Source of the DNA: a virus
Taxonomy: Duplodnaviria; Caudoviricetes
IMG/VR virus record: IMGVR_UViG_3300024269_000024
Coordinates: 64,001-128,000 of that record
Length of the DNA stretch: 64,000 bases
Strand: one strand, 5' to 3'
Within the stretch, counting starts at the first letter, position 1; each line of letters opens with the position of its first letter. Shown here piece by piece: positions 1 through 64,000 of the stretch. Under the pieces are notes generated by a model. That model was not told where the DNA came from and did no database searches. It was given only the letters and a program-made list of their open reading frames with translations. Made by a program: the position numbers and the translations under genes.

Positions 1-1
1 T

Positions 2-1480
2 AAAGTTGATTCTAAGGATGCGATCACAGGTCTGTCTGCGTCGGGCCAGACTGTAACATACACTAAGGGAGATGGTACTACTGGTACCATTACCACTCAA
101 GATACACATATTACTTATTCTGCTGGTACTGGCATTGCGCTGGATGGTACGACATTCAGCAACTCTGGTGTGCGCTCCGTAGCCACTGGTTCTGCTAATG
201 GTACTATTTCTGTAAACACAAATGGCATTAGCGCAAATGTTGCAGTTAAGGGACTAGGTTCTGCTGCATATACGGCTTATACCGCCTATGATGCGGCTGG
301 GGCGGCAAACAGTGCATTGACAGACGCGAAGGAATATGCTGACGAACTATATGAAGGCATTACTCCTGAAAGTATTGGTGCGCTACCGATTACTGGTGGC
401 AATATCACTGGTTATTTTAGACTTAAAAACCATGCGAAATACCCTGAATTTAGTTTCTGGCCTAGCTCACTTGCATCGGTGGCAAGTAAAATGATTGCAA
501 ATGTTGCAATGTCTGATGAAGTCATCACTTCTAATCATTTATCTTTTAGAGAGTTGAGTTACGAGTCTGGAACTAATAATATGTTGCAAACGTATGAAAA
601 TTACAATCTGCCTCGCGTCGATGCGGATAAAACCACAAATAACAATTACGACATACTCACGACAAAAAATCCTGTCACAGTTGCTCAAGGTGGCACAGGC
701 GCAACGACAGCAGAGACAGCTTTAACGAATCTTGGTGCAGTATCTCAAGATGCATTCGATGCGCATAGCCATAGTTATATTGCGACTACATCTGAAAGTG
801 GTTCATCTTCGTTTGTAGATTATAGAACACTTTCTTTTAAGGCTGGCACTGTACCTTATGGTGATACTGTAGATGGAAGTTATAACAGCCCATATGGCGC
901 ATATACTAGTGGAGGAAATCAAGTTGACTATGGTTCTTTGCTAAGAGCGAATTTTTCTAATGCTTATTATACCGATCTTTGGTTTGATGCTAATAGAAAA
1001 ACACTAACATATAGACAAGTGATAAATGGTGTTTCTCAAGGCTGGAAGCAATTGGTGGACACCAGTGGCGCAACTATGACTGGTACACTTATTGCGGGTG
1101 GAGGATTTACTGTTAAACAAGAAAGCACTTGGCCTGCTATTGATTTTCAATGCGGCAGTGGTAACGATGGCTCGTTTGGCCTTGCCACAGGTACATCGAC
1201 ACTGAATCGAAATTATTTCTATTTCCGCGAGAAGAGTCAAAATTCTTCTGACTACAGTTCGCTGAGTTATTATGAGGACTATAGATTACCTTATCCCGAC
1301 AAAGACCGTACTAGCAATGGCACATATTATATTTTAACCACCAAAGATGTTGTCACTGTTGCACAGGGCGGCACTGGAGCTACAACAAAGGCCGATGCTC
1401 GTACAAATCTTGGTATAAAATCAGGCACATCACTTCCTGAAAGTGGCACAGTGGGAGACATTTTCTTCCTGCACAATTAA
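2..1480 (+). CDS. Tail fibre / receptor-binding protein, C-terminal part (5'-truncated by window edge)
   Basis: Frame is open from base 2 into the 170..1480 ORF. Gly/Thr/Ser-rich, with fibre-type motifs GLGSAAY and VAQGGTGATT..A..NLG (twice). Confidence 0.75.
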   Translation, partial: KVDSKDAITGLSASGQTVTYTKGDGTTGTITTQDTHITYSAGTGIALDGTTFSNSGVRSVATGSANGTISVNTNGISANVAVKGLGSAAYTAYTAYDAAGAANSALTDAKEYADELYEGITPESIGALPITGGNITGYFRLKNHAKYPEFSFWPSSLASVASKMIANVAMSDEVITSNHLSFRELSYESGTNNMLQTYENYNLPRVDADKTTNNNYDILTTKNPVTVAQGGTGATTAETALTNLGAVSQDAFDAHSHSYIATTSESGSSSFVDYRTLSFKAGTVPYGDTVDGSYNSPYGAYTSGGNQVDYGSLLRANFSNAYYTDLWFDANRKTLTYRQVINGVSQGWKQLVDTSGATMTGTLIAGGGFTVKQESTWPAIDFQCGSGNDGSFGLATGTSTLNRNYFYFREKSQNSSDYSSLSYYEDYRLPYPDKDRTSNGTYYILTTKDVVTVAQGGTGATTKADARTNLGIKSGTSLPESGTVGDIFFLHN

Positions 1481-1495
1481 TTGGGGGTGAAATAT

Positions 1496-2617
1496 ATGGC
1501 GACAGTTTCAATTTCCGCTCCTTCAAGTAAATTCTCATATTTTACTTTAAATAATCAATCAGATATTAGTGCTGGATATAACATTCAATTTGTTGACAAT
1601 GGACGTATGTATATTGGAGCAGAAGCTTCATCTGGCACTAGTACTGGTGGTCGAGTTGGAGTCTTCGGTTTTAAATTGTATGATATTACAGATCGAACAC
1701 TTATACAAGGCATTGAATCATTAAGCTTTAAAATTTTTACAACCAATTCTGCAGTGGGATGGAATGGTTGTTCGGCAAGAATAGAATATATTGGTACAAC
1801 TGCAACAGCTCTTCAGGCTAATTGGAGGGTTGGTTCTAGTTCTGAAACAATTAGTCTTAAAGAGAATGCCAATGCGACAATTACTACAAGTAATCAAGAA
1901 ACTTGCTCTAATTTTGAAAATTTGATTAAGAACGCCGTATCTGGTCAATATTATTATTTTCGTTTGGTAAGAGAGAGTGGAATGGGCGCTCGTATAGATG
2001 AGAATATTGAATTAACAATTAACTATTCTGGTTCTTCTGCTAAACGTTTAGTCTCTTATATTTGGGGAACCTCTACACAAACATACACGTACCCTGAAAC
2101 GGCAATGACAAGCAACTCTTCTGCAAATTGTGTCGCTTCTGCAAGTTCAGTATATGGTACAAATTATGCTGCATGGAGAGCTTTTAACAAAAGCAATTCA
2201 GACCATTATGGTTGGGCAAGCTTAGATTCAGAATCAGAACCGTGGATACAATTACAAATGCCACAGGCGCTAGAAAATATTACAATAAAGCTTGTAAATA
2301 GAACGAAGGCAACTGGAGTTGAAGTAAATGGCCCTAAGGCTGGTTATGTACAGGGTAGCAATAATGGAACTTCATGGACACCACTTGCAAGTTTTAGTGG
2401 CTTTGATGGAACTACTTCTGCTGGAGTTTCTGGAACAATTTCATGCAATAACTCTATTGCTTATAAATATGTTCGAATTACACTTACTGAATCTGGTGGT
2501 GCTATAGGTGAAATATATATAACTGGAACTAAAACTCTGCCAGAAGGTTGGATAGAGGCAACTCCCTATGTTTACACTTCCAGTGGTTGGGAAAAGGCCA
2601 CAGCGTATAAATTTTGA
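1496..2617 (+). CDS. Virion protein with C-terminal discoidin (F5/8 type C) carbohydrate-binding domain
   Basis: ASSVY..YAAWRAF...W...EPWIQLQM...VQGSNNGTSWT..YKYVRI pattern. GGGGGTG SD precedes the ATG at 1496. Confidence 0.7.
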   Translation: MATVSISAPSSKFSYFTLNNQSDISAGYNIQFVDNGRMYIGAEASSGTSTGGRVGVFGFKLYDITDRTLIQGIESLSFKIFTTNSAVGWNGCSARIEYIGTTATALQANWRVGSSSETISLKENANATITTSNQETCSNFENLIKNAVSGQYYYFRLVRESGMGARIDENIELTINYSGSSAKRLVSYIWGTSTQTYTYPETAMTSNSSANCVASASSVYGTNYAAWRAFNKSNSDHYGWASLDSESEPWIQLQMPQALENITIKLVNRTKATGVEVNGPKAGYVQGSNNGTSWTPLASFSGFDGTTSAGVSGTISCNNSIAYKYVRITLTESGGAIGEIYITGTKTLPEGWIEATPYVYTSSGWEKATAYKF

Positions 2618-2673
2618 TAACTTTAATTAGTTATATATTTAGAAACAAACGTAATTTAAAGAGGTGAAAGAAT

Positions 2674-3828
2674 ATGAAATGTGATTTAAACACAGTTATA
2701 AAAATTGCAGAGTCTCAGGTGGGCTATTTGGAGAAAAAGACAAATGCAAATCTTGATGACTTTACAGCTAATGCTGGTAAAAATAATTACACAAAATATA
2801 ATCGTGAATATTTGAAATGGAAGGCTGGTGGCGCTCAGCCAATGCAGTGGTGCGCGGCGTTTGTTTCTTGGTGTTTCGTTGAGGCATACGGTCTTGATAC
2901 GGCGAAGAAATTACTTTGCGGCAATGTGCACTGTTACACACCATACGGCGCTAAGTACTTTAAAGATAAGAATAGATACATCAAGAGAGGTGAAGGTGCG
3001 CCAAAGCCTGGAGATGTAGTGTTTTTCTATTCTTCAAGTAAGGGTCGCATTGGACATGTTGGTATCGTTTACAATGTAACTAGTTCTAGAGTATATACCA
3101 TTGAGGGCAATACATCTGGTGCGAGCGCATTGGTAACCAATGGCGGTGGCGTGTGTAAGAAGTCTTATGCACTAACATCTACATATATAGATGGTTATGG
3201 CCGTCCAGATTATGACAGCACAGATAGTGTTGTAGTTAAGACATACAAGCTAGGTGATCGTTTACTTGAAAAGGGTTGCAAGGGCAATGACGTAAAAGAG
3301 CTCCAGGAGGCGCTAATTAAGCTAGGTTACCTCGCAGCAGACCAAGCTGATGGTGATTTTGGTAGTATTACCGAAAGTGCTGTTAAGAAGTTTCAAGCTG
3401 CCAATGGATGTATCATCGACGGTCAGTATGGTGCAAATAGCCACGATGCAATGAGTAAGGCGCTACCTGTGACTGCTAAAAATGTTGTTACAATTACTGG
3501 TAATGCAGTTAATATACGTAGAGGCCCTGGCAAATCATATGGCATACTAAAGACTTCTCGCAAGGGCGACAAGTTTGACCGCGTTGATTCAAATGATTGG
3601 ATGTGTGTGAAGCATGACGGCGCTGTTTGCTGGGTTTCTGAGAAATACATAAACAATGGTGTTTGTACAGCTAGTGCGCTAAATGTGCGCAAGGGGCCAA
3701 ATACTGATTACAAGTCTGTTGGCTTTGTTCAAAAGGGACATAAGTTTACAGCGGTTGATACTAGTGAATGGATTCCAATTTTAATTGATGGCGTAATCTA
3801 TTGGGTGTCCGCGAAATATGCGAAGTAA
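2674..3828 (+). CDS. Endolysin: CHAP domain + PG_binding_1 + two SH3b domains
   Basis: QWCAAFVSW and GHVGIV..TIEGNT (CHAP). G..VKELQEAL..DGDFG..TESAVKKFQ (PG binding). Two NIRRGPG/NVRKGPN...WVS.KY repeats. Confidence 0.9.
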   Translation: MKCDLNTVIKIAESQVGYLEKKTNANLDDFTANAGKNNYTKYNREYLKWKAGGAQPMQWCAAFVSWCFVEAYGLDTAKKLLCGNVHCYTPYGAKYFKDKNRYIKRGEGAPKPGDVVFFYSSSKGRIGHVGIVYNVTSSRVYTIEGNTSGASALVTNGGGVCKKSYALTSTYIDGYGRPDYDSTDSVVVKTYKLGDRLLEKGCKGNDVKELQEALIKLGYLAADQADGDFGSITESAVKKFQAANGCIIDGQYGANSHDAMSKALPVTAKNVVTITGNAVNIRRGPGKSYGILKTSRKGDKFDRVDSNDWMCVKHDGAVCWVSEKYINNGVCTASALNVRKGPNTDYKSVGFVQKGHKFTAVDTSEWIPILIDGVIYWVSAKYAK

Positions 3829-3861
3829 TACATGGAGCAGTTTGAATTAAGTTAATATGTA

Positions 3862-3898
3862 TAAGGCTCCACTATAAAAGTGGGGCCTTATTTTTTTA
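3862..3898 (+). terminator. Rho-independent terminator
   Basis: taaggctccac-tataaaa-gtggggcctta stem-loop followed by a T-tract. Confidence 0.8.
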
Positions 3899-3922
3899 TG
3901 GGGAAAAAGGAGTTGATGGAAT

Positions 3923-4420
3923 ATGCTTATTGCTGGAATTGATGGAAGTACAAATAGCACAGGCGTTTCAATTATGAGAGACGGTAAACTTGAATTTTAT
4001 GACTTAATTGACTTACACAAAGAAAAAGACGCAATGAAGCGTATTCAAAAAATGCTATTAAAAATTTGCGAAATTTTGGATCGTTATAAACTTGATGCAG
4101 TTTATATGGAAAAGTCAATACTTAAAAGCAATGTAGACACGGTTCAAAAATTGGCAAATTTAGCTGGGGGCATGATGTTGTATTGCGCCCAGAATGGAAT
4201 TGAATTTAAACATCCTTTGCCACCTGAATGGCGTGCAAAAATAGGAATCAAGCAATCGAGCAAAATAAAGCGCGAAGTGTTAAAGGAGCAGGCAATATTA
4301 GCTGTAAAAAATGAATATTGGATTGATGTAAATGATGATATTGCTGAATCAATACTCATTGCAAGAAGCGCTTTTGATTTACCAAAGCTTGAGATTTCAG
4401 AGGATGATTTGTGGTGTTAA
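3923..4420 (+). CDS. RuvC-like Holliday junction resolvase
   Basis: IAGIDGSTNSTG, VYMEK, P.EWR..IG, K...., DDIAESILI: the RuvC acidic residue pattern. Confidence 0.75.
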   Translation: MLIAGIDGSTNSTGVSIMRDGKLEFYDLIDLHKEKDAMKRIQKMLLKICEILDRYKLDAVYMEKSILKSNVDTVQKLANLAGGMMLYCAQNGIEFKHPLPPEWRAKIGIKQSSKIKREVLKEQAILAVKNEYWIDVNDDIAESILIARSAFDLPKLEISEDDLWC

Positions 4421-4482
4421 ATTGGGAATTATGCTGTGAGCAGCTTTATATAGAGATTTGAATTAAAAAGGAGAAATGAGTT

Positions 4483-5043
4483 ATGAAGATTATGGAATTT
4501 ATTGAATATATGCAGAAGAACACTACCAGAACAATGAGAGATGACCAGATTCAGCAGATGGTTCAAAAGGTGCTTGGAGTTAAAACGTATCTCAGCATCA
4601 AGGAAAAGCGCAACTTGATTGATAACATTATCAATGCATGTATTTTATATGAGAATGGCATTTATAAGTTTGATGGTATCGACAAGTATGTTTATTTGAC
4701 TATGTACACAATTGATGCTTATACGAATCTTGAATTGAGTACCGACGTAGAGAATGATTTTGATATGCTTTCTGAAGCAAAGCTACTACCAATTGTTGTT
4801 GGCGTAATGCAAGAGGAGTACAACGATGTTAATATCTTATTCCAAATGCAGTGTGATGCAATTCTAGAAAATAACTCCGTAGAGTCGCTAATGGGCAAGC
4901 TTGTTGGAAATGTTACTGTGTTTTTAGACGATGTGCTTAATTCACTTAAGAAAATGACAGATTTTAAGCTTGGTGAAAATGTTGACGCGCAGCATATTTT
5001 AAAAATTTTAAACGCATTCCAGGGAGCTGATGGTAATGGCTAA
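4483..5043 (+). CDS. Hypothetical protein (possible tail assembly chaperone)
   Basis: AAGGAG SD; position upstream of the tape measure gene; no motif recognised. Confidence 0.4.
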   Translation: MKIMEFIEYMQKNTTRTMRDDQIQQMVQKVLGVKTYLSIKEKRNLIDNIINACILYENGIYKFDGIDKYVYLTMYTIDAYTNLELSTDVENDFDMLSEAKLLPIVVGVMQEEYNDVNILFQMQCDAILENNSVESLMGKLVGNVTVFLDDVLNSLKKMTDFKLGENVDAQHILKILNAFQGADGNG

Positions 5044-5602
5044 AGATATTTCTGCCAAATTTAGAGCAATTGAACGGCAAAGTTATCAAGCAGGCATTGC
5101 GGTGATGCAAGATGTGGCAAGAGCTGCCATAAGAAAGGCGAGGAATGAAGTTGCTATGAATTGCTTGAGGAGATATTATGCATATTATAAACCAAAGATG
5201 TATATAAGAACAAAAAATTTGCAAAGGGCAATAACTCCTATTCTGCGCCAGCGTCATGATAAAAATAAATACACTATATTACTTGGTATTCATTTTGACT
5301 CAAGCAAATTAAACGGAGTGTATCAAAGCAATTCGTGGTATCACCAATCTGGTGGCAAATGGGTTAGCAGAAATGACTCTAGCTTTAACTGGAAAGGTCA
5401 AAATAATGGTATTGTTGACCCAAGCTGGGTGTTAGAGAATTTTTTGGAAGGAAGACACCCTGACATGTATAGTTTCAAACAAGACCCAACTACTACACAT
5501 GAAGTAATGACTGAATTTTTCGAAGAAGATATGGCTGGACTGCTTGCAGGACTTATTGCAGTTGAGTTTCCAAAGGCAGTTAAGAATTTTCTTGGTATAT
5601 GA
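5036..5602 (+). CDS. Hypothetical virion-module protein
   Basis: AGGGAG SD. YY..YKPKMYIRT..L motif resembles small morphogenesis proteins of large Firmicutes phages. Confidence 0.4.
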   Translation: MAKDISAKFRAIERQSYQAGIAVMQDVARAAIRKARNEVAMNCLRRYYAYYKPKMYIRTKNLQRAITPILRQRHDKNKYTILLGIHFDSSKLNGVYQSNSWYHQSGGKWVSRNDSSFNWKGQNNGIVDPSWVLENFLEGRHPDMYSFKQDPTTTHEVMTEFFEEDMAGLLAGLIAVEFPKAVKNFLGI

Positions 5603-5616
5603 TGAGGTGGTAAATA

Positions 5617-8600
5617 ATGGCGAATGGAAATGTGTTAGGCACATATGAGTTTCAATTTAATTTTAATGCAAAAGATGCAAAGAAACAGATATTGTCAATT
5701 TCTAATGACTTTAAAAGTCAGTTGCAAGAGATGGATACCGCCTCAAGCAAGATGTCCGTACTTAGCAACATAGTTGGTTATTTAGAAAAACTAGACAAAG
5801 CGCTCGATCAATTTAAGGCAGAGCATAAAGATGACTTTAAAAATATGTTTGCTGGGTTAGATGATCAGCTGGCAGGCTCTTTGAAGTCTATGCTTGGTAT
5901 GTCAATGCAAGATTGGGACAAGTTGACTGGAATAAAGGGACGTATTGATGCCGCGAAAGCCAATAAAGCTAAACTTCCAGAGTTACGCGCAATAGCACAA
6001 GATCTTAATTCTTTGTTCACAATGATCGGAGACAGGGAATTTATTGATATTGATAAAATGTTTAAACAAGGCAAGGGTGTTAACGCTAAATTTGATGATC
6101 GTATCAAAATTTTAAGTAATGCTCTTGACGAATTTTACATGTCTTACCAGTTTGTTACTAATTCTATTAAAGATGGATTTGGTACAGGTGGTATGGCTGG
6201 TATTAGCAAGATGAGCGAAGAGGCCAAACAAGAGGCTCAGGCGCTTAGGGATTCGGCTAGAGAACTAAGAGATGCACAACAGCAGATGTTGATGGCGCAA
6301 TCAGATATACATAGCGCCGAAAAAGGGAACAAGGGCATTCAAGAAAAGTATAGAATAGATTTGACTGCAGACGCAGTTCGTGGTTTAATCGACGATTATG
6401 AAAGCCTAGATAGTAAGTTACGTGATAGTAAATTGTCAGCAAAAGAATACTGTGACACTTTGTTGCAAATGTCTGAGGTTATTATCAAGTTAAAAAATGC
6501 ACAAAAGGCAGTTGAAGCCAACGAAGACTTTAAGGGTGTTTTATCAAACGAATCTGGTTATACTGGTGGTAATACAGCTCGTCCACAAGATAGCTTTTTA
6601 TCTGGATCATTATCTTTGTATTCTAAAGTGCTATCAAAAGATCTTATGGATAGACGCATGGGGAATCAATTTGCTGTTTATATTCAGGATATAATTGATC
6701 AGAAAATGCAGCGATTTGTTGAACTTGTTCCCAACATTATTGGCAACGGACTGAGTGGAACACACGGTACTGGTTCTGGAACAGGAGATGGTTCAGGATC
6801 TGGTATAGGTGGTCTTTCACTTGATAAGTTAAAAGCTGAGCTAGATAAATATAAATCTATGTTTGAGCAGTCTCTAACTCCTGATTTAGAAGAAGACGAG
6901 TTAGTAAGGCTAGAAGAAGAGTGCGCGAAGATAATAAATGGGCTTGTTGAAATATGCCGATTAAGTGAAAGCGCAGGTGACGAGTTTAGAGACATATTTG
7001 TCGATTATGAAGAAGACAATATAGATTTTAATGAGCTAACTGCTCAAGTGACTAAATTTTTAGGTATATCTGACCAAATTTCAGATAGTACGTTTAAAGG
7101 CGTCGGTCAACATGCAGTAACTGCCACGGAATACATCCACGCTATGACAAACGCCATCAGAGAAATGTTTGATGTGTTGTCTAAGTCATCTGATATTGAA
7201 TATAAAGCGCTTATTGGTGGTACAGATATTGCTATAAGGGCGGGGCAAGAAGGTGAAATATCAGCAAAAACTACCGCAGAAGCTTTTTTGGCGAACTTGA
7301 TGCAGGATACCGATGTAGAAGCGCATAGCCATATGGGACGCGGTTCCTTTATTAATGCACCAGACTTTTTACAAGCAAAACGTCATCAGTATGGTGGTTT
7401 AGCTAAAATAAGTGCCGTTATTGGAGGCAAAGATATTGTAACCTTGGACTTGTCAAAAGTTAAAATGGAGGATGCAGATGTCGCTTATAAAAAATTACAA
7501 GAAGTAACAAGCGGTAGTGGACGGACAGAGATTCCAGTAGAAGAGCTAAATAAAATTTTAACAGATATCAATCCAGAATATACGGATGTTGCTAGAAAAT
7601 GGGATCCCTCAAACTTCCGTGAATTGGCTACATATATATATAGTGTAAAACAAAGTGCCGAACAAAGCATTGGTCCGTTAGAGAAGTTACAACAGCTATT
7701 AAATGTTTTAGCTCATTCGAAGGTAATTAATTATTCAAAATACAGTGATATGTTGAACGGTCTCACAAAAGACAATGTTGGCGAAGTATTTAATCATATT
7801 GCAAAGGCAGAAGGTATAACAGAAGATAATGAAACATTACAGGTAGACGCGGGAGACATATCAACAATTTCTGTTGATGCACTTATTGCAGATATCCAGA
7901 GAAAAAAAGATTTATTGGATGAAAAGCGAAAGGCTCTTCAAATTACATATCAAGAGATTGAAGATATTGCGGAAAAGTATGCGAAAACTAGAAGTTCAAA
8001 AGATAGTGAGGAGCGTAATTTTTTTAAGCAATATTTTCATGCGAGCGAGTTGCCAGAACTTGATAAGCTATTTATAGATAAAGCATCTGGAGACATTGGA
8101 ATGTCTGATGTTGTTAAAAATATTGCAGCTAGATTTGGTGTACAGGAACCGTCTCATGCGGAAGAAACCGTACAACAAAGCGCAGAAGAGCAGGCGGAAG
8201 CAATAGAATATGCAAAGAAAATACTAACTAAAGCATGGCAAGATTATTATAAGGCAGCGCAAGATGCAAAAGAAGCTGGGATTAGAATTGAAGATGGCGA
8301 AGTTTCTGAAGAGATGCAAAACATCCAAAATTCTATCACAAAGATGGTGGATCAATGGAAAACTCGTTTGCCAAATGGAAAAGATGCGTCATGGCATTTA
8401 GCCGCCTTGGATGGCTACATTACAGATGAAAAAGAAGCATGGACATTTGATGAGATCAAACACAAGATAAGTGAGGCTTTTGACGACAATAAGATCACTC
8501 TTGGCATCCCACTAGATGAAATTAAAAAGCAAGCTAGTGGGCTAGAAGAACTACAAGAAGAAATAAAATCCACGGCCCAAGCAGCCGAACAAACAGGAGA

Positions 8601-11600
8601 GGCCACAAAAAATGCTCAAGCCGCAACAGCCACCAGCGAGGCAGAAGTCGCACAAATGGGCGAGCTTGCAGGAAAAGTCAAAGAAGTTACAGAATCCGTT
8701 GAAGCGAAAACTAGAGCATTTGGAGAGGAAGCAGTTGCAGTAGATGAAGTTGTGACTAAAGAAATTGAATCTCTGGATAGATTAAAAGAATATCTTGAAA
8801 ATCTACAACGATTAATTTCTCAAATCTTTTCAGGCGAGCAGTTGAAAATTGGAGAGCTTGATGGTATTGACGAAAATGAAAAAAGTAATACTGGCAAGAG
8901 TTCAATTCCTGGCTTGTTAGGTGAAATCTCAGCGCACCTCAGTTCTATTTGTGGAATTTTAGAAGGCGTCACTGGTGTTAAATCAAAAGGTGAAGACTCT
9001 GTAACTAAGACTAAGCCAGTTGTAGAAGATGCTATTGGTGGCGATGGTCTTGACGATCAGGACTTTGGCGTGTTAAATCAAATGCTTGGTGCGCTTAAGG
9101 AAATCAGTGGAACTCTTACGGCAATGAAATCAGACGTTGATTCTGGCGATACATCGAAAAAGAGTTATGCTTTTGACGATACTCTACAGCAAACTAATGT
9201 AATTCTCAATAACATTTTAGGCGCAGTTAAAAATGAAGTGCAGGAAGGCAAAAACATTTCCAATGTACAAGAAAGTATTAGCAAGCTGATTAATGCTTTA
9301 ACGCCAGCTGTTAGTACATTGTATGACGTTGCAAGTGGCATTGTGCAAGCTCAAGAAAGAACTAAGACAAGCACAAGTCTTGCACAGGCAAGAATCGCCA
9401 ATAATCAAACTAGAAATGATTTAGTTGCCACTGCGCTTGGAGCGGTTGATTACAAAAAAATAAATGGTGGCAGTAGCAAAGTTACTGCTATGATACCGCG
9501 TACTGATGGTATTGTTGAAATGGTTGGGTATATTCAAACTGCTACTGATGAATGGGAACAGTTTACATTGCAGGTTGATGAGGCAAATAAAGTAAGCATT
9601 CTTGCTTATGACGTTAATGGTCGGGCTGCAAAAGAAGCTGCACGGGCAGCGAAAGCGCTCAAAAAAGAAGAGGAAAATAATCCTAAGTACAACCCTCTAG
9701 ATACCGCTAAAAAAGCACGTGAAGAATTACGCAAGCGTGGCGCAGATGACACGGAAACTACAGTGCAGTTTAAAGACAGCGGAAGATACACTGTCACTTC
9801 AAAAAAGACAATTGGCAATTTGTCTCAGGAAATTTTCCAGACATTTGATGAAGATGTCAAGGCAATGGAGCGCACGACCGTTACGGTGTCCGATCATATT
9901 GCTACTGAACTTGCAAGGGCGCACAAATTTATTACGGACAACTCGGCGAACATTGACAGTAAATTGTTGCAAGACTATAAGAGTGCGCATGATATGCTTG
10001 TTAATACAGATTGGGAAGGTAATAATGATCTTGATGGATGGAACAAGCAAATTGAGTTGGTCAAGCACTTAGGCAAAGAAGTACAAAAAGTTATTGAAGC
10101 AAAACGTAAGTTGAATGAGCAGCCAAATGCTGTCGCTAATGATACGAGATTAAAGGCTTATCTTGCGCAAGTGAATGATGCATTTAAATCAACTGGCATT
10201 GATGTTAATGCTCCAAAGACAAAGGAAGAAGAGGCAATTGTCGCAGCTCGCGATGCAGCGCTTAATAAACTGCTAGAGGTTAAAACCGTACAGGGCAATC
10301 TAGTAGATCTCAATGGACAAGAAAAACAAGCTGTTGATGCAGTGGTAAAAGCTTTAACAGACAAGACCAGCGCCTACATTCAAACTAAAAAGAACGCTGA
10401 AGCGGCAAAGCAAGCTCAGGATGCACTAAACAATATTCCAACTGCAAAGAGCGACCAGGCAAAGAATCTTAAGGATTTTACTGACAACTTAAAGAACTCA
10501 AACTTGTTGACCGCAGATTTGTCTGGTCGACTAACTGACATTAACAGCCAATTAAATAATGTTCAAACACCAGATCAACTAGATGAGTGGATCGAAAAGT
10601 TTGGAAAATTACAGACTGATATTGAGACGTTTATGCAGTCGCTGAAACAGGCTGGCATTGTAGGTGGCAAAAGTAAAGTAGACGACACACAGCAGTTTAT
10701 CCTTGATAATATCGATGATGTTACCAACGACAATCTGTTCAATGCTTATGCTGATGCGCATGCAGAACTTGTCGATATACAGAACAAATATGCCAAACAG
10801 CCTTCGTTGAGTCAAGCAGACATCGATGCATGGAAATCTCAGATTGATCATGTTAGACTTCTTGGTGATCAGATTGAAAAATTAATTATCAAAAGACAAC
10901 AACTTGCTGCTCAACCAGGTGTTGCATTAAGTGCAGAAAAGTTGGGTAAATATCAGAGCGACGCAAAAAGCATGCTCAAAGATTCTGGTTTCGATATAAA
11001 TAAAGAGGAAGACGACGTAGTTTACAAAAAGATTAAGGAAATCTATGGCAAAATACACGATAAGACAAAAGAATTACAAGGTAGCAAAGCTGTATTGACA
11101 GATGATCAAATTGCAGAATTTAATAGCTTAATGGCCAATCTTGAGACTTGGACTAAGAGGTATTCTCAGAGGAGACAAGACGAAGAAACACGTCAGAAAT
11201 TTAATCAAGACAAGCTATCTCAACAAGATGCATTTGACAAATATAAAAATGGCCTTAGCGGCATGGGCGACATGTCCGATGAGGTTAAACATAAATTAGA
11301 GCAACTAGGAGAAGAGCTTAAAAAGATTGGCGATCAAGATGCATTGGATGCATGGAAAAAGAGCTTTGAAGAGCTTCAGTCTACTGTCTCAAAAGGTTCT
11401 TTGTCAGAAATGGCAGATCTTAAGAGACAGACTAGCGCGCAAGTTAGAGGTTTGGATTTCAAGGATACGGACACTGACTTAGATGATGAGCAAAAAGAAA
11501 TTATAGCTCTGCGAAAGCAATTAATGACTCAGATTGATGAGTATGTTGCAAAAGTTAAAAACGGCGAGACTGCAGAGATTAACGGTATTAATGCAACAAA

Positions 11601-14600
11601 AGAAGCGCTAAATGAAAAGATTCGTCTGTATAAAGAAGCGCATAATACTAGCGAACAAAAAGCCAACCAAGGTGTTTATACGGGAGAGTTAAATAAGTAC
11701 AAAAGAGATATAAACAAAGCCATGAATAATATTGGCTTTAATGCAACAGACGAAAGTCTTGAAGGTGAACAAAAGAAAATTGCCGATATGTACATGAGAA
11801 TGCGTGTTCAGATTGAAGAGTGTACTGCGGCAGCAAAACGAGGCGAAGAAGTGCAATTGAGTGGTATTAGAGATATCGTAGCTGAATTGCAAAAAGAAAT
11901 TAATCTTTATAAGCAAGCGAATGGTATTTTTGACAACAATAAGGTAAATCGTGATGTTGCAAAGGCTGAGCGTGGATACAATCTCGCCACTTATAATTCT
12001 AAAGCATATAGTGGTTCAGAGGTTATAACTGAAAAATTGCAAAAATACAAAGCGGCTTTGGATGATTTAAAAGACTTACAAAAGAAAGCTAATAGCGTCG
12101 AAGGTTTGACTGCAGATGAAGCAACTAAGTTTGATCATTTGATTCAGCAGTGTAATAGATATGCGCAGGCTATAGATGGAGTCATTCAAAGTTCAGACAA
12201 ACTTGCAAAGAGCCAGAAGACAATAGATGTAAAACCTGTTAAACCAGGCACTAATGTTGATGATATACATAAGATTCAAAATGCTCTAGAAGGCTATGTA
12301 AATGAAACTTATGATGCAAAAGCGGCCATTGATGGTTTTAATTCAGATACTAATACATTAACTTTTACAGTCAAAGAAGCGGATGGAACAATTAGAAGAT
12401 ATGCAGCATCTTTGAATGCGGCAAAAACTGCAATTGTGACTACCTATGAAGGAGTCGGGAAAGAGACTTCTTTACTTGGTGAGTTGTTTGGTGGCTTAAA
12501 GCGCAAAATGAAAGAGCTGTGGACATATGCTGCAGCTAGATTGGGCGTTGACGAGTTAATTCAGGCGATTAGAACTGGAATTCAGTATGTAAGAGAAATT
12601 GATAGCGCGTTGACTGAATTGAAAAAAGTTACAAATGAAACTGATGCAACGTACAGTCGTTTCTTACAGAATATGTCTAAAACTGCAAGCGTGGTTGGAA
12701 GTACTGTAAAAGATCTGACAACTATGGCTGCTGAGTGGAGCCGTTTGGGCTATTCTCTTGAAGAAAGTGCTGAACTGGCCAAGAATACAGCAATCTTGCT
12801 AAATGTTTCTGAATTTACTGATGCGACACAGGCGTCTGAAGCACTTATCAGTACAATGCAGGCATTCCAGTATACTGCGGATGAAAGTGGACATGTGGTT
12901 GATATTTTAAATGAGGTTGGTAACAATTATGCCGTCTCATCCGATGGCATAGCAACCGCATTGAAAGACTCCGCCAGTGCACTTATGGAAGGCGGAAATA
13001 ACTTAGAACAGGCTACAGCTCTTGTTGCAGCAGCAAATAGAGTTGTGCAAGATCCAAATTCTGTGGGCAGTGCCCTCCGTACAATTTCTCTCCGTCTCCG
13101 TGGCACTTCAGTAGAAGTCCTCGAAGAAATGGGCGAAGCAACTGACGGAGTAGTAGAAAGTACAAGTAAACTCCAAGAAAAATTAAAAGCACTAACTGGT
13201 GTAGACATTCTTACCAACACGGGTGCTTATAAAGATACATACACAATTTTAAAAGAAATTGGCTCCGTATGGCAAGACCTTGGTAGTCTTGACCAAGCGG
13301 CAGCTCTAGAACTTATGGCGGGTAAGAATAGAGCTAACACTCTATCCGCAATCTTAAATAACATGTCAGACCTAGAAGGAGCCTATGAGTCTGCCATGAG
13401 CGCCAATGGTTCTGCAATTCGTGAAAATGAAACTTATCTTGATTCAATTGAAGGTAAAATTTCAAAGTTCAACAACGCAGTTCAAACCATGTGGATGAAC
13501 TTCATGAACGATGACGCTGTAAAATGGATTGTCGACCTAGGTACTGCGACAATTAAACTTATAAACACATTAAAGCTCGTTCCAACTGCTGCAGCGGGAC
13601 TAACAGCAATTAAAACTTTTTCCGTAAGCGCAAAAGATTCCCTTTCAGCTTTAGGCGAAGGACTTAGCGGTTTAATTACCAACTTTGGCAAGGAAGGAGT
13701 TAAAAATCTTGGCGCTACGATTGCCTCACAAGCAGGTTCCATTCTTGGCAGCTTGGGCAAGGGCCTTTTATTTGGCGGAGCCGCTTATGTTTTAACTACT
13801 GGCATTAGTCATATTATTACTGCTATTGATAAGTTAGCTCATAGCACCGAAAGGGCAGTCGAAAGAGCAGATGAAGCACTCAATAAATACTCTGACAAAC
13901 AAAAAGAACTTAAAGACCAAAAAACTACCGTAGATGAGCTTTCTGATTCTTACATCCGTCTATCAAGCGGCGTAAATACTTTGACCAATGACAACATTGG
14001 TTTAACTGTAGAATCATATGAAGAATATCTTGATGTTGTCAATCAAATTGCAGATTTACACCCAGAGCTTGTTGCAGGTTATGACGCAGAAGGCAATGCA
14101 ATTTTAACACTAAAGGGTAGAGTTGATCAGTTAGCGGACTCGTATCGCAAGGCACAAGAAGAAGCGGCGCTTGAGCTATTGACATCTAAAAATAAAACAG
14201 ACATTTGGAAAAAATATACCAGTGGAATGGACACTGGCGTGCAATATATTGATGAAAATAGCGGAAAATCTGGTTGGGGCAGCGTCTGGCAAGATGTGAC
14301 CGCAGACAATCAAAAAGATATTGTCGAAGCAATTTTGGCCATGAGCAACGAAGAGTTGACTCAGTTTTATGAATATGATAAGACTGGCAACGACGACATG
14401 TGGGGCATTTTACGGAAGCAGCTTTCTGACATGGGTACAGTTTTAGACGAAGGTCTTGTATATGCTGCATTTAATAAAGGATTTAGTATAGGTGACGATG
14501 AGCTTCATTCATTAGATACTTATAAGGCTTATTTTATCAACCAGTTATCTACATTAAATCAGACTATATCTGAGAGTATGAGTGGTATTCGTCAGACCGT

Positions 14601-17600
14601 TGCAGCCAGCTTGGTCTTTGATCCAATTTATCAACAATTAGATAGTGAGTCTCAGGATCTTGTAAATATTTTAATTAACAATCTTGATCCAAAGTTAATT
14701 GCAGATGCTGGTGTTAAAAGCACACAAGGGTTGATTGAATGGTTCTCTGGCAATGTGATTGCTCAAATTGATGAAAATTCAAATTTATACAATGATATCA
14801 CGGACGCATCCAATAATCTTATGAAAGCCATGGCAGATGGGGATAGCGATGCATATCAAGAGGCAAAGTCTGAATGGTCAAGTCTTGTTGAAAATATGGA
14901 AAGAGATGTAAACGGAAATATACAAATCGATCCAGACGCAGATATTGTTACCCAATATTTACAGCAACTTGCCAAAGACATTGAAAATCAATCAAAGAAT
15001 TACGAAGTTAAGCTTCAAATGCAGATGGATTTTGATTCTGCTAAATATATTGATGATATTGTTGACGACACAAACGAGAAAGCTAGACGTGCATTTTTTG
15101 AAGATCTTGAATTAGGCGAGAACGCCACAATGCAAGACTTGTATGAAAAAATAGGTACATCTTTAAATGATGGCAATGGAGTTCTTCGAGTGGACGAAGT
15201 TCAAAGTGCATATCAGGCATTTTTGAATGGAGATATGAATGACTGGTCCATGCCTCAGAGAGAAGCAATTGTTGCGCTTGATCAGGTTGTAAAAATGTAT
15301 GGTACCGATATTGATACTGTAATATCTCAACTTGTTGAACTTGGTTATGTTTCTAAGTCTATTAACGATATTGCTTCGTTTAGTCTTGCATCCGAAAAAA
15401 CCAATGAAGCCATTGACGCATTCCAAGATACAATCAGCTCGCTAAAAGACGCATGGGGCTCTCTAAACAGTAAAGAGATGACTAAGTCTGAATTTATAGA
15501 CTTGGCGCAAGAATTCCCAGAGCTCATGAAGGACGTAGACCTGTCTGACGATAACTGGATGGTTCGAGCAAAAGAAAACATAGAAGCACTAAATGCAGTT
15601 AAAGTTGATGACTTTGTTAAATCTCTTGAGGAAATGAAGGAGGCCATGATTGAGCGCGGTGAAGATCAAGCCGCTATTGATATGGTAGATTCTTTCATTA
15701 ACTACGCAAAAGAAGCACGAGCAATAAATGAAGTAACTAATGCACAGGCAGAGTACTATAGGCTTGTGCGCAGCTATGGAGATGAGGTGCGTGGTCCAAG
15801 TATTGCTAATGTTAATGAGGAAACAACTGCGTCAATCCGCAAACAAATTGAAGCTATAAAAGAATCTATTAATCAATATGAGCGTCTTGAGGACACTTTA
15901 TTGGGTACAACAAGCGCATTTGATCGATTCGCAAAGGCGCAAGAGGCTGACTCTAAGAATACATATGGAGAGCAATATATAGAAATGGCTCAAACCATGT
16001 ATGACGCTCTATACAAAACGGGTGAAGTCGGCTCTGAGGCGTTCTGGGCGGCAGTGCGTGCGTATGTTCCTGATGATGAATATGTTCACTTGCTCCCAGG
16101 CAAAGAACAACTCAATGCAATTAGGGATTACTTAAATGATAATGTATTCTCTTCTCTGACATTTGATGAGGGTGCATTTTCTATTGATTACAGTTCAATT
16201 GAAAAGTTCGTAGAAAAAGCGCAAAGCGTTGGCGTGTTCACTGGCACGGACTCAAATGCATTTGGACTGTCTGCTGACTTTATCAATAATCTACAAAAAG
16301 ATGAGGATGCTCTAGAAAAGTTTGCTGACCAAATGGGCATGACAGCAACTCAGGTTTATGCAATGTTGGCAGCAATGGATCAGTATAATGCTAATGGCGT
16401 TGGACTTTCTATGCTCTTGCAACTTGACACAAGCACTGCTGGACAAATTACATTGGTCACCAGTCAACTTGAACAATTGTACACACAGCGAGAAGCACTG
16501 CTCAAACAAGGCACAGATGACGTTGCGCTTGGTTACAATATGGACGAAATTGCCGCAACAGAAGCTCAATTGGGTTCACTACAACAGCAGGCAGTGGAAT
16601 CTGTAAAAGCATACGCAATGGTCGAAAACGCATTAAAAGCTACCGAAGAAAAAGTCGCAACAGTTTTGCCAGAGTCGATTTATACAGAGATTGGACTTAC
16701 TGGTGAAGAAAATGTTAAAGACGTGCTTCAGACCATAGAGGGCTACCTGATTAAGATTAGCGAACCAGCAGTTGTGGAGCTTGAAATTGCGCGACAGGAA
16801 ATTGAAGATCTTGAAAGCACAGATCCTACAATTACAGCGCATGTTAAGATTGATGATGATGGCTTATATGAGCTTATTAACGAAGAAGATTATCATGGTG
16901 AAATAGATCTGCAACATTACGTAGATCTGAAAAATGCAGAGTCTTTAATTGACAAGTCTCTAAGCGAAAATCTTACCAAGAGCGAGACATATCTTAGTGA
17001 AATTGCTGAAAATACACGCATTATGGCTGGTGAAAACGACACTGATAATGCACCTGAAGAGTCGAATGGCAATGATGTCAGCACAGACAAAAATCCTGTG
17101 CATGGCGGAGCTGGTGGCAAGTTTGGCAAGCCAACCATAGATACCGAAGCAACTGAATTGCATCTCAACACTATGAAAGACTTCTATAACTTAGGAGAAG
17201 CCATAGCTAAAGAGCGTGCAATGTTGTCTAGTAAGGGAGCAATGGATTTCTTGCAGCAAAGTACATATGACAATTTAGGTAAATTACAAAAAGAAGCAAC
17301 AGAAATTTATGATAAATTGAACGAAGGTGCTATGTCTGCGGAGGAAGCAATTCCTAAATTTAGCGAATTATTATCTCAGGCAGTTAAATTTGGTATAAAA
17401 CAGCCTAGTGCTCCTAGCATTGCAGAGGTGCCAAGTTGGTTAGATGTTACAAGCCCAGAAGGCAAGCTGTTTGGCGATGCAATTCTTGGACGTACTAACA
17501 ATGGCGCGGATAGCATGATGCCGCAATATGGGGAAGCTTATACAGATCCTGCAACTATTGCACCAGAACAAGTGGTTATTACAGATAGTAACTTGCAAAT

Positions 17601-20600
17601 AGATGGTGCAGATAACAAGATCGAAGGACCAGATGTGCAACAATATGACACATTTATTAAAGAACTAGAAACATTTGATCCTAATGCATTACTTCCTGCA
17701 GAGAAGATACAAGATATGGGCCTTAAGGAGATTGCTGATGAAGCTATTACTGCAGGAGATGCACTTGAATATTTCGCAAACAAGAAGCAAGATGCAATGG
17801 TTCCTGGAACGGCAGGGGCTTTGTTTGATGCAACGGCGATAAAAGAAGGAGTACTTACATATTCAGAACTGCAAAACGAAGTAACTTCATTTAACGAGCT
17901 GCTTGATCAAACCGATGAAATTATTGGAGATAACACTGAAGTCACTCAGGCGTATAGAGACTTATTACTTGAGATGTGTGAAACCGAGCAAGAAAGAGCG
18001 GATGTAAAAGCACAGTTTGACGAACATGATGGTAAGCTTATTGTAAAAAATTCTAGAGCTCTTAAAAAACTTGTCAGAGAGAAGAAAAAAGAGTTAGCCT
18101 CTGATGTTAAATTGGCAAAAGCACACGCTCAACTTGAATATTATGACTTGTACAAACAAATGCATGATCTGGTTAACAGTACGGAAGTAATGGATAGCAC
18201 AACGTTAAATTATATAAATTCTTTGTATGAAGAAATGGGTGCAATCCAAAGAACTATTGCCAAATATTCAATGCTTGAAGCACAGTTGCTTGGTACATCC
18301 AACGCATACGATAAATTGGCTGAAGCGCAAGAAGCAGATGCAGCAACGGACTACGGAAGTAAAGCTGAAGAACTAATGGGTGTTCTTGGTGAGGCATTTA
18401 CCACTGGTCAGCTTGGCACTCAGGCGGCACAAGTTGCTATAGAAGGGTTGGTGCCAGAGAGTGTTTATCAAGATGTAGACGATCTTGATGAAAAGATGAA
18501 AAAGATCTACAAATACTTCACGGGCGGCGAAGTGTCAAAACTATTTACTGTCAAATATACTGAAGAAGGCGAACTTGAAAGTGTAGAAATGACAGAGAAA
18601 AATGTTGAGGACTACACTGATAGTTTGTTTAAAAAAACTGTAGATTCTGCACTTGGAGAAGGTACTGTTTTTCAAGGAACATGGGATGAGTTTACTCTTA
18701 ATCCTGCCATTCAAACCCTTGAAGATTTTGCAAAAGCTTGCGGATTAACAGAAGAGGTCGCTTTTGCTTTCTTAACTGAGCTTGAAAAATATGATATTAA
18801 TTGGCTTGGTGGCGATTTTGAAACATTATTGGACCAGCTGATGGGCGACGATTTAGCATATGGAATACAAGAAGCAACTAAAGCAATGGCTGATCAGGAA
18901 ATAAAAATGGCCGAACTAAGAAAGAAAGTGGCTGATGGAGAGCTTTCAACTGGCGACCAAGAGTATATAAATGCTCAAAAAGAATATGATGTAGCTCAAG
19001 CAGAACTTGAATCTAAAGAAGAGCAAGCAATTGTCGACGTAACAGATTGGTCTAACAAAACAAAAGCGCTTGAAGAGCAAAAAAAGCATCTAGAAGATCT
19101 GGCAAAAGATTATGAAGAACTTAAAGCTTCTGATATGAATGCGGACGAAAAAGAAGAGGAATTGGAACGTCTAAATGCCGAAATGGATTCCACCACAGAA
19201 ACAATTGATGGACTTATTAGTGACCTTGATGAGTTAGGTGCGCCAACTGAGTTTGTTATAGAGGTTGCTTCAGCAGAAGCCCAGGAAAATATAGATAAGT
19301 TTAAGGAAAAATGGGAAGGTGCCGCAGAAGATGGTGACAAAAAGGCCGTTAAAATAACTGCGGCTGTAGAAGAAATTGATACGGCAGGTTTAGATGGTCT
19401 TGAAAAACTTGGCTTTACACAAAATTCCGATGGTACTTGGGAAGCAGGAGCAGATGTTAAAATTAAAGGATGGTCTGAATTAGATACTGCAAGTCAGCAA
19501 GAAATAATAGATTATATCAACATGCTAGAAGAACAGCATACAATTGACTTGTTATTAGGTGGAGGAACTAAAACGGTAGAAGACCATCTTTCAGATATAT
19601 CCAGGACCCTTGAGCATATAGCGCAGCTTTTTGACCCGACATACACAATAGATGTCAACACTAAAAACGCACAAAGTAAGATTTCTACGTTCAAAACCTC
19701 ATGGGATGGAATTAAATCTAAAACTGTTACTGTCTGGGCTTCAATTAAAAAAACTGCATCTAGTTTATGGAATCAATTAACTGGTAGGGGCGGCGTAAAT
19801 GGCACTGCGCATGTTCAAGGAACTGCATTTAAGAGTGGATCTTGGGGTGCTAAAGAAACTGAAACTGCATTGGTTGGAGAACTTGGACCAGAACTTCTTG
19901 TAAGAGGTAATCGATGGACTACTATTGGTGAAAATGGTGCAGAATTTAGAGATATTCGTAAGGGAGATATTATTTTTAACCATAAACAAACTGAAGATTT
20001 GTTGTCCAAGGGTTACGTAACAGGACGTGGTAAAGCTTTTGCTGAGGGTACCGCTTACGCTGGTATTAATACATGGACAGACACTGTAAAAGGATCTCAA
20101 TCTTATAATAGCACTTTAGGCAAAGAAATTTCCAACTCTGCCTCTAAACTATCCAAAGCAGCTAGTGATATTTCAAAATCTTCTGATAAACTTTCCGACG
20201 ACTTTAAAGAAATCTTTGACTGGATTGAAGTGCGCATAGAAGAAATCACAGAAGATCTCGATCTAAAGAGCGCAAAGCTTGAAAATGCAAATGGTTCTAA
20301 AAATCAAAACGTCATAATCGATGATATGATAGATTTGAACAAGCATCTTTACGATAACTTGACGGCTGGTGCATCTAAGTATTACGAATATGCTGCCAAG
20401 CTACTTGAAAAAGTGCCATCAGAATACCGTGATGCAGCCCAAAATGGTTCTATTGCAATTGAATCTTTTGTCGGTAAAGTTGGAGAAAGTACTCTTGAAG
20501 CAATTCAAGATTATCGCGAATGGGTACAAAAAGGCGCAGACGCAACCCAGCAAGCCGAAGAGACTCTAACAGAAATCTCCAGTCTTGCAAAACAAGCAAT

Positions 20601-22623
20601 TGACAATATCTCTGCAGACTATGAGAACAAGCGCTCTTCAAGAGACAATACACTAGAACAATACGAAGCGTACAATTCTCTACTTGAGACTGATCTTGGC
20701 TTTGAATCTGAAAAGATTTATAACGCCATGATTGCAGAAAATAAACAAGTAATTACGATGCTTGGCCAGCAGCGCGATGCAATGCAAGCAGAACTTAACA
20801 AGCGCGTTGAATCTGGTGAAATCAAAAAGTATTCTCAAGATTGGTACGATGCAGTTAATGACATTGCGGCGGTTGATGTAGAACTTATTGAACTAAGAAC
20901 AGATGTAGAAGATCTACAAGATTCAATCAATGATCTACATTGGGACAAGTTCGATGCGCTAATTGGTAGGCTTGAGATGGTTTCTGATGAGGCAGAAAAT
21001 CTAATTGACATACTAAGCAACTCTGATGTAGTTGACGAAGCTGGTAACTGGACCGACGAGGGTATTACTCAGCTTGGCTTGTATGCTCAAAAGATGGAAG
21101 CCGCAGAGGTTCAGGCGAAAAAGTACGAAGAAGAAATTGCTTATTTGAATGACAATTGGGAGAAGCTTGGCTATACAGAACAAGAGTATATTGAGAAGCT
21201 TGATGAATTAAAGTCTGGTCAATATGATGCAATTCAGGCTTATCATGATACTAAAGATGCCATTGTCGATCTGAATTCTGAGAGAGTAGAAGCTATCAAA
21301 GAAGGAATTCAAAAAGAGATTGATGCTTACACTGAGCTTATTGAGAAGAAGAAAGAAGAACTCGATGCAGAAAAAGATCTTTACGATTTCCAGAAGAGCG
21401 TAATGGAGCAAGAAAAAGACATTGCAGACATACAGCGTAAGCTTGCAGCGTTGTCTGGTGATAACTCTGCTTCGGCTCGTGCAAAACGCGCTCAACTTCA
21501 GGCTGAACTAGCAGAAGCCAATGCTGCACTTGAGGAATCTTATTATGAGCGTTCAGTTTCTAAGCAGCAAGAGGCACTTGATAGAGAGCTAGAAAACTTC
21601 CAAGAAGCAAAAGACAAGGAAATGGAAGGCTGGGATGAGTATCTTGAGGATACAAATAAGGTCGTTAGTGACAGCTTAACAACTATACAAGCAAATACCG
21701 ACGTTGTATATCAGACACTCAAAGCTCTAGGCCAAGAGTATAGCTTATCTATCACCGAATCTTTAACGTCTCCTTGGAAAGAAGGAGAGTATGCAATCCA
21801 ATCCTTCTCTGAACAGTTTGGCATATCTATGAGCGCTACCGTTGAGGAGCTTCAAGCCCTCGCGCTAAAGTTCAAAGAAACAATGCTAGAAATTGAGCAA
21901 GCTGGAACAGATGCGGTTAATAACGTGCAAGCGAGTGTTGAAGGTTACACAAAGGCCGAATATAAAGAGCCTGTAAAGAAAGAAGAGCCAAAAGCAGAAG
22001 AATCTACCAAACAAGACACAAAAGAGGAAACGAAAACAATAAAGGTTGGCGGCAAAATTGATGCTACTGGCGCAAAGATTTATGATTCCGCTACTGATAA
22101 AACTGGCGAAAGACAGTATTACCGCAATGATCCAATTTATGTTGTACTTGAAGAAAAGAATGGACGCTTAAAAGTTAGATACCATAAATCTTCTAAGGGC
22201 GCAACAGGTTGGTTCAACAAGAGCGATGTTAAAGCATATGCCAAAGGCACTACTGGAGTATCACATGATCAGCTTTCTATCATAGATGAACTTGGTCTTG
22301 AAGAGATTGTCATGCATGCCGAAAATGGTAAGCTTGCCTATCTTACCAAGGGAAGTGCGGTAATACCACATGATATTTCTGAGAATCTTATGGAGCTTGG
22401 TAAGCTAGATCCGTCTATAATACTAGATCGCAACAAGCCGAAGATTGGACTGCCTGCAGAGATTCATAACACAGAAATTCATATTGACAATAGTGTTGCA
22501 GAGCTTATTCACATTGACAATTGTTCTACTGAAACATTGCCAGATGTTAAGAAAATTGTTAACGAAGCTCTTGAAAAGCACACTCAAAAACTTAATAATA
22601 GCCTTAAACGCTATACAAGATAA
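5617..22623 (+). CDS. Giant tape measure protein (5,668 aa)
   Basis: TP901-type TMP core (IDSALTELKKVT...LNEVGNNYAVSS..GSALRTISLRL..LAGKNRAN) at ~12580-13500. Coiled-coil rich, with AFxxG/ALVGELGPEL and YAKGT..IIDELGLEEIV C-terminal motifs. Directly precedes Dit and Tal. Confidence 0.9.
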   Translation: MANGNVLGTYEFQFNFNAKDAKKQILSISNDFKSQLQEMDTASSKMSVLSNIVGYLEKLDKALDQFKAEHKDDFKNMFAGLDDQLAGSLKSMLGMSMQDWDKLTGIKGRIDAAKANKAKLPELRAIAQDLNSLFTMIGDREFIDIDKMFKQGKGVNAKFDDRIKILSNALDEFYMSYQFVTNSIKDGFGTGGMAGISKMSEEAKQEAQALRDSARELRDAQQQMLMAQSDIHSAEKGNKGIQEKYRIDLTADAVRGLIDDYESLDSKLRDSKLSAKEYCDTLLQMSEVIIKLKNAQKAVEANEDFKGVLSNESGYTGGNTARPQDSFLSGSLSLYSKVLSKDLMDRRMGNQFAVYIQDIIDQKMQRFVELVPNIIGNGLSGTHGTGSGTGDGSGSGIGGLSLDKLKAELDKYKSMFEQSLTPDLEEDELVRLEEECAKIINGLVEICRLSESAGDEFRDIFVDYEEDNIDFNELTAQVTKFLGISDQISDSTFKGVGQHAVTATEYIHAMTNAIREMFDVLSKSSDIEYKALIGGTDIAIRAGQEGEISAKTTAEAFLANLMQDTDVEAHSHMGRGSFINAPDFLQAKRHQYGGLAKISAVIGGKDIVTLDLSKVKMEDADVAYKKLQEVTSGSGRTEIPVEELNKILTDINPEYTDVARKWDPSNFRELATYIYSVKQSAEQSIGPLEKLQQLLNVLAHSKVINYSKYSDMLNGLTKDNVGEVFNHIAKAEGITEDNETLQVDAGDISTISVDALIADIQRKKDLLDEKRKALQITYQEIEDIAEKYAKTRSSKDSEERNFFKQYFHASELPELDKLFIDKASGDIGMSDVVKNIAARFGVQEPSHAEETVQQSAEEQAEAIEYAKKILTKAWQDYYKAAQDAKEAGIRIEDGEVSEEMQNIQNSITKMVDQWKTRLPNGKDASWHLAALDGYITDEKEAWTFDEIKHKISEAFDDNKITLGIPLDEIKKQASGLEELQEEIKSTAQAAEQTGEATKNAQAATATSEAEVAQMGELAGKVKEVTESVEAKTRAFGEEAVAVDEVVTKEIESLDRLKEYLENLQRLISQIFSGEQLKIGELDGIDENEKSNTGKSSIPGLLGEISAHLSSICGILEGVTGVKSKGEDSVTKTKPVVEDAIGGDGLDDQDFGVLNQMLGALKEISGTLTAMKSDVDSGDTSKKSYAFDDTLQQTNVILNNILGAVKNEVQEGKNISNVQESISKLINALTPAVSTLYDVASGIVQAQERTKTSTSLAQARIANNQTRNDLVATALGAVDYKKINGGSSKVTAMIPRTDGIVEMVGYIQTATDEWEQFTLQVDEANKVSILAYDVNGRAAKEAARAAKALKKEEENNPKYNPLDTAKKAREELRKRGADDTETTVQFKDSGRYTVTSKKTIGNLSQEIFQTFDEDVKAMERTTVTVSDHIATELARAHKFITDNSANIDSKLLQDYKSAHDMLVNTDWEGNNDLDGWNKQIELVKHLGKEVQKVIEAKRKLNEQPNAVANDTRLKAYLAQVNDAFKSTGIDVNAPKTKEEEAIVAARDAALNKLLEVKTVQGNLVDLNGQEKQAVDAVVKALTDKTSAYIQTKKNAEAAKQAQDALNNIPTAKSDQAKNLKDFTDNLKNSNLLTADLSGRLTDINSQLNNVQTPDQLDEWIEKFGKLQTDIETFMQSLKQAGIVGGKSKVDDTQQFILDNIDDVTNDNLFNAYADAHAELVDIQNKYAKQPSLSQADIDAWKSQIDHVRLLGDQIEKLIIKRQQLAAQPGVALSAEKLGKYQSDAKSMLKDSGFDINKEEDDVVYKKIKEIYGKIHDKTKELQGSKAVLTDDQIAEFNSLMANLETWTKRYSQRRQDEETRQKFNQDKLSQQDAFDKYKNGLSGMGDMSDEVKHKLEQLGEELKKIGDQDALDAWKKSFEELQSTVSKGSLSEMADLKRQTSAQVRGLDFKDTDTDLDDEQKEIIALRKQLMTQIDEYVAKVKNGETAEINGINATKEALNEKIRLYKEAHNTSEQKANQGVYTGELNKYKRDINKAMNNIGFNATDESLEGEQKKIADMYMRMRVQIEECTAAAKRGEEVQLSGIRDIVAELQKEINLYKQANGIFDNNKVNRDVAKAERGYNLATYNSKAYSGSEVITEKLQKYKAALDDLKDLQKKANSVEGLTADEATKFDHLIQQCNRYAQAIDGVIQSSDKLAKSQKTIDVKPVKPGTNVDDIHKIQNALEGYVNETYDAKAAIDGFNSDTNTLTFTVKEADGTIRRYAASLNAAKTAIVTTYEGVGKETSLLGELFGGLKRKMKELWTYAAARLGVDELIQAIRTGIQYVREIDSALTELKKVTNETDATYSRFLQNMSKTASVVGSTVKDLTTMAAEWSRLGYSLEESAELAKNTAILLNVSEFTDATQASEALISTMQAFQYTADESGHVVDILNEVGNNYAVSSDGIATALKDSASALMEGGNNLEQATALVAAANRVVQDPNSVGSALRTISLRLRGTSVEVLEEMGEATDGVVESTSKLQEKLKALTGVDILTNTGAYKDTYTILKEIGSVWQDLGSLDQAAALELMAGKNRANTLSAILNNMSDLEGAYESAMSANGSAIRENETYLDSIEGKISKFNNAVQTMWMNFMNDDAVKWIVDLGTATIKLINTLKLVPTAAAGLTAIKTFSVSAKDSLSALGEGLSGLITNFGKEGVKNLGATIASQAGSILGSLGKGLLFGGAAYVLTTGISHIITAIDKLAHSTERAVERADEALNKYSDKQKELKDQKTTVDELSDSYIRLSSGVNTLTNDNIGLTVESYEEYLDVVNQIADLHPELVAGYDAEGNAILTLKGRVDQLADSYRKAQEEAALELLTSKNKTDIWKKYTSGMDTGVQYIDENSGKSGWGSVWQDVTADNQKDIVEAILAMSNEELTQFYEYDKTGNDDMWGILRKQLSDMGTVLDEGLVYAAFNKGFSIGDDELHSLDTYKAYFINQLSTLNQTISESMSGIRQTVAASLVFDPIYQQLDSESQDLVNILINNLDPKLIADAGVKSTQGLIEWFSGNVIAQIDENSNLYNDITDASNNLMKAMADGDSDAYQEAKSEWSSLVENMERDVNGNIQIDPDADIVTQYLQQLAKDIENQSKNYEVKLQMQMDFDSAKYIDDIVDDTNEKARRAFFEDLELGENATMQDLYEKIGTSLNDGNGVLRVDEVQSAYQAFLNGDMNDWSMPQREAIVALDQVVKMYGTDIDTVISQLVELGYVSKSINDIASFSLASEKTNEAIDAFQDTISSLKDAWGSLNSKEMTKSEFIDLAQEFPELMKDVDLSDDNWMVRAKENIEALNAVKVDDFVKSLEEMKEAMIERGEDQAAIDMVDSFINYAKEARAINEVTNAQAEYYRLVRSYGDEVRGPSIANVNEETTASIRKQIEAIKESINQYERLEDTLLGTTSAFDRFAKAQEADSKNTYGEQYIEMAQTMYDALYKTGEVGSEAFWAAVRAYVPDDEYVHLLPGKEQLNAIRDYLNDNVFSSLTFDEGAFSIDYSSIEKFVEKAQSVGVFTGTDSNAFGLSADFINNLQKDEDALEKFADQMGMTATQVYAMLAAMDQYNANGVGLSMLLQLDTSTAGQITLVTSQLEQLYTQREALLKQGTDDVALGYNMDEIAATEAQLGSLQQQAVESVKAYAMVENALKATEEKVATVLPESIYTEIGLTGEENVKDVLQTIEGYLIKISEPAVVELEIARQEIEDLESTDPTITAHVKIDDDGLYELINEEDYHGEIDLQHYVDLKNAESLIDKSLSENLTKSETYLSEIAENTRIMAGENDTDNAPEESNGNDVSTDKNPVHGGAGGKFGKPTIDTEATELHLNTMKDFYNLGEAIAKERAMLSSKGAMDFLQQSTYDNLGKLQKEATEIYDKLNEGAMSAEEAIPKFSELLSQAVKFGIKQPSAPSIAEVPSWLDVTSPEGKLFGDAILGRTNNGADSMMPQYGEAYTDPATIAPEQVVITDSNLQIDGADNKIEGPDVQQYDTFIKELETFDPNALLPAEKIQDMGLKEIADEAITAGDALEYFANKKQDAMVPGTAGALFDATAIKEGVLTYSELQNEVTSFNELLDQTDEIIGDNTEVTQAYRDLLLEMCETEQERADVKAQFDEHDGKLIVKNSRALKKLVREKKKELASDVKLAKAHAQLEYYDLYKQMHDLVNSTEVMDSTTLNYINSLYEEMGAIQRTIAKYSMLEAQLLGTSNAYDKLAEAQEADAATDYGSKAEELMGVLGEAFTTGQLGTQAAQVAIEGLVPESVYQDVDDLDEKMKKIYKYFTGGEVSKLFTVKYTEEGELESVEMTEKNVEDYTDSLFKKTVDSALGEGTVFQGTWDEFTLNPAIQTLEDFAKACGLTEEVAFAFLTELEKYDINWLGGDFETLLDQLMGDDLAYGIQEATKAMADQEIKMAELRKKVADGELSTGDQEYINAQKEYDVAQAELESKEEQAIVDVTDWSNKTKALEEQKKHLEDLAKDYEELKASDMNADEKEEELERLNAEMDSTTETIDGLISDLDELGAPTEFVIEVASAEAQENIDKFKEKWEGAAEDGDKKAVKITAAVEEIDTAGLDGLEKLGFTQNSDGTWEAGADVKIKGWSELDTASQQEIIDYINMLEEQHTIDLLLGGGTKTVEDHLSDISRTLEHIAQLFDPTYTIDVNTKNAQSKISTFKTSWDGIKSKTVTVWASIKKTASSLWNQLTGRGGVNGTAHVQGTAFKSGSWGAKETETALVGELGPELLVRGNRWTTIGENGAEFRDIRKGDIIFNHKQTEDLLSKGYVTGRGKAFAEGTAYAGINTWTDTVKGSQSYNSTLGKEISNSASKLSKAASDISKSSDKLSDDFKEIFDWIEVRIEEITEDLDLKSAKLENANGSKNQNVIIDDMIDLNKHLYDNLTAGASKYYEYAAKLLEKVPSEYRDAAQNGSIAIESFVGKVGESTLEAIQDYREWVQKGADATQQAEETLTEISSLAKQAIDNISADYENKRSSRDNTLEQYEAYNSLLETDLGFESEKIYNAMIAENKQVITMLGQQRDAMQAELNKRVESGEIKKYSQDWYDAVNDIAAVDVELIELRTDVEDLQDSINDLHWDKFDALIGRLEMVSDEAENLIDILSNSDVVDEAGNWTDEGITQLGLYAQKMEAAEVQAKKYEEEIAYLNDNWEKLGYTEQEYIEKLDELKSGQYDAIQAYHDTKDAIVDLNSERVEAIKEGIQKEIDAYTELIEKKKEELDAEKDLYDFQKSVMEQEKDIADIQRKLAALSGDNSASARAKRAQLQAELAEANAALEESYYERSVSKQQEALDRELENFQEAKDKEMEGWDEYLEDTNKVVSDSLTTIQANTDVVYQTLKALGQEYSLSITESLTSPWKEGEYAIQSFSEQFGISMSATVEELQALALKFKETMLEIEQAGTDAVNNVQASVEGYTKAEYKEPVKKEEPKAEESTKQDTKEETKTIKVGGKIDATGAKIYDSATDKTGERQYYRNDPIYVVLEEKNGRLKVRYHKSSKGATGWFNKSDVKAYAKGTTGVSHDQLSIIDELGLEEIVMHAENGKLAYLTKGSAVIPHDISENLMELGKLDPSIILDRNKPKIGLPAEIHNTEIHIDNSVAELIHIDNCSTETLPDVKKIVNEALEKHTQKLNNSLKRYTR

Positions 22624-22631
22624 AACAACAT

Positions 22632-22663
22632 GGAGAGGGTCGAAAGATCCTCTCCTATTTTAT
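22632..22663 (+). terminator. Stem-loop / terminator after TMP
   Basis: ggagagggtc-GAAA-gatcctctcc followed by tattttat. Confidence 0.7.
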
Positions 22664-22695
22664 ATTAAATAAAAAGAAAGGAGCTGAAAATCTAT

Positions 22696-23913
22696 ATGTC
22701 TTCATACTATCCTTCATTTTCGTATCTAGGGATCAACTCAAGAGACAAGGGACTCGTAGTTTCGCATTTTGATGCAGACCAAGGTGAGTCTGATACTTTT
22801 CTTGGTATGGAACCAGTATACACTGAAAGCGCAGACGGTTCGCGCAGACTAGATTATGGCGCAAAATACAATAACGTTGCTGTTTTTAGGATTACGGTAA
22901 TCAAAGAAGATGGTGGCGATTTCTCAGTTAAAGAAGTACGTGATAATCTACGGTGGCTTACGGGCGCAAAATCAAACTCATCACTAGACTTATTTGAAAA
23001 CTTTGTGGAAGAATTTGTAAGCGATGATAGCAGATGCACTTTTGAGTTAACAAATTACTGTGACAATATTTTTAATGTTTACGTCAATGGCTCTATATTC
23101 AATGGCTACATAGGCACTGGAAGCGACGTTAATAAAACTAAGTCTTCTATCACTTTATCAAACGTACCTGGTGTGCAACCAGCATTAAAACAAGGTGATA
23201 CTGTCAAAATAGCTTATGGCAGAATCAAGTATTCATTTACTTGTCGTGTAACAAATGCATGGCAATATAAAATGGATGCAAGAACAGTAGGTCTTATTTT
23301 AGAATTCACATCTATTTCACCATGGGCTTATTCTGCAAAACAGGTTGTGTCTGCTTCGATTGACGGCTCCGCAGCTTTAACAATTGACAATAAGACAGAT
23401 GATTTGTATGGCGCTACGCCTGTAAATGTTATATTTGAAAATACAACTGGTGGCTCATTGGTGATAACAAACAATGCAACTGGGGACATAACAAAAGTAT
23501 TTAATCTCAGTGAAAATGAAACTATTACTATGAGCAACAACATGATGATTTTATCAAGCGTTCCCAACAAAACATTTGGAAATGATTTTAATTTTGTTTT
23601 TCAGCGGCTGTATGCCAACCAAAATAAATTAAACATAGATGGCACTGGAAATATTACATTTGAGTACGTGTATGTAATAAAAATTGGCGATTGCGCTATG
23701 GATATTAATGTTATTTCAGACCCGATATGTAACGACAACGGAGAAATTATTCTAGATACTCTTGATTGGAGTAGGATTACTGGAACACCTACAACTTATC
23801 AGGCATATGGAATAACAAATGTATATTCAAAAGTAGAAGTAGATATGCTCGTTGCGGGTATTGAAATAGATGAGGATGAGCTCAGTAGAATGCTGGTCGA
23901 AGAGCTCAATTAA
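22696..23913 (+). CDS. Distal tail protein (Dit-like) with inserted domain and C-terminal extension
   Basis: SFSYLGINSRDKGL N-terminus, F...SPWAYS, L....N.L.I.G...ITFEY; position immediately after TMP. Confidence 0.75.
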   Translation: MSSYYPSFSYLGINSRDKGLVVSHFDADQGESDTFLGMEPVYTESADGSRRLDYGAKYNNVAVFRITVIKEDGGDFSVKEVRDNLRWLTGAKSNSSLDLFENFVEEFVSDDSRCTFELTNYCDNIFNVYVNGSIFNGYIGTGSDVNKTKSSITLSNVPGVQPALKQGDTVKIAYGRIKYSFTCRVTNAWQYKMDARTVGLILEFTSISPWAYSAKQVVSASIDGSAALTIDNKTDDLYGATPVNVIFENTTGGSLVITNNATGDITKVFNLSENETITMSNNMMILSSVPNKTFGNDFNFVFQRLYANQNKLNIDGTGNITFEYVYVIKIGDCAMDINVISDPICNDNGEIILDTLDWSRITGTPTTYQAYGITNVYSKVEVDMLVAGIEIDEDELSRMLVEELN

Positions 23914-23934
23914 CAGTTAGGAGGAAAAGGAACT

Positions 23935-26900
23935 ATGTTATTGCCTAAAGACATATTATCGGGCACATATAGAAAACCGGACGTTTATCTATGCGAAGCT
24001 GACAAGTCAAAAATATGTAAGCTAGAAACATCTAACATGTCTGGTACTTTCAAGTTCAATGCCTATAGCGAACTAACTTTTGATGTGGCTCGTGTTTATA
24101 ACGATATTATTACTGGTTCGACGCAAGTAAACCCATACTACAATAAGATTGAAGCGTTGCGCCTTATCCTCTTAGACGATTTCGGATATTTCGAGATACA
24201 AGACCCAGAAATTGATGGCGATGGCATTAAAGAAACTAAATCACTTGTAGCTTATTCTTTGGAATATACATTGTCACAAAAATACTTAGAAACGTTTTAT
24301 GTAAACAGGGGCACAATCGATTCGGTTGAAGTGCTTTATTTAGAAGAACAAAAGTTAAATAATCAAAATGCAACTCTTGCGCCAGTGACTTTTTATAATC
24401 AAAATGTCCCAGAATTGAGCTTGCTACACTTGGTTTTAGAAAAGGCATATGGGTGGACAATCGGTCACGTGGACGACTCTTTAAAAACAATGAGTCGCCA
24501 ATTTGAAGTTGACAGAGAGTCTATTTATGATTTTATCATGAATGAAGTCTGTGAGAAATTCAATTGCTATGCTATATTTGATACATTCAAAAATGAAATT
24601 AATTTTTACGCAGAAACATCAGTGAATAAATTTACTGGAGACGGTATTACAAATACATTTACTGTTTATCCTGTATTCTCAGAACTTGGAACAGTATCGA
24701 TTGATGGCTATAAAACAATTGATTATGAATATAACAATATCACTGGTGAGTTAAAACTTGGCGCAACACCACCATTTGGCGCAATGATTGAAGTGACTGA
24801 TGGCTCATTAAGTTCTTGGGAAACTGACGTATATGTTACTTTTGATAATTTAGCGCAAGAAATGCATATTAGTTATCCATCGGACGACATCAAAACGGTA
24901 TTAACCGTTAAGGGTGCAGACGATCTTGACATTAGAGAAGTAAATAATGGACTACCATATATTGTTGATCTATCTTATTTCTATAACGTAGACCGAATGG
25001 GGCAAGATTTATACGATAAATATACTGAATATTTGGCAAAATGCACAGCAAGTCAAAATGAGTATAAAGAAAACTCCCAAGAGATTATAAAACTTTCAAA
25101 CAGAATCCTGTATGAAACAAATAGACTTTCACTGCAATATCGTGAGCCAGAAGAGGTTGTAACTTCTACGACAGTTGGCACTTATTACACTCGTCACGAA
25201 CATACCAGTAGCGCTGACGGAAGTACTGTATATTATTATACTGAAGTTTCATTACCTGCAGATTATATCGAGGGTACGGAGTATTATTCTGTAGCGAGCA
25301 TAAGTTTGAATGAAGATAAGTTTTCCAATCTGTATGAGGCGTTACAAAAATATTACAAATCTTATTTTTATACTGGAGAAGTAATTGAAATTATTGGTGA
25401 AGATTCGACTTTAGTGGATGATTTTTCTTTTATGGAAGAATACAAGATAAATGGTGAAGAAACGTACACAATAGAACAGCTAAATACAACATTAAGTTCC
25501 ACTGAAATATCCGCCGAAGATAAAGATGCGGTAGTTCTAAAATTTTTAAGCGCAATATGGGATCAGCTTGGTTTAGAGCCGCTTAAAACATCATACCTAG
25601 CCCCATACAAGAAAATACAGACAGTAAATGCAAGCGCTGGGTGGTCTGAAAAAAACAATGATAATTACGGGTCATATTATCTAGTTGTTTTAATTTTAGA
25701 ATCAATAGAAGATGCAATCAACAAGCAGCATGCAAATATTGATCACTTGAATAACATGATGTCAGAATATAGTGATGCAAATGCAAAGATTAGCGCAAGT
25801 TTATTGATAGACAATCCTGACAACTTTACGCCAGCGCAAATTGTTCGTTTGAGTGCCTTTTTAAGAGAAGATGAATATGTTGATGACAACTTTGCGCCCA
25901 CTGGCAACGAAAGCACGGAAGAGCTGTTTAAACTAAAGCAAGAGCTATTAGAGTGCGGACGAATTGAGCTATCTAAATTATGCGAACCGCGTTTAAAATT
26001 CACAATGTCGCTTGCCAATATTTATGCTTTGCCAGAGTTTGCCCCGATTGTAAACCAGTTTAAGCTTGGAAATTTGATAAAAATTGCATTGAGGCCAGAC
26101 TATATTAAGCACACAAGATTGATGCAAGTTAATTTTAATTTCGAGGACTTCTCTGACTTTTCTTGCGAGTTTGGCGACTTATCATCTGTTAGATCGCAAA
26201 CAGATTTACATGCAGATTTGTTATCACAGGCTATTAGTGCTGGTAAAACTGTAGCAAGTAATGCCAGCTATTGGGATAGTGGCACAGATACTGCCAATTC
26301 AATTGATGTTCGTTTGCAGCAGGGTTTGCTTAATGCGGCAACTGAAATTAAAGATATTGATGGCAATCAGCTCTCATATATTGATAAATACGGTATACAC
26401 TTGCAAGCAAAAAATCCTGACACAGGAGCAATAGAGCCCGAACAGGGATGGATTGTAAATAACAAAATCCTTTATTCCGATGATGCGTTTAAAACAACGA
26501 AGTCTGTGTTTGGTAAGTATAAAATTAGTAACAATGAAGAGCGATGGGGTCTGTTAGCCGATGCAGTAGTGGCAGGATACATTGAGGGCTCAACTATGAT
26601 CGGCGGTACAATTAAAATTGGCGATCAAGGTGATGGCTCATATGCATTTGAAGTTGACGAGTACGGAAATGTTACAATGGGTGGCAACAACCATGCTGCC
26701 GTTATTAAGTTCATGAATTGTGTTAATCCTTCTGCAGATTTTGCTGATCAATTTTTGGTTGCGTATATTGAATTATACCAAGATGGAAGTGTAGTAGATA
26801 AATCTAAAACAAGTAAATATTATGTTCTTCCTTCTGATTATAATGACAATTTGTCCAGCCAGGATCTTAAAAGTATAAATACTACAGATAACAAATACAT

Positions 26901-27489
26901 ATATTTTGTGCATCCAAAGACATCCGACAATGGAGCTACCACATACAATTTAATTCTTGGAGAGTATATTGATCAAGAAATAGGCTGGACAAAGATTGAA
27001 GAAGAATACTCGTATTCCTACACAAGCAACATTACAGAGCGTGATTCCAAAGTGTTTGTCATCCCAAATGTAACTTCGGCAAGTTTTAATGATGTTGAAG
27101 CTGTTATTTTTGATGATAATGGAAGAGCTATTGCAATTGCCAATGCGGACGCAGATATTGCGCAAATGCAAAAAGATATAAACAACTATTTTAAGTTTAA
27201 CCGAAACGATGGATTGATTATTGGTCAAACAAGCAATCAATTTTATGTACAAATAGAGCCAACAAAGATGGGGTTTCATGATAATAGTGGCACAGAGGAT
27301 GTCGAGGTTGTAAGTATAGGCGGTCAATCTGCAACAATTCAAAATGCAACGTTTAACGGAGATGCGCAATTTAATAATGATATATCAGTTGCTGGTAACA
27401 CAACATTTAATGGACAAGTCAATATGTCCAATAGATTTATTTGGAACATCGAAGAAAATGGCAGCTTGTCACTGTCAATAAATACATAA
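23935..27489 (+). CDS. Tail spike / Tal-like minor structural protein
   Basis: FNAYSELTFDV, WTIGHVD..L...RQFEV..SIYDF..E..EKFNC..FDT, and F.LGN.I...R... pattern; follows Dit. Confidence 0.75.
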   Translation: MLLPKDILSGTYRKPDVYLCEADKSKICKLETSNMSGTFKFNAYSELTFDVARVYNDIITGSTQVNPYYNKIEALRLILLDDFGYFEIQDPEIDGDGIKETKSLVAYSLEYTLSQKYLETFYVNRGTIDSVEVLYLEEQKLNNQNATLAPVTFYNQNVPELSLLHLVLEKAYGWTIGHVDDSLKTMSRQFEVDRESIYDFIMNEVCEKFNCYAIFDTFKNEINFYAETSVNKFTGDGITNTFTVYPVFSELGTVSIDGYKTIDYEYNNITGELKLGATPPFGAMIEVTDGSLSSWETDVYVTFDNLAQEMHISYPSDDIKTVLTVKGADDLDIREVNNGLPYIVDLSYFYNVDRMGQDLYDKYTEYLAKCTASQNEYKENSQEIIKLSNRILYETNRLSLQYREPEEVVTSTTVGTYYTRHEHTSSADGSTVYYYTEVSLPADYIEGTEYYSVASISLNEDKFSNLYEALQKYYKSYFYTGEVIEIIGEDSTLVDDFSFMEEYKINGEETYTIEQLNTTLSSTEISAEDKDAVVLKFLSAIWDQLGLEPLKTSYLAPYKKIQTVNASAGWSEKNNDNYGSYYLVVLILESIEDAINKQHANIDHLNNMMSEYSDANAKISASLLIDNPDNFTPAQIVRLSAFLREDEYVDDNFAPTGNESTEELFKLKQELLECGRIELSKLCEPRLKFTMSLANIYALPEFAPIVNQFKLGNLIKIALRPDYIKHTRLMQVNFNFEDFSDFSCEFGDLSSVRSQTDLHADLLSQAISAGKTVASNASYWDSGTDTANSIDVRLQQGLLNAATEIKDIDGNQLSYIDKYGIHLQAKNPDTGAIEPEQGWIVNNKILYSDDAFKTTKSVFGKYKISNNEERWGLLADAVVAGYIEGSTMIGGTIKIGDQGDGSYAFEVDEYGNVTMGGNNHAAVIKFMNCVNPSADFADQFLVAYIELYQDGSVVDKSKTSKYYVLPSDYNDNLSSQDLKSINTTDNKYIYFVHPKTSDNGATTYNLILGEYIDQEIGWTKIEEEYSYSYTSNITERDSKVFVIPNVTSASFNDVEAVIFDDNGRAIAIANADADIAQMQKDINNYFKFNRNDGLIIGQTSNQFYVQIEPTKMGFHDNSGTEDVEVVSIGGQSATIQNATFNGDAQFNNDISVAGNTTFNGQVNMSNRFIWNIEENGSLSLSINT

Positions 27490-27510
27490 TATAGCACTGG
27501 AGGTGATTAA

Positions 27511-29403
27511 ATGGCAACACAAACAGGTACAGTGTCTGGTAAAATTACAGGACGTGAATATCGCATTGAATGGTCTACGGTGCAATCTATTGCTGATAAC
27601 GCTACTACAATAACATGTGTGCACAAATTGATTAACAGCTCAGGATATTCGCTTAACATAGCTGCTCGTAATAATGTGGGCACCAATATTAACAAATGCA
27701 CTGTTAATGGCGAGACTAAAAATTATGCTTCTCCAGCAATTAAAACTAGTGGCGGAACCACGCACGAGTTGGGCGTTACAACACACGTTGTAAAACATAA
27801 CAGTGATGGAACAATAGGTAGCATATCAATTAAAGGTGTTTTTAATATAATGGCCACTTTGTCTGGTAAATATGTAACTAGCATAACGGCAACTGGCACA
27901 ATTGAACTAAATGACATTCCAAGAGCATCTTCACTGTCGTTATCGGTTTCGAGTGTGAATGTTTTAGGCTCAATTACCGCAAACATCACACGAGCTACAA
28001 CTAGTTTTGTTCATGATGTTGAATTTTATATTAATAGTACATATTATAAAAAATACACTGGTGTTGGGACATCTCAAGCATATCAAATTCCAGAAGCGTG
28101 GTATGCAGCAATGCCGTCTTCGTCAAGTTGCACTGCATATTGTCGTATTACCACACGTGACAGTGCAGGCACACAAATCGGCTCTCAAGTTACAAAATCA
28201 TTTACAGTAAATGTGCCTTCTACTGTTGTCCCTAGTGTTGAAGGTATAGAATTAAGTACAGATCCGTATATCACAACGCAGGATGGTAATAGCAGGAATA
28301 TTTTAGTAAAAGGTAAAAACAAAATGAAAGTGCGTGCATATGGATGCAAGGCAGGAAAGGGTAGCAGTATAAAATCTTACACATTTCAAGCGATATATAA
28401 TTCAACAATTATTGCTACCGCCTCCATAACTAGCACGTCTACCGATGTGTCTACTACACTTGGTCCATTTTCGCAAACTGGAGCTATAACATTTAAAGTC
28501 ATTGTTGCAGACAGTAGACAAAGATCTGCTAGTAAACAATCAGGATGGGAGTGCCACGATTACGCATCTCCGTCCTTTGGTGCATTTAATGCATATAGAG
28601 CAAATTCTGACGCGTCCGCCAATACTAACGGAGAGTGGCTTATGTGCACTTATACACCAAGATACTCAGGTGTTAATGGCACAAATAGTGCTACCGTAAC
28701 AGTTTATTATAATGATGGTACACAGTTACAAACTGCTACAGGTAAAAATGGTCAAGCGCTTATTAGTCTTGGTAATAACGATAAAACGTATAGAGTGTAC
28801 TTGACTATTAATGACAACTACGGAGGTTCCGCACAATCATCTACGATAGTTGTATTTGGCCAGTCTAGAATATTTAATATAACTCCAGATGGCACTGGGT
28901 TTGCAATAGGCAAAATGGCAGAAAAAAATAACTGGTTTGAATGTAGATGGGACGCAAAGTTTGATGGTGATATTTATAGCAAAAATGATACTATTGTCAC
29001 ATCTGACAAAATGGCAAAAAAGGATATTGCAAATATGTCCACAGAACAGGAACGATTGTTTAATGAGCTGCGTCCAGTTACGTTTAAATTCAAAGACGGA
29101 TCGGGTGATCGAACGCACTACGGTTTTATTTCTCAGGATATTGAAGAAGCATTGTTTAGTTTAGATTTAACTGGAAAAGACTTTGCGGGATTCTGTAAAA
29201 ATTTACAAATTGATGGCAACGGGAATCCTGTGATTGATGAAAATGGACAAGCTGTATATGATTATTTCCTTAGGTACTCGGAGTTTATCGCTCTGAATAC
29301 ATATATGATACAAAAGCTACAAGCAGAAAATGCGGAGCTTAGATCTGAGCTTCAAGGACTAAAAGAACTTATTGTCGGCACCAGTTCAAAAAATATTGAT
29401 TAA
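27511..29403 (+). CDS. Tail protein (DUF859-like) with C-terminal peptidase S74 intramolecular chaperone
   Basis: QSIADN.TT.T, IPRASS, FAIGKMAE; TSDKMAKKDI...LRPVTFKFK...HYGFISQD...LRYSEFIA followed by a coiled coil. Confidence 0.8.
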   Translation: MATQTGTVSGKITGREYRIEWSTVQSIADNATTITCVHKLINSSGYSLNIAARNNVGTNINKCTVNGETKNYASPAIKTSGGTTHELGVTTHVVKHNSDGTIGSISIKGVFNIMATLSGKYVTSITATGTIELNDIPRASSLSLSVSSVNVLGSITANITRATTSFVHDVEFYINSTYYKKYTGVGTSQAYQIPEAWYAAMPSSSSCTAYCRITTRDSAGTQIGSQVTKSFTVNVPSTVVPSVEGIELSTDPYITTQDGNSRNILVKGKNKMKVRAYGCKAGKGSSIKSYTFQAIYNSTIIATASITSTSTDVSTTLGPFSQTGAITFKVIVADSRQRSASKQSGWECHDYASPSFGAFNAYRANSDASANTNGEWLMCTYTPRYSGVNGTNSATVTVYYNDGTQLQTATGKNGQALISLGNNDKTYRVYLTINDNYGGSAQSSTIVVFGQSRIFNITPDGTGFAIGKMAEKNNWFECRWDAKFDGDIYSKNDTIVTSDKMAKKDIANMSTEQERLFNELRPVTFKFKDGSGDRTHYGFISQDIEEALFSLDLTGKDFAGFCKNLQIDGNGNPVIDENGQAVYDYFLRYSEFIALNTYMIQKLQAENAELRSELQGLKELIVGTSSKNID

Positions 29404-29437
29404 AAGGATAAATATTTGAAATGGGGGTTGATTAAAT

Positions 29438-30052
29438 GTGATAAGTTACATAGAATATGTAAACATGCCAACCAAGGTGGCAATTGCTTTGGTTGGCATG
29501 TTTTTAATCATGCAAGTTGTTGGAGAGTTGTTGGAGCTAAAGGGTAAAATTGTACCAGAGTTTGTTAAGGTTAGAAAGTATTTTGATCGAAAAAAGAAAG
29601 AAAAACAACAAGCCGCAGATACACTAAAGCAGGTGCAAACATTGCTAAATGAAGTAAATCAGCACTATAGTCAAGATAATATTGAGAAGCGTAATGCATG
29701 GATGGACTGGGTTAATTCTCGCGCAGTTGTTTATGATGCGGCAGTTTCTGAACTTACAGAGTTAAAAGAGGCGCTAGCAGCAAATAATGAATTGACTTTA
29801 GAGTTGTATATTAACACTAATAGACATAGAATAATTGATTTTGCCAGACTTGTTGCTGATGATAACGCATTAGTGTCAAGGGAAGAGTTTAGCCGTATTT
29901 ATAAGGTAGACCAAGAGTATCATTCAACGCTTGCTAAGCATAATCGAGAGAATGGTGAAGTTGATACCGCCATGAGACTCATAGAAGAAGCATATGATTA
30001 TAGAATGAAAAATCATGCGTTCATTGAAGATATTCGAGGATACAATAATTAA
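29438..30052 (+). CDS. Membrane-anchored protein, possible holin-like
   Basis: N-terminal hydrophobic helix VAIALVGMFLIMQVVG then a basic/coiled region; last gene of the + arm. Confidence 0.4.
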   Translation: MISYIEYVNMPTKVAIALVGMFLIMQVVGELLELKGKIVPEFVKVRKYFDRKKKEKQQAADTLKQVQTLLNEVNQHYSQDNIEKRNAWMDWVNSRAVVYDAAVSELTELKEALAANNELTLELYINTNRHRIIDFARLVADDNALVSREEFSRIYKVDQEYHSTLAKHNRENGEVDTAMRLIEEAYDYRMKNHAFIEDIRGYNN

Positions 30053-30058
30053 TAATTT

Positions 30059-30094
30059 AAGGGGTTGTACGTAATGTACAGCCCCTTATTTTTT
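30059..30094 (+). terminator. Terminator at the convergence of the two arms
   Basis: aaggggttgtac-gtaat-gtacagcccctt followed by atttttt. Confidence 0.8.
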
Positions 30095-30241
30095 ACGCTC
30101 GTATTCTTCTAAATAGTCCATGATAATTTTATTGCATAAAGAATTTAATGTTCTTTCGTCTTTATTTGCAATGATTTCTAGGCGCAATTTCTTTGAGATC
30201 GGCAGCCTTAGGGTTAACGTACATGTCTCTTCTTTCTTCAT
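30086..30241 (-). CDS. Arc/ribbon-helix-helix DNA-binding protein (51 aa)
   Basis: TLTLRLP..KK.RLE..A....RTLNSL...II..YL RHH pattern; GAGG SD before the ATG at 30241. Confidence 0.75.
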   Translation of the reverse strand: MKKEETCTLTLRLPISKKLRLEIIANKDERTLNSLCNKIIMDYLEEYERKK

Positions 30242-30263
30242 AAAATACCTCGTTTTTGATTGT

Positions 30264-30292
30264 ATTATAGTAGTTTTTGAACACAAATGCAA
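30264..30292 (-). promoter_or_regulatory. Sigma-A-like promoter for the RHH gene
   Basis: TTGCAT-17-TATAAT on the - strand. Confidence 0.6.
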
Positions 30293-30305
30293 TGCATTTA
30301 TGAAT

Positions 30306-30331
30306 AGGGGATGCCACAATTGGTATCCCCT
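30306..30331. terminator. Stem-loop just downstream of the recombinase
   Basis: aggggatgcca-caat-tggtatcccct. Confidence 0.55.
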
Positions 30332-30336
30332 GATTT

Positions 30337-32322
30337 TTAGAACAACATTTTTTTATACATTTGTTTAAAACTCATTCCTAAATTGCTAATGTTGGTTAAT
30401 AGTTTTAATGTAACATTGTTGTTTTGTAATCCTCCTATTGTCCTAACATCATTGTTGTAATGTGTATAGTTTTTAAGTGCATTTTCATTAACAAGTAATT
30501 TATATCCCAACTTATCCTCTCCTCTCTTGACTATTATACCATCTTCTTCAAATTTATTGAAGTATTTTGTAAATTTAACATATCCTATTAGTATCCCACT
30601 ATTATGTATATGCTTCCAACAATTGCTAGGATAAATACATTCTTTGTTAGGCAGTATATATTCAGTTATTAGTCTATTCAAGTTATCTTTGGTTGATTCT
30701 TTGATGTTGATTTTATTATTACACAATTCATGTAAATCACCCTTGAGGTATATGTCTAAACTTCCATCTTCATAAATTACTATTTTATCAACTAATATTA
30801 AAACTTGTTTTTTAGTGAGCTCACCAGTATTAATAATTTCATCTAACAAATTAATTGTTGATTTGAAGTTTTGTCTTATTTCATTTTCTTTTGAACTTAT
30901 ATTCATGGCATCCGAAATCTGCCTCTCTAAACAACCTATCATTTTGTATTTACTATTCATGGCCTCGCTGTACATATTATCAATAATATCACTCATACTT
31001 GGGTTGTTCATTATCTCACGCATTTTTTGTTCCATAAGCACTTTAACTTCTTGCTTAATTCTTTCTAGATCTTTTTGTAGGTCATTGACATTGTCTTGTT
31101 TTTTGAATTCACGTTCAAATATATTATCAAAGTTTTGTATTATTTTTACTAATTCTTGCCTGCAATCAGCAATGAATGTTATTAAACATTCTTTGATTTG
31201 ATAATCCATAATTGCATGGCTTGTACAAACACTAGTCCCAAATTGATTGTATGAGTTACATATATATCTAATATTTGATCCACTTTTTGCAGATGTTAGC
31301 GTTTTGCCGCAATCTGCGCATTGCAATAGCCCATTAAACAAATTGTCTTTTTTAACTTTCGTTCCACGATAAGGCTTCTTTTTTCGCTGCAGTCGTATTT
31401 CCTGTGCTAATTGAAATGTCGCTTTGTCTATAATTGGTTCATGAGCATCTTCAAATACATAGTATTTATCTGGAGAGTTTTTTGTTCGCTTGCCATTAAT
31501 TGTCCTACATATTGTTTTATGCAATGTGAGAGTGCCGATGTAAAACTTGTTGCTAAGTATTCTTTGTATAGTGTCACCTGTCCACATGGTTGCTTTAAGC
31601 CGAGAAGTTCTTCCAGTGCTTTCTATAGTAATCTTTCTAATTGTACTGGCAGTTGGCACGTTTTCTTTATTAAATTTGTCTGCTATGGCTCGCAGTCCCA
31701 TGCCGTTTATATATAAATCAAATATTTGTATAACATAAGGTGCAGTAGTGGTATCTATATAATACATTTTTTTGTTAACTGGATCTTTTTTATATCCATA
31801 AGGGACAGTGTTTATAAATGCCCCTTCTTTCTGCAATGTGTTGATGGCATCCTTAGTTTTCATACTGGCATCTCTGATATAATCTTCGTTCATCCAACCA
31901 TATATGCCAACCATTTTGTGTGTTTTGGGGTCAAGTGTGTCATACCCTTCATATACTGTTAATACACGTTTGCCATCTTCTAGTACATTTTCTAAAAACA
32001 ATTGCCCTTTAGCGTTGTTTCTGCTTAATCTTGATAAGTCTTTAAATATAATAACATCTACCATATTGTTGTTTAAATCACGTTTCAATCTATTGAATTC
32101 TGGTCTGTCCATTGTAAATCCAGAATATCCGTCATCTATGTAAAATTCGTCTATTATCATGCCGCGATCTTGGGCAAATTTAGTAATTATTTTTCTTTGA
32201 TTTGCAATACTTGAACTTTCACCATCTCCATCTTCACGAGATAGCCTTAAATATGCCACTATTCTAAGCGTAGTTTCATAAATGTTGTCTATTTTTCTTT
32301 TTGTATCAAATATATTGCTCAT
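30337..32322 (-). CDS. Large serine recombinase / integrase (661 aa)
   Basis: AYLRLSRED catalytic Ser motif, DDGYSG..DRPEF, KDLSRLSR, PYGY, recombinase domain (IL.N.FYIG, HEPII), Zn ribbon C.DCG...YIC...C, coiled coil. Confidence 0.92.
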   Translation of the reverse strand: MSNIFDTKRKIDNIYETTLRIVAYLRLSREDGDGESSSIANQRKIITKFAQDRGMIIDEFYIDDGYSGFTMDRPEFNRLKRDLNNNMVDVIIFKDLSRLSRNNAKGQLFLENVLEDGKRVLTVYEGYDTLDPKTHKMVGIYGWMNEDYIRDASMKTKDAINTLQKEGAFINTVPYGYKKDPVNKKMYYIDTTTAPYVIQIFDLYINGMGLRAIADKFNKENVPTASTIRKITIESTGRTSRLKATMWTGDTIQRILSNKFYIGTLTLHKTICRTINGKRTKNSPDKYYVFEDAHEPIIDKATFQLAQEIRLQRKKKPYRGTKVKKDNLFNGLLQCADCGKTLTSAKSGSNIRYICNSYNQFGTSVCTSHAIMDYQIKECLITFIADCRQELVKIIQNFDNIFEREFKKQDNVNDLQKDLERIKQEVKVLMEQKMREIMNNPSMSDIIDNMYSEAMNSKYKMIGCLERQISDAMNISSKENEIRQNFKSTINLLDEIINTGELTKKQVLILVDKIVIYEDGSLDIYLKGDLHELCNNKINIKESTKDNLNRLITEYILPNKECIYPSNCWKHIHNSGILIGYVKFTKYFNKFEEDGIIVKRGEDKLGYKLLVNENALKNYTHYNNDVRTIGGLQNNNVTLKLLTNISNLGMSFKQMYKKMLF

Positions 32323-32336
32323 ATATTATCACTCCC

Positions 32337-32368
32337 ACAATGTTGTATGTTTTGTTTAACAACATTGT
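32337..32368. repeat. Perfect 10-bp inverted repeat, candidate attP / recombinase-binding site
   Basis: acaatgttgt-N12-acaacattgt immediately upstream of the integrase RBS. Confidence 0.45.
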
Positions 32369-32382
32369 AACATATAAAAAAG

Positions 32383-32553
32383 CTAGACTTCAAGCCTAGC
32401 TTTCAGAAAATTTTTAATTACATCTTCTGGGTTGCTGTTTCCAGAAATGATTATATTTATTTTGTATTTATCTTTATATTTATTTCTCATGTCTAAAATG
32501 TTTTGTTTTGTACTATTTTTAGGCATTGATATTGTTATTGTTGGTTTGTCCAT
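32383..32553 (-). CDS. Small basic protein (56 aa), candidate recombination directionality factor; absent from ORF track
   Basis: AGGAG SD; MDKPTITISMPKNSTKQNILDMRNKYKDKYKINIIISGNSNPEDVIKNFLKARLEV; lies directly upstream of the integrase. Confidence 0.5.
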   Translation of the reverse strand: MDKPTITISMPKNSTKQNILDMRNKYKDKYKINIIISGNSNPEDVIKNFLKARLEV

Positions 32554-32566
32554 ATTTTCTCCTGTA

Positions 32567-32600
32567 TAAAAATAGCGGCGATATTTCTATCGTCGCTATT
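32567..32600 (-). terminator. Terminator ending the nucleotide-metabolism operon
   Basis: aatagcgacgata-GAAA-tatcgccgctatt-ttta on the - strand. Confidence 0.65.
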
Positions 32601-32609
32601 GAGTTTGTT

Positions 32610-32852
32610 TTAAAATTGTTTTGTTGTATTGGAAATAAGATCATTTGTAGCGGTAATATTATGTGTTTCAGTACAAGTTGGAACCGTTGGATTCGTATTA
32701 AAACATGGATTGGTTAGATTTGGATATGTCTGCCATGTTGAAGTGGTAATTTTTTCTTCTTCCTCTTCATGTGTTTCTGTAACTGTCTTTTTAAGTAATT
32801 TGCCTTCGTTGTCATACTCATAAACTGTTTCTACAATGTCACGTTTAATCAT
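32610..32852 (-). CDS. Hypothetical protein
   Basis: GGAGG SD; ETVYEYD.EGKL.KKTVTET motif. Confidence 0.55.
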   Translation of the reverse strand: MIKRDIVETVYEYDNEGKLLKKTVTETHEEEEEKITTSTWQTYPNLTNPCFNTNPTVPTCTETHNITATNDLISNTTKQF

Positions 32853-32867
32853 ACGTTACCCTCCTAG

Positions 32868-33308
32868 TTACTTGCCTGTAGAACCAAATCCACCAGATCC
32901 ACGTTCGGTTTCATTTAGTGTTTCAGTTTCTTCAAACTCAACATTCACATAAGGCTGCACGATAAACTGCGCAATTCTTTCACCAGGTTCTACGATTCTA
33001 TAATGATCGCTATCATTGTGTAGAGCTACAATTAGCTCGCCACGATAGTCGCTGTCTACAATACCAGTACAGTTCGCTGGACGCAGACCTTCTCTGGAAG
33101 CAATGCCACTTCTCGCATATACTCCTCCAAATGTACCATCGGGCAGTGCAACCGATAGACCAGTTCCAATCTTAACGGTAGTGTGCGGAGCAATTACAAC
33201 ATTCTCGCAAATTGCAGCAGATAGGTCGTATCCTGCGGCACAGGAACTCCCGCGTGTGGGAGCCTGTGCCATTTTGGTTAGTTTAATAAACTTTACATTC
33301 GCCTTCAT
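32868..33308 (-). CDS. dut: Trimeric dUTPase
   Basis: AGYDL, ARSG, GIVDSDYRGE, RIAQ, RGSGGFGSTG: all five dUTPase motifs. Confidence 0.97.
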   Translation of the reverse strand: MKANVKFIKLTKMAQAPTRGSSCAAGYDLSAAICENVVIAPHTTVKIGTGLSVALPDGTFGGVYARSGIASREGLRPANCTGIVDSDYRGELIVALHNDSDHYRIVEPGERIAQFIVQPYVNVEFEETETLNETERGSGGFGSTGK

Positions 33309-33323
33309 TTTTGTTGCCTCCTG

Positions 33324-33647
33324 TTACATGAACATTCTAATAATATCAACAAAACTAAACAAATCCTCTTCGTTAGTCGCGTTTGAAATATTTGAATTTG
33401 TGCGAATATATACGCCATAATTTTTTACATGTTCATCGCGCAGCTTGTCTGCCAGGTCATATGCGTCATCAACCTTCAGCTGACTAGCAAGCTGCTCTGC
33501 ATGCCTCTTTGCCTCTGCGGACTTCCTAGCTTCTTCTTCTTTCTTTTTGCCACATGCTAGTTCGCAACGGGCACGGTCCATTGCGTTTTCATATTCCTTG
33601 TCACAAATACTGCACTTAAAAGCTTTTCTTGCGTACATCTTGTCCAT
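33324..33647 (-). CDS. Hypothetical protein with N-terminal zinc-finger-like motif
   Basis: FKCSICDKEY......CE..C; AGGAG SD. Confidence 0.55.
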   Translation of the reverse strand: MDKMYARKAFKCSICDKEYENAMDRARCELACGKKKEEEARKSAEAKRHAEQLASQLKVDDAYDLADKLRDEHVKNYGVYIRTNSNISNATNEEDLFSFVDIIRMFM

Positions 33648-33673
33648 AGTTGTTTTTCTCCTTTTTTACTTCA

Positions 33674-33919
33674 TTAATTTTGTATTGTTTGTGATTTTAG
33701 TTCAATTAGTTTTGATACAATAAGTTCATATTGTTCATGTGGAATTGTGCATTTTGAACAATCTTTCCATCCGTTTTCTAACATGATATAGTTGCCGCCA
33801 CATTTGTCAAATGGATGCAGTGGGCAATAACAAAATAAACAATTGAAATTGCCCATATCTGCATTTACATGACAAGGAAAATATTCGCACTTGTCATTCT
33901 GAAAATACTTGTAACTCAA
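33674..33919 (-). CDS. Cysteine-rich small domain (zf-like) protein
   Basis: CEYFPCH..FNCLFCYCPL...CGG....G.KDCS.C.IPH family signature. Confidence 0.8.
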   Translation of the reverse strand: MSYKYFQNDKCEYFPCHVNADMGNFNCLFCYCPLHPFDKCGGNYIMLENGWKDCSKCTIPHEQYELIVSKLIELKSQTIQN

Positions 33920-35382
33920 CTACACTTGCTCCATCCACAAGACTTGCAAATATTACATCCACCTTCAAAAGTTAATGGCGACTGACATTCAGGACAAACT
34001 GAATCATTATTTACAACAAGTTCCTGCTTGTGGATATTTTCATGCGTTGATTCCTGGTAATTTTCGTCATCATCGCATTTAAGCTCATTTTGCATTTCTT
34101 TCCACATATCTAACAATGCGTTACCTACAGCCATAGGACAGCAACTACCCTTTGACGTGTCGTGTTTGGTTGCTCTACGAACTGCATAAGATGGGCAAGA
34201 TCCACAGCTATCAAGCTGATCAATAATATCATGAATGTTGCATCCAGATCTTGCAGCTAGAGAAATCATTCTACTTAGACCAACCATGAAGTTAGCGCAT
34301 CCACCTGTAGAACCCTTACTCAGGTATGTCTCCATAAGATCTCCAGTGATTGGATCAAAGAACGCTGTGCAATGTAGTGAGCCACAACCAGTCTGTAGCT
34401 TACGCTTCTTCCCCACACAATCATCAGATGTGGTAATGATAAATCCACGTGGAAGTTCAGTTGTCGCAGCAACGTTAGATTCTGTATTGGTAGTAGAGCT
34501 TGTACCAGTAGAAAGAATCGCTGCACGCTCGCAACCATCTCTAAACATTGTAATACCCTTAAGGCCAGCCTTCCATGCTTCAATATATAGATTTTCAACG
34601 TCTTCAACGGTAAACTCATTTGGAACATTTACTGTAGAAGAAATAGAAGCGTCAATGTAGTTCTGCCAAGCGGCCTGCATTTTAATTCTTTGCTTGTAAT
34701 CCAAAGATCCTGCAGTTACAAAGTAATCTGGTAGTTCGGAGTCATCAGTAAGACCATTACCATCCATGTATTCTTTAACAATTGGAGTATATACCTTATA
34801 ATACTTATCTTCGCCGTATAGGCTTTCGGTCTTACGAGTATAGTAGTTTGCGAAAATTGGTTCAATGCCGCCAGATACACCAAGCATTGTGGATAGTGTG
34901 CCAGTTGGGGCAATCGTTAGAAGCTGGCTGTTGCGTAGACCATATTTTTCAATATCATCACTAACTTCCCACCAAACATTGTTAATATAAAACCTAGACT
35001 TGATCAAATCTTTATGCCTATACTTTGGGAAAGCACCATGCTCTTTTGCAAGCATATTAGACGCCCTTAGTGCCGTATTCAGCATTGTTTCGGCAATGGT
35101 GTGGCACAGTGTAATAGATTCCTCGCTACCATATTTGACACCCATCTTAATAAGCATATCTGCGAGTCCAAAAATACCTAGTCCGATCTGTCTCCAGTCA
35201 CGCACACTATCACGCTGTTCCTGCAGTGGGTGTAGTGGCAGACCTTCATCTAGCACTTCGTTAAGTGCGATAGTTGCCATATAAACTGCATATTTAAATT
35301 CCTCAAAGTCAAAATCGTTGCTGTCGGTTACGAACGCTGATAGGTTCATACTACCGAGCAAACAAGATCCTCCAGCTGGTAA
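33916..35382 (-). CDS. nrdJ: Class II (B12-dependent) ribonucleotide reductase, exon 2
   Basis: LPAGGSCLLGSMNL, RQIGLG, TIAPTGT, SGGIEP, IDASISSTVN, GLKGIT.FR; TSCPD-like domain and C-terminal CPEC..EGGC..CKSCGWSKC. Confidence 0.92.
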   Translation of the reverse strand, partial: LPAGGSCLLGSMNLSAFVTDSNDFDFEEFKYAVYMATIALNEVLDEGLPLHPLQEQRDSVRDWRQIGLGIFGLADMLIKMGVKYGSEESITLCHTIAETMLNTALRASNMLAKEHGAFPKYRHKDLIKSRFYINNVWWEVSDDIEKYGLRNSQLLTIAPTGTLSTMLGVSGGIEPIFANYYTRKTESLYGEDKYYKVYTPIVKEYMDGNGLTDDSELPDYFVTAGSLDYKQRIKMQAAWQNYIDASISSTVNVPNEFTVEDVENLYIEAWKAGLKGITMFRDGCERAAILSTGTSSTTNTESNVAATTELPRGFIITTSDDCVGKKRKLQTGCGSLHCTAFFDPITGDLMETYLSKGSTGGCANFMVGLSRMISLAARSGCNIHDIIDQLDSCGSCPSYAVRRATKHDTSKGSCCPMAVGNALLDMWKEMQNELKCDDDENYQESTHENIHKQELVVNNDSVCPECQSPLTFEGGCNICKSCGWSKCS

Positions 35383-36572
35383 CATAATATTCCATAGGAT
35401 TCACAACTTCCTATGCGTTCTTTTATGAACTGCTATACGTCTCCGTATAGATTAGACTATATCTTCACCATGTTGTTCATGGGACTAGCACTTCCACTAC
35501 CATAAGTTTGTAGTGTACTCCCTTGTGGGATAGTCGTTGAGGTTAATCTATTTAACTTGGTCAGAGTTAAACTATTCTACTCTTTCTAATTTTATCCAAT
35601 CCTTATGTCTGCTGCCATTGCTGGCGTCCATTATTTTGATTGTTCCATCAGGCAATTTCCATTTATACTTTGGCTTTGGTTTCCGCAATGCAGCTTTATG
35701 TGCTTCAGATTTAGGTTTGTCACGCAAGCTTTCACTAACTTTCTCGTTCCATTCCTTTGTGTGAATCACATTCTTAAGACCATTCGAAATACGCTTGTTC
35801 ATGTCATCGCTATTTCGATATCCCGCTCTGCTTTTGTTTCCAATGCCATATGTGTTGCCTAGGCTTCTTTGTCTTAGTTTTTCTTTATTTGAGTCAGACA
35901 TTGGTGTGCCTTTTCTTCCAGTAAGCGTTTCTGAAATATGTTTTTTCCATTCATCGCTTTTGTTGGTCACGGCTTCTAATAATTTCTCTTTAACTTCTGG
36001 TCGACGCATCGCTTCTTTTGTTGCTTCGGATATCTTTTGCTTCCAGTTTTCTTTTTCTTCGTCCGTATATCCAGCAATCAAACATCCACCTTCGCCGCCG
36101 CTTGCAATGTTATATCCGTTGGGTCGAATTGTATTATATTTTTTTATATAATACTTTTCAAGTTCACAAAGTTCTGACTCGTTTTCGCATATATGCAAAA
36201 TGGTTTTTTCATAATATTTATATACTTTATTTTGCTCATAAACCCACTTATGATGCGTTTTTTTGCTACTATCTAGATCATTTCTATTAAATCTTTTTCT
36301 ATAGGATTGCCATAATAGAATGCCGCTTCCCATATACTTAGTATTATCATTTTGATCTTTTCCAATGTAGCTTAATCCTGTTATTAAATTTGTAATTTTA
36401 TATACTTGCACATGTCATCACCAATACTTGCGTTTTAGATTAACCTGCTGATTGACTCTATTTGACAAATTTTTAGGGTAAGTGACCAAACTTACATTAA
36501 CCTCCTATTGTCAACCTAACGAGTTGTCCCAGCATTTCACTAGTTTTATAGAGCCCCCACCAGCAACTATTA
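35383..36572 (-). mobile_element. Group I intron (1,190 nt) in nrdJ
   Basis: 5' exon ends in U (GAGCCU) pairing with IGS GGGCUC; terminal G at 35383; P10 GCUGGUGG/UUACCAGC. Core elements P (AAUGCUGGGA), Q (AAUCAGCAGG), R (UCAACGACUA), S (AAGAUAUAGUC). Splicing restores NPCAEEP-LPAGGSC. Confidence 0.92.
35572..36411 (-). CDS. Intron-encoded GIY-YIG homing endonuclease with NUMOD3-like repeats
   Basis: VYKITNLITG..YIG, Y.GSG, ELEKYYI...GYNI..GG; repeats KSDEWKKHISE and HTKEWNEKVSE. Confidence 0.88.
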   Translation of the reverse strand: MQVYKITNLITGLSYIGKDQNDNTKYMGSGILLWQSYRKRFNRNDLDSSKKTHHKWVYEQNKVYKYYEKTILHICENESELCELEKYYIKKYNTIRPNGYNIASGGEGGCLIAGYTDEEKENWKQKISEATKEAMRRPEVKEKLLEAVTNKSDEWKKHISETLTGRKGTPMSDSNKEKLRQRSLGNTYGIGNKSRAGYRNSDDMNKRISNGLKNVIHTKEWNEKVSESLRDKPKSEAHKAALRKPKPKYKWKLPDGTIKIMDASNGSRHKDWIKLERVE

Positions 36573-37385
36573 AGGCTCTTCGGCACATGGGTTTGTGCCA
36601 GCATAATGGAAATCATTGAATCCACTTAGCAAATTCCAGTTATCAATTCGATCCCAGAAAAGCATTCCAGGCTCTCCCATATTCCAATTGTTCTTCGCAA
36701 TCTTATGGAATAGCTCCTTGGCCTTTACAACCTTCTTGATCTCTTCTCCAGTCTCTTGGCGCACAAATGACAGCTCATAGTCTTCGTCGGCAATTACAGC
36801 TTTCATGAAATCGTCTGTAATACGAATTGAAATGTTAGCCTTTGTAACACGGTTTAGGTCGTTTTTGATGTCAATGAATTCTTCAATATCTGGATGGTCG
36901 CAAGATAGTGAAATCATAAGTGCGCCTCTGCGACCATTTTGTGAGATGAGCCCAGTAACCAAAGAATAAAGGTCCATAAATGATACCGCACCAGAAGATT
37001 CTTTTGCGGCGTTTCTAACCTTGGCACCATTTGGAGCAAGCTTAGATAGGTCTACGCCAATGCCACCGCCATAGCTGTATGTTCTTGCAATCTTCTTTGC
37101 ACATTCAAAAATTGATTCGAGATTGTCCTCTGGAGGCTCACATACATAGCAATTTGACATGCTAACCTTCCTACCAGAATGTTCTAGTCCTCTATTAGAT
37201 AGGATTCTTCCACCAAATAGAAACTTTTTATCAATAATAAGATCTCTTACAGCATTGTTGCCACCAGAAATACGATCTAGCCACTGGTCAAATGTTTCGT
37301 CTTCATAACGATACTTTCTTTCCCAAATATCAATGCCAAGCTGATTATCAGCACCTAACCACTCTTGAACGTTCAATATAATCAC
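36573..37385 (-). CDS. nrdJ: Class II ribonucleotide reductase, exon 1
   Basis: FLFGGRIL, SNCYV, GGGIGVDLSKL, SSGAVSFM, QNGRRGALM, HPDIEEFI, GEPG.LF, TNPCAE. Confidence 0.92.
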
Positions 37386-37972
37386 TCCAATTCATTATCT
37401 TTATTCATATAATATAGAACCTGCTCAAGCACATTCTCTATATTCTCATTAGCATCAATTTTATGTAATTCAACGTTTAAACCATTGATGTTTTTATGAT
37501 GCCATACAAGTTTGTCCAACTCTCTATACCAGTCATTTTTGGTATCATCATGATGCAGTCTAGAAATAACTTCCATATCACTCGCACCTCTATCAATCAT
37601 ACGATCAATACGAGTTGCAACGGCTGCATCAAAATAAATAATGCACATCGCAAGACATTTATCGTGCGCTCTATTAAGCAAATACTCAACCCCTGGCACA
37701 TCAATTACGTAAATATTGCATTCTTCAAGCTGTGCAAAAGTTGTACCGTAATGATGGTTGTTATAGAACGTGTAGCCAGCAAGCTCACCCAAATTGCAAA
37801 ACTCATCTTTACTGATAAAAATATGACCAGTTTCTCCATCAAATCTTGGTTGTCTCGTGGTATATGAGTAAACTTGTTTATGGCCATACTTTTCTTCTAA
37901 TAGATTTGCGATAGTTGTCTTTCCGCTGGCGCTCTTGCCAACGAACAAGAACAATTGATCCATACCATTCAC
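37382..37972 (-). CDS. gmk: Guanylate kinase-like nucleotide kinase
   Basis: GKSASGKTT P-loop, SYTTRQPR..E..H.F, YGT, VIDVPG. Confidence 0.85.
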   Translation of the reverse strand: MNGMDQLFLFVGKSASGKTTIANLLEEKYGHKQVYSYTTRQPRFDGETGHIFISKDEFCNLGELAGYTFYNNHHYGTTFAQLEECNIYVIDVPGVEYLLNRAHDKCLAMCIIYFDAAVATRIDRMIDRGASDMEVISRLHHDDTKNDWYRELDKLVWHHKNINGLNVELHKIDANENIENVLEQVLYYMNKDNELE

Positions 37973-37973
37973 C

Positions 37974-38720
37974 TCAATTCTTGATTTTCAACAGAAGATC
38001 TCTATTAATAAAACCAAGACTAGCAGCTTCTATTTTATCCGTTACCTTTTCAATACAAGTCTTAACTTCAGGATTGGCCGTGCCGTTCGTGTTGCGTTCT
38101 TTAAAAATATGAGCATATTCCGTAAGGTTAACCTTAAAAATGAAATTAGACGGAATAGAGAGCATATAAAGACCGCGCTTAACATCCTTGTTATTCTCCA
38201 TACCTTTTAGAATGTAACCATTAACTCCACGAACATAAGTATTTTCTGCACATTCAATTTCGGTAGGAAGCTCGATGCCGAGATACTCAAGTGCTTCGTC
38301 AGTTGGAATGATTTTGTCCTGATAATATTCGGACATTTCCCCGTCGGAGAAATCTGCTAGTCTGGTAGAAGAACGAATAATACGATTTTCCATACGTTTT
38401 GCGTGCGAATCAAGATCGTCCTGACCACCTCTATGTAGCCCATAAACACTAATACTAAAATCAAGGAATCTTCCCATTGTGATATGCTTAGGGCACCACT
38501 TGAAAAGAATCTTTAGCCAATCGTTGAGCTTTTCAGTAGTATGACTTAGCGCACCTACCGGTCCATGCTCTGGATTAGTATTAATGCACTTTGCAACTTC
38601 TGCTCTAATATCCATCTCAAGCTCACGTGTTAGTGTACGCTTTGATAGAAACATTGAAATAATTGCGTCATCCCATCCATCAATTCTATTTAGATATGCT
38701 TCCATTAAGCTTACCTCCAT
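37974..38720 (-). CDS. Divergent ThyX (Thy1)-fold protein
   Basis: H..+..F....V.G+.R....H......SS.R and N+.E..H+F..R....A.PE+ follow ThyX spacing, but RHR is not conserved; sits among nucleotide genes. Confidence 0.55.
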   Translation of the reverse strand: MEVSLMEAYLNRIDGWDDAIISMFLSKRTLTRELEMDIRAEVAKCINTNPEHGPVGALSHTTEKLNDWLKILFKWCPKHITMGRFLDFSISVYGLHRGGQDDLDSHAKRMENRIIRSSTRLADFSDGEMSEYYQDKIIPTDEALEYLGIELPTEIECAENTYVRGVNGYILKGMENNKDVKRGLYMLSIPSNFIFKVNLTEYAHIFKERNTNGTANPEVKTCIEKVTDKIEAASLGFINRDLLLKIKN

Positions 38721-39025
38721 TAATTTTGTACTGTTTCTTCTTCAGTATTCTTTTCTTCCTGCTTGAGCGCCTTACCGCAAAATTCCTCAACCTTCTTGAA
38801 GATACGTTCGTATTCACGATGGCTGCAGTTAGGCTTATGCCAACCAGAAATCATCTGCATAATTGTCATGCAAGCGGTGCGATAACCTAGGATCATATTC
38901 TGAGTACGGATTCTTTCTAGTGTGCCATTAATAGCTTCCTTGAGCTCGTCGTCATTCATTGGAATGGTTTCATCGACCTCAGCGACTGCCTCGTCAACTT
39001 CGTTGATGTTCTTGTTCTCTTCCAT
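38720..39025 (-). CDS. Hypothetical protein
   Basis: GGAAGGA SD; first gene after a consensus promoter. Confidence 0.6.
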   Translation of the reverse strand: MEENKNINEVDEAVAEVDETIPMNDDELKEAINGTLERIRTQNMILGYRTACMTIMQMISGWHKPNCSHREYERIFKKVEEFCGKALKQEEKNTEEETVQN

Positions 39026-39057
39026 AGTATCATTCCTTCCTTTTATTGGATATTATT

Positions 39058-39086
39058 ATTATAACACATTAATTTTGTATTGTCAA
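39058..39086 (-). promoter_or_regulatory. Consensus sigma-A promoter with the 17-bp motif in its spacer
   Basis: TTGACA-17-TATAAT with extended TG; motif at 39067-39083. Confidence 0.85.
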
Positions 39087-39119
39087 GGCTCTGAGTGCAA
39101 TTATTTTACAGTCAGAGCC
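39087..39119. terminator. Inverted repeat downstream of dnaE
   Basis: ggctctga...tcagagcc. Confidence 0.4.
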
Positions 39120-39128
39120 ATACAATTG

Positions 39129-42100
39129 TTAGAATTTTAGTCCATACCTTTTCTTAGCAACATCATCAAGCCATTGTGAATAAGGTTTAATTTTATCTAC
39201 AATCATGCTATCTTCGCCTTCTTTTTTGCCAAGAATAGCTACCTGCTTGCCCTTTGCGATCAGATCTTGGAATTTTTGTAATGCATCAGGCCAGATCGTA
39301 ACCTCTATGAGGCCATCTCCAGAATAGATATTTGCAAAAGCAAACTGACTGCCAGTCTTTGTTTTCTTCTTCTGGATCTTAGATATAATGCCTACAATAA
39401 CGCACTTATCGCCATTCTCATAAGACGTAAAATCATCAAGAATTTCATATGCTTTGGCGAATGGATTTTCATCTGATACAAAGATTTGTAAAGTCTCAAA
39501 CTCCCAGAATGCTTCATCTTGTAAGTATTTTGTATTGCACTCTTCAATATATGTTTGGTATTTAAGCTTTTGCTCTTCATCAAACTTGGCTTTTTTCTTA
39601 GCGTTGTAGATTTCTAGCACTCGTTCTTTATCTACTTTGCGGCCAATCATATATTCCGTTGTGTCAATGTCCCAGTCTAATAGTAGTTTTTGTTTCGTAG
39701 GCAAAGTTGCAACAGGCTTGTATTCACTTTGCTGATACATTGAACTGAGATATTTAATTAGAAACTTCTTCTTGTTCTTGGTGGGAATTGCGCCTGATTT
39801 TACAAGATTGATAATCTGCGCTTTTGTTGGTTGCACTCTTTCAATAAAATTATTCAGGTCTACAAATTTGCCATTAGCATTACGTTCATCAATAATTGAT
39901 TCAGCTAACGTTTCGCCAATGCCAGTAATTGCAGAATATCCAAATAGAATTTTATCGTTAGCAACGGAAAAATTCATTTCAGATTTATTGATGTTTGGAG
40001 GCAACACTTCTACGTCAAACTGCTTTGCATCTAGAATGTGCTTGTTGATCATGCCAGGTTTGTTTTTGTTCATGTTAAAAAGCGCACTGAAGAAGTATTT
40101 ACTATAATGACATTTCAAGTATGCAGTTTGCAGACATAGAACTGCATAACTATATGAATGCGACTTGTTAAAGAGGTAGCCGCCTTTAGTTGAAAGATCA
40201 TCGCTGATCTGTTGTGCAAGTTCTTTGCTGTAGCCATTGTCAATAATTTCCTGATACAGTTTCGCAGACTCTTGCTTGACTAGTTCAATATTCTTTTTAC
40301 CAATGGCCTTTCTAAATAGGTCAGCACCGCCATAACTTCTACCACCAAATTTTCTAACAATATCTAGCAATTGCTCCTGATAAATCATACACCCAAACGT
40401 TTCTTTGAGAATTGGTTCCATATCTGGATGAATGTATGTTACTCTTTCAGGATGTTTGCTGCATTCAATATATTCTTCAAGCGCACCCATAGAGTCTGGC
40501 CTATATAGTGCTAGAACTGCAGAAACCTGAGACAAGTCAGAAGGCTGAAGTCTTAAAAGCAGATCCTTCATACCAGCGCTTTCTACCTGAAAAACACCAT
40601 TTGTCATTGCGCTACTAAGCAGCTTATATGAATCCACATCATATTCAAATTTTGGGTTGTTAATGTCAATTTCCCAATCAGACACATGCGCCTCATTTTG
40701 TGTTTCTTGAACAAGACCAAGTGACGCAACGCCAAGAATATCGTACTTAATAATGCCAACTTCTTCAACAACGCGCTTATCAACCTGAATTACGTGCTCG
40801 CCATCTTGTCCAAGTTTCATTGGCATAAAGTCTGTAACTTTGCCATCAACAATACCAACGCCACCTGCGTGAATAGATGTTGTTTTTACACGACCAGAAA
40901 GATGACTTGCAATATCAAACAATTCTTTGTACTTTGGATTGTCAGCAGCTTCCTTATTGTTTTCCAAACACTCCTCAAATGTTGCATACACAAAACCCTT
41001 GCTGAGCTTGTCCATTTCTTTATATGGAAATCCAAGCACTTTGCCGACGTCTTTAAGTGCCACAACAGGTGTGATAAAAGAAAAGTTAATAATCTGACAA
41101 ACACGATCTTCACCATATCTTTCAATAAGATAATTAACAACAGCTCCTCTATCAAATACATCTGTATCTGTATCTGGCATAGATACTCGTTCAGGATTTA
41201 GGAATCTCTGAAAAATTAGACCATATTTGATAGGATCAATGTCGGTAATTTCAATGGCAAAGCATACAAGGCTTCCAGCACAACTACCTCTGCCAGCGCC
41301 AACTTTGTTGCCATTTTCTTTACACCATTTAATAAAGTCTGCAACAATCAAAAAGTAACCGTCAAATCCCATCTGATGAATTACGTCAAGTTCATAGTCA
41401 AGTCGCTCACGATAGATTTTTTGCTTTTCTTCGTCAAACTCATTAAACTTGCGCTTCTTCCAGCCTTCTTCGATAGAATGTCTAAGATACTCATAGTTAT
41501 CATTAAATCCATCAGGAAGCGGGAACGTAGGTAGCTTTGGAGACTGAAATGGCATGCCAACAATCTCGCACATGTCAGCTATTTCATTAGTGTTGGCTAG
41601 GCCAATATTTACTGCTTCAACACCAATGTGCTCGTCAAGTACGTTGTGGATTTCTTCCTCTGACATCAGATAACAGTCATTATAGCTTTCAGACATTGTT
41701 TCTGAATCATGTGCAATCTGTACTAGACGGCCTTGATAGTACAGATCCTCTTTTGTCGCGGCGTGAGAATCTGTGGTTATAATCCATTTAGTATTGGTGT
41801 CTTTGGCGAGTTCCAGAATCTTGGCGTTATATTCTTCTTGATCCTGATTATTGCCATGCGCTTGTAGTTCTAGATAAAAATGAGGGAACAATGCGCGATA
41901 TTCGTTCACATATTCTAAGCACTTATTGTAATCTGACTCTCTGGACAATTTTGATGCCAAACAAGCAGATGTAATTACTAGATCATTCGCATATGGGGCA
42001 ATATCATGGATTGTCACACGTGGACGATAGTATTTGCCATGAAGTTCTGATAGAGTGATGAGTTCATTGAGTGCAACACGACCTCGCTCGTTTCTTGCAA

Positions 42101-42362
42101 TTGCAATAAGGTGGAAATATTTTGTATCCTTATTCTTCTCGTTGCGATCAAAACATTCGTAAAATTCTACACCATAAAGCATTTTTACCTCTGGATAGTC
42201 TTTTTTGAGCTTGTCAAAATAGCACCAAGAATAGGCGTTACCATGCTCGGTAATACAAAATGCCTTGAGGCCAATTTCTTTAGCACGTTTAAGATACTCT
42301 TCTGGTTTCGCGTAACCGTCAAGCAAAGAGTACATGCTGTGGTTATGAAGACTACTGTACAT
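39129..42362 (-). CDS. dnaE: DNA polymerase III alpha subunit (family C)
   Basis: LHNHSMYSLLDG PHP domain, GRGS.AGSLV, RFLNPERVSMPDTDTD, KYDILG, GVFQVES, FNKSHS, OB-fold C-terminus. Confidence 0.96.
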   Translation of the reverse strand: MYSSLHNHSMYSLLDGYAKPEEYLKRAKEIGLKAFCITEHGNAYSWCYFDKLKKDYPEVKMLYGVEFYECFDRNEKNKDTKYFHLIAIARNERGRVALNELITLSELHGKYYRPRVTIHDIAPYANDLVITSACLASKLSRESDYNKCLEYVNEYRALFPHFYLELQAHGNNQDQEEYNAKILELAKDTNTKWIITTDSHAATKEDLYYQGRLVQIAHDSETMSESYNDCYLMSEEEIHNVLDEHIGVEAVNIGLANTNEIADMCEIVGMPFQSPKLPTFPLPDGFNDNYEYLRHSIEEGWKKRKFNEFDEEKQKIYRERLDYELDVIHQMGFDGYFLIVADFIKWCKENGNKVGAGRGSCAGSLVCFAIEITDIDPIKYGLIFQRFLNPERVSMPDTDTDVFDRGAVVNYLIERYGEDRVCQIINFSFITPVVALKDVGKVLGFPYKEMDKLSKGFVYATFEECLENNKEAADNPKYKELFDIASHLSGRVKTTSIHAGGVGIVDGKVTDFMPMKLGQDGEHVIQVDKRVVEEVGIIKYDILGVASLGLVQETQNEAHVSDWEIDINNPKFEYDVDSYKLLSSAMTNGVFQVESAGMKDLLLRLQPSDLSQVSAVLALYRPDSMGALEEYIECSKHPERVTYIHPDMEPILKETFGCMIYQEQLLDIVRKFGGRSYGGADLFRKAIGKKNIELVKQESAKLYQEIIDNGYSKELAQQISDDLSTKGGYLFNKSHSYSYAVLCLQTAYLKCHYSKYFFSALFNMNKNKPGMINKHILDAKQFDVEVLPPNINKSEMNFSVANDKILFGYSAITGIGETLAESIIDERNANGKFVDLNNFIERVQPTKAQIINLVKSGAIPTKNKKKFLIKYLSSMYQQSEYKPVATLPTKQKLLLDWDIDTTEYMIGRKVDKERVLEIYNAKKKAKFDEEQKLKYQTYIEECNTKYLQDEAFWEFETLQIFVSDENPFAKAYEILDDFTSYENGDKCVIVGIISKIQKKKTKTGSQFAFANIYSGDGLIEVTIWPDALQKFQDLIAKGKQVAILGKKEGEDSMIVDKIKPYSQWLDDVAKKRYGLKF

Positions 42363-42394
42363 ATCTAACCACCCCTTTCATTAATTTTGTATTG

Positions 42395-43534
42395 TCACTT
42401 CACTACAACTAACATTTTACTAGCCCTTGTCACAGAAGTGTACAACCATTTCTTATGATATTCCCTGTCGCCGAGCCACTCGTCATACACAACAACTTTA
42501 TCAAACTCAGAACCTTGAGCCTTGTGGGTGGTAATTGCATATCCATAATCAAATTCATAAGCCTTATGAACATCTTTGAACTTCCACCAATTGTCCTTAT
42601 TTATAGTGCTTTCTTTGTCAATGAAGATTTTATAATCCATTTGCAAATTATTGTATACTCCACCACTATTAGAAGTAAATTTAGCAATCATCTTTGGATT
42701 ATACAACTTATCACTGCATAATTCAATGTCACTTACAATGCCTATCATGCCATTAATCAATGGTTCTTCATTACTACCAATTTCTTGCCATTCATTATGA
42801 AGACAAATAATTTTATCACCACCAATTGGCACACTAGCGCACTGATCTCCAAACTTAATTTTGCGCAACTTATCGTTCAAATAATGTCTGGTTGTATTTT
42901 TACCGCACAAAACTTGATCTGCACCCAACAAAAGTTTGTCAGATACGCTTTCCTGTGGAATTATCCTACACTCCTTTGGACCACCGTAATTAATCCATTT
43001 GCCATCACGAATATCCATACTAAGTCTAATAATAGGATTGTCTTGCGCCTGTCGCACGACTTCATCTAGCATTACGTGAGGATTATCTAGAATTGTACTA
43101 ATACCATCTATTGGCGGCAACTGCCCAGGATCACCTAATGCAATAACATGAACATGGTGAGATAGGAGCAATTCCCACATTTCTTGTGGTAACATACTGC
43201 ACTCATCTAGTACAACAATCTTATAATTGTAATCTAAACTTTTCTTAGGTTTAAATTCATACGTTCTGTCTGGTTTTTCTTTGGCGTTATACAATAACCT
43301 GTGCGCAGTCATTGAGTTGTTACATCCCTTACTTCTCAGCACCAATGAAGCCTTGCCAGTGTAAGCAATATATACAACACTCGCTTCGTCAACACATAGT
43401 GCATCAATAATAAATTGTACGAGAGTAGACTTGCCGCTACCAGCATAGCCAGCAATCACCGTATACGGTTCTTTATTCTTATACCTCTCAACCGCTATTC
43501 TCAAACCTTTTTCTTGTCCGCTAGTTAAAACCAC
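42395..43534 (-). CDS. RecD/Dda-like SF1B helicase
   Basis: GYAGSGKST, AYTGKA, DECSML, GDPGQLPP, YAITTHKAQGSEF, LYTSVTRA. Confidence 0.9.
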   Translation of the reverse strand: MVLTSGQEKGLRIAVERYKNKEPYTVIAGYAGSGKSTLVQFIIDALCVDEASVVYIAYTGKASLVLRSKGCNNSMTAHRLLYNAKEKPDRTYEFKPKKSLDYNYKIVVLDECSMLPQEMWELLLSHHVHVIALGDPGQLPPIDGISTILDNPHVMLDEVVRQAQDNPIIRLSMDIRDGKWINYGGPKECRIIPQESVSDKLLLGADQVLCGKNTTRHYLNDKLRKIKFGDQCASVPIGGDKIICLHNEWQEIGSNEEPLINGMIGIVSDIELCSDKLYNPKMIAKFTSNSGGVYNNLQMDYKIFIDKESTINKDNWWKFKDVHKAYEFDYGYAITTHKAQGSEFDKVVVYDEWLGDREYHKKWLYTSVTRASKMLVVVK

Positions 43535-43538
43535 CTAA

Positions 43539-44018
43539 TCACTTCCTCAACTTCCCACCGCGCATTGTAATTTTAGTCTTATTAAACTCGGCAAGCATAT
43601 CTTCAAACGGCCTATTGGCACTAGAGTGTTTGTTAGTACAAGTCAAATCACTTCTCTGCCTAGGAGTGTAAGTTCTAGATTCCTGCGTGGCTCTCAGCTT
43701 AACTGAATTGCCCTGAAGAGACTGAATCTTGCTCTTAAACGACTGCCCCTGAGTGCTTTGAAAATACTCATACATATCTTTCAGCAATTCGTTTTCCTCC
43801 TTTGCGGTTCTCCTACGAATACGAGCTTCACGAATAGCTTTATAAATCAAATAGCCCTTGTACATATCCTTAGGCTCGGATAGTTCACATTCATGATAAA
43901 GATCATTGAGCTCACCTTCGGTTTGTTTAATAACATCAAGATTCATTTCATAGTTCCTAACAACATCCTTGAAAATAGTCACAATAGTACTACTGTAATT
44001 GTTCACAATATTTGCCAT
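43539..44018 (-). CDS. Hypothetical coiled-coil protein
   Basis: DLYHECE...R..RR.AK.E...Y.PR pattern; SD present. Confidence 0.55.
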   Translation of the reverse strand: MANIVNNYSSTIVTIFKDVVRNYEMNLDVIKQTEGELNDLYHECELSEPKDMYKGYLIYKAIREARIRRRTAKEENELLKDMYEYFQSTQGQSFKSKIQSLQGNSVKLRATQESRTYTPRQRSDLTCTNKHSSANRPFEDMLAEFNKTKITMRGGKLRK

Positions 44019-44034
44019 CTTTTTGTTCCTTTCG

Positions 44035-44118
44035 CTATTCACCGTTTGCAATTATCCATGCCATCACAAAAAAGCCAAACAATATGCCAATGGATAACCC
44101 ATTTAATAGATTTTCCAC
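44035..44118 (-). CDS. 27-aa single-TM peptide (absent from ORF track)
   Basis: GGGGTG SD, GTG start, ENLLNGLSIGILFGFFVMAWIIANGE; first ORF after the promoter. Confidence 0.5.
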   Translation of the reverse strand: MENLLNGLSIGILFGFFVMAWIIANGE

Positions 44119-44157
44119 ATATATCACCCCCCGCCCCATTAATTTTGTACTGTTGTT

Positions 44158-44185
44158 ATTATAACACAAACTCATGCTTTGTCAA
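44158..44185 (-). promoter_or_regulatory. Sigma-A promoter with the 17-bp motif at the start site
   Basis: TTGACA-16-TATAAT with TG; motif at 44137-44153. Confidence 0.75.
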
Positions 44186-44189
44186 GCGC

Positions 44190-44225
44190 AAAAAGAGTGC
44201 ATAGCTAAGCCACACACTCTTTTTA
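44190..44225. terminator. Stem-loop flanked by A/T tracts
   Basis: aaaagagtg...cactctttt. Confidence 0.55.
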
Positions 44226-44236
44226 CAATAATTAAT

Positions 44237-44386
44237 TCACAGTACATCCTCCAGTTCAAACAGCGCCATGCGGTCATTGTTATATACCGCTTCAACAACA
44301 TAGTCCACAAATTCATCATCTTCACATGTGTCCAACATGTTTAGTAGTAGGCTTGCGGCTTCAAGAATTTCAAACTTCAATTTCAT
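44237..44386 (-). CDS. Small acidic protein (49 aa; absent from ORF track)
   Basis: GGAGG SD; MKLKFEILEAASLLLNMLDTCEDDEFVDYVVEAVYNNDRMALFELEDVL. Confidence 0.5.
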   Translation of the reverse strand: MKLKFEILEAASLLLNMLDTCEDDEFVDYVVEAVYNNDRMALFELEDVL

Positions 44387-44729
44387 GACATTGTTCCTCC
44401 AGTACGTTAATTAAGTATTTCCAGAACCAAGGGAGCGCTTTTTTGATTTGTTTGTTTCTTCTTAACGTATATCCATTGAGTTTCAACCAATTGTTTGATA
44501 CGGGCCATCGCCATGAACGGCCATAAGTTAACGTCCAAAAGAATTTTCGATTTAGATTTACATTGTTAAACTCAATTGTTGCTTCATCCCACTTTGGTAG
44601 AATAATTGGATTATTAGCAGGAATCTCCCAATAATCGAAATTTGGTGTAGATTCTTCCAACTCAAAAACAATATCGCTATTCAAGTCTCGTATTGACATT
44701 GTTCCAGTGATAAATTTTATGTTATTCAT
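44370..44729 (-). CDS. Hypothetical protein
   Basis: Tightly packed - strand ORF; NNWLKLNG motif. Confidence 0.5.
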   Translation of the reverse strand: MNNIKFITGTMSIRDLNSDIVFELEESTPNFDYWEIPANNPIILPKWDEATIEFNNVNLNRKFFWTLTYGRSWRWPVSNNWLKLNGYTLRRNKQIKKALPWFWKYLINVLEEQCHEIEV

Positions 44730-44738
44730 AATTACTAT

Positions 44739-45062
44739 TTATTCTCTAGCTCCGCGCCATTCAAAGTTGTTTTTTCTACTCCCGCATCCTAAACACATGC
44801 CGAATATATCATATACGTTATCATTGTACATGTAATATTTACACAGAGCACATTCTTTATACACAGATAGGTCTTTAATCGCTGCATCTCTTTCGAGTTT
44901 AACACGTTCAAGTTCTTCTGACAATTCTTCTATAATATCAGCCGCATTAAGCTCGTTCTGACATGGAAAGCCAGGATTGTACACAGGACACTGTTCGCAT
45001 TTAAAATCTGAATCTGGACAACGTCTTAACGCTTTTACAGTCCGTTTTGCTTCGTTAGTCAT
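44739..45062 (-). CDS. Cys-rich hypothetical protein
   Basis: KALRRC..C..CP...C...AADIIE, ERDAAIKDL, C..C...C..C..FEWRG. Confidence 0.55.
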   Translation of the reverse strand: MTNEAKRTVKALRRCPDSDFKCEQCPVYNPGFPCQNELNAADIIEELSEELERVKLERDAAIKDLSVYKECALCKYYMYNDNVYDIFGMCLGCGSRKNNFEWRGARE

Positions 45063-45162
45063 CATTATCTCTCCCATCACTTGCAACCTTACACAATGCG
45101 TAGACGAAAAAGCATACAGCCACTACAATAATACTGATGAAAGCAGTTGCTAATATCTTCAT
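45055..45162 (-). CDS. 35-aa membrane peptide (absent from ORF track)
   Basis: MKILATAFISIIVVAVCFFVYALCKVASDGRDNDD; AGGAG SD. Confidence 0.45.
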   Translation of the reverse strand: MKILATAFISIIVVAVCFFVYALCKVASDGRDNDD

Positions 45163-45168
45163 CAATCA

Positions 45169-45558
45169 CTACTCCTTCGGCGGTTCTGGAAGTGGCATCC
45201 AGTGCGTGATCGTATGGTCGTAAAAGAAATATTGCCACGGAGAACGCCAACCCTCTATGTTGTACCCGTGCATGTTGTGCGTGTAGCTTGTCATTGCGAT
45301 AGCGTCATCTCCAATGGTAGCGGGAGCAAAAACCAGTACATTCACATCGTCATCGGGCAATCTATCATCTACACTAATCCACTTCGGAATACTTTTTAAG
45401 ATGGTTTTAATATGCTGCGAAACTTTGTGCTTGACTTCTGCAAACTCGCTAATGGCATATGTGGCATTGAGCTGTTCTGCGTCACATCTTTTCTCAAGCT
45501 CCGATACATTTTCATATATAATGTCAATCAACTTATCAATTCTTTCGTTCGGACTCAT
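45169..45558 (-). CDS. DUF551-domain protein
   Basis: WISVDDRLP...VLV...ITHWMPLPEPP. Confidence 0.8.
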   Translation of the reverse strand: MSPNERIDKLIDIIYENVSELEKRCDAEQLNATYAISEFAEVKHKVSQHIKTILKSIPKWISVDDRLPDDDVNVLVFAPATIGDDAIAMTSYTHNMHGYNIEGWRSPWQYFFYDHTITHWMPLPEPPKE

Positions 45559-45757
45559 ATAACTGCACCATCCTATTCCATTCATCGATTGCTTCATCAT
45601 GAGATTGCCAAGGACGATAATTTGCGCCCTTAACTTCTGCGTGAGTCTTTTTAAACAGCGGTTTGCACTTTATTGTAACGACATATCCTCCATAAGAAGG
45701 TACACAAGTTATTTCTGGCATTCTATTACACACTGGGCAAGGTTTAATAACTGGCAC
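45536..45757 (-). CDS. Lar (restriction alleviation)-like zinc-ribbon protein
   Basis: IKPCPVC...I.C...EAIDEWNR. Confidence 0.55.
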   Translation of the reverse strand: MPVIKPCPVCNRMPEITCVPSYGGYVVTIKCKPLFKKTHAEVKGANYRPWQSHDEAIDEWNRMVQLYESERKN

Positions 45758-46029
45758 TATATTGTTCCCCCTTCTGTATGTTCCCAAAATGGACAGCAAA
45801 TATAAAAATGAGAAACGTTCCCATTAGACTTTATATATTTTTCACATCCAACTCTATTATCACATAGGTCACATGATGCTCCATGATTATGCTTGTTCAT
45901 ATATTTTATGTACGTTTTATGAAGGTCTGCATATCTACTTTTATAATATTCAATTTTTTGTTTGGCGTATAACCACACAAAAAATAATGCAATTATAAAG
46001 CATATGCTAACCACTACAACTTCTAACAA
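45757..46029 (-). CDS. Membrane-anchored Cys-rich hypothetical protein
   Basis: N-terminal TM helix then CDLC...C...CPFW. Confidence 0.5.
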   Translation of the reverse strand: MLEVVVVSICFIIALFFVWLYAKQKIEYYKSRYADLHKTYIKYMNKHNHGASCDLCDNRVGCEKYIKSNGNVSHFYICCPFWEHTEGGTI

Positions 46030-46068
46030 AATTACAACCTCTTCTCATTAATTTTGTACCGTGATACA

Positions 46069-46098
46069 ATTATAGCACCACGGTACGTTGCTTTTCAA
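46069..46098 (-). promoter_or_regulatory. Promoter with non-consensus -35
   Basis: TTGAAA-18-TATAAT with TG; 17-bp motif downstream (46046-46062), 16-bp box upstream (46099-46114). Confidence 0.6.
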
Positions 46099-46121
46099 TT
46101 GACCGAATAGACAAAGTTTGT

Positions 46122-48062
46122 TCACTCATTTTTGTCAATCATGCTCAAAAATTCTTCCTCTGTGATAATTGGCACTCCAAGCTCAACCGCTTTCTTGTAC
46201 TTAGAAGATCCACTCTGTTCATTTGTGATAAGGTAGTCAGTCTTCTTGGATACAGAGCCAACTGCTTTTGCGCCAAGAGATGCAATCTTTTCATTGATAG
46301 AATCTCTGGTGAAGTGGTTAAGTTTGCCTGTAACACAAATAGATTTACCGTTAAATTGGCTGTTACTTACACTTTTCTTTTCAGGAACAATAAAGTGCAT
46401 CTCGTCAGCAAGCCTGAGAATATCCGAATAATTATATTCTAAATAATTATCAAGAGTTGTAGCCATTGTTTCACCAAAATCGTCCAACGTGTCCCATGGG
46501 AATCCATGAGAATATGCATCCGCCCAATCGTGAAAACTCCCATTAAACTTCTGCGAGATGGTTTTAGCGGCAGACAAACCAATGTTGGGGATACCAAGTG
46601 CTGCAATGAAGTTCTCAAGCTTCACATTGCGTGATTTCTCTATGCTAGACAATAGTTTTTCAACCGATTTAGCTCCTAAACCATCTAGCTTGATAAGTTG
46701 GTTACGGTAGTTTGAAAGCTTATAAATGTCCAAAAAACTATTGATATAATTAAGAGAAATCAACCTTTCAAGCAAAGCCTCTGCAAGACCTTCGATGTTC
46801 ATGCACTTGCGACTTACAAAATGTACAAACTGCGCAATCTTCTTGGCAGCACAATCTGGATTTACACACATAAGTACTTGGCTATTGTCGGTATTTTTAA
46901 CAACCGTCTCTGACCCGCAACAAGGACATTTCTTTGGAGCTTCAAGAGTGTTACTTCTGGTAAGATTATCATCAATCTTAGGAATAACCATATTGCTGCG
47001 ATAAACAGTAATAGTATCACCAATACCAAGTTCAAGCTGCTTAATGATAGACAAATTATGTAGTGTTGCTCTTGTGGTTAAAGCTCCATCGAGATCAATT
47101 TCAGAAAACACGGCAGTCGGCGCAATTAAACCCGTTCTAGTCGGATTCCACTCCACATCAAGTAACGTAGTTTCATATGTACTATCCGCCCACTTAAGAG
47201 CCATTCTACAGCCCTCATGATGTGATGTTGCAGTGAGAGATTTAGAATATTCCTTCATACACATCTCGAAAATTAGACCGTCGACAGGATAACTATAAGA
47301 TTCTGGCGTCATTTCTGTTACGCAAGCTTCAACTTCCCCAAGACACCTATCCACAGTTTCAAAACCAAGATAATCTAGATATCCAAGTTCATCCCACTTA
47401 GAATCATATTTGCCGTTTTCGTCATATAGATCAGATACACACTCAAATACTATATAGGAAAGGTTTCTAACCTTAGTGATATTTGTATCAAGATTACGAA
47501 GACTGCCTGCAGCCAAATTACGAGGATGGGAATATTTATCCTCAAGAGTTTCATTAATCTTGTTGAAATTATCCCAAGAAACAACACATTCTCCACGAAG
47601 TTCAAGATCCATATCGTATGGAATATTCATGGGAAGGTTGCTAATCATCTTGGCCTGTTCGGTGACATCTTCTCCAATTGTACCCGTTCCCCTCGTAACA
47701 GCCTGTACAAACTTACCATTACTGTACCGAACGACGAGTGTCAATCCATCAAGTTTGTAACTACAATAAAACGCATTATTACCAATGAACTTTTTGATTT
47801 CATTGATATCCTTAGTTTTTGCTGCGGATAGCATTGGTTTAGTGTGTTCTACTTTAGTAAAGCCATCTAGCACAGCGCCTTGCACTTTACGCGTAGGGCT
47901 GTTGGCAAGCCAGAAATTTGCTTCGTTTTCCAGCTGTTCAAGCTCGTTATACTTTTTATCGTAAGCCGCATCACTAATAGTAGGATTGTCCATGACATAA
48001 TATTCATGACAATACCGCAGAAGCTCTACAGTTAGTTCTTTGATTCTCTCAATTCTATTCAT
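46122..48062 (-). CDS. ligA: NAD-dependent DNA ligase
   Basis: YY..D.P.ISDA.YD, KLDGL, TRG.G..GEDVT, ELRGE, PRNLAAGSLR, DGL, RATLHN, Zn finger, HhH, BRCT (SVSKKTDYLI). Confidence 0.96.
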   Translation of the reverse strand: MNRIERIKELTVELLRYCHEYYVMDNPTISDAAYDKKYNELEQLENEANFWLANSPTRKVQGAVLDGFTKVEHTKPMLSAAKTKDINEIKKFIGNNAFYCSYKLDGLTLVVRYSNGKFVQAVTRGTGTIGEDVTEQAKMISNLPMNIPYDMDLELRGECVVSWDNFNKINETLEDKYSHPRNLAAGSLRNLDTNITKVRNLSYIVFECVSDLYDENGKYDSKWDELGYLDYLGFETVDRCLGEVEACVTEMTPESYSYPVDGLIFEMCMKEYSKSLTATSHHEGCRMALKWADSTYETTLLDVEWNPTRTGLIAPTAVFSEIDLDGALTTRATLHNLSIIKQLELGIGDTITVYRSNMVIPKIDDNLTRSNTLEAPKKCPCCGSETVVKNTDNSQVLMCVNPDCAAKKIAQFVHFVSRKCMNIEGLAEALLERLISLNYINSFLDIYKLSNYRNQLIKLDGLGAKSVEKLLSSIEKSRNVKLENFIAALGIPNIGLSAAKTISQKFNGSFHDWADAYSHGFPWDTLDDFGETMATTLDNYLEYNYSDILRLADEMHFIVPEKKSVSNSQFNGKSICVTGKLNHFTRDSINEKIASLGAKAVGSVSKKTDYLITNEQSGSSKYKKAVELGVPIITEEEFLSMIDKNE

Positions 48063-48077
48063 CGCGCACTTCACCTC

Positions 48078-48383
48078 TTACTCCCCATCCATTTTTAATT
48101 CTCCAAAACTACAAAAGTCATCTGGCTCCATTTTTACATCATGTCCACAAGTAAAAGGATCAGGATCTTCTGAAAGTAGCTTGCACCTATGATATGTTCC
48201 GTCATACTCTACACAATCCTTGCAGTTAATAACTTCGCGCACTTCTTTTTCTTCATACGCATCAAACCAAAAATCTGCTTCGTAATTTAACTCTGGCACA
48301 ACAACAGTTACCTTATACATGCCCATGCTTTTATAGTAATCGGCGGCGAAATCTTCATTTTCTGCAACTCTAATTAAATCCAT
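48078..48383 (-). CDS. Cys-rich hypothetical protein
   Basis: CKDC...C...DDFCSFGE; GAGGTG SD. Confidence 0.6.
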   Translation of the reverse strand: MDLIRVAENEDFAADYYKSMGMYKVTVVVPELNYEADFWFDAYEEKEVREVINCKDCVEYDGTYHRCKLLSEDPDPFTCGHDVKMEPDDFCSFGELKMDGE

Positions 48384-48395
48384 ATACTCACCTCT

Positions 48396-48602
48396 TTATA
48401 TTCCATAAACCTTCGGCAACTTATCCATACACTCATCAAACGTCATGCTCTGATCAATAAACAAATTGTACCAACCACTATAAGGGAAGAACCATCTAAG
48501 TTCTATGATGCAGCTTTCTTTGTCAACGATTTCCAAACATTCCACAATCTCTTCTTCTGATGGTCTAGCACCATCGCACAAGTATTCTTTAATTAGTTTC
48601 AT
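48396..48602 (-). CDS. Hypothetical protein
   Basis: GAGGTG SD; packed array. Confidence 0.55.
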   Translation of the reverse strand: MKLIKEYLCDGARPSEEEIVECLEIVDKESCIIELRWFFPYSGWYNLFIDQSMTFDECMDKLPKVYGI

Positions 48603-48615
48603 ATGTTGTCACCTC

Positions 48616-48867
48616 TTAAGTTTTGCTAAAAATTCTCTCTATACAATCATTCCATCCCTCTGCATATTCGTCTCCATTAAAAGATATCAAACGCTCTACC
48701 GATTTCAATGGACACCAATCAGGTTTGCTATTTGGCTTTACATCTTGATTATCCATCGGAGAACACCAATATTCTCTAGGTGACAAGGCACTTTCCGAAT
48801 ATGATGCGCAAACAGGACATTCTCTACAACAACTTGGCATATCAATTACTAAAATTGCTTTGCTCAT
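48616..48867 (-). CDS. Cys-rich small protein (paralogue of 49452..49631)
   Basis: MSKAILVIDMP..C..C...KPDWCPLK...GWNDCI. Confidence 0.65.
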   Translation of the reverse strand: MSKAILVIDMPSCCRECPVCASYSESALSPREYWCSPMDNQDVKPNSKPDWCPLKSVERLISFNGDEYAEGWNDCIERIFSKT

Positions 48868-48879
48868 AATTACCTCTTT

Positions 48880-49092
48880 TTATGCATCCAACTTTCTGCC
48901 ACACATAGGACAATAATAAACTTCTACTGGCTTTATGCTGGGATATTTGGTCAAATATTCACCAAGAGGATATTCGACTTCTAAAAAGTATTTAAACCCA
49001 TCGTATTTATATGAACTGCATCGATATAAATTTATCTCCCATGTATTTGGTTCTTGGTGAAAATCGCAAAACTTACAATCGCTTGCTTCCAT
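48880..49092 (-). CDS. Zinc-ribbon small protein
   Basis: CKFC ... YCPMCGRKL. Confidence 0.6.
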   Translation of the reverse strand: MEASDCKFCDFHQEPNTWEINLYRCSSYKYDGFKYFLEVEYPLGEYLTKYPSIKPVEVYYCPMCGRKLDA

Positions 49093-49115
49093 ATGTAATT
49101 ACCTCTTAAACTTTT

Positions 49116-49391
49116 CTAATAATCAAAACAATTTGCTATCTTCTCTGCAAATCTATCAATTATTTTTTCAGCAATATGTTCTTTGCACAATTTATTGCAA
49201 GCTTCTTTTGCAAAATCATCAGTAATAACCTTACGCACTTCGCTCATCGCACAATCATGATACATATCCCAAATCCAATACGTATTATTTTTTGTGCGCT
49301 CAGAAATATACTGATTAACTCTTGCTTTAACTTGTTCTTTTACCATGTTTTCAATGATTTCATCTGAAATATTTATATCCATTTTTATCAC
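49116..49391 (-). CDS. Hypothetical protein
   Basis: AGGTG SD; packed array. Confidence 0.55.
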   Translation of the reverse strand: MIKMDINISDEIIENMVKEQVKARVNQYISERTKNNTYWIWDMYHDCAMSEVRKVITDDFAKEACNKLCKEHIAEKIIDRFAEKIANCFDY

Positions 49392-49408
49392 CTGTTAAAA
49401 GTATATTT

Positions 49409-49631
49409 TTATGTATCTATAATTTGTTCTACGCAACTGTTATATCCTTTTTCACCAATCTTGCTCATCGCTACCATACGATATTTCCATCTTATTTGGC
49501 ATTGGTTTTAACGGACACCAATCTGGCTTGCTATCTATGGTTATTACATCATCATATTTATGACAATGATACAACAGAATGCAGTCTTCGCATTTTTCAG
49601 GCGTGTCGATTAATAGAATGGATTTGCTCAT
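49409..49631 (-). pseudogene. Frameshifted paralogue of 48616..48867
   Basis: MSKSILLIDTP..C..C..KPDWCPLK. One extra T creates TGA at 49452-49454; removing it gives DWEKGYNSCVEQIIDT*, matching the paralogue's end. Confidence 0.6.
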
Positions 49632-49633
49632 AA

Positions 49634-49819
49634 TTATTTCACCCTCTCCATATAAGCCACTTCTCCACACTTACCGCACTTTGTCCTACGCTTACCAAAC
49701 CAATGAAAAGGAGTATGCAAGATCCAACTCCAGTAATTCTTGTAGACCATCATATTGCCACATTTAGGACAAATTACTTTTACTTCTTTCATGCTGTTTG
49801 CCTCTCTAAGACTTATCAA
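49634..49819 (-). CDS. Trp-rich zinc-ribbon small protein
   Basis: CPKCG..YWSWILHTPFHWFG...KCGKC; paralogue of 50181..50369. Confidence 0.6.
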   Translation of the reverse strand: MISLREANSMKEVKVICPKCGNMMVYKNYWSWILHTPFHWFGKRRTKCGKCGEVAYMERVK

Positions 49820-50006
49820 TTAAATCACAATACCTATTCGTTAAAATGTCAAAGCTATCTTTCAGACTGTCAAATCGAACCATTACGGACTCCAATGTGT
49901 CCAATACAATTGTTAAATTGTCTTGATATTCAGAATAGCTATCAAAATTAAGAAGAAATTCTATTACTTCGCGCAATTCTTTGGTTCTTAAATCTTCAGT
50001 TGTCAT
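49806..50006 (-). CDS. Hypothetical protein
   Basis: GGTGA SD; packed array. Confidence 0.5.
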   Translation of the reverse strand: MTTEDLRTKELREVIEFLLNFDSYSEYQDNLTIVLDTLESVMVRFDSLKDSFDILTNRYCDLIDKS

Positions 50007-50029
50007 ATAATCACCATTTAAAACTTATT

Positions 50030-50152
50030 TTATTGTGTTCTCATATCTGCCCATTGTTCCAATATATCTGGAATAAAAACAATTCCGAAAATTGTAATTA
50101 CCAATGCCAAACAAATTAATCCCATTATTATATCTAAAACAATATTCTTCAT
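50030..50152 (-). CDS. 40-aa membrane peptide (absent from ORF track)
   Basis: MKNIVLDIIMGLICLALVITIFGIVFIPDILEQWADMRTQ; fills the gap between two palindromes. Confidence 0.5.
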   Translation of the reverse strand: MKNIVLDIIMGLICLALVITIFGIVFIPDILEQWADMRTQ

Positions 50153-50180
50153 AATATCATCATTTAAAACTCTATTTTTA

Positions 50181-50369
50181 TTACTTATACCAATCAAACC
50201 ACCAAGGCTTGTTCCAATCTTGTCTAGTCATAAAGTGCTTCTTTGCATCGCAGTGCTTGCACTTAATCCACTTCTTAGAACCGAAATGAGGTGTCCAAAG
50301 CCACTTCCAAAATGTCATAATTGTATTTGTTTTGCCACAATAACGGCAAGTGTATTTTATTTCTTTCAT
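50181..50369 (-). CDS. Trp-rich zinc-ribbon small protein
   Basis: CRYCG..FWKWLWTPHFG...KCKHC. Confidence 0.6.
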   Translation of the reverse strand: MKEIKYTCRYCGKTNTIMTFWKWLWTPHFGSKKWIKCKHCDAKKHFMTRQDWNKPWWFDWYK

Positions 50370-50403
50370 ACGTTTTAACCTCTTAAAACTCTATTTTTAT
50401 ATG

Positions 50404-50619
50404 TTAACTTTCTGTACTTAAACCACAATGCTCAAGGATTGCTTTTGCTTCTTCAATAGTGAATGTTGCATATTCGGTATAACCATTGCCATTACATGCT
50501 TTGCAAACAACCTCTTCTCTTTCCATAGTGCCAGAAACATCGTCCATATAGACTGTTTTCCAATTATAATGCTTGCCAATTCCTGCACAATTTCCACATG
50601 TTACTTGTATCACATTCAT
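50404..50619 (-). CDS. DnaJ-type CxxCxGxG zinc-finger small protein
   Basis: CGNCAGIG ... CKACNGNG. Confidence 0.65.
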   Translation of the reverse strand: MNVIQVTCGNCAGIGKHYNWKTVYMDDVSGTMEREEVVCKACNGNGYTEYATFTIEEAKAILEHCGLSTES

Positions 50620-50648
50620 AATTTTTACCTCATAAAAGTTTGTTTTTA

Positions 50649-50864
50649 TTAACTGCTCATTTCTTCATCTAGTAAAGTGGTTGACCTCGACAATACAATT
50701 GCAGGTTTATCACCAATATAACCATGCATAAATCCTCGTTTACCACACCAGACATCACGTAAGGAATTCCAGTCACCATTTGGATGCTCAATTGTCACAT
50801 ATGGGTCGCACCCAAAAGTTTTAATTTCTTTTTGTAACAGTTTAATTAATTCCGACGCCTTCAT
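50649..50864 (-). CDS. Hypothetical protein
   Basis: MKASELIKLLQ; GGGGTG SD. Confidence 0.55.
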   Translation of the reverse strand: MKASELIKLLQKEIKTFGCDPYVTIEHPNGDWNSLRDVWCGKRGFMHGYIGDKPAIVLSRSTTLLDEEMSS

Positions 50865-50899
50865 TTGCGTTACACCCCATAAAATTCGTATTCTATGTG

Positions 50900-51085
50900 T
50901 CAATCCTCTCTCCTGCAACCATACCTCTTCAGCTCCGCAACAAGCTCACTCACTTCTTTGCGCAACCTCTTTAATTCACGCTCATATGTACCATCGTTAT
51001 TATCCCATGATAAATTTTCAACTATTTCATCATAGTCATTGAACGCTTCAATAATTCTTTCAAGTCTTGTCATTTTCTTTGTCAC
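50900..51085 (-). CDS. Hypothetical protein
   Basis: Overlapping stop/start packing. Confidence 0.5.
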   Translation of the reverse strand: MTKKMTRLERIIEAFNDYDEIVENLSWDNNDGTYERELKRLRKEVSELVAELKRYGCRRED

Positions 51086-51360
51086 CTTTCTTGTTTTAAC
51101 TCTTCAAGATGTGTACAACCACTAGCCCAATCATCTGAAAGTCCAGAGCATAAAGAGTTGCAATTTTTACAATACTTTTCAGTGTATTCTTCTCTTGTAA
51201 GCCTTTTGTTGTTATCAACTTGTATAGGTGTGCAAAATATGCTTGAAACCCATTCCCAATGATTGTTGATATAAATCAAGAAATCTGGATCAAAACCGTC
51301 ATTGTCTCGGATGCTATGCACATTATATTTGCCAAATTGATTGTAAAAAACCTCAAACAT
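51082..51360 (-). CDS. Hypothetical protein
   Basis: FLIY...WEWV motif then C..C...C...C; GAGG SD. Confidence 0.55.
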   Translation of the reverse strand: MFEVFYNQFGKYNVHSIRDNDGFDPDFLIYINNHWEWVSSIFCTPIQVDNNKRLTREEYTEKYCKNCNSLCSGLSDDWASGCTHLEELKQER

Positions 51361-51373
51361 GTTATTTACCTCG

Positions 51374-51967
51374 TCAGTTTTTATTTAATGAATATAATAC
51401 CTTTAGTGGGCAATTTTCATCAAGCGCATTCTTGTTAACTTTATAGTCTTCTTCTTTTAAATCCCACATCAGTTCACAACAACAGTGGGGATTACGACGA
51501 TATGGACCATCTTCATAATGTCCAATAAACTTACATTCTCCACATGTATTAGGCACCTTTGGCAATGAATCTAAAATCTTAAATATAGAATTAAAAATTC
51601 TATCAATAGTCTCCTCAGTATATCTGTCGTCATAACCAAAGTATTTTCTTTCGCATTTGCCGACGAATGTATCCAGTTTTGAAGACTTCTTTTTCTCGCG
51701 ATCATACCATTCTTTATAGTTCTTAAGCCAATAGTTATCTGCAATCGCCCACATCTGGAGCAATTCATTGTCAGTAGCATCGGTTAATGGAAGATGTCCT
51801 TTGCTTCGTGCGTACTCTGTAATTTTATCCTCTTCAAACCAATGCCAGCCTTCGCATATGCCATAAATGCCCATTCCGTATCTACCATATAGGTCTGGAT
51901 ATTCGTCTTCAGATCCAGGCCATGGTATGCAATTCCTGACCTTGTTTAGCAGTTCTTCTCTATTCAT
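51374..51967 (-). CDS. Hypothetical protein with Cys-rich C-terminus
   Basis: P..CGEC...CC...NCPLK, similar to the 48616 family. Confidence 0.55.
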   Translation of the reverse strand: MNREELLNKVRNCIPWPGSEDEYPDLYGRYGMGIYGICEGWHWFEEDKITEYARSKGHLPLTDATDNELLQMWAIADNYWLKNYKEWYDREKKKSSKLDTFVGKCERKYFGYDDRYTEETIDRIFNSIFKILDSLPKVPNTCGECKFIGHYEDGPYRRNPHCCCELMWDLKEEDYKVNKNALDENCPLKVLYSLNKN

Positions 51968-52157
51968 GCTTAAACCTCTTCATCTCTTCGATATCTTTCA
52001 ATATCTGTCTATAGTTTTCTTCATTTTCCAGATCTTCATCGCAGTATTCACACAAATATAATTGCTCAACCCGCCCTAAAACAACTGGACAATATTCATC
52101 ACCATATTTACAACCATGCCATTTACAACAATGGCTTGCGTGAACACCAATATTCAT
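51960..52157 (-). CDS. His/Cys-rich small protein
   Basis: HASHCCKWHGCKYGD..CPV...CEYC. Confidence 0.6.
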   Translation of the reverse strand: MNIGVHASHCCKWHGCKYGDEYCPVVLGRVEQLYLCEYCDEDLENEENYRQILKDIEEMKRFKHE

Positions 52158-52169
52158 TTGCCACTCCTA

Positions 52170-52514
52170 TCATCTACACTTTGCGCGAAAAGTATAATTA
52201 GATCCGTTAGTAGACGTATATAATCTACAAACAAACCCATCATCATGCCCATTGTTGGTGTAATCATATGGCTCGTTTGCTTTAATATTCTCTATATCAG
52301 ATGTAGGTATGAGAACTGTATTAACACACCAATCATCGTTACGACAATTATTGCACATTGTCCAGAGTCGATCTGGACACGCGGACTTACAAGTAACTTT
52401 AATAATGGTCCAGTGCTCTGGTTTTAATTCACAATTTTCTTCGTGTATATAGCAGCGAGTCTCATCATTTTCAAACTGCTTGCCACAGTATTCGCAAATA
52501 TAAAGCCTTTTCAT
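52170..52514 (-). CDS. C2H2-like zinc-finger protein
   Basis: YICEYCGKQF.....C..HE..C. Confidence 0.6.
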   Translation of the reverse strand: MKRLYICEYCGKQFENDETRCYIHEENCELKPEHWTIIKVTCKSACPDRLWTMCNNCRNDDWCVNTVLIPTSDIENIKANEPYDYTNNGHDDGFVCRLYTSTNGSNYTFRAKCR

Positions 52515-52524
52515 TCAAATCTCC

Positions 52525-52815
52525 TTATTTCAACCTTTCATCATGTTCTTCGTACCACGCTAATTTTTGAACACATTCTGCTTTCCAGAGCACAGCATCT
52601 AAGCAATGTTCGCACGGCTTAGTGATTTCTTCTTGTAAGCCGCCAGACATTTGAATTTCATATTGACGAGCCATCAGCTCCTTGCTCACTTCACAAGTGT
52701 TACAAGGGCATATAGCTGACAATTTTACATCTTGCCACTTGTTATGAGGGCGAAATGTTGCATCAAATGAACTCAAAGTGTCGAATACGTTTCTTTGGTA
52801 TGTTTTCCAGTCCAT
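52525..52815 (-). CDS. Hypothetical Cys-containing protein
   Basis: CPCNTC...PCEHC; packed array. Confidence 0.5.
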   Translation of the reverse strand: MDWKTYQRNVFDTLSSFDATFRPHNKWQDVKLSAICPCNTCEVSKELMARQYEIQMSGGLQEEITKPCEHCLDAVLWKAECVQKLAWYEEHDERLK

Positions 52816-52917
52816 GTTTTATGTCTCCCCATTGCCCATATTGTGCAGTATCTAATGTGACCAGGCGTCCAATCAGGATGTTTGGCACGAATGCGTGAGT
52901 AAATGAAAGAATATCTG

Positions 52918-53259
52918 TTAAATTTTTTCTTCATGCGCATATCTCCACAGCATTACGTTGCTTGCGCTAATGTCAGTAGGCATTGAAGTAAATACGATTT
53001 CCATCTCTTCTCCGCTAAAATCACAGACAATAATTCTATCTCCAATTTCTGGCATCTTATCTTCTGGATCAAACCACTCATGCTCTTCGTACTCAACATA
53101 TTCGCGTTCAACTTTATAGCCAAGCATCTCAATTAGTCTAATCCACTCATGATCTGGGACATTGTGTCCTTCGAAATGAAAATCTTCTCCGCAATTAACA
53201 TCTAGAACTACCCAGTCGCCAATACCGTCAATAGTATATTTAATATAAGGTTTACTCAC
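52918..53259 (-). CDS. Hypothetical protein with DUF551-like C-terminus
   Basis: EWFDPEDKMPE.G..IIV...V..WRY. Confidence 0.5.
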   Translation of the reverse strand: MSKPYIKYTIDGIGDWVVLDVNCGEDFHFEGHNVPDHEWIRLIEMLGYKVEREYVEYEEHEWFDPEDKMPEIGDRIIVCDFSGEEMEIVFTSMPTDISASNVMLWRYAHEEKI

Positions 53260-53684
53260 TTCAACATATCTCCAACAATTTTACTTGCAATGCTCATATC
53301 CATCTTGCCCTTGAAGTTTGCGCTCAGATACTTCATAATTTTACCCTTATTCATTTCTACACCAGAGTTGCGAATAATTTCAGCAATCTCATCCTCATTA
53401 GTGATCAGACTGGGCGCAAACTCACAAATAATCTCCATCTGCTTCTTGTAATCTTCAAGTAGATCATGACGAGATTCTGGACAAGTGTCAATCATTTCCT
53501 GTGCGGTCTTCTTGGCTTTTAGGAGAACTTCATTAACAAGCGCTTCTGGAATATTATCTCTGCATCCATTGTCAATGGCTGCGTTCTTAATCTGTGCAAT
53601 TGTAGTGGAGATAACGTTTTTGCGGAACTTGTCTCCTGATTTCATAGCGGCAATCATTGCCTGCTGTAGTGCTTCTAGTGTCAT
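53256..53684 (-). CDS. GatB/YqeY-domain protein
   Basis: M.AAMKSGDK.R..VI.....IKNA.ID...EFAP.L..E.EI...GKIMK.L....GKMDM. Confidence 0.85.
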   Translation of the reverse strand: MTLEALQQAMIAAMKSGDKFRKNVISTTIAQIKNAAIDNGCRDNIPEALVNEVLLKAKKTAQEMIDTCPESRHDLLEDYKKQMEIICEFAPSLITNEDEIAEIIRNSGVEMNKGKIMKYLSANFKGKMDMSIASKIVGDMLK

Positions 53685-53698
53685 AATTTATTCCTCCA

Positions 53699-53965
53699 TT
53701 AAAATATATAATCTTCCACGTCATATGGTCTAAAATCTCTGTAGTTGTTGTGCTTATTACAACTGTACTCATACATACATGTCAGTTCACAGCCGTATAC
53801 ATAGAACGAATTTACACAGCATCGACACATATCCCTGTCTGTCATATTCGCAATATAGTACTTGATCTTTTCTACATCTTCAAGGTGCAAAATCTCATGA
53901 TAAGCACAACATGTTTTATCTGAGAATTGCTTGCCACAGTGCTCACATTCATAGATTGTTTTCAT
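53699..53965 (-). CDS. C2H2-like zinc-finger protein
   Basis: YECEHCGKQF.DK..C..HE..H. Confidence 0.6.
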   Translation of the reverse strand: MKTIYECEHCGKQFSDKTCCAYHEILHLEDVEKIKYYIANMTDRDMCRCCVNSFYVYGCELTCMYEYSCNKHNNYRDFRPYDVEDYIF

Positions 53966-54314
53966 GATGTTCTTTCACCTGCTTAAAATATTCTGGCCAC
54001 GAAAACCATTTATCTTTCATTAAGTGCCCAATCTTAGTGATTTTAGCACCCCAGCCTTCACTTTCAACTCTGCAATACTGACCAACAAGATCTTCCCAGC
54101 ATTCTACTTCAAAGGTCTTCATTAGTTCAATAATCGCACCATAGCCATCAGAGGAATAATACTCGCCTGGTTTGCAGAACCAATGGTCTAAGCAATAGCC
54201 GCCTGGTGTGCAGCCCCAACCATCACCTTCGATTGTAATGTATGCAGTGAGACAGCCGTGATCTTCGCCAAGTCTAGTGTGAGTGATTTTGGCGTTTAGA
54301 ATTTCTGTAGACAT
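53949..54314 (-). CDS. Conserved phage hypothetical protein
   Basis: NAKI...LG.EDHG.LT...G.GWG...GGY.LD...WEDL.G.Y.RV...IGH...WF. Confidence 0.6.
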   Translation of the reverse strand: MSTEILNAKITHTRLGEDHGCLTAYITIEGDGWGCTPGGYCLDHWFCKPGEYYSSDGYGAIIELMKTFEVECWEDLVGQYCRVESEGWGAKITKIGHLMKDKWFSWPEYFKQVKEHHENNL

Positions 54315-54325
54315 ATTAAAGCTCC

Positions 54326-55546
54326 TTAATTCCCAATCTCAATCAAATACTTAATAGTCATCTGATCATTTCTATAAAACACAATTTCGTCATTTATCAG
54401 CATCCCCTTGTCCGCTTTTGCATGCAGACAATTACATTTAGGATTCTTGTTCTGCAGTACATTGTAGTTCAAATGATAACAACTACTATCATGCTGGTAT
54501 ACAACATAAGGAGTTCCATAGGCCACTTCAAACAACGCCATGTAAGCGACATTGTTTCCACCATGTGCCCAATAAGAACCAGACAGCGAGGTGTATCCAA
54601 TGGACTTTTGACACTTAGGGGCAAAGTAGATTCCATCTGAAAACATGGAGCCTGTGTATACAGCATTACTAGGACGAATCATAAGGCCAGTTTTAATAAT
54701 GGAAAACCAATTCTCACTGCGGCTACCATGAAACAGCAATCTGGTGTCCTGAATATCATTCTCAGCAATAAACTTATCAAAGCGTTCCTGAGTCTTAAGG
54801 TTCTTAACTCTCCAAGCCCTTCTAAACTTGCCAGCGGATTCATTCATAAGCTTCTTAATGAGCGCAATATCATCCGCAGTAGTTTCTTCCATTTCAAGTC
54901 CAAGTTCTTCAAGAATAGTTTGCTGTTTCTTTTCTACATGCTCAACAGGTTCATGCTCAGGTTTCACATAAATCTGACCGCGCATAACGTCAAGAAGATC
55001 CTGTTCTTTGGAAATAATCTGTGCAAAGTCTTCTACTTTATCAGCTAGATAATCTCTGACATTGCCCATCTTTCTCGGAATTACCGTAAACAGTTTGAGC
55101 AGCTTGTCATTGAACGCTTCGATTGTAGCATCGCCATTTGCCAGCTCATCAATGATCTTCTGAGCCGCATCAACCATATCCTGAGTAACAGCAGATGCTT
55201 GAACGGTATAGTTCTTCTGAATGGTTTCGCGAGCTAGACCCTGAAGCTTTTCTACGATAGCTTTGATTGCTGCGTTTTCAATGTCTCTGTAATGGCTTTC
55301 AGGATTGGCAGAAGAGATTTTCTCTACCAAATCCTGCTTTAGGTCTGTTACATCTTGATATCCCTTATTAAGCTTACTGGAAATTTGCGTGTTCCATTTA
55401 GACATGGGATAATATCTTGTGGTTTTAGTTGCATCAACTCGTCCGTACTCGACTCTAAACTGGTCACCTTCTGGAAAAAGATTATAATACTTATTGTTAT
55501 TCGCAGTTGTAACCATAATAAGATAAGTGGGTCTAATCTCTGCCAT
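54326..55546 (-). CDS. Poly(ADP-ribose) polymerase-like protein: WGR + helical regulatory + catalytic domain
   Basis: NNNKYY...YGRV...KL.KGY (WGR); LFTVIPRKMG...KEQDLLD (PARP_reg-like); LLFHGSR.ENWFSII..GL.I.P, GSMF.DGIYFA, KSIGY, LFEVAYG, NDEIVFY (H-Y-E triad). Confidence 0.9.
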   Translation of the reverse strand: MAEIRPTYLIMVTTANNNKYYNLFPEGDQFRVEYGRVDATKTTRYYPMSKWNTQISSKLNKGYQDVTDLKQDLVEKISSANPESHYRDIENAAIKAIVEKLQGLARETIQKNYTVQASAVTQDMVDAAQKIIDELANGDATIEAFNDKLLKLFTVIPRKMGNVRDYLADKVEDFAQIISKEQDLLDVMRGQIYVKPEHEPVEHVEKKQQTILEELGLEMEETTADDIALIKKLMNESAGKFRRAWRVKNLKTQERFDKFIAENDIQDTRLLFHGSRSENWFSIIKTGLMIRPSNAVYTGSMFSDGIYFAPKCQKSIGYTSLSGSYWAHGGNNVAYMALFEVAYGTPYVVYQHDSSCYHLNYNVLQNKNPKCNCLHAKADKGMLINDEIVFYRNDQMTIKYLIEIGN

Positions 55547-55561
55547 AACTCAAACCTCCAA

Positions 55562-55987
55562 TTAGAGTTCGCAAATTACAATCTCAACGTCCATGTCTTC
55601 AAATACTTCGCAAATGATTTCATAAACCTTGCTCCAATCTAAACGATCCAAGCCAGAAGCAATGCGTGGCATGGCCAGCTTGGCTACATTCAGAAACTCC
55701 ATAAATTCTTTCATCATTTCCAGTGCGGCTCTTACGGTTTCATAAGTAGGCTTGTGCCAATATTTCTGCTTAGTAACAAGATTAAAAACGTTGTCTACTG
55801 GTAGCGCATCGCCACCACAATACTCATAATCAGGATAATTTCTGAACAGCTTAAATCGCATATTATAAACACTATCAAAAGTCTTTGCGATACCAGCTCC
55901 GAGTGCAAAGTCGGCAGAGATACAATGTGCTAGATAATAACCCTGGGGCATAGTAAATAGGTCACGCTTTTCAGTAGTAATAGTCAT
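55562..55987 (-). CDS. Macrodomain ADP-ribosylhydrolase, TARG1/OARD1/DarG-like
   Basis: DLF, LAHCISADFALGAGIAKTF, FNLVTKQKYWHKPTY, LAMPRIASGLDRLDW. Confidence 0.9.
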   Translation of the reverse strand: MTITTEKRDLFTMPQGYYLAHCISADFALGAGIAKTFDSVYNMRFKLFRNYPDYEYCGGDALPVDNVFNLVTKQKYWHKPTYETVRAALEMMKEFMEFLNVAKLAMPRIASGLDRLDWSKVYEIICEVFEDMDVEIVICEL

Positions 55988-56025
55988 AAATCATTTCTCC
56001 TTTATAATTCATTAATTTTGTATTG

Positions 56026-57630
56026 TTACCAAACGTCTTCAAATTTAAAATCATTCAAGATTAACTGTCTGTAATAAGTTCTTCCAAAATATCCACTATC
56101 AAGCTGTCCCACTCCATAAAATTCTTTATCTTCTAGGTCCCACATATCATCCCATCCATTAAAATTCCACTTAATAAATGTGACATTTGGGGTTGTAATT
56201 TTGAGGTGTTTGCCGCCCGACATATTGCCAACTTCGTAATCAGATACCTCTCCAATCATAACCGTAATTGGAGCAAATCCAGAGCCAGAAATTTTATTAA
56301 TATCCTTAATCTGTTTAATTAGGATATCTGTAACTTGCTCTGCGTCAAGCTGAATATCAATATCACAAGACTGAACAAATTCGACGTCTCTCAGTACATC
56401 TTCTATTTTGTTTTTAAATTCTTCAAATCTATTAATTGGTATAAATGCGCCTGCGGCCAGCTCATGGCCCACACAAGATCCAATTCCAGTATCATTTACT
56501 ATCTTGGTAAAATTATCTATACCAATTGCTCTCATAGACCCAGCGTAACTATTGCCTACAGTTCTGAGCACAAACAATGGACGCTGATATTTTTCTAGCA
56601 ATTTGTTACCCATCAAACCTGCGACTTCTGCATCAACATCGACAAAGAAGTACATACACTTTTGGTCTAGCTGTGCGTCTCCTTGTCTAATTAGCTCTTC
56701 CATCTGATCCGCCACAATATCGTTTTGCTTTTCTTTGCATTTCTTTAGATCACGAATAAGAGCATTTACTTCTTTTGCATCGTCAGATAGAAACATCCTC
56801 ATGGCCTTTTTGTTTTCACTCATTCTACAGGCAGCGTTCGCAAGAGGGGCCAGACCAAAACTGACAGCTTTGGAATCAAACCCATAAGAACCATTAATTT
56901 TTGAAATAGCAAGGTTTCTTTGGTGGTTGAAACCCTGATAACAAATATATCTGTTTTCTGCCGACTGTTCGGAAACATCGCACATATCAGCAATAATACC
57001 TGCCGCTGCTAGATCCCAGAATTCTTCTGAATAGTCGTTCCAAGTTACTTCATCAATGTACTGACAAAACTTGAATACGACACCTGCACCACTTAGTGCT
57101 GGATTTGGGTAGTTGTTAGCAGAACTTATCAGACAAAATGGTAAATTTGCATCAATCAGTCGCTGCTCAATTAGGTGATGGTCACACACAATCAGCTTTG
57201 CACCTGTGTTTAGGATATTTTTATATACTTCTGGATCGTTGTTAAGAGAGTCAACAATAATTAGTGTGGTATTTTTGTCCAACATTTCAATCGGAAAATC
57301 TTCCGCACCATGCTTTTTACCTTCATTAATATATGTATCAATATTGTCAGTAAAATTTCGCAAGTATCTCGTCATAATTGTACCAGATGATAGACCATCC
57401 TGATCAACGTCGAAGAATACCACAAAACGATTGTTATCTTCGATTGTTTTTAATACAATATTACATCCCTCTTCAAGCCCTTGCATTTCTTCAAAAGGGA
57501 CCATTGAATCTTCTGGTGGAGTCATAAAGGTTTTGTAATTTTTAATACCTCTGCTTTCCATAAGAGCTTCAATGATTTCAAGATGATCCATGTCTCTGCC
57601 ATCTATTTTAATGTTCCAATTTTTCTTCAA
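56026..57630 (-). CDS. recJ: RecJ-like DHH ssDNA exonuclease
   Basis: DVDQDG..S, IIVD, CDHH, LSGAGVVFK, ADM, AP.ANA..R, GSMR, GHELAAG. Confidence 0.88.
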   Translation of the reverse strand: MKKNWNIKIDGRDMDHLEIIEALMESRGIKNYKTFMTPPEDSMVPFEEMQGLEEGCNIVLKTIEDNNRFVVFFDVDQDGLSSGTIMTRYLRNFTDNIDTYINEGKKHGAEDFPIEMLDKNTTLIIVDSLNNDPEVYKNILNTGAKLIVCDHHLIEQRLIDANLPFCLISSANNYPNPALSGAGVVFKFCQYIDEVTWNDYSEEFWDLAAAGIIADMCDVSEQSAENRYICYQGFNHQRNLAISKINGSYGFDSKAVSFGLAPLANAACRMSENKKAMRMFLSDDAKEVNALIRDLKKCKEKQNDIVADQMEELIRQGDAQLDQKCMYFFVDVDAEVAGLMGNKLLEKYQRPLFVLRTVGNSYAGSMRAIGIDNFTKIVNDTGIGSCVGHELAAGAFIPINRFEEFKNKIEDVLRDVEFVQSCDIDIQLDAEQVTDILIKQIKDINKISGSGFAPITVMIGEVSDYEVGNMSGGKHLKITTPNVTFIKWNFNGWDDMWDLEDKEFYGVGQLDSGYFGRTYYRQLILNDFKFEDVW

Positions 57631-58376
57631 ATCATGTCATCCTCCAGTACTACACAATTAATTTTTCCACTATGAGCGCAACAAGCATCAAGCGCAATAA
57701 AACCATCACCATAAAATGGGTCAAACTTTGCATCTGCTCCGAACTCACTGCGGCCTTCAAGTTTTGCCCAGCCAGTGCTGCAATGCCAATGGCCAAAAAC
57801 AAGTGTTTTATTAGGAAGCAAACCGCATTCTGCAAGCTCAAACGGATCACCCCATCTTGCATCATCCCACTGTGTTGCATGAGCTTCACGCCAATTTTCC
57901 ATCTTTGTGTAGTTTTTGCCCCGAAGATAATACGGAGGTAGAATACTATCACATTCAAGCGGGACAAAGCTGTGAACGAAGATGTAATTCTTAGTTTCTA
58001 AATAATTTACCATGCCGTCAACAAACTTTAAAACCTTTGGATAGATTGCTATACAAGCTTCTTCAAATGTATTGGCGCTTGGGGCAAGATCAATAATTGT
58101 TTGGGCGGTACCATTGCTCCAATCGTGCCCCTGTGGATATTCGCGTGCAAGACAATCCATTATGAGATCTTCGTGATTTCCGCGTATTAGAATTTTGCGC
58201 TCCAGAGACGCAAGATAGTCTATAACTTTATGTGGCTGTCTGCCCCTATCGGTATAATCTCCAAGCCCTACCAGAAAATGATTTTTATTATTTTGATCAA
58301 ATCCCGCTTCATCAAGCGCTTTGCACATTTCATCATAGAACCCATGCACGTCACTGATGCAAAACAACTTTGCCAT
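57627..58376 (-). CDS. Calcineurin-like metallophosphoesterase
   Basis: SDVHG, LGDYTDRG, RGNHE, FVHS, FGHWH. Confidence 0.9.
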   Translation of the reverse strand: MAKLFCISDVHGFYDEMCKALDEAGFDQNNKNHFLVGLGDYTDRGRQPHKVIDYLASLERKILIRGNHEDLIMDCLAREYPQGHDWSNGTAQTIIDLAPSANTFEEACIAIYPKVLKFVDGMVNYLETKNYIFVHSFVPLECDSILPPYYLRGKNYTKMENWREAHATQWDDARWGDPFELAECGLLPNKTLVFGHWHCSTGWAKLEGRSEFGADAKFDPFYGDGFIALDACCAHSGKINCVVLEDDMI

Positions 58377-58400
58377 CTATATCTCCTCCCATCTATAGCT

Positions 58401-58429
58401 ATTATACACCATTAATTTTGTATTGTCTA
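58401..58429 (-). promoter_or_regulatory. Promoter with the 17-bp motif in its spacer
   Basis: TAGACA-17-TATAAT; motif 58410-58426; 16-bp box 58430-58445. Confidence 0.75.
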
Positions 58430-58483
58430 TTGACGCATTAAACAAATATGGGCCGCAGTTTTACTACGACCCATACAATGTTA

Positions 58484-58681
58484 TCACTCCTGTCTAATGT
58501 GATAATAAAATTCTCCAGAGTTAGGATTCTCAACAGTCACAACACTACCGCCAAGCAGCATCATGTCTAGAGCGGCCAAAACGCGAACAGTGGGAAGATC
58601 AAGATCATACGAGATTTCTCTGGGCGTCTTATCTGCGTTGCCCTTAAGATAGCTATAAATTTTATTAATAATATTTTCCAT
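58484..58681 (-). CDS. Small winged-helix DNA-binding protein
   Basis: KIYSYLK....TPREIS..LDLP...V.AAL..M...G.V......YY. Confidence 0.6.
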   Translation of the reverse strand: MENIINKIYSYLKGNADKTPREISYDLDLPTVRVLAALDMMLLGGSVVTVENPNSGEFYYHIRQE

Positions 58682-58725
58682 TTTTCATTCTCCTTAATTT
58701 TGTATTGTTGTTTGCAAACGTATTC

Positions 58726-58754
58726 ATTATACTGTATTGCGGCGTGTATGTCAA
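58726..58754 (-). promoter_or_regulatory. Consensus sigma-A promoter
   Basis: TTGACA-17-TATAAT; motif downstream at 58692-58708 abutting the RBS. Confidence 0.85.
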
Positions 58755-58761
58755 GTTAAGT

Positions 58762-59634
58762 TTAGTGTGCGGCTTTATCTGCTTCGTGGAGCAAATCAAT
58801 GTACTGCTTAAGATATGTAGGTAGATTGTTGTAATACTTACTATTAAAGAATGGTTCCATATGGTTACAAATTAACCAAGCTACAAACGGAGTAACATTT
58901 CTAATTCCATAAGACATCCATGCTCCATAGTTGTTATGAAAGTAAAAATGCGCTATATCACAAGGATTACCCTTCGCATCCACAAACGCTTTCACTGCAG
59001 GCTTGCCAATGTCATGTAGCCATGCGGCCCATTGTAGTTCAAAATCATTGGTGGTCTTTAGCATATATTGGTAAGCTGCTTGGCAATGATCATAAATGTT
59101 CAGAGTATGATGAGGATTGTCATGTGGAATCTTCATTTCATCTACCAATATCATTTCATAAATACCATCATCATATTTAACAGATTTTACAACTTCAATG
59201 TGGTCAATACCTTCGTCGTACCATGGAGCCTGAAAACGCTTGAGCATCCTGCCAATTACTTCTGGACCAACAGTACGCTCTCTTTCGGCATCTCTTCTAA
59301 TACAATCTTCAACAGGTGCCCAGATAATATGTGCCTCAATTTTTACAAACTTTGGACATGCTGAAATGATATAAGCGCGATCTTTGCGAGTGATGTTCGT
59401 TGCGTCATACAGCACATTCTGACCATTGTTTAGTGCTTCGATTGCTCTGGACTGCATTAGAGAGAACACTTCATGGTTATCACCCTGAATCGCTTCATTC
59501 CCCCACAGTTCTTTTCTGATAGAATCAGAAGAAAGATGAATTACATTGTCGTGAAACTTTGCGTATTCTTTGGCATAGTAGGTTTTACCTGAACCAGGGA
59601 TTCCTACGAGTAGAATTAGGGTTGGTCTGTTCAT
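58762..59634 (-). CDS. Polynucleotide kinase (AAA_33) fused to HD phosphoesterase
   Basis: LVGIPGSGKT, SSDSIR, DATN...R; NPHH.L...H, LHDIGKP, H..H, NHM, EAD. Confidence 0.85.
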   Translation of the reverse strand: MNRPTLILLVGIPGSGKTYYAKEYAKFHDNVIHLSSDSIRKELWGNEAIQGDNHEVFSLMQSRAIEALNNGQNVLYDATNITRKDRAYIISACPKFVKIEAHIIWAPVEDCIRRDAERERTVGPEVIGRMLKRFQAPWYDEGIDHIEVVKSVKYDDGIYEMILVDEMKIPHDNPHHTLNIYDHCQAAYQYMLKTTNDFELQWAAWLHDIGKPAVKAFVDAKGNPCDIAHFYFHNNYGAWMSYGIRNVTPFVAWLICNHMEPFFNSKYYNNLPTYLKQYIDLLHEADKAAH

Positions 59635-59635
59635 T

Positions 59636-59745
59636 TTAATCACCTACTTGTTCTATTAAAAATTGTGTTGTTTCTAATTGTAAGTCATCAATACATATTT
59701 TAGAAAAATATGTATACGGGATTCGTATTAATGGAACATTAGCAT
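59636..59745 (-). pseudogene. Remnant of a deleted free-standing endonuclease
   Basis: GAGG SD + ATG joined out of frame to NVPLIRIPYTYFSKICIDDLQLETTQFLI, resembling the C-terminus of phage Vsr/PD-(D/E)XK-type endonucleases. Confidence 0.5.
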
Positions 59746-59775
59746 ATTTTATTCCTCATTAAAACATTTTGTTAT

Positions 59776-61209
59776 TTATTCTTCCTGTGCTTCTTCTAGG
59801 TCTGGTTCAAGTGCTTCGTCCTTGATAATGCCCTCAAGAACCTTGAAAGAGAAGTTCTTATGCTTGTAGACCGCAATATTGGGACGATTTACGATACGAG
59901 CCACTACACCTTCGCGAATATGAGTCTTACCAATTGGGTCGGGGCCATCAAAGTATTCTTCAACCTTACGCAGGACATATTCGCCAGGGTTAACATGGAT
60001 GCGCCTAGTTGCAACCCAGTTTTCAGCGAAATCAACAGCAGAATATTCTTTAATATATTCAGGAATAATGAATCGTTCAAATACGGGCACAGCATTTACG
60101 CCCATCTGTTCACAACGCATGCGCATCTGATCAGGAGACATCTCTACGACATCACCGTCTTCGTTAGTCATAGTCATGCGGTAAACATAAACTTCGCACT
60201 TAGGAGGAAATACCTCAGTTGGAGATCCATTAGCAACATAAAAGCCATCTGGCTCAACAGAGTGAGGTTCCCAGCCACCAAGAGGTTCGCAACCATAAGA
60301 GAATACTGTTTCTTCACCGTACTGCTTAGAGAATTCTTTGTCCTTAATCTTGGAATTCTTTACAGATGCCATGATAGGGGTATCCTCGTTTACGAAGCCT
60401 ACGATTTCGTAGTAGACCGTTTCGTTTTTACGTAGCTTACCTTCAAACTTCTTTGCCATCTCTAGTCTGAAATTGTTATCATCATAATATCCACCATCAT
60501 GCTTGTCATCAAGAACAACACGACGAGTACCAGTTACATAACCATATTCCACATATTCCTTGCCAGGGCGACGACGAATCTTATCCCATAGAGTCTGCGG
60601 CTTACGATGATGCAGCGGCAGATAACCAGTACGACCGCTAGTTCCATGCATCTTGAGCGTTAGCTCTACAATGTCTCCAGCCTTAAACTCACCCAGATTG
60701 TATGCCAGCTGTGCAGTATCAACATGCTCATAGAAAGTAGGTGCAAAATTAGCCTTTGCTCTCTTGCCGCCACCACCATGATAAGTATGAGATGCATGAT
60801 TGCGCCTTGGAATATACTTCTTGCAGATCTCCTTACCATTTAGCATAGAAATTGTATCGCCTTCCTTGAGATCAGAAATCTTACAGAAGTCAGCTAGGCA
60901 AGTTAGCGGAAGGAATAGTCCATCAGACTTTTCACCGCGAAGCTTTAGTGCCTTAATGTTGCGCTTTTCAGGGTCTAGATAACCACCACATAGATTGCCA
61001 TTTTCATCCTTGCGACGCACAAGATCATTCGCCTTGCAAAATTCCTCAGATAGCTGACCATCTACAGGGAAGTAAACGCCAAGCTGTCCTTCCATATAAT
61101 CCATGGATACGATTACAGAGTTTCCAAAACATTCGCCAATCTGTAGGCGATCTGCGTTAGAATGCTTGCGCACATTCTTTAGAATAGTAACAAAACCAGT
61201 GTATGCCAT
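59776..61209 (-). CDS. ATP-dependent RNA ligase with N-terminal OB domain (DRB0094/Rnl5-like)
   Basis: H.NADRLQI, LKLRGEKS.GL; motif I KMHGTS, III YYEIVG, IV REGVV, V YKHKN. Confidence 0.82.
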   Translation of the reverse strand: MAYTGFVTILKNVRKHSNADRLQIGECFGNSVIVSMDYMEGQLGVYFPVDGQLSEEFCKANDLVRRKDENGNLCGGYLDPEKRNIKALKLRGEKSDGLFLPLTCLADFCKISDLKEGDTISMLNGKEICKKYIPRRNHASHTYHGGGGKRAKANFAPTFYEHVDTAQLAYNLGEFKAGDIVELTLKMHGTSGRTGYLPLHHRKPQTLWDKIRRRPGKEYVEYGYVTGTRRVVLDDKHDGGYYDDNNFRLEMAKKFEGKLRKNETVYYEIVGFVNEDTPIMASVKNSKIKDKEFSKQYGEETVFSYGCEPLGGWEPHSVEPDGFYVANGSPTEVFPPKCEVYVYRMTMTNEDGDVVEMSPDQMRMRCEQMGVNAVPVFERFIIPEYIKEYSAVDFAENWVATRRIHVNPGEYVLRKVEEYFDGPDPIGKTHIREGVVARIVNRPNIAVYKHKNFSFKVLEGIIKDEALEPDLEEAQEE

Positions 61210-61235
61210 AATTCTTGCCACCTTTTATATTTTGT

Positions 61236-61742
61236 TCAATTAAACGTCCAATAAAATTTTCCCTGTCCAACAAGATCCCAGCTGTCTGAGTGCACATAAG
61301 AGAAAACGCCCTCAATTGTTTCAATTTCTTCTGCAGAACTCAGGTCTGTGTCTGCGATATAATCAATACTAATTGACCCTTTAACCTTCTTATTTGCCAT
61401 TACTTCTTCTGCGTATCCGTTTAGCGTCCAACCATTGACTGCAATTTCTGCAAACATGCACTGGATATTGCTATTTGTGTAGTTTTCAATAATTACGTCA
61501 ATGTACATTGTTCCATAATCATCGTCAACACCCCAATATTCATCAAAATAAGGAGCTCCAATCGCAGTCATTTTGACATTCTCGTCTTCGTACAGCACAG
61601 TTCCATCTACAACAGGGGGATAGAACTGCATAAGTTCTAGTCTAGCCTGGTCAATAATACTAATAAGTTCTTCTGGTGTGGCCGCAAAGGCGTAACTAGA
61701 AAGGCACATGATAAGAACAACACAAACAACAAGCTTCTTCAT
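61236..61742 (-). CDS. Secreted/surface protein with signal peptide
   Basis: MKKLVVCVVLIMCLSSYAFA signal sequence; acidic beta-rich body. Confidence 0.6.
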   Translation of the reverse strand: MKKLVVCVVLIMCLSSYAFAATPEELISIIDQARLELMQFYPPVVDGTVLYEDENVKMTAIGAPYFDEYWGVDDDYGTMYIDVIIENYTNSNIQCMFAEIAVNGWTLNGYAEEVMANKKVKGSISIDYIADTDLSSAEEIETIEGVFSYVHSDSWDLVGQGKFYWTFN

Positions 61743-61790
61743 TTTGAATTTCCTTCTTTCATTAATTTTGTACTGTTAGTACCTGGTAAT

Positions 61791-61819
61791 AATATACCAT
61801 AGAGCCATATAAAAAACAA
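61791..61819 (-). promoter_or_regulatory. Putative weak promoter
   Basis: TTGTTT-17-TATATT with TG; motif 61760-61776 downstream; 16-bp box 61820-61835 upstream. Confidence 0.45.
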
Positions 61820-61858
61820 TTGACAGAATGGCCAAGAATTTCCTGATCATTCTGTCAA
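61820..61858. repeat. 11-bp inverted repeat
   Basis: ttgacagaatg-N17-cattctgtcaa. Confidence 0.6.
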
Positions 61859-61869
61859 CTTTTCACATA

Positions 61870-62280
61870 TTACCCCTCGTAAATTTCAAATAGCCGTCCC
61901 ATTGACATACCATTTGCTCTTCCAAGATCTACAGCCAAAGCACACATATTGGACTCCATACCAACACCAAGACCTTTGTTAAAATAATCAATCAAAGAAT
62001 CATATGTGTCGTTGCCGTCCCGCGTCTCCCACCCAATCATAAACTGTCCGTTCACTGTAAAGAAATCTGCAGGAGTTCCCATATTGCTGCCCTTGGAACT
62101 GCGCCACCAACCGAACTCTTCTGGCCACTCAATAACATCTTCAAGAGTCTTAAGATCCTTCTTGTTGATCTCCCAAACCTCATAATAGGGCTTATGTGAA
62201 CTCTTATAAGTTCTTTTTGCGTCAATCTTTAGCACTTTAAATGCTCTATGTAGTCCATCTCCACCAAAAAGTTCTGCCAT
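61870..62280 (-). CDS. Hypothetical protein
   Basis: TAATG coupling to the upstream gene; GWWR...GSNMG motif. Confidence 0.55.
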   Translation of the reverse strand: MAELFGGDGLHRAFKVLKIDAKRTYKSSHKPYYEVWEINKKDLKTLEDVIEWPEEFGWWRSSKGSNMGTPADFFTVNGQFMIGWETRDGNDTYDSLIDYFNKGLGVGMESNMCALAVDLGRANGMSMGRLFEIYEG

Positions 62281-63059
62281 TACTTATTCTCCTTTACCTT
62301 TAGATATTCTCTCATTGCCTTAATCATGTTGAGAATTTCTTTTTTATGTACATTATTTTCCACCCAGTCAAAATAATCTGGCTCACTATTATAAACATCA
62401 AGATAGCGCTTGCCCTTATGCTTGCCAAAATCGATCACGGTGTCCTCACTAAAAGTAATCGCCGCAGGCTGTTCTACAACAATATTGTCAAAGTCCAAGC
62501 TAATACTCTTTCTAGAAGCAAGATAGTCTGCCACATGAACCATTCTTGCATACTTGTTGTTGGGCTTCGGAAGCTCAACATTACTCTTCTTATCCGTGTT
62601 CCACTGACCCATATGCTTTGAGATTGTATCTGCTACTAGTTCAAGTTCATCATGATTTAGATACTTGCCATCAAAACTTCTAATAACATCTGCCATTAGC
62701 ACTGGATGATCGAACTTAGTGTACTTAGACTTTTCATAGTCTTCCTGAGATCCACTCTTGCGTCCGTCATGAATTAGTCCCGAAAGTCTAATAAGATCTC
62801 GTTCTCTACTTGTGAGCTTGCTGTTATACTGCTCTAGTTCCAAAAAGAAATTCAAGAATCTTACTACTGCAACCTGATGTCTCATAAGCCCCATTTCACC
62901 AAGTGAGTACGCTGGATGATACTTGCCTGTACTAGACGCTCCTACGCGCCAAATATAATCAGGGAGATCTTCAAGTAACACCATGGCAAATTCCTTGATG
63001 TCTTCGTTTTCAAACGTGTTTAAAATCGGTTGCACAAAATCGAGTCTTTCTTGCGTCAT
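62280..63059 (-). CDS. HD-domain phosphohydrolase with C-terminal FGKHKG (DUF3820-like) domain
   Basis: ASSTGKYHP, RH, LIHDGRK, HP, HMGQW, HVADYLASR; FGKHKGK...PDYFDWV. Confidence 0.8.
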   Translation of the reverse strand: MTQERLDFVQPILNTFENEDIKEFAMVLLEDLPDYIWRVGASSTGKYHPAYSLGEMGLMRHQVAVVRFLNFFLELEQYNSKLTSRERDLIRLSGLIHDGRKSGSQEDYEKSKYTKFDHPVLMADVIRSFDGKYLNHDELELVADTISKHMGQWNTDKKSNVELPKPNNKYARMVHVADYLASRKSISLDFDNIVVEQPAAITFSEDTVIDFGKHKGKRYLDVYNSEPDYFDWVENNVHKKEILNMIKAMREYLKVKENK

Positions 63060-63232
63060 TATTCTTTCTCCTTAATGTCAATGTCGATTACTAGTCGGTC
63101 CATTTTGCCGCAACATGCACAAGGCTCCTTGCCATATGACAGAACTATGTGTTTAACTAACTTCTTGGGTGGCTTACATTCTTTGATGTAGCATTGCTTA
63201 CAGTACTCGTATAGGTGTTCTACGTTCTCCAT
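63059..63232 (-). CDS. 57-aa zinc-ribbon protein (absent from ORF track)
   Basis: YCKQC...PCACCGK; GGAAGG SD. Confidence 0.5.
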   Translation of the reverse strand: MENVEHLYEYCKQCYIKECKPPKKLVKHIVLSYGKEPCACCGKMDRLVIDIDIKEKE

Positions 63233-63245
63233 AAATGTTCCTTCC

Positions 63246-63662
63246 TTACTCTAAAATGTTTTCATGGGAATAACCTTCATTTGTTGTATAATAAATGTCT
63301 CTGATTCCGAGTTCTGTAATCAGCTTCATGCAGCTTGGACAAGGACGCGCAAGTAGTGCATTTCCTTTTTGTCCAGTTCTATATACATATAGACTAACAT
63401 GTTTAAAGTCAATATCTCCACGTCCAATTAGCGGCTTAAGACATGCTAGTTCTGCGTGTATGCAGTGCATACTATCCTCGGAGAATCTATAGACATTATA
63501 TTTCTTTTGAATAGGTGCAGTCTTACGTGAGTTAAATCCGCTTGAAATAATGCGATGTTTGTAAACAGCTACCGCACCAATTTTAATTCTAGGAAAATCA
63601 GCAAGCTGAGAGACGGCTTTCGCCGCCTCAAAATATGCCTTGTGAGTCTTACTCAGTCTCAT
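63246..63662 (-). CDS. Cytidine/dCMP deaminase-family zinc deaminase
   Basis: IGAV....IIS.G.N, HAE, RPCPSC; GAGGAG SD before the ATG at 63662. Confidence 0.85.
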   Translation of the reverse strand: MRLSKTHKAYFEAAKAVSQLADFPRIKIGAVAVYKHRIISSGFNSRKTAPIQKKYNVYRFSEDSMHCIHAELACLKPLIGRGDIDFKHVSLYVYRTGQKGNALLARPCPSCMKLITELGIRDIYYTTNEGYSHENILE

Positions 63663-63846
63663 CCAACGACTCCTCGTCCACAATATCAGGTTCATAATCA
63701 TAAAGGCGCTTATCTTTGCGATCCTTGCCCCTATCATATGCGTTAAACTTCTTAAATACTTTTGCTACATGGTTAATTGGCCAGCTGGCACGTTCTTCTG
63801 CAGTAGGTTCCTGTGGTACATTCTTCTTATCAGTCATCGTATTCAA
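63649..63846 (-). CDS. Hypothetical protein
   Basis: Packed - strand ORF. Confidence 0.45.
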   Translation of the reverse strand: MNTMTDKKNVPQEPTAEERASWPINHVAKVFKKFNAYDRGKDRKDKRLYDYEPDIVDEESLDETE

Positions 63847-64000
63847 CCCTTTCTAGTAGTTCCTGGATACAATCAATACATAATTCACTTGAACCAAAGT
63901 AGTAAAGTTCGTCTTGTTCTTGTTCGCATCTATCGCATATATATCTTATTACTTTATAAAATCTACATGCTTCGTAAGTGCATGGTAAGCCACAATCGCA

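Follow-up and report, generated by a model that had tools for sequence, protein, structure and literature searches.

The large, uncultured phage of record IMGVR_UViG_3300024269_000024 encodes, on the minus strand of the 64,000-nt stretch analysed here (hereafter the window), a TARG1-type macrodomain protein and, downstream of it, a PARP. This pair is a conserved unit: where the PARP is at least 48% identical to the one in the window, 102 of the 110 loci examined have a co-oriented macrodomain gene no more than 1 kb upstream. The first-pass annotation had named beforehand, as a result that would speak against its proposal, a failure of the two genes to be linked in other genomes, and in these related loci they are linked. 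We propose that the two proteins run a cycle of ADP-ribosylation that DNA breaks set off and that the pair itself resets, acting in phage DNA replication and repair; the activity, targets and role in this reading are ones we infer, and we give it about an even chance.

Layout and probable transcription of the operon

The two genes adjoin each other in the same orientation and are 15 bp apart, as had been noted at first, and both are read from the minus strand (Table 1). The GGAGG within the spacer lies about 9 nt 5' of the PARP ATG. The 17-bp motif copy that had been placed ahead of the pair is likewise present, sharing one base with the RecJ-like gene upstream, in its stop codon. With up to two mismatches allowed, the motif occurs ten times in the window, always on the minus strand, against 0.03 copies expected, and none of 100 shuffled sequences reached ten; the whole 158-kb record (estimated to be 95% complete) has 35, of which 10 are forward and 25 reverse, and no copy of a reversed-pattern control. 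By our own reading of the copy positions against the ORF lists, copies lie on the same strand as the local genes. The motif is retained 5' of the macrodomain gene in 9 of 15 close-relative loci, and the DNA polymerase gene of the phage bears a copy of it (42379-42395). From its position alone we infer that it is a promoter. A stretch nearer the macrodomain ATG was considered as the motif and dropped (3 matches against 0.74 expected).

Since the spacer holds no copy of the motif, and no terminator-like site was found in 54326-56030, the macrodomain and PARP genes probably form one transcript. The 121-aa ORF that follows, which has no Pfam, PADLOC or NCBIfam match, probably shares it. We rejected this ORF as a conserved partner, as it lies beside the PARP in only 8 of the 89 macrodomain-linked viral loci; the downstream 88-aa and YqeY genes were rejected on the same grounds (1 and 2 of the 89, respectively).

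Table 1. Features of the PARP-macrodomain operon and its borders, in window positions
Feature	Position	Strand	Remarks
17-nt promoter-like motif ACAATACAAAATTAATG	56010-56026	-	22 nt between motif end and macrodomain ATG
Macrodomain gene, TARG1-type	55562-55987	-	141 aa; candidate ADP-ribosyl hydrolase (eraser)
Spacer between macrodomain and PARP genes	55547-55561	-	15 nt, with GGAGG ribosome-binding site
PARP gene	54326-55546	-	406 aa
WGR-like N-terminal domain of PARP	55349-55546	-	approx. aa 1-66, borders approximate
Helical (regulatory, HD-like) domain of PARP	54899-55348	-	approx. aa 67-216
ADP-ribosyl transferase domain of PARP, with stop codon	54326-54898	-	approx. aa 217-406; H273, Y307, E387
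121-aa ORF	53949-54314	-	11 nt past PARP stop; PHROG 30930, unknown function

The PARP and its macrodomain partner

Pfam PARP scores 77.5 bits against the 406-aa protein (cut-off 26.7). Pfam WGR, detected in 76 of 100 family members, and PARP_reg, detected in only 2 of the 100, both fail to reach an E of 0.01 in it, and Pfam Macro gives 18 bits on the 141-aa protein, under its cut-off of 22; because these scores are below threshold, the assignment of the WGR, helical and macrodomain regions rests on profile and structure comparisons. The scarcity of PARP_reg matches also means that the helical domain of the family is divergent. In the profile comparison the PARP is collinear with the WGR-HD-CAT order of PARP2 (E 8.3e-36, positions 12-402), its NNNKfY and veyGRvg aligning to NNNKYY and MRWGRVG of PARP2; the NNNKYY block is present and the WGR signature is Y34-G35-R36, with Y replacing W. 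A phmmer search aligns residues 125-349 to an HD+ART fragment of PARP1 (E 6e-11), residues 125-250 to the HD. The predicted model (pLDDT 92.9, pTM 0.90) has a beta sheet and helix at residues 7-60 and is all-helical from 68 to 214. The ten best fold matches to it are, without exception, DNA-bound WGR-CAT chains of PARP2 or PARP1 (E about 1e-19) that span 470-490 columns, most of them on double-strand breaks, and in the structural alignments it is about 17-18% identical to PARP1 and PARP2.

Profile, model and fold matches together bear out the WGR-helical-catalytic order of PARP2/3 with which the protein had first been credited. The intact H-Y-E triad had also been read correctly: FHGSR, GIYFA and NDEIV supply H273, Y307 and E387, and align to HGSR, GIYFA and NEYIV of PARP1. 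All three residues are invariant across 100 family members, and in a set of 123 members H273 and Y307 never vary, with E387 kept in at least 90%. As judged from sequence and model, the protein thus has the WGR, HD and H-Y-E ART that mark a DNA-dependent PARP of the PARP1-3 type. An H-Y-E triad does not by itself settle polymer synthesis. The description 'eukaryote-like' was overstated, as its family is a large one of prokaryotes and phages, with 2968 clusters at 50% identity at an E of 1e-3 or better, 653 such clusters at 1e-30 or better, and 4263 clusters at 90% identity at 1e-3 or better in a word-limited search.

The phage PARP shares its domain order and triad with human PARP2 and PARP3, from which it differs in the Y for W of its WGR and the lack of an N-terminal extension; compared with PARP2, its ART domain also lacks about 20 residues preceding the catalytic Glu. 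The bacterial PARPs of Herpetosiphon aurantiacus and Clostridioides difficile CD160 are reported to have the same WGR-(helical)-CAT build with H-Y-E (PMC5966428). According to the same source, many bacterial PARPs have no Pfam-detectable PARP_reg, yet show a helical domain in models, and often have Y in place of the W of WGR (PMC5966428).

For the macrodomain, TARG1 is the best match both in sequence (phmmer against 4j5r, E 3.7e-23, residues 3-139) and in fold (Foldseek with an AF2 model of pLDDT 96.2; 4j5q, TM 0.90, rmsd 2.1, 40% identity), DarG giving a TM of 0.88-0.89 at 21-24% identity. The original call of a TARG1/DarG-type macrodomain therefore stands, with TARG1 the nearer of the two, as does the retention of the NLVTK lysine and the GLD motif. 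These supply K73 and D114, which align to ITKK and GLDRL of TARG1; the catalytic residues of the human enzyme are K84 and D125 (PMC8120803). The protein has the same fold and Lys/Asp pair as human TARG1 and, at 141 aa and free of MacroD-type extensions, the compact build (about 140-150 aa) of TARG1 macrodomains. K73 is invariant in all 68 distinct PARP-linked macrodomains, and the D114 position is D in 43 of them, N in 14, G in 10 and E in 1. A predicted complex of the PARP with the macrodomain, run without controls, scored 0.00 against a mark of 0.32, which counts neither in favour of binding nor against it.

The macrodomain also matches DarG models, in PADLOC at 1.6e-12 (positions 27-142 of 329) and in NCBIfam antitoxin_DarG at 36.9 bits against a cut-off of 250, over the macrodomain part only. 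We ruled out that it is a DarG, as it has no second domain (141 aa against about 330), scores far below the cut-off and adjoins a PARP. The weak matches nevertheless bear on a reading in which the PARP is a harmful effector and the macrodomain its immunity factor, the PARP draining NAD+ or modifying host proteins, leading to host takeover or to the abortion, by a prophage, of superinfection at foreign DNA ends. As in DarTG, a TARG1/DarG-type macrodomain with a conserved catalytic lysine adjoins an ADP-ribosyl transferase, in a tight operon with the eraser first and the transferase second. Inside its clade the PARP is almost never without a macrodomain, and the phage may be temperate, given its large serine recombinase. 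Phage PARPs have, moreover, been suggested to act on host proteins as the T4 ARTs do (PMC7824862). However, the transferase here is a PARP and not a DarT, it retains WGR and helical domains, which would impose DNA dependence, and its best PADLOC match falls short of significance (E 0.0098, 12.7 bits). The macrodomain lacks the C-terminal, DarT-binding domain of DarG, and no antidote adjoins the PARPs on the contigs with mostly Bacteroidota titles. The operon itself lies within a replication and nucleotide-metabolism block, under a motif shared with the DNA polymerase gene, and the recombinase gene does not adjoin it. Taking both sides together, we find a toxin-antidote role improbable.

Conservation and surroundings of the pair

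Our survey covered the best 80 of 249 viral and the best 80 of 124 genomic matches, many of them close relatives, and a PARP was counted as linked when a co-oriented macrodomain gene lay at most 1 kb upstream. ORFs were called by a longest-ORF greedy caller, which may set starts too far upstream; loci in which it gave no PARP ORF (L071, L148, L158) were left out, the window's own DNA and duplicate records (L005, L181-L189, L196-L198) were not counted, and loci with less than 500 nt upstream of the PARP were classed as not assessable.

Linkage is clade-specific. On viral contigs it was found in 15 of 15 loci whose PARP is at least 70% identical to ours and in 74 of 79 at 48-70% identity (65 directly adjacent, 7 within 1 kb and 2 adjacent with another macrodomain type), and on genome contigs in 13 of 16 at 48-70%. 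Below 44% identity none of the 62 loci examined was linked (4 GenBank phages and 58 genome contigs, most with Bacteroidota titles). When PARPs were merged at 90% identity, 50 clusters were entirely linked, 62 entirely unlinked and none mixed, with 5 not assessable. The tree clade that contains all linked loci has a support of 90, below the starred level (FastTree, midpoint-rooted, without an outgroup), and includes six loci without a macrodomain partner. These six and the 62 more distant loci indicate that a PARP of this family need not have a macrodomain next to it. To judge from record titles (Lachnospiraceae, Ruminococcus, Lacrimispora), the cultured-host relatives of the linked phages are Clostridia. 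These include prophage-like loci of isolates titled Lachnospiraceae bacterium TWA4 (L103), Ruminococcus sp. YE282 (L107) and Lacrimispora amygdalina (L115).

Some loci depart from the usual arrangement. In L074 the adjacent upstream gene encodes a canonical Pfam Macro domain (37.4 bits) in place of the TARG1 type, and L088 has a TARG1-profile hit as weak as that of L074; in L092 a Macro domain lies 506 nt downstream. The pair genes are 790-870 nt apart in 8 viral loci, and in the one insert scanned (L016) we found a GIY-YIG/NUMOD3 homing endonuclease.

TARG1-like macrodomains were also found in 34 phage records without a detectable PARP, so this macrodomain type has PARP-independent uses. This would fit two separate functions on one transcript, with the macrodomain serving in counter-defence, by erasing DarT-type DNA marks or other host ART marks or by degrading ADP-ribose-derived signals, and the PARP acting independently. 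Orphan phage erasers that neutralise DarT1 have been reported (PMC11825919), phage ADPr-targeting domains have been argued to counter mostly soluble ADPr derivatives (PMC9503650), and the catalytic lysine, our invariant K73, is common to DarG and TARG1 (PMC8385414). Chance co-transcription would, however, leave unexplained why the macrodomain persists beside the PARP where its other neighbours come and go, being present in 90 of 100 clustered loci (99 retrieved plus the window) against 52 for the next family, Pol III alpha, and why a different macrodomain type occupies the same position in L074. We therefore consider separate functions very unlikely.

In the retrieved flanks of 103 linked loci we found Pol III alpha in 51, an NAD-dependent ligase in 43, an ERCC4 nuclease in 33 and an ATP-dependent ligase in 9; in 20 of the 103 a ligase gene immediately precedes the macrodomain gene. 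A replication context is thus common without being general; no ligase lies within 6 kb in about half of the linked loci. It is these replication and ligase surroundings that suggest that the pair acts at DNA breaks. RecJ-like, phosphoesterase, polynucleotide-kinase-like and RNA-ligase genes precede the operon in the window, and only 6 to 14 of the 89 linked viral loci have such genes close to the PARP. An RNA-repair reading of the RNA ligase, kinase and phosphoesterase was rejected, as neighbours of this kind are confined to close relatives.

The same neighbours, RecJ-like exonuclease included, and the ligase genes placed directly ahead of the macrodomain gene would suit a further possibility, in which the targets of reversible ADP-ribosylation by the PARP are not proteins but the 5'- or 3'-phosphate termini of phage DNA, or of RNA. 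The cap would shield these termini from host exonucleases and phosphatases or ready them for ligation, and the macrodomain would remove it before ligation or packaging. In vitro, phosphorylated DNA ends are substrates of PARP1, PARP2 and PARP3; TARG1 undoes the PARP3 product, and the cap stops phosphatase and may serve ligases (PMC8385414). The evidence for such end modification comes mainly from in vitro assays, without an established role, and the roles proposed for it are termed speculative in that review (PMC8385414); in addition, the end-processing neighbours are, as noted, a feature of few linked loci. We hold this reading to be unlikely. In its more specific version, which is equally unlikely, the PARP would cap 5'-phosphates at phage DNA nicks or ends with ADP-ribose or PAR, the TARG1-like enzyme would be a dedicated uncapper, and the ends so capped would be hidden from RecBCD/AddAB-type nucleases of the host or passed to the neighbouring ligase as pre-activated, adenylate-like ends. 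If end-capping did occur, it would provide a natural in vivo role for the ADP-ribosylation of DNA ends by PARPs.

No microbial-type PARG (PARG_cat_microb, DUF2263) was matched at an E of 0.1 or better in the 158-kb record, in a search whose Deinococcus control was positive, and a PARP-PARG system is ruled out on this basis. Neither an ARH-type hydrolase nor a second macrodomain was found in the phage genome. A link to phage NAD+ salvage was rejected as well, searches for the NAPRTase and NAMPT-type families having returned no gene.

A proposed writer-eraser cycle and its place among related systems

In the break-triggered cycle that we favour, writer and eraser would be made from one transcript in the service of the phage DNA replication and repair programme, the macrodomain being translated first. 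The WGR domain of the PARP would bind 5'-phosphorylated nicks or ends of replicating or damaged DNA, and this binding would lift auto-inhibition by the helical domain. The H-Y-E site would then use NAD+ to place ADP-ribose on acidic residues of the PARP itself and of nearby proteins. By cleaving the ester bond at the protein, the macrodomain would take off single units or entire chains, which would free the sensor from the break, end the signal and limit the loss of NAD+, a cofactor that the phage's own NAD-dependent DNA ligase would also require. Precedents exist for both halves. Herpetosiphon and C. difficile have PARPs of the same architecture that synthesise PAR in vitro, the Herpetosiphon enzyme in a DNA-dependent manner (PMC8120803, PMC5966428); MAR is removed by TARG1 of humans and of a bacterium, both of which also release PAR en bloc from automodified PARP1 (PMC6397177). 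Given the pairing of a PARP with a TARG1-type protein, we predict that the relevant chemistry is that of the bonds cleaved by TARG1, such as those of Glu/Asp-linked ADP-ribose.

Several known systems resemble the operon in part. In this phage the PARP and TARG1-type genes are joined in one operon, unlike those of human PARP2 or PARP3 and TARG1 (OARD1). In the bacterial PARP-PARG systems, the eraser studied is a PARG encoded at a separate locus (PMC5966428), whereas the eraser candidate of this phage is a TARG1-type macrodomain within the PARP operon. Full-length homologues annotated as PARPs occur in Cellulophaga phages phi4:1 and phi17:2, Klebsiella phage FBKp34 and Xanthomonas phage XacN1 (25-32% identity at 96-98% coverage), and in the Cellulophaga phage a DNA ligase gene is two genes from the PARP. 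Unlike our PARP, these have no adjoining TARG1-like macrodomain, and in three of the four records there is none within 4 kb; FBKp34 has a weak macrodomain hit 2.4 kb upstream of its PARP. Macro-like genes are found elsewhere in all four genomes, two of them scoring above the Pfam cut-off. The ART-ARG pair of Aeromonas phages and the sirtuin-Macro pair of Streptomyces phage Moab also combine an NAD+-using modifier with a hydrolase of its product, and belong to other enzyme families (PMC9503650). Section 3.7.1 of PMC9503650 lists PARTs among the commonest viral ARTs and names no PARP-Macro pair.

The first-pass annotation had presented the module as an undescribed system, and this is correct for only a part of it. 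The components are not new: phage PARPs have already been discussed (PMC4245714, PMC7824862, PMC9503650), among them the annotated genes of Cellulophaga, Klebsiella and Xanthomonas phages, and viral TARG1-like macrodomains have been noted (PMC4245714). The novelty appears to lie in the conserved operon. We found no PARP-macrodomain operon in the searched text of a literature that includes PMC4245714, PMC7824862, PMC8120803, PMC6397177, PMC8385414 and the preprint 10.64898/2026.10.17.759577, as well as PMC9503650 and PMC5966428, the supplementary tables of which might list such a pair.

Bacterial PARPs are described as active in vitro and of unknown function (PMC4245714, PMC8120803). The operon presented here offers a compact natural system, about 1.7 kb in length, for the question of what PARPs do outside eukaryotes, and it is well suited to that question because the two-gene unit has been kept across a phage clade. 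A minimal enzyme of the PARP2/3 kind is joined by a TARG1-type eraser candidate dedicated to it, no PARG is present, and selection has retained the pair over a large clade of phages. If the role at DNA breaks is true, the operon would provide a bacterial and phage model of PARP-TARG1 biology and a direct test of the ADP-ribosylation of DNA ends in vivo; if the rival readings are true instead, it would be a phage weapon or counter-defence of a new, NAD+-based kind.

A PARP and a macrodomain in adjacent genes

The 406-aa protein is a PARP2/3-like enzyme by profile and by model, with a predicted activity. Pfam recognized only its catalytic domain (77.5 bits; cut-off 26.7). A family profile, A1, was built from 123 diverse relatives out of a search yielding 2968 clusters at 50% identity. 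It can be aligned with PARP2 from end to end (profile 12-402, PARP2 residues 130-583; E = 8.3e-36), and the alignment takes in an NNNKYY block and the G-R of the WGR motif before continuing through the helical domain. Confidence in the AlphaFold model is high (pLDDT 92.9, pTM 0.90), and the model's ten best PDB matches are WGR-CAT chains of DNA-bound PARP2 or PARP1, mostly on double-strand breaks (E about 1e-19). When 100 family members were scanned with Pfam, all had PARP, 76 had WGR and two had PARP_reg, which argues that WGR is a family feature and that the helical domain is divergent; passages of PMC5966428 describe the same Pfam pattern for bacterial PARPs, with Y replacing W. The H, Y and E of the triad (H273, Y307 and E387) are unchanged in all 100. 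The profile alignment, fold matches and triad conservation bear out the PARP identity proposed by the first-pass annotation, whose coordinates, intergenic gap and peptide motifs were also correct.

The 141-aa protein is a TARG1-type macrodomain, predicted from sequence and fold to act as a hydrolase. It matches human TARG1 over almost its full length (E = 3.7e-23) and DarG macrodomains at about 1e-3; by fold, TARG1 gives a TM-score of 0.90 at 40% identity, and DarG 0.88-0.89 at 21-24% identity. Across 68 distinct PARP-linked macrodomains, the lysine equivalent to the TARG1 catalytic K (K73) never changes, and the aspartate position (D114) holds D in 43, N in 14, G in 10 and E in one. It had been called TARG1/DarG-type: the TARG1 part stands as the best match in both sequence and fold, but DarG proper was ruled out, as the protein lacks a second domain and its score of 36.9 bits falls far short of the 250-bit cut-off.

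A 17-bp motif reported before the pair is real: ACAATACAAAATTAATG ends 22 nt 5' of the first ATG. The window has 10 copies (0.03 expected), between 33672 and 61776, and the 158-kb genome as a whole has 35 (none for a reversed control). The strand of the copies, read by position against the ORF lists, is that of the local genes, and one copy immediately precedes the DNA polymerase gene. The copy before the macrodomain gene is retained in 9/15 close-relative loci; none was found in the loci of more distant relatives. ACAATACAAAATTAATG resembles a phage-specific promoter or operator element and may function as one. Between the two genes there is neither a copy of the motif nor a terminator-like site, so they are likely to share one transcript. 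That the proteins have unrelated functions and share only this transcript, with the macrodomain serving counter-defence, we consider quite improbable, the least probable of the readings weighed.

Features of the window discussed in the text
Feature	Position	Size	Strand	Remark
Macrodomain ORF	55562-55987	141 aa	minus	first gene of pair
PARP ORF	54326-55546	406 aa	minus	second gene of pair
Spacer between the two ORFs		15 nt	minus	contains GGAGG
ACAATACAAAATTAATG copy at DNA polymerase gene	42379-42395			
End-processing set	56026-61221		minus	directly upstream of operon
Small protein	53699-53965		minus	
Small protein	52170-52514		minus	
Ribonucleotide reductase large subunit	33916-37385	271 aa + 489 aa	minus	two ORFs
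Homing-endonuclease gene	35572-36411			separates the two ORFs
Large serine recombinase	30337-32322		minus	phrog_95 integrase, E = 8e-100
Tape-measure-like ORF	5617-22623	5668 aa	plus	phrog_4211, E = 2.8e-91

Linkage of the pair across genomes

Linkage elsewhere had been set in advance as a test of the proposal, and the pair is indeed linked in other genomes, many of the loci being kin. The comparison took in 15 close viral loci, four GenBank phages and, from 249 more distant viral loci and 124 loci in prokaryote assemblies, the best 80 each; ORFs were called per locus and searched with a macrodomain profile; a called PARP ORF was present in 177 loci, and three were dropped.

Linkage by class of locus (linked: macrodomain gene on the same strand and no more than 1 kb upstream of the PARP gene; identity to the window's PARP)
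Source	PARP identity	Loci	Linked
Viral	at least 70%	15	15
Viral (from best 80 of 249)	48-70%	79	74
Genome contigs (from best 80 of 124)	48-70%	16	13
Genome contigs (from best 80 of 124)	44-48%	4	0
Genome contigs, mostly Bacteroidota-titled (from best 80 of 124)	<44%	58	0
GenBank phages	<44%	4	0

The 74 comprise 65 directly adjacent pairs, seven within 1 kb, and two adjacent genes with a weak TARG1-type profile match, one of which (L074) carries a canonical Pfam Macro domain. The other five viral loci at 48-70% have no macrodomain (three), a weak match elsewhere (one) or could not be assessed (one). Below 44%, the genome contigs yielded none in 52, a weak match 3.3 kb downstream in one, and five not assessable; phage FBKp34 has a weak match 2.4 kb upstream of its PARP. 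Merging the PARPs at 90% identity gave 50 clusters all linked, 62 all unlinked, none mixed and five not assessable. In a midpoint-rooted FastTree of 87 representatives, without outgroup, all 28 linked entries fall within one group of 35 (support 90), itself nested in a well-supported set of 42, and 4-5 changes on the tree account for the linkage label, compared with about 24 after shuffling. Clustering covered 100 loci (the window and 99 others); the macrodomain is a neighbour in 90 of them, followed by Pol III alpha in 52. In eight viral loci a gap of 790-870 nt separates the genes, and the one insert scanned is a GIY-YIG/NUMOD3 homing endonuclease. The macrodomain-PARP pair is thus a conserved unit restricted to one clade, many of whose loci are mutually related.

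Several relatives have loci of other kinds. In L119-L180 (genome contigs, mostly Bacteroidota-titled) the PARPs have no macrodomain neighbour; a protein of about 97 aa without Pfam match lies just 3' of PARP in 30/60 such loci (e.g. L151:1748-2041), and in L128 the product of the 3' gene is 315 aa long, with WGR as its sole domain. L038:4074-7212 has tandem PARP paralogues, the first of 415 aa (Pfam WGR+PARP) and the second of 406 aa; between them lies a 185-aa ORF that matches no family, and the locus has no macrodomain. In L058 (4989-5990) and L065 the macrodomain ORF preceding PARP is about 333 aa with an N-terminal AAA_28 P-loop domain; a fusion, or an ORF call that runs too long, could account for this. 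In L121, a 425-kb contig whose title names a Pacearchaeota MAG, a 44% identical PARP adjoins a gene for a pyrimidine-dimer DNA glycosylase (Pyr_excise, E = 7e-22); since this PARP clusters in the tree with that of LR756500, an uncultured phage of 462 kb, the contig is possibly a huge phage misplaced in an archaeal MAG.

Genomic surroundings

The 158-kb record, of which the window is bases 64001-128000, is estimated to be 95% complete. Its operon sits in a minus-strand block for replication and nucleotide metabolism that further along includes an NAD-dependent DNA ligase, a Dda-like helicase, Pol III alpha, thymidylate synthase and ribonucleotide reductase. Flanking 103 linked loci, we found Pol III alpha in 51, NAD-dependent ligase in 43, ERCC4 nuclease in 33 and ATP-dependent ligase in nine; a ligase gene immediately precedes the macrodomain gene in 20. 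Searches of the 158-kb genome for a microbial PARG, an ARH-type hydrolase, an NAPRTase-type gene and a second macrodomain found none.

The genes 5' of the operon, common to close relatives only, encode an RNA ligase, a P-loop kinase with HD domain, a calcineurin-like (metallo)phosphoesterase and a RecJ-like exonuclease, and resemble a set for repairing RNA or DNA ends. Two small proteins are alike at the N-terminus, where both have a zinc finger-like C-x2-C...H motif (15/25 residues identical, E = 2e-6); family searches gave no match for either. The divided ribonucleotide reductase large subunit may be a broken gene, or one split in the manner of an intron or intein. The large serine recombinase, located where the structural and replication blocks meet, suggests a temperate phage. 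The first 3000 residues of the 5668-aa ORF match tape-measure families, which would imply an exceptionally long tail if the ORF is a tape measure at full length.

A proposed ADP-ribosylation cycle

PARPs acting without eukaryotic cofactors modify acidic residues. Passages of PMC6397177 describe TARG1 as a hydrolase that cuts that bond and removes whole chains from PARP1, so a writer-eraser chemistry fits the pair. We propose, with about an even chance of being right, a break-triggered cycle with a built-in reset: the PARP would ADP-ribosylate in response to DNA breaks during phage DNA replication and repair, and the TARG1-type eraser would reset the cycle and additionally save NAD+ for the phage's own NAD-dependent ligase. 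An alternative purpose, the reversible end capping of DNA or RNA, is unlikely; parts of PMC8385414 report such capping by PARP1-3 in vitro and reversal of the PARP3 product by TARG1. Equally doubtful is a conflict module, whether toxin-antidote or NAD+-draining.

While the protein identities and the linkage claimed at first pass held, calling the system undescribed was an overstatement. Phage PARP genes are already annotated and are discussed in portions of PMC4245714, PMC7824862 and PMC9503650; sections of the first mention TARG1-like macrodomains of viruses, and section 3.7.1 of the last treats the phage writer-eraser pairs ART-ARG and sirtuin-Macro. In a cultured-phage collection, 16 records have a PARP and 34 a TARG1-like macrodomain, with no accession in common. 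The separate parts were thus known, and a description of the PARP-TARG1 operon was not found in the passages of literature searched. Abundant and compact, the pair is a testable system with a bearing on the role of PARPs outside eukaryotes.
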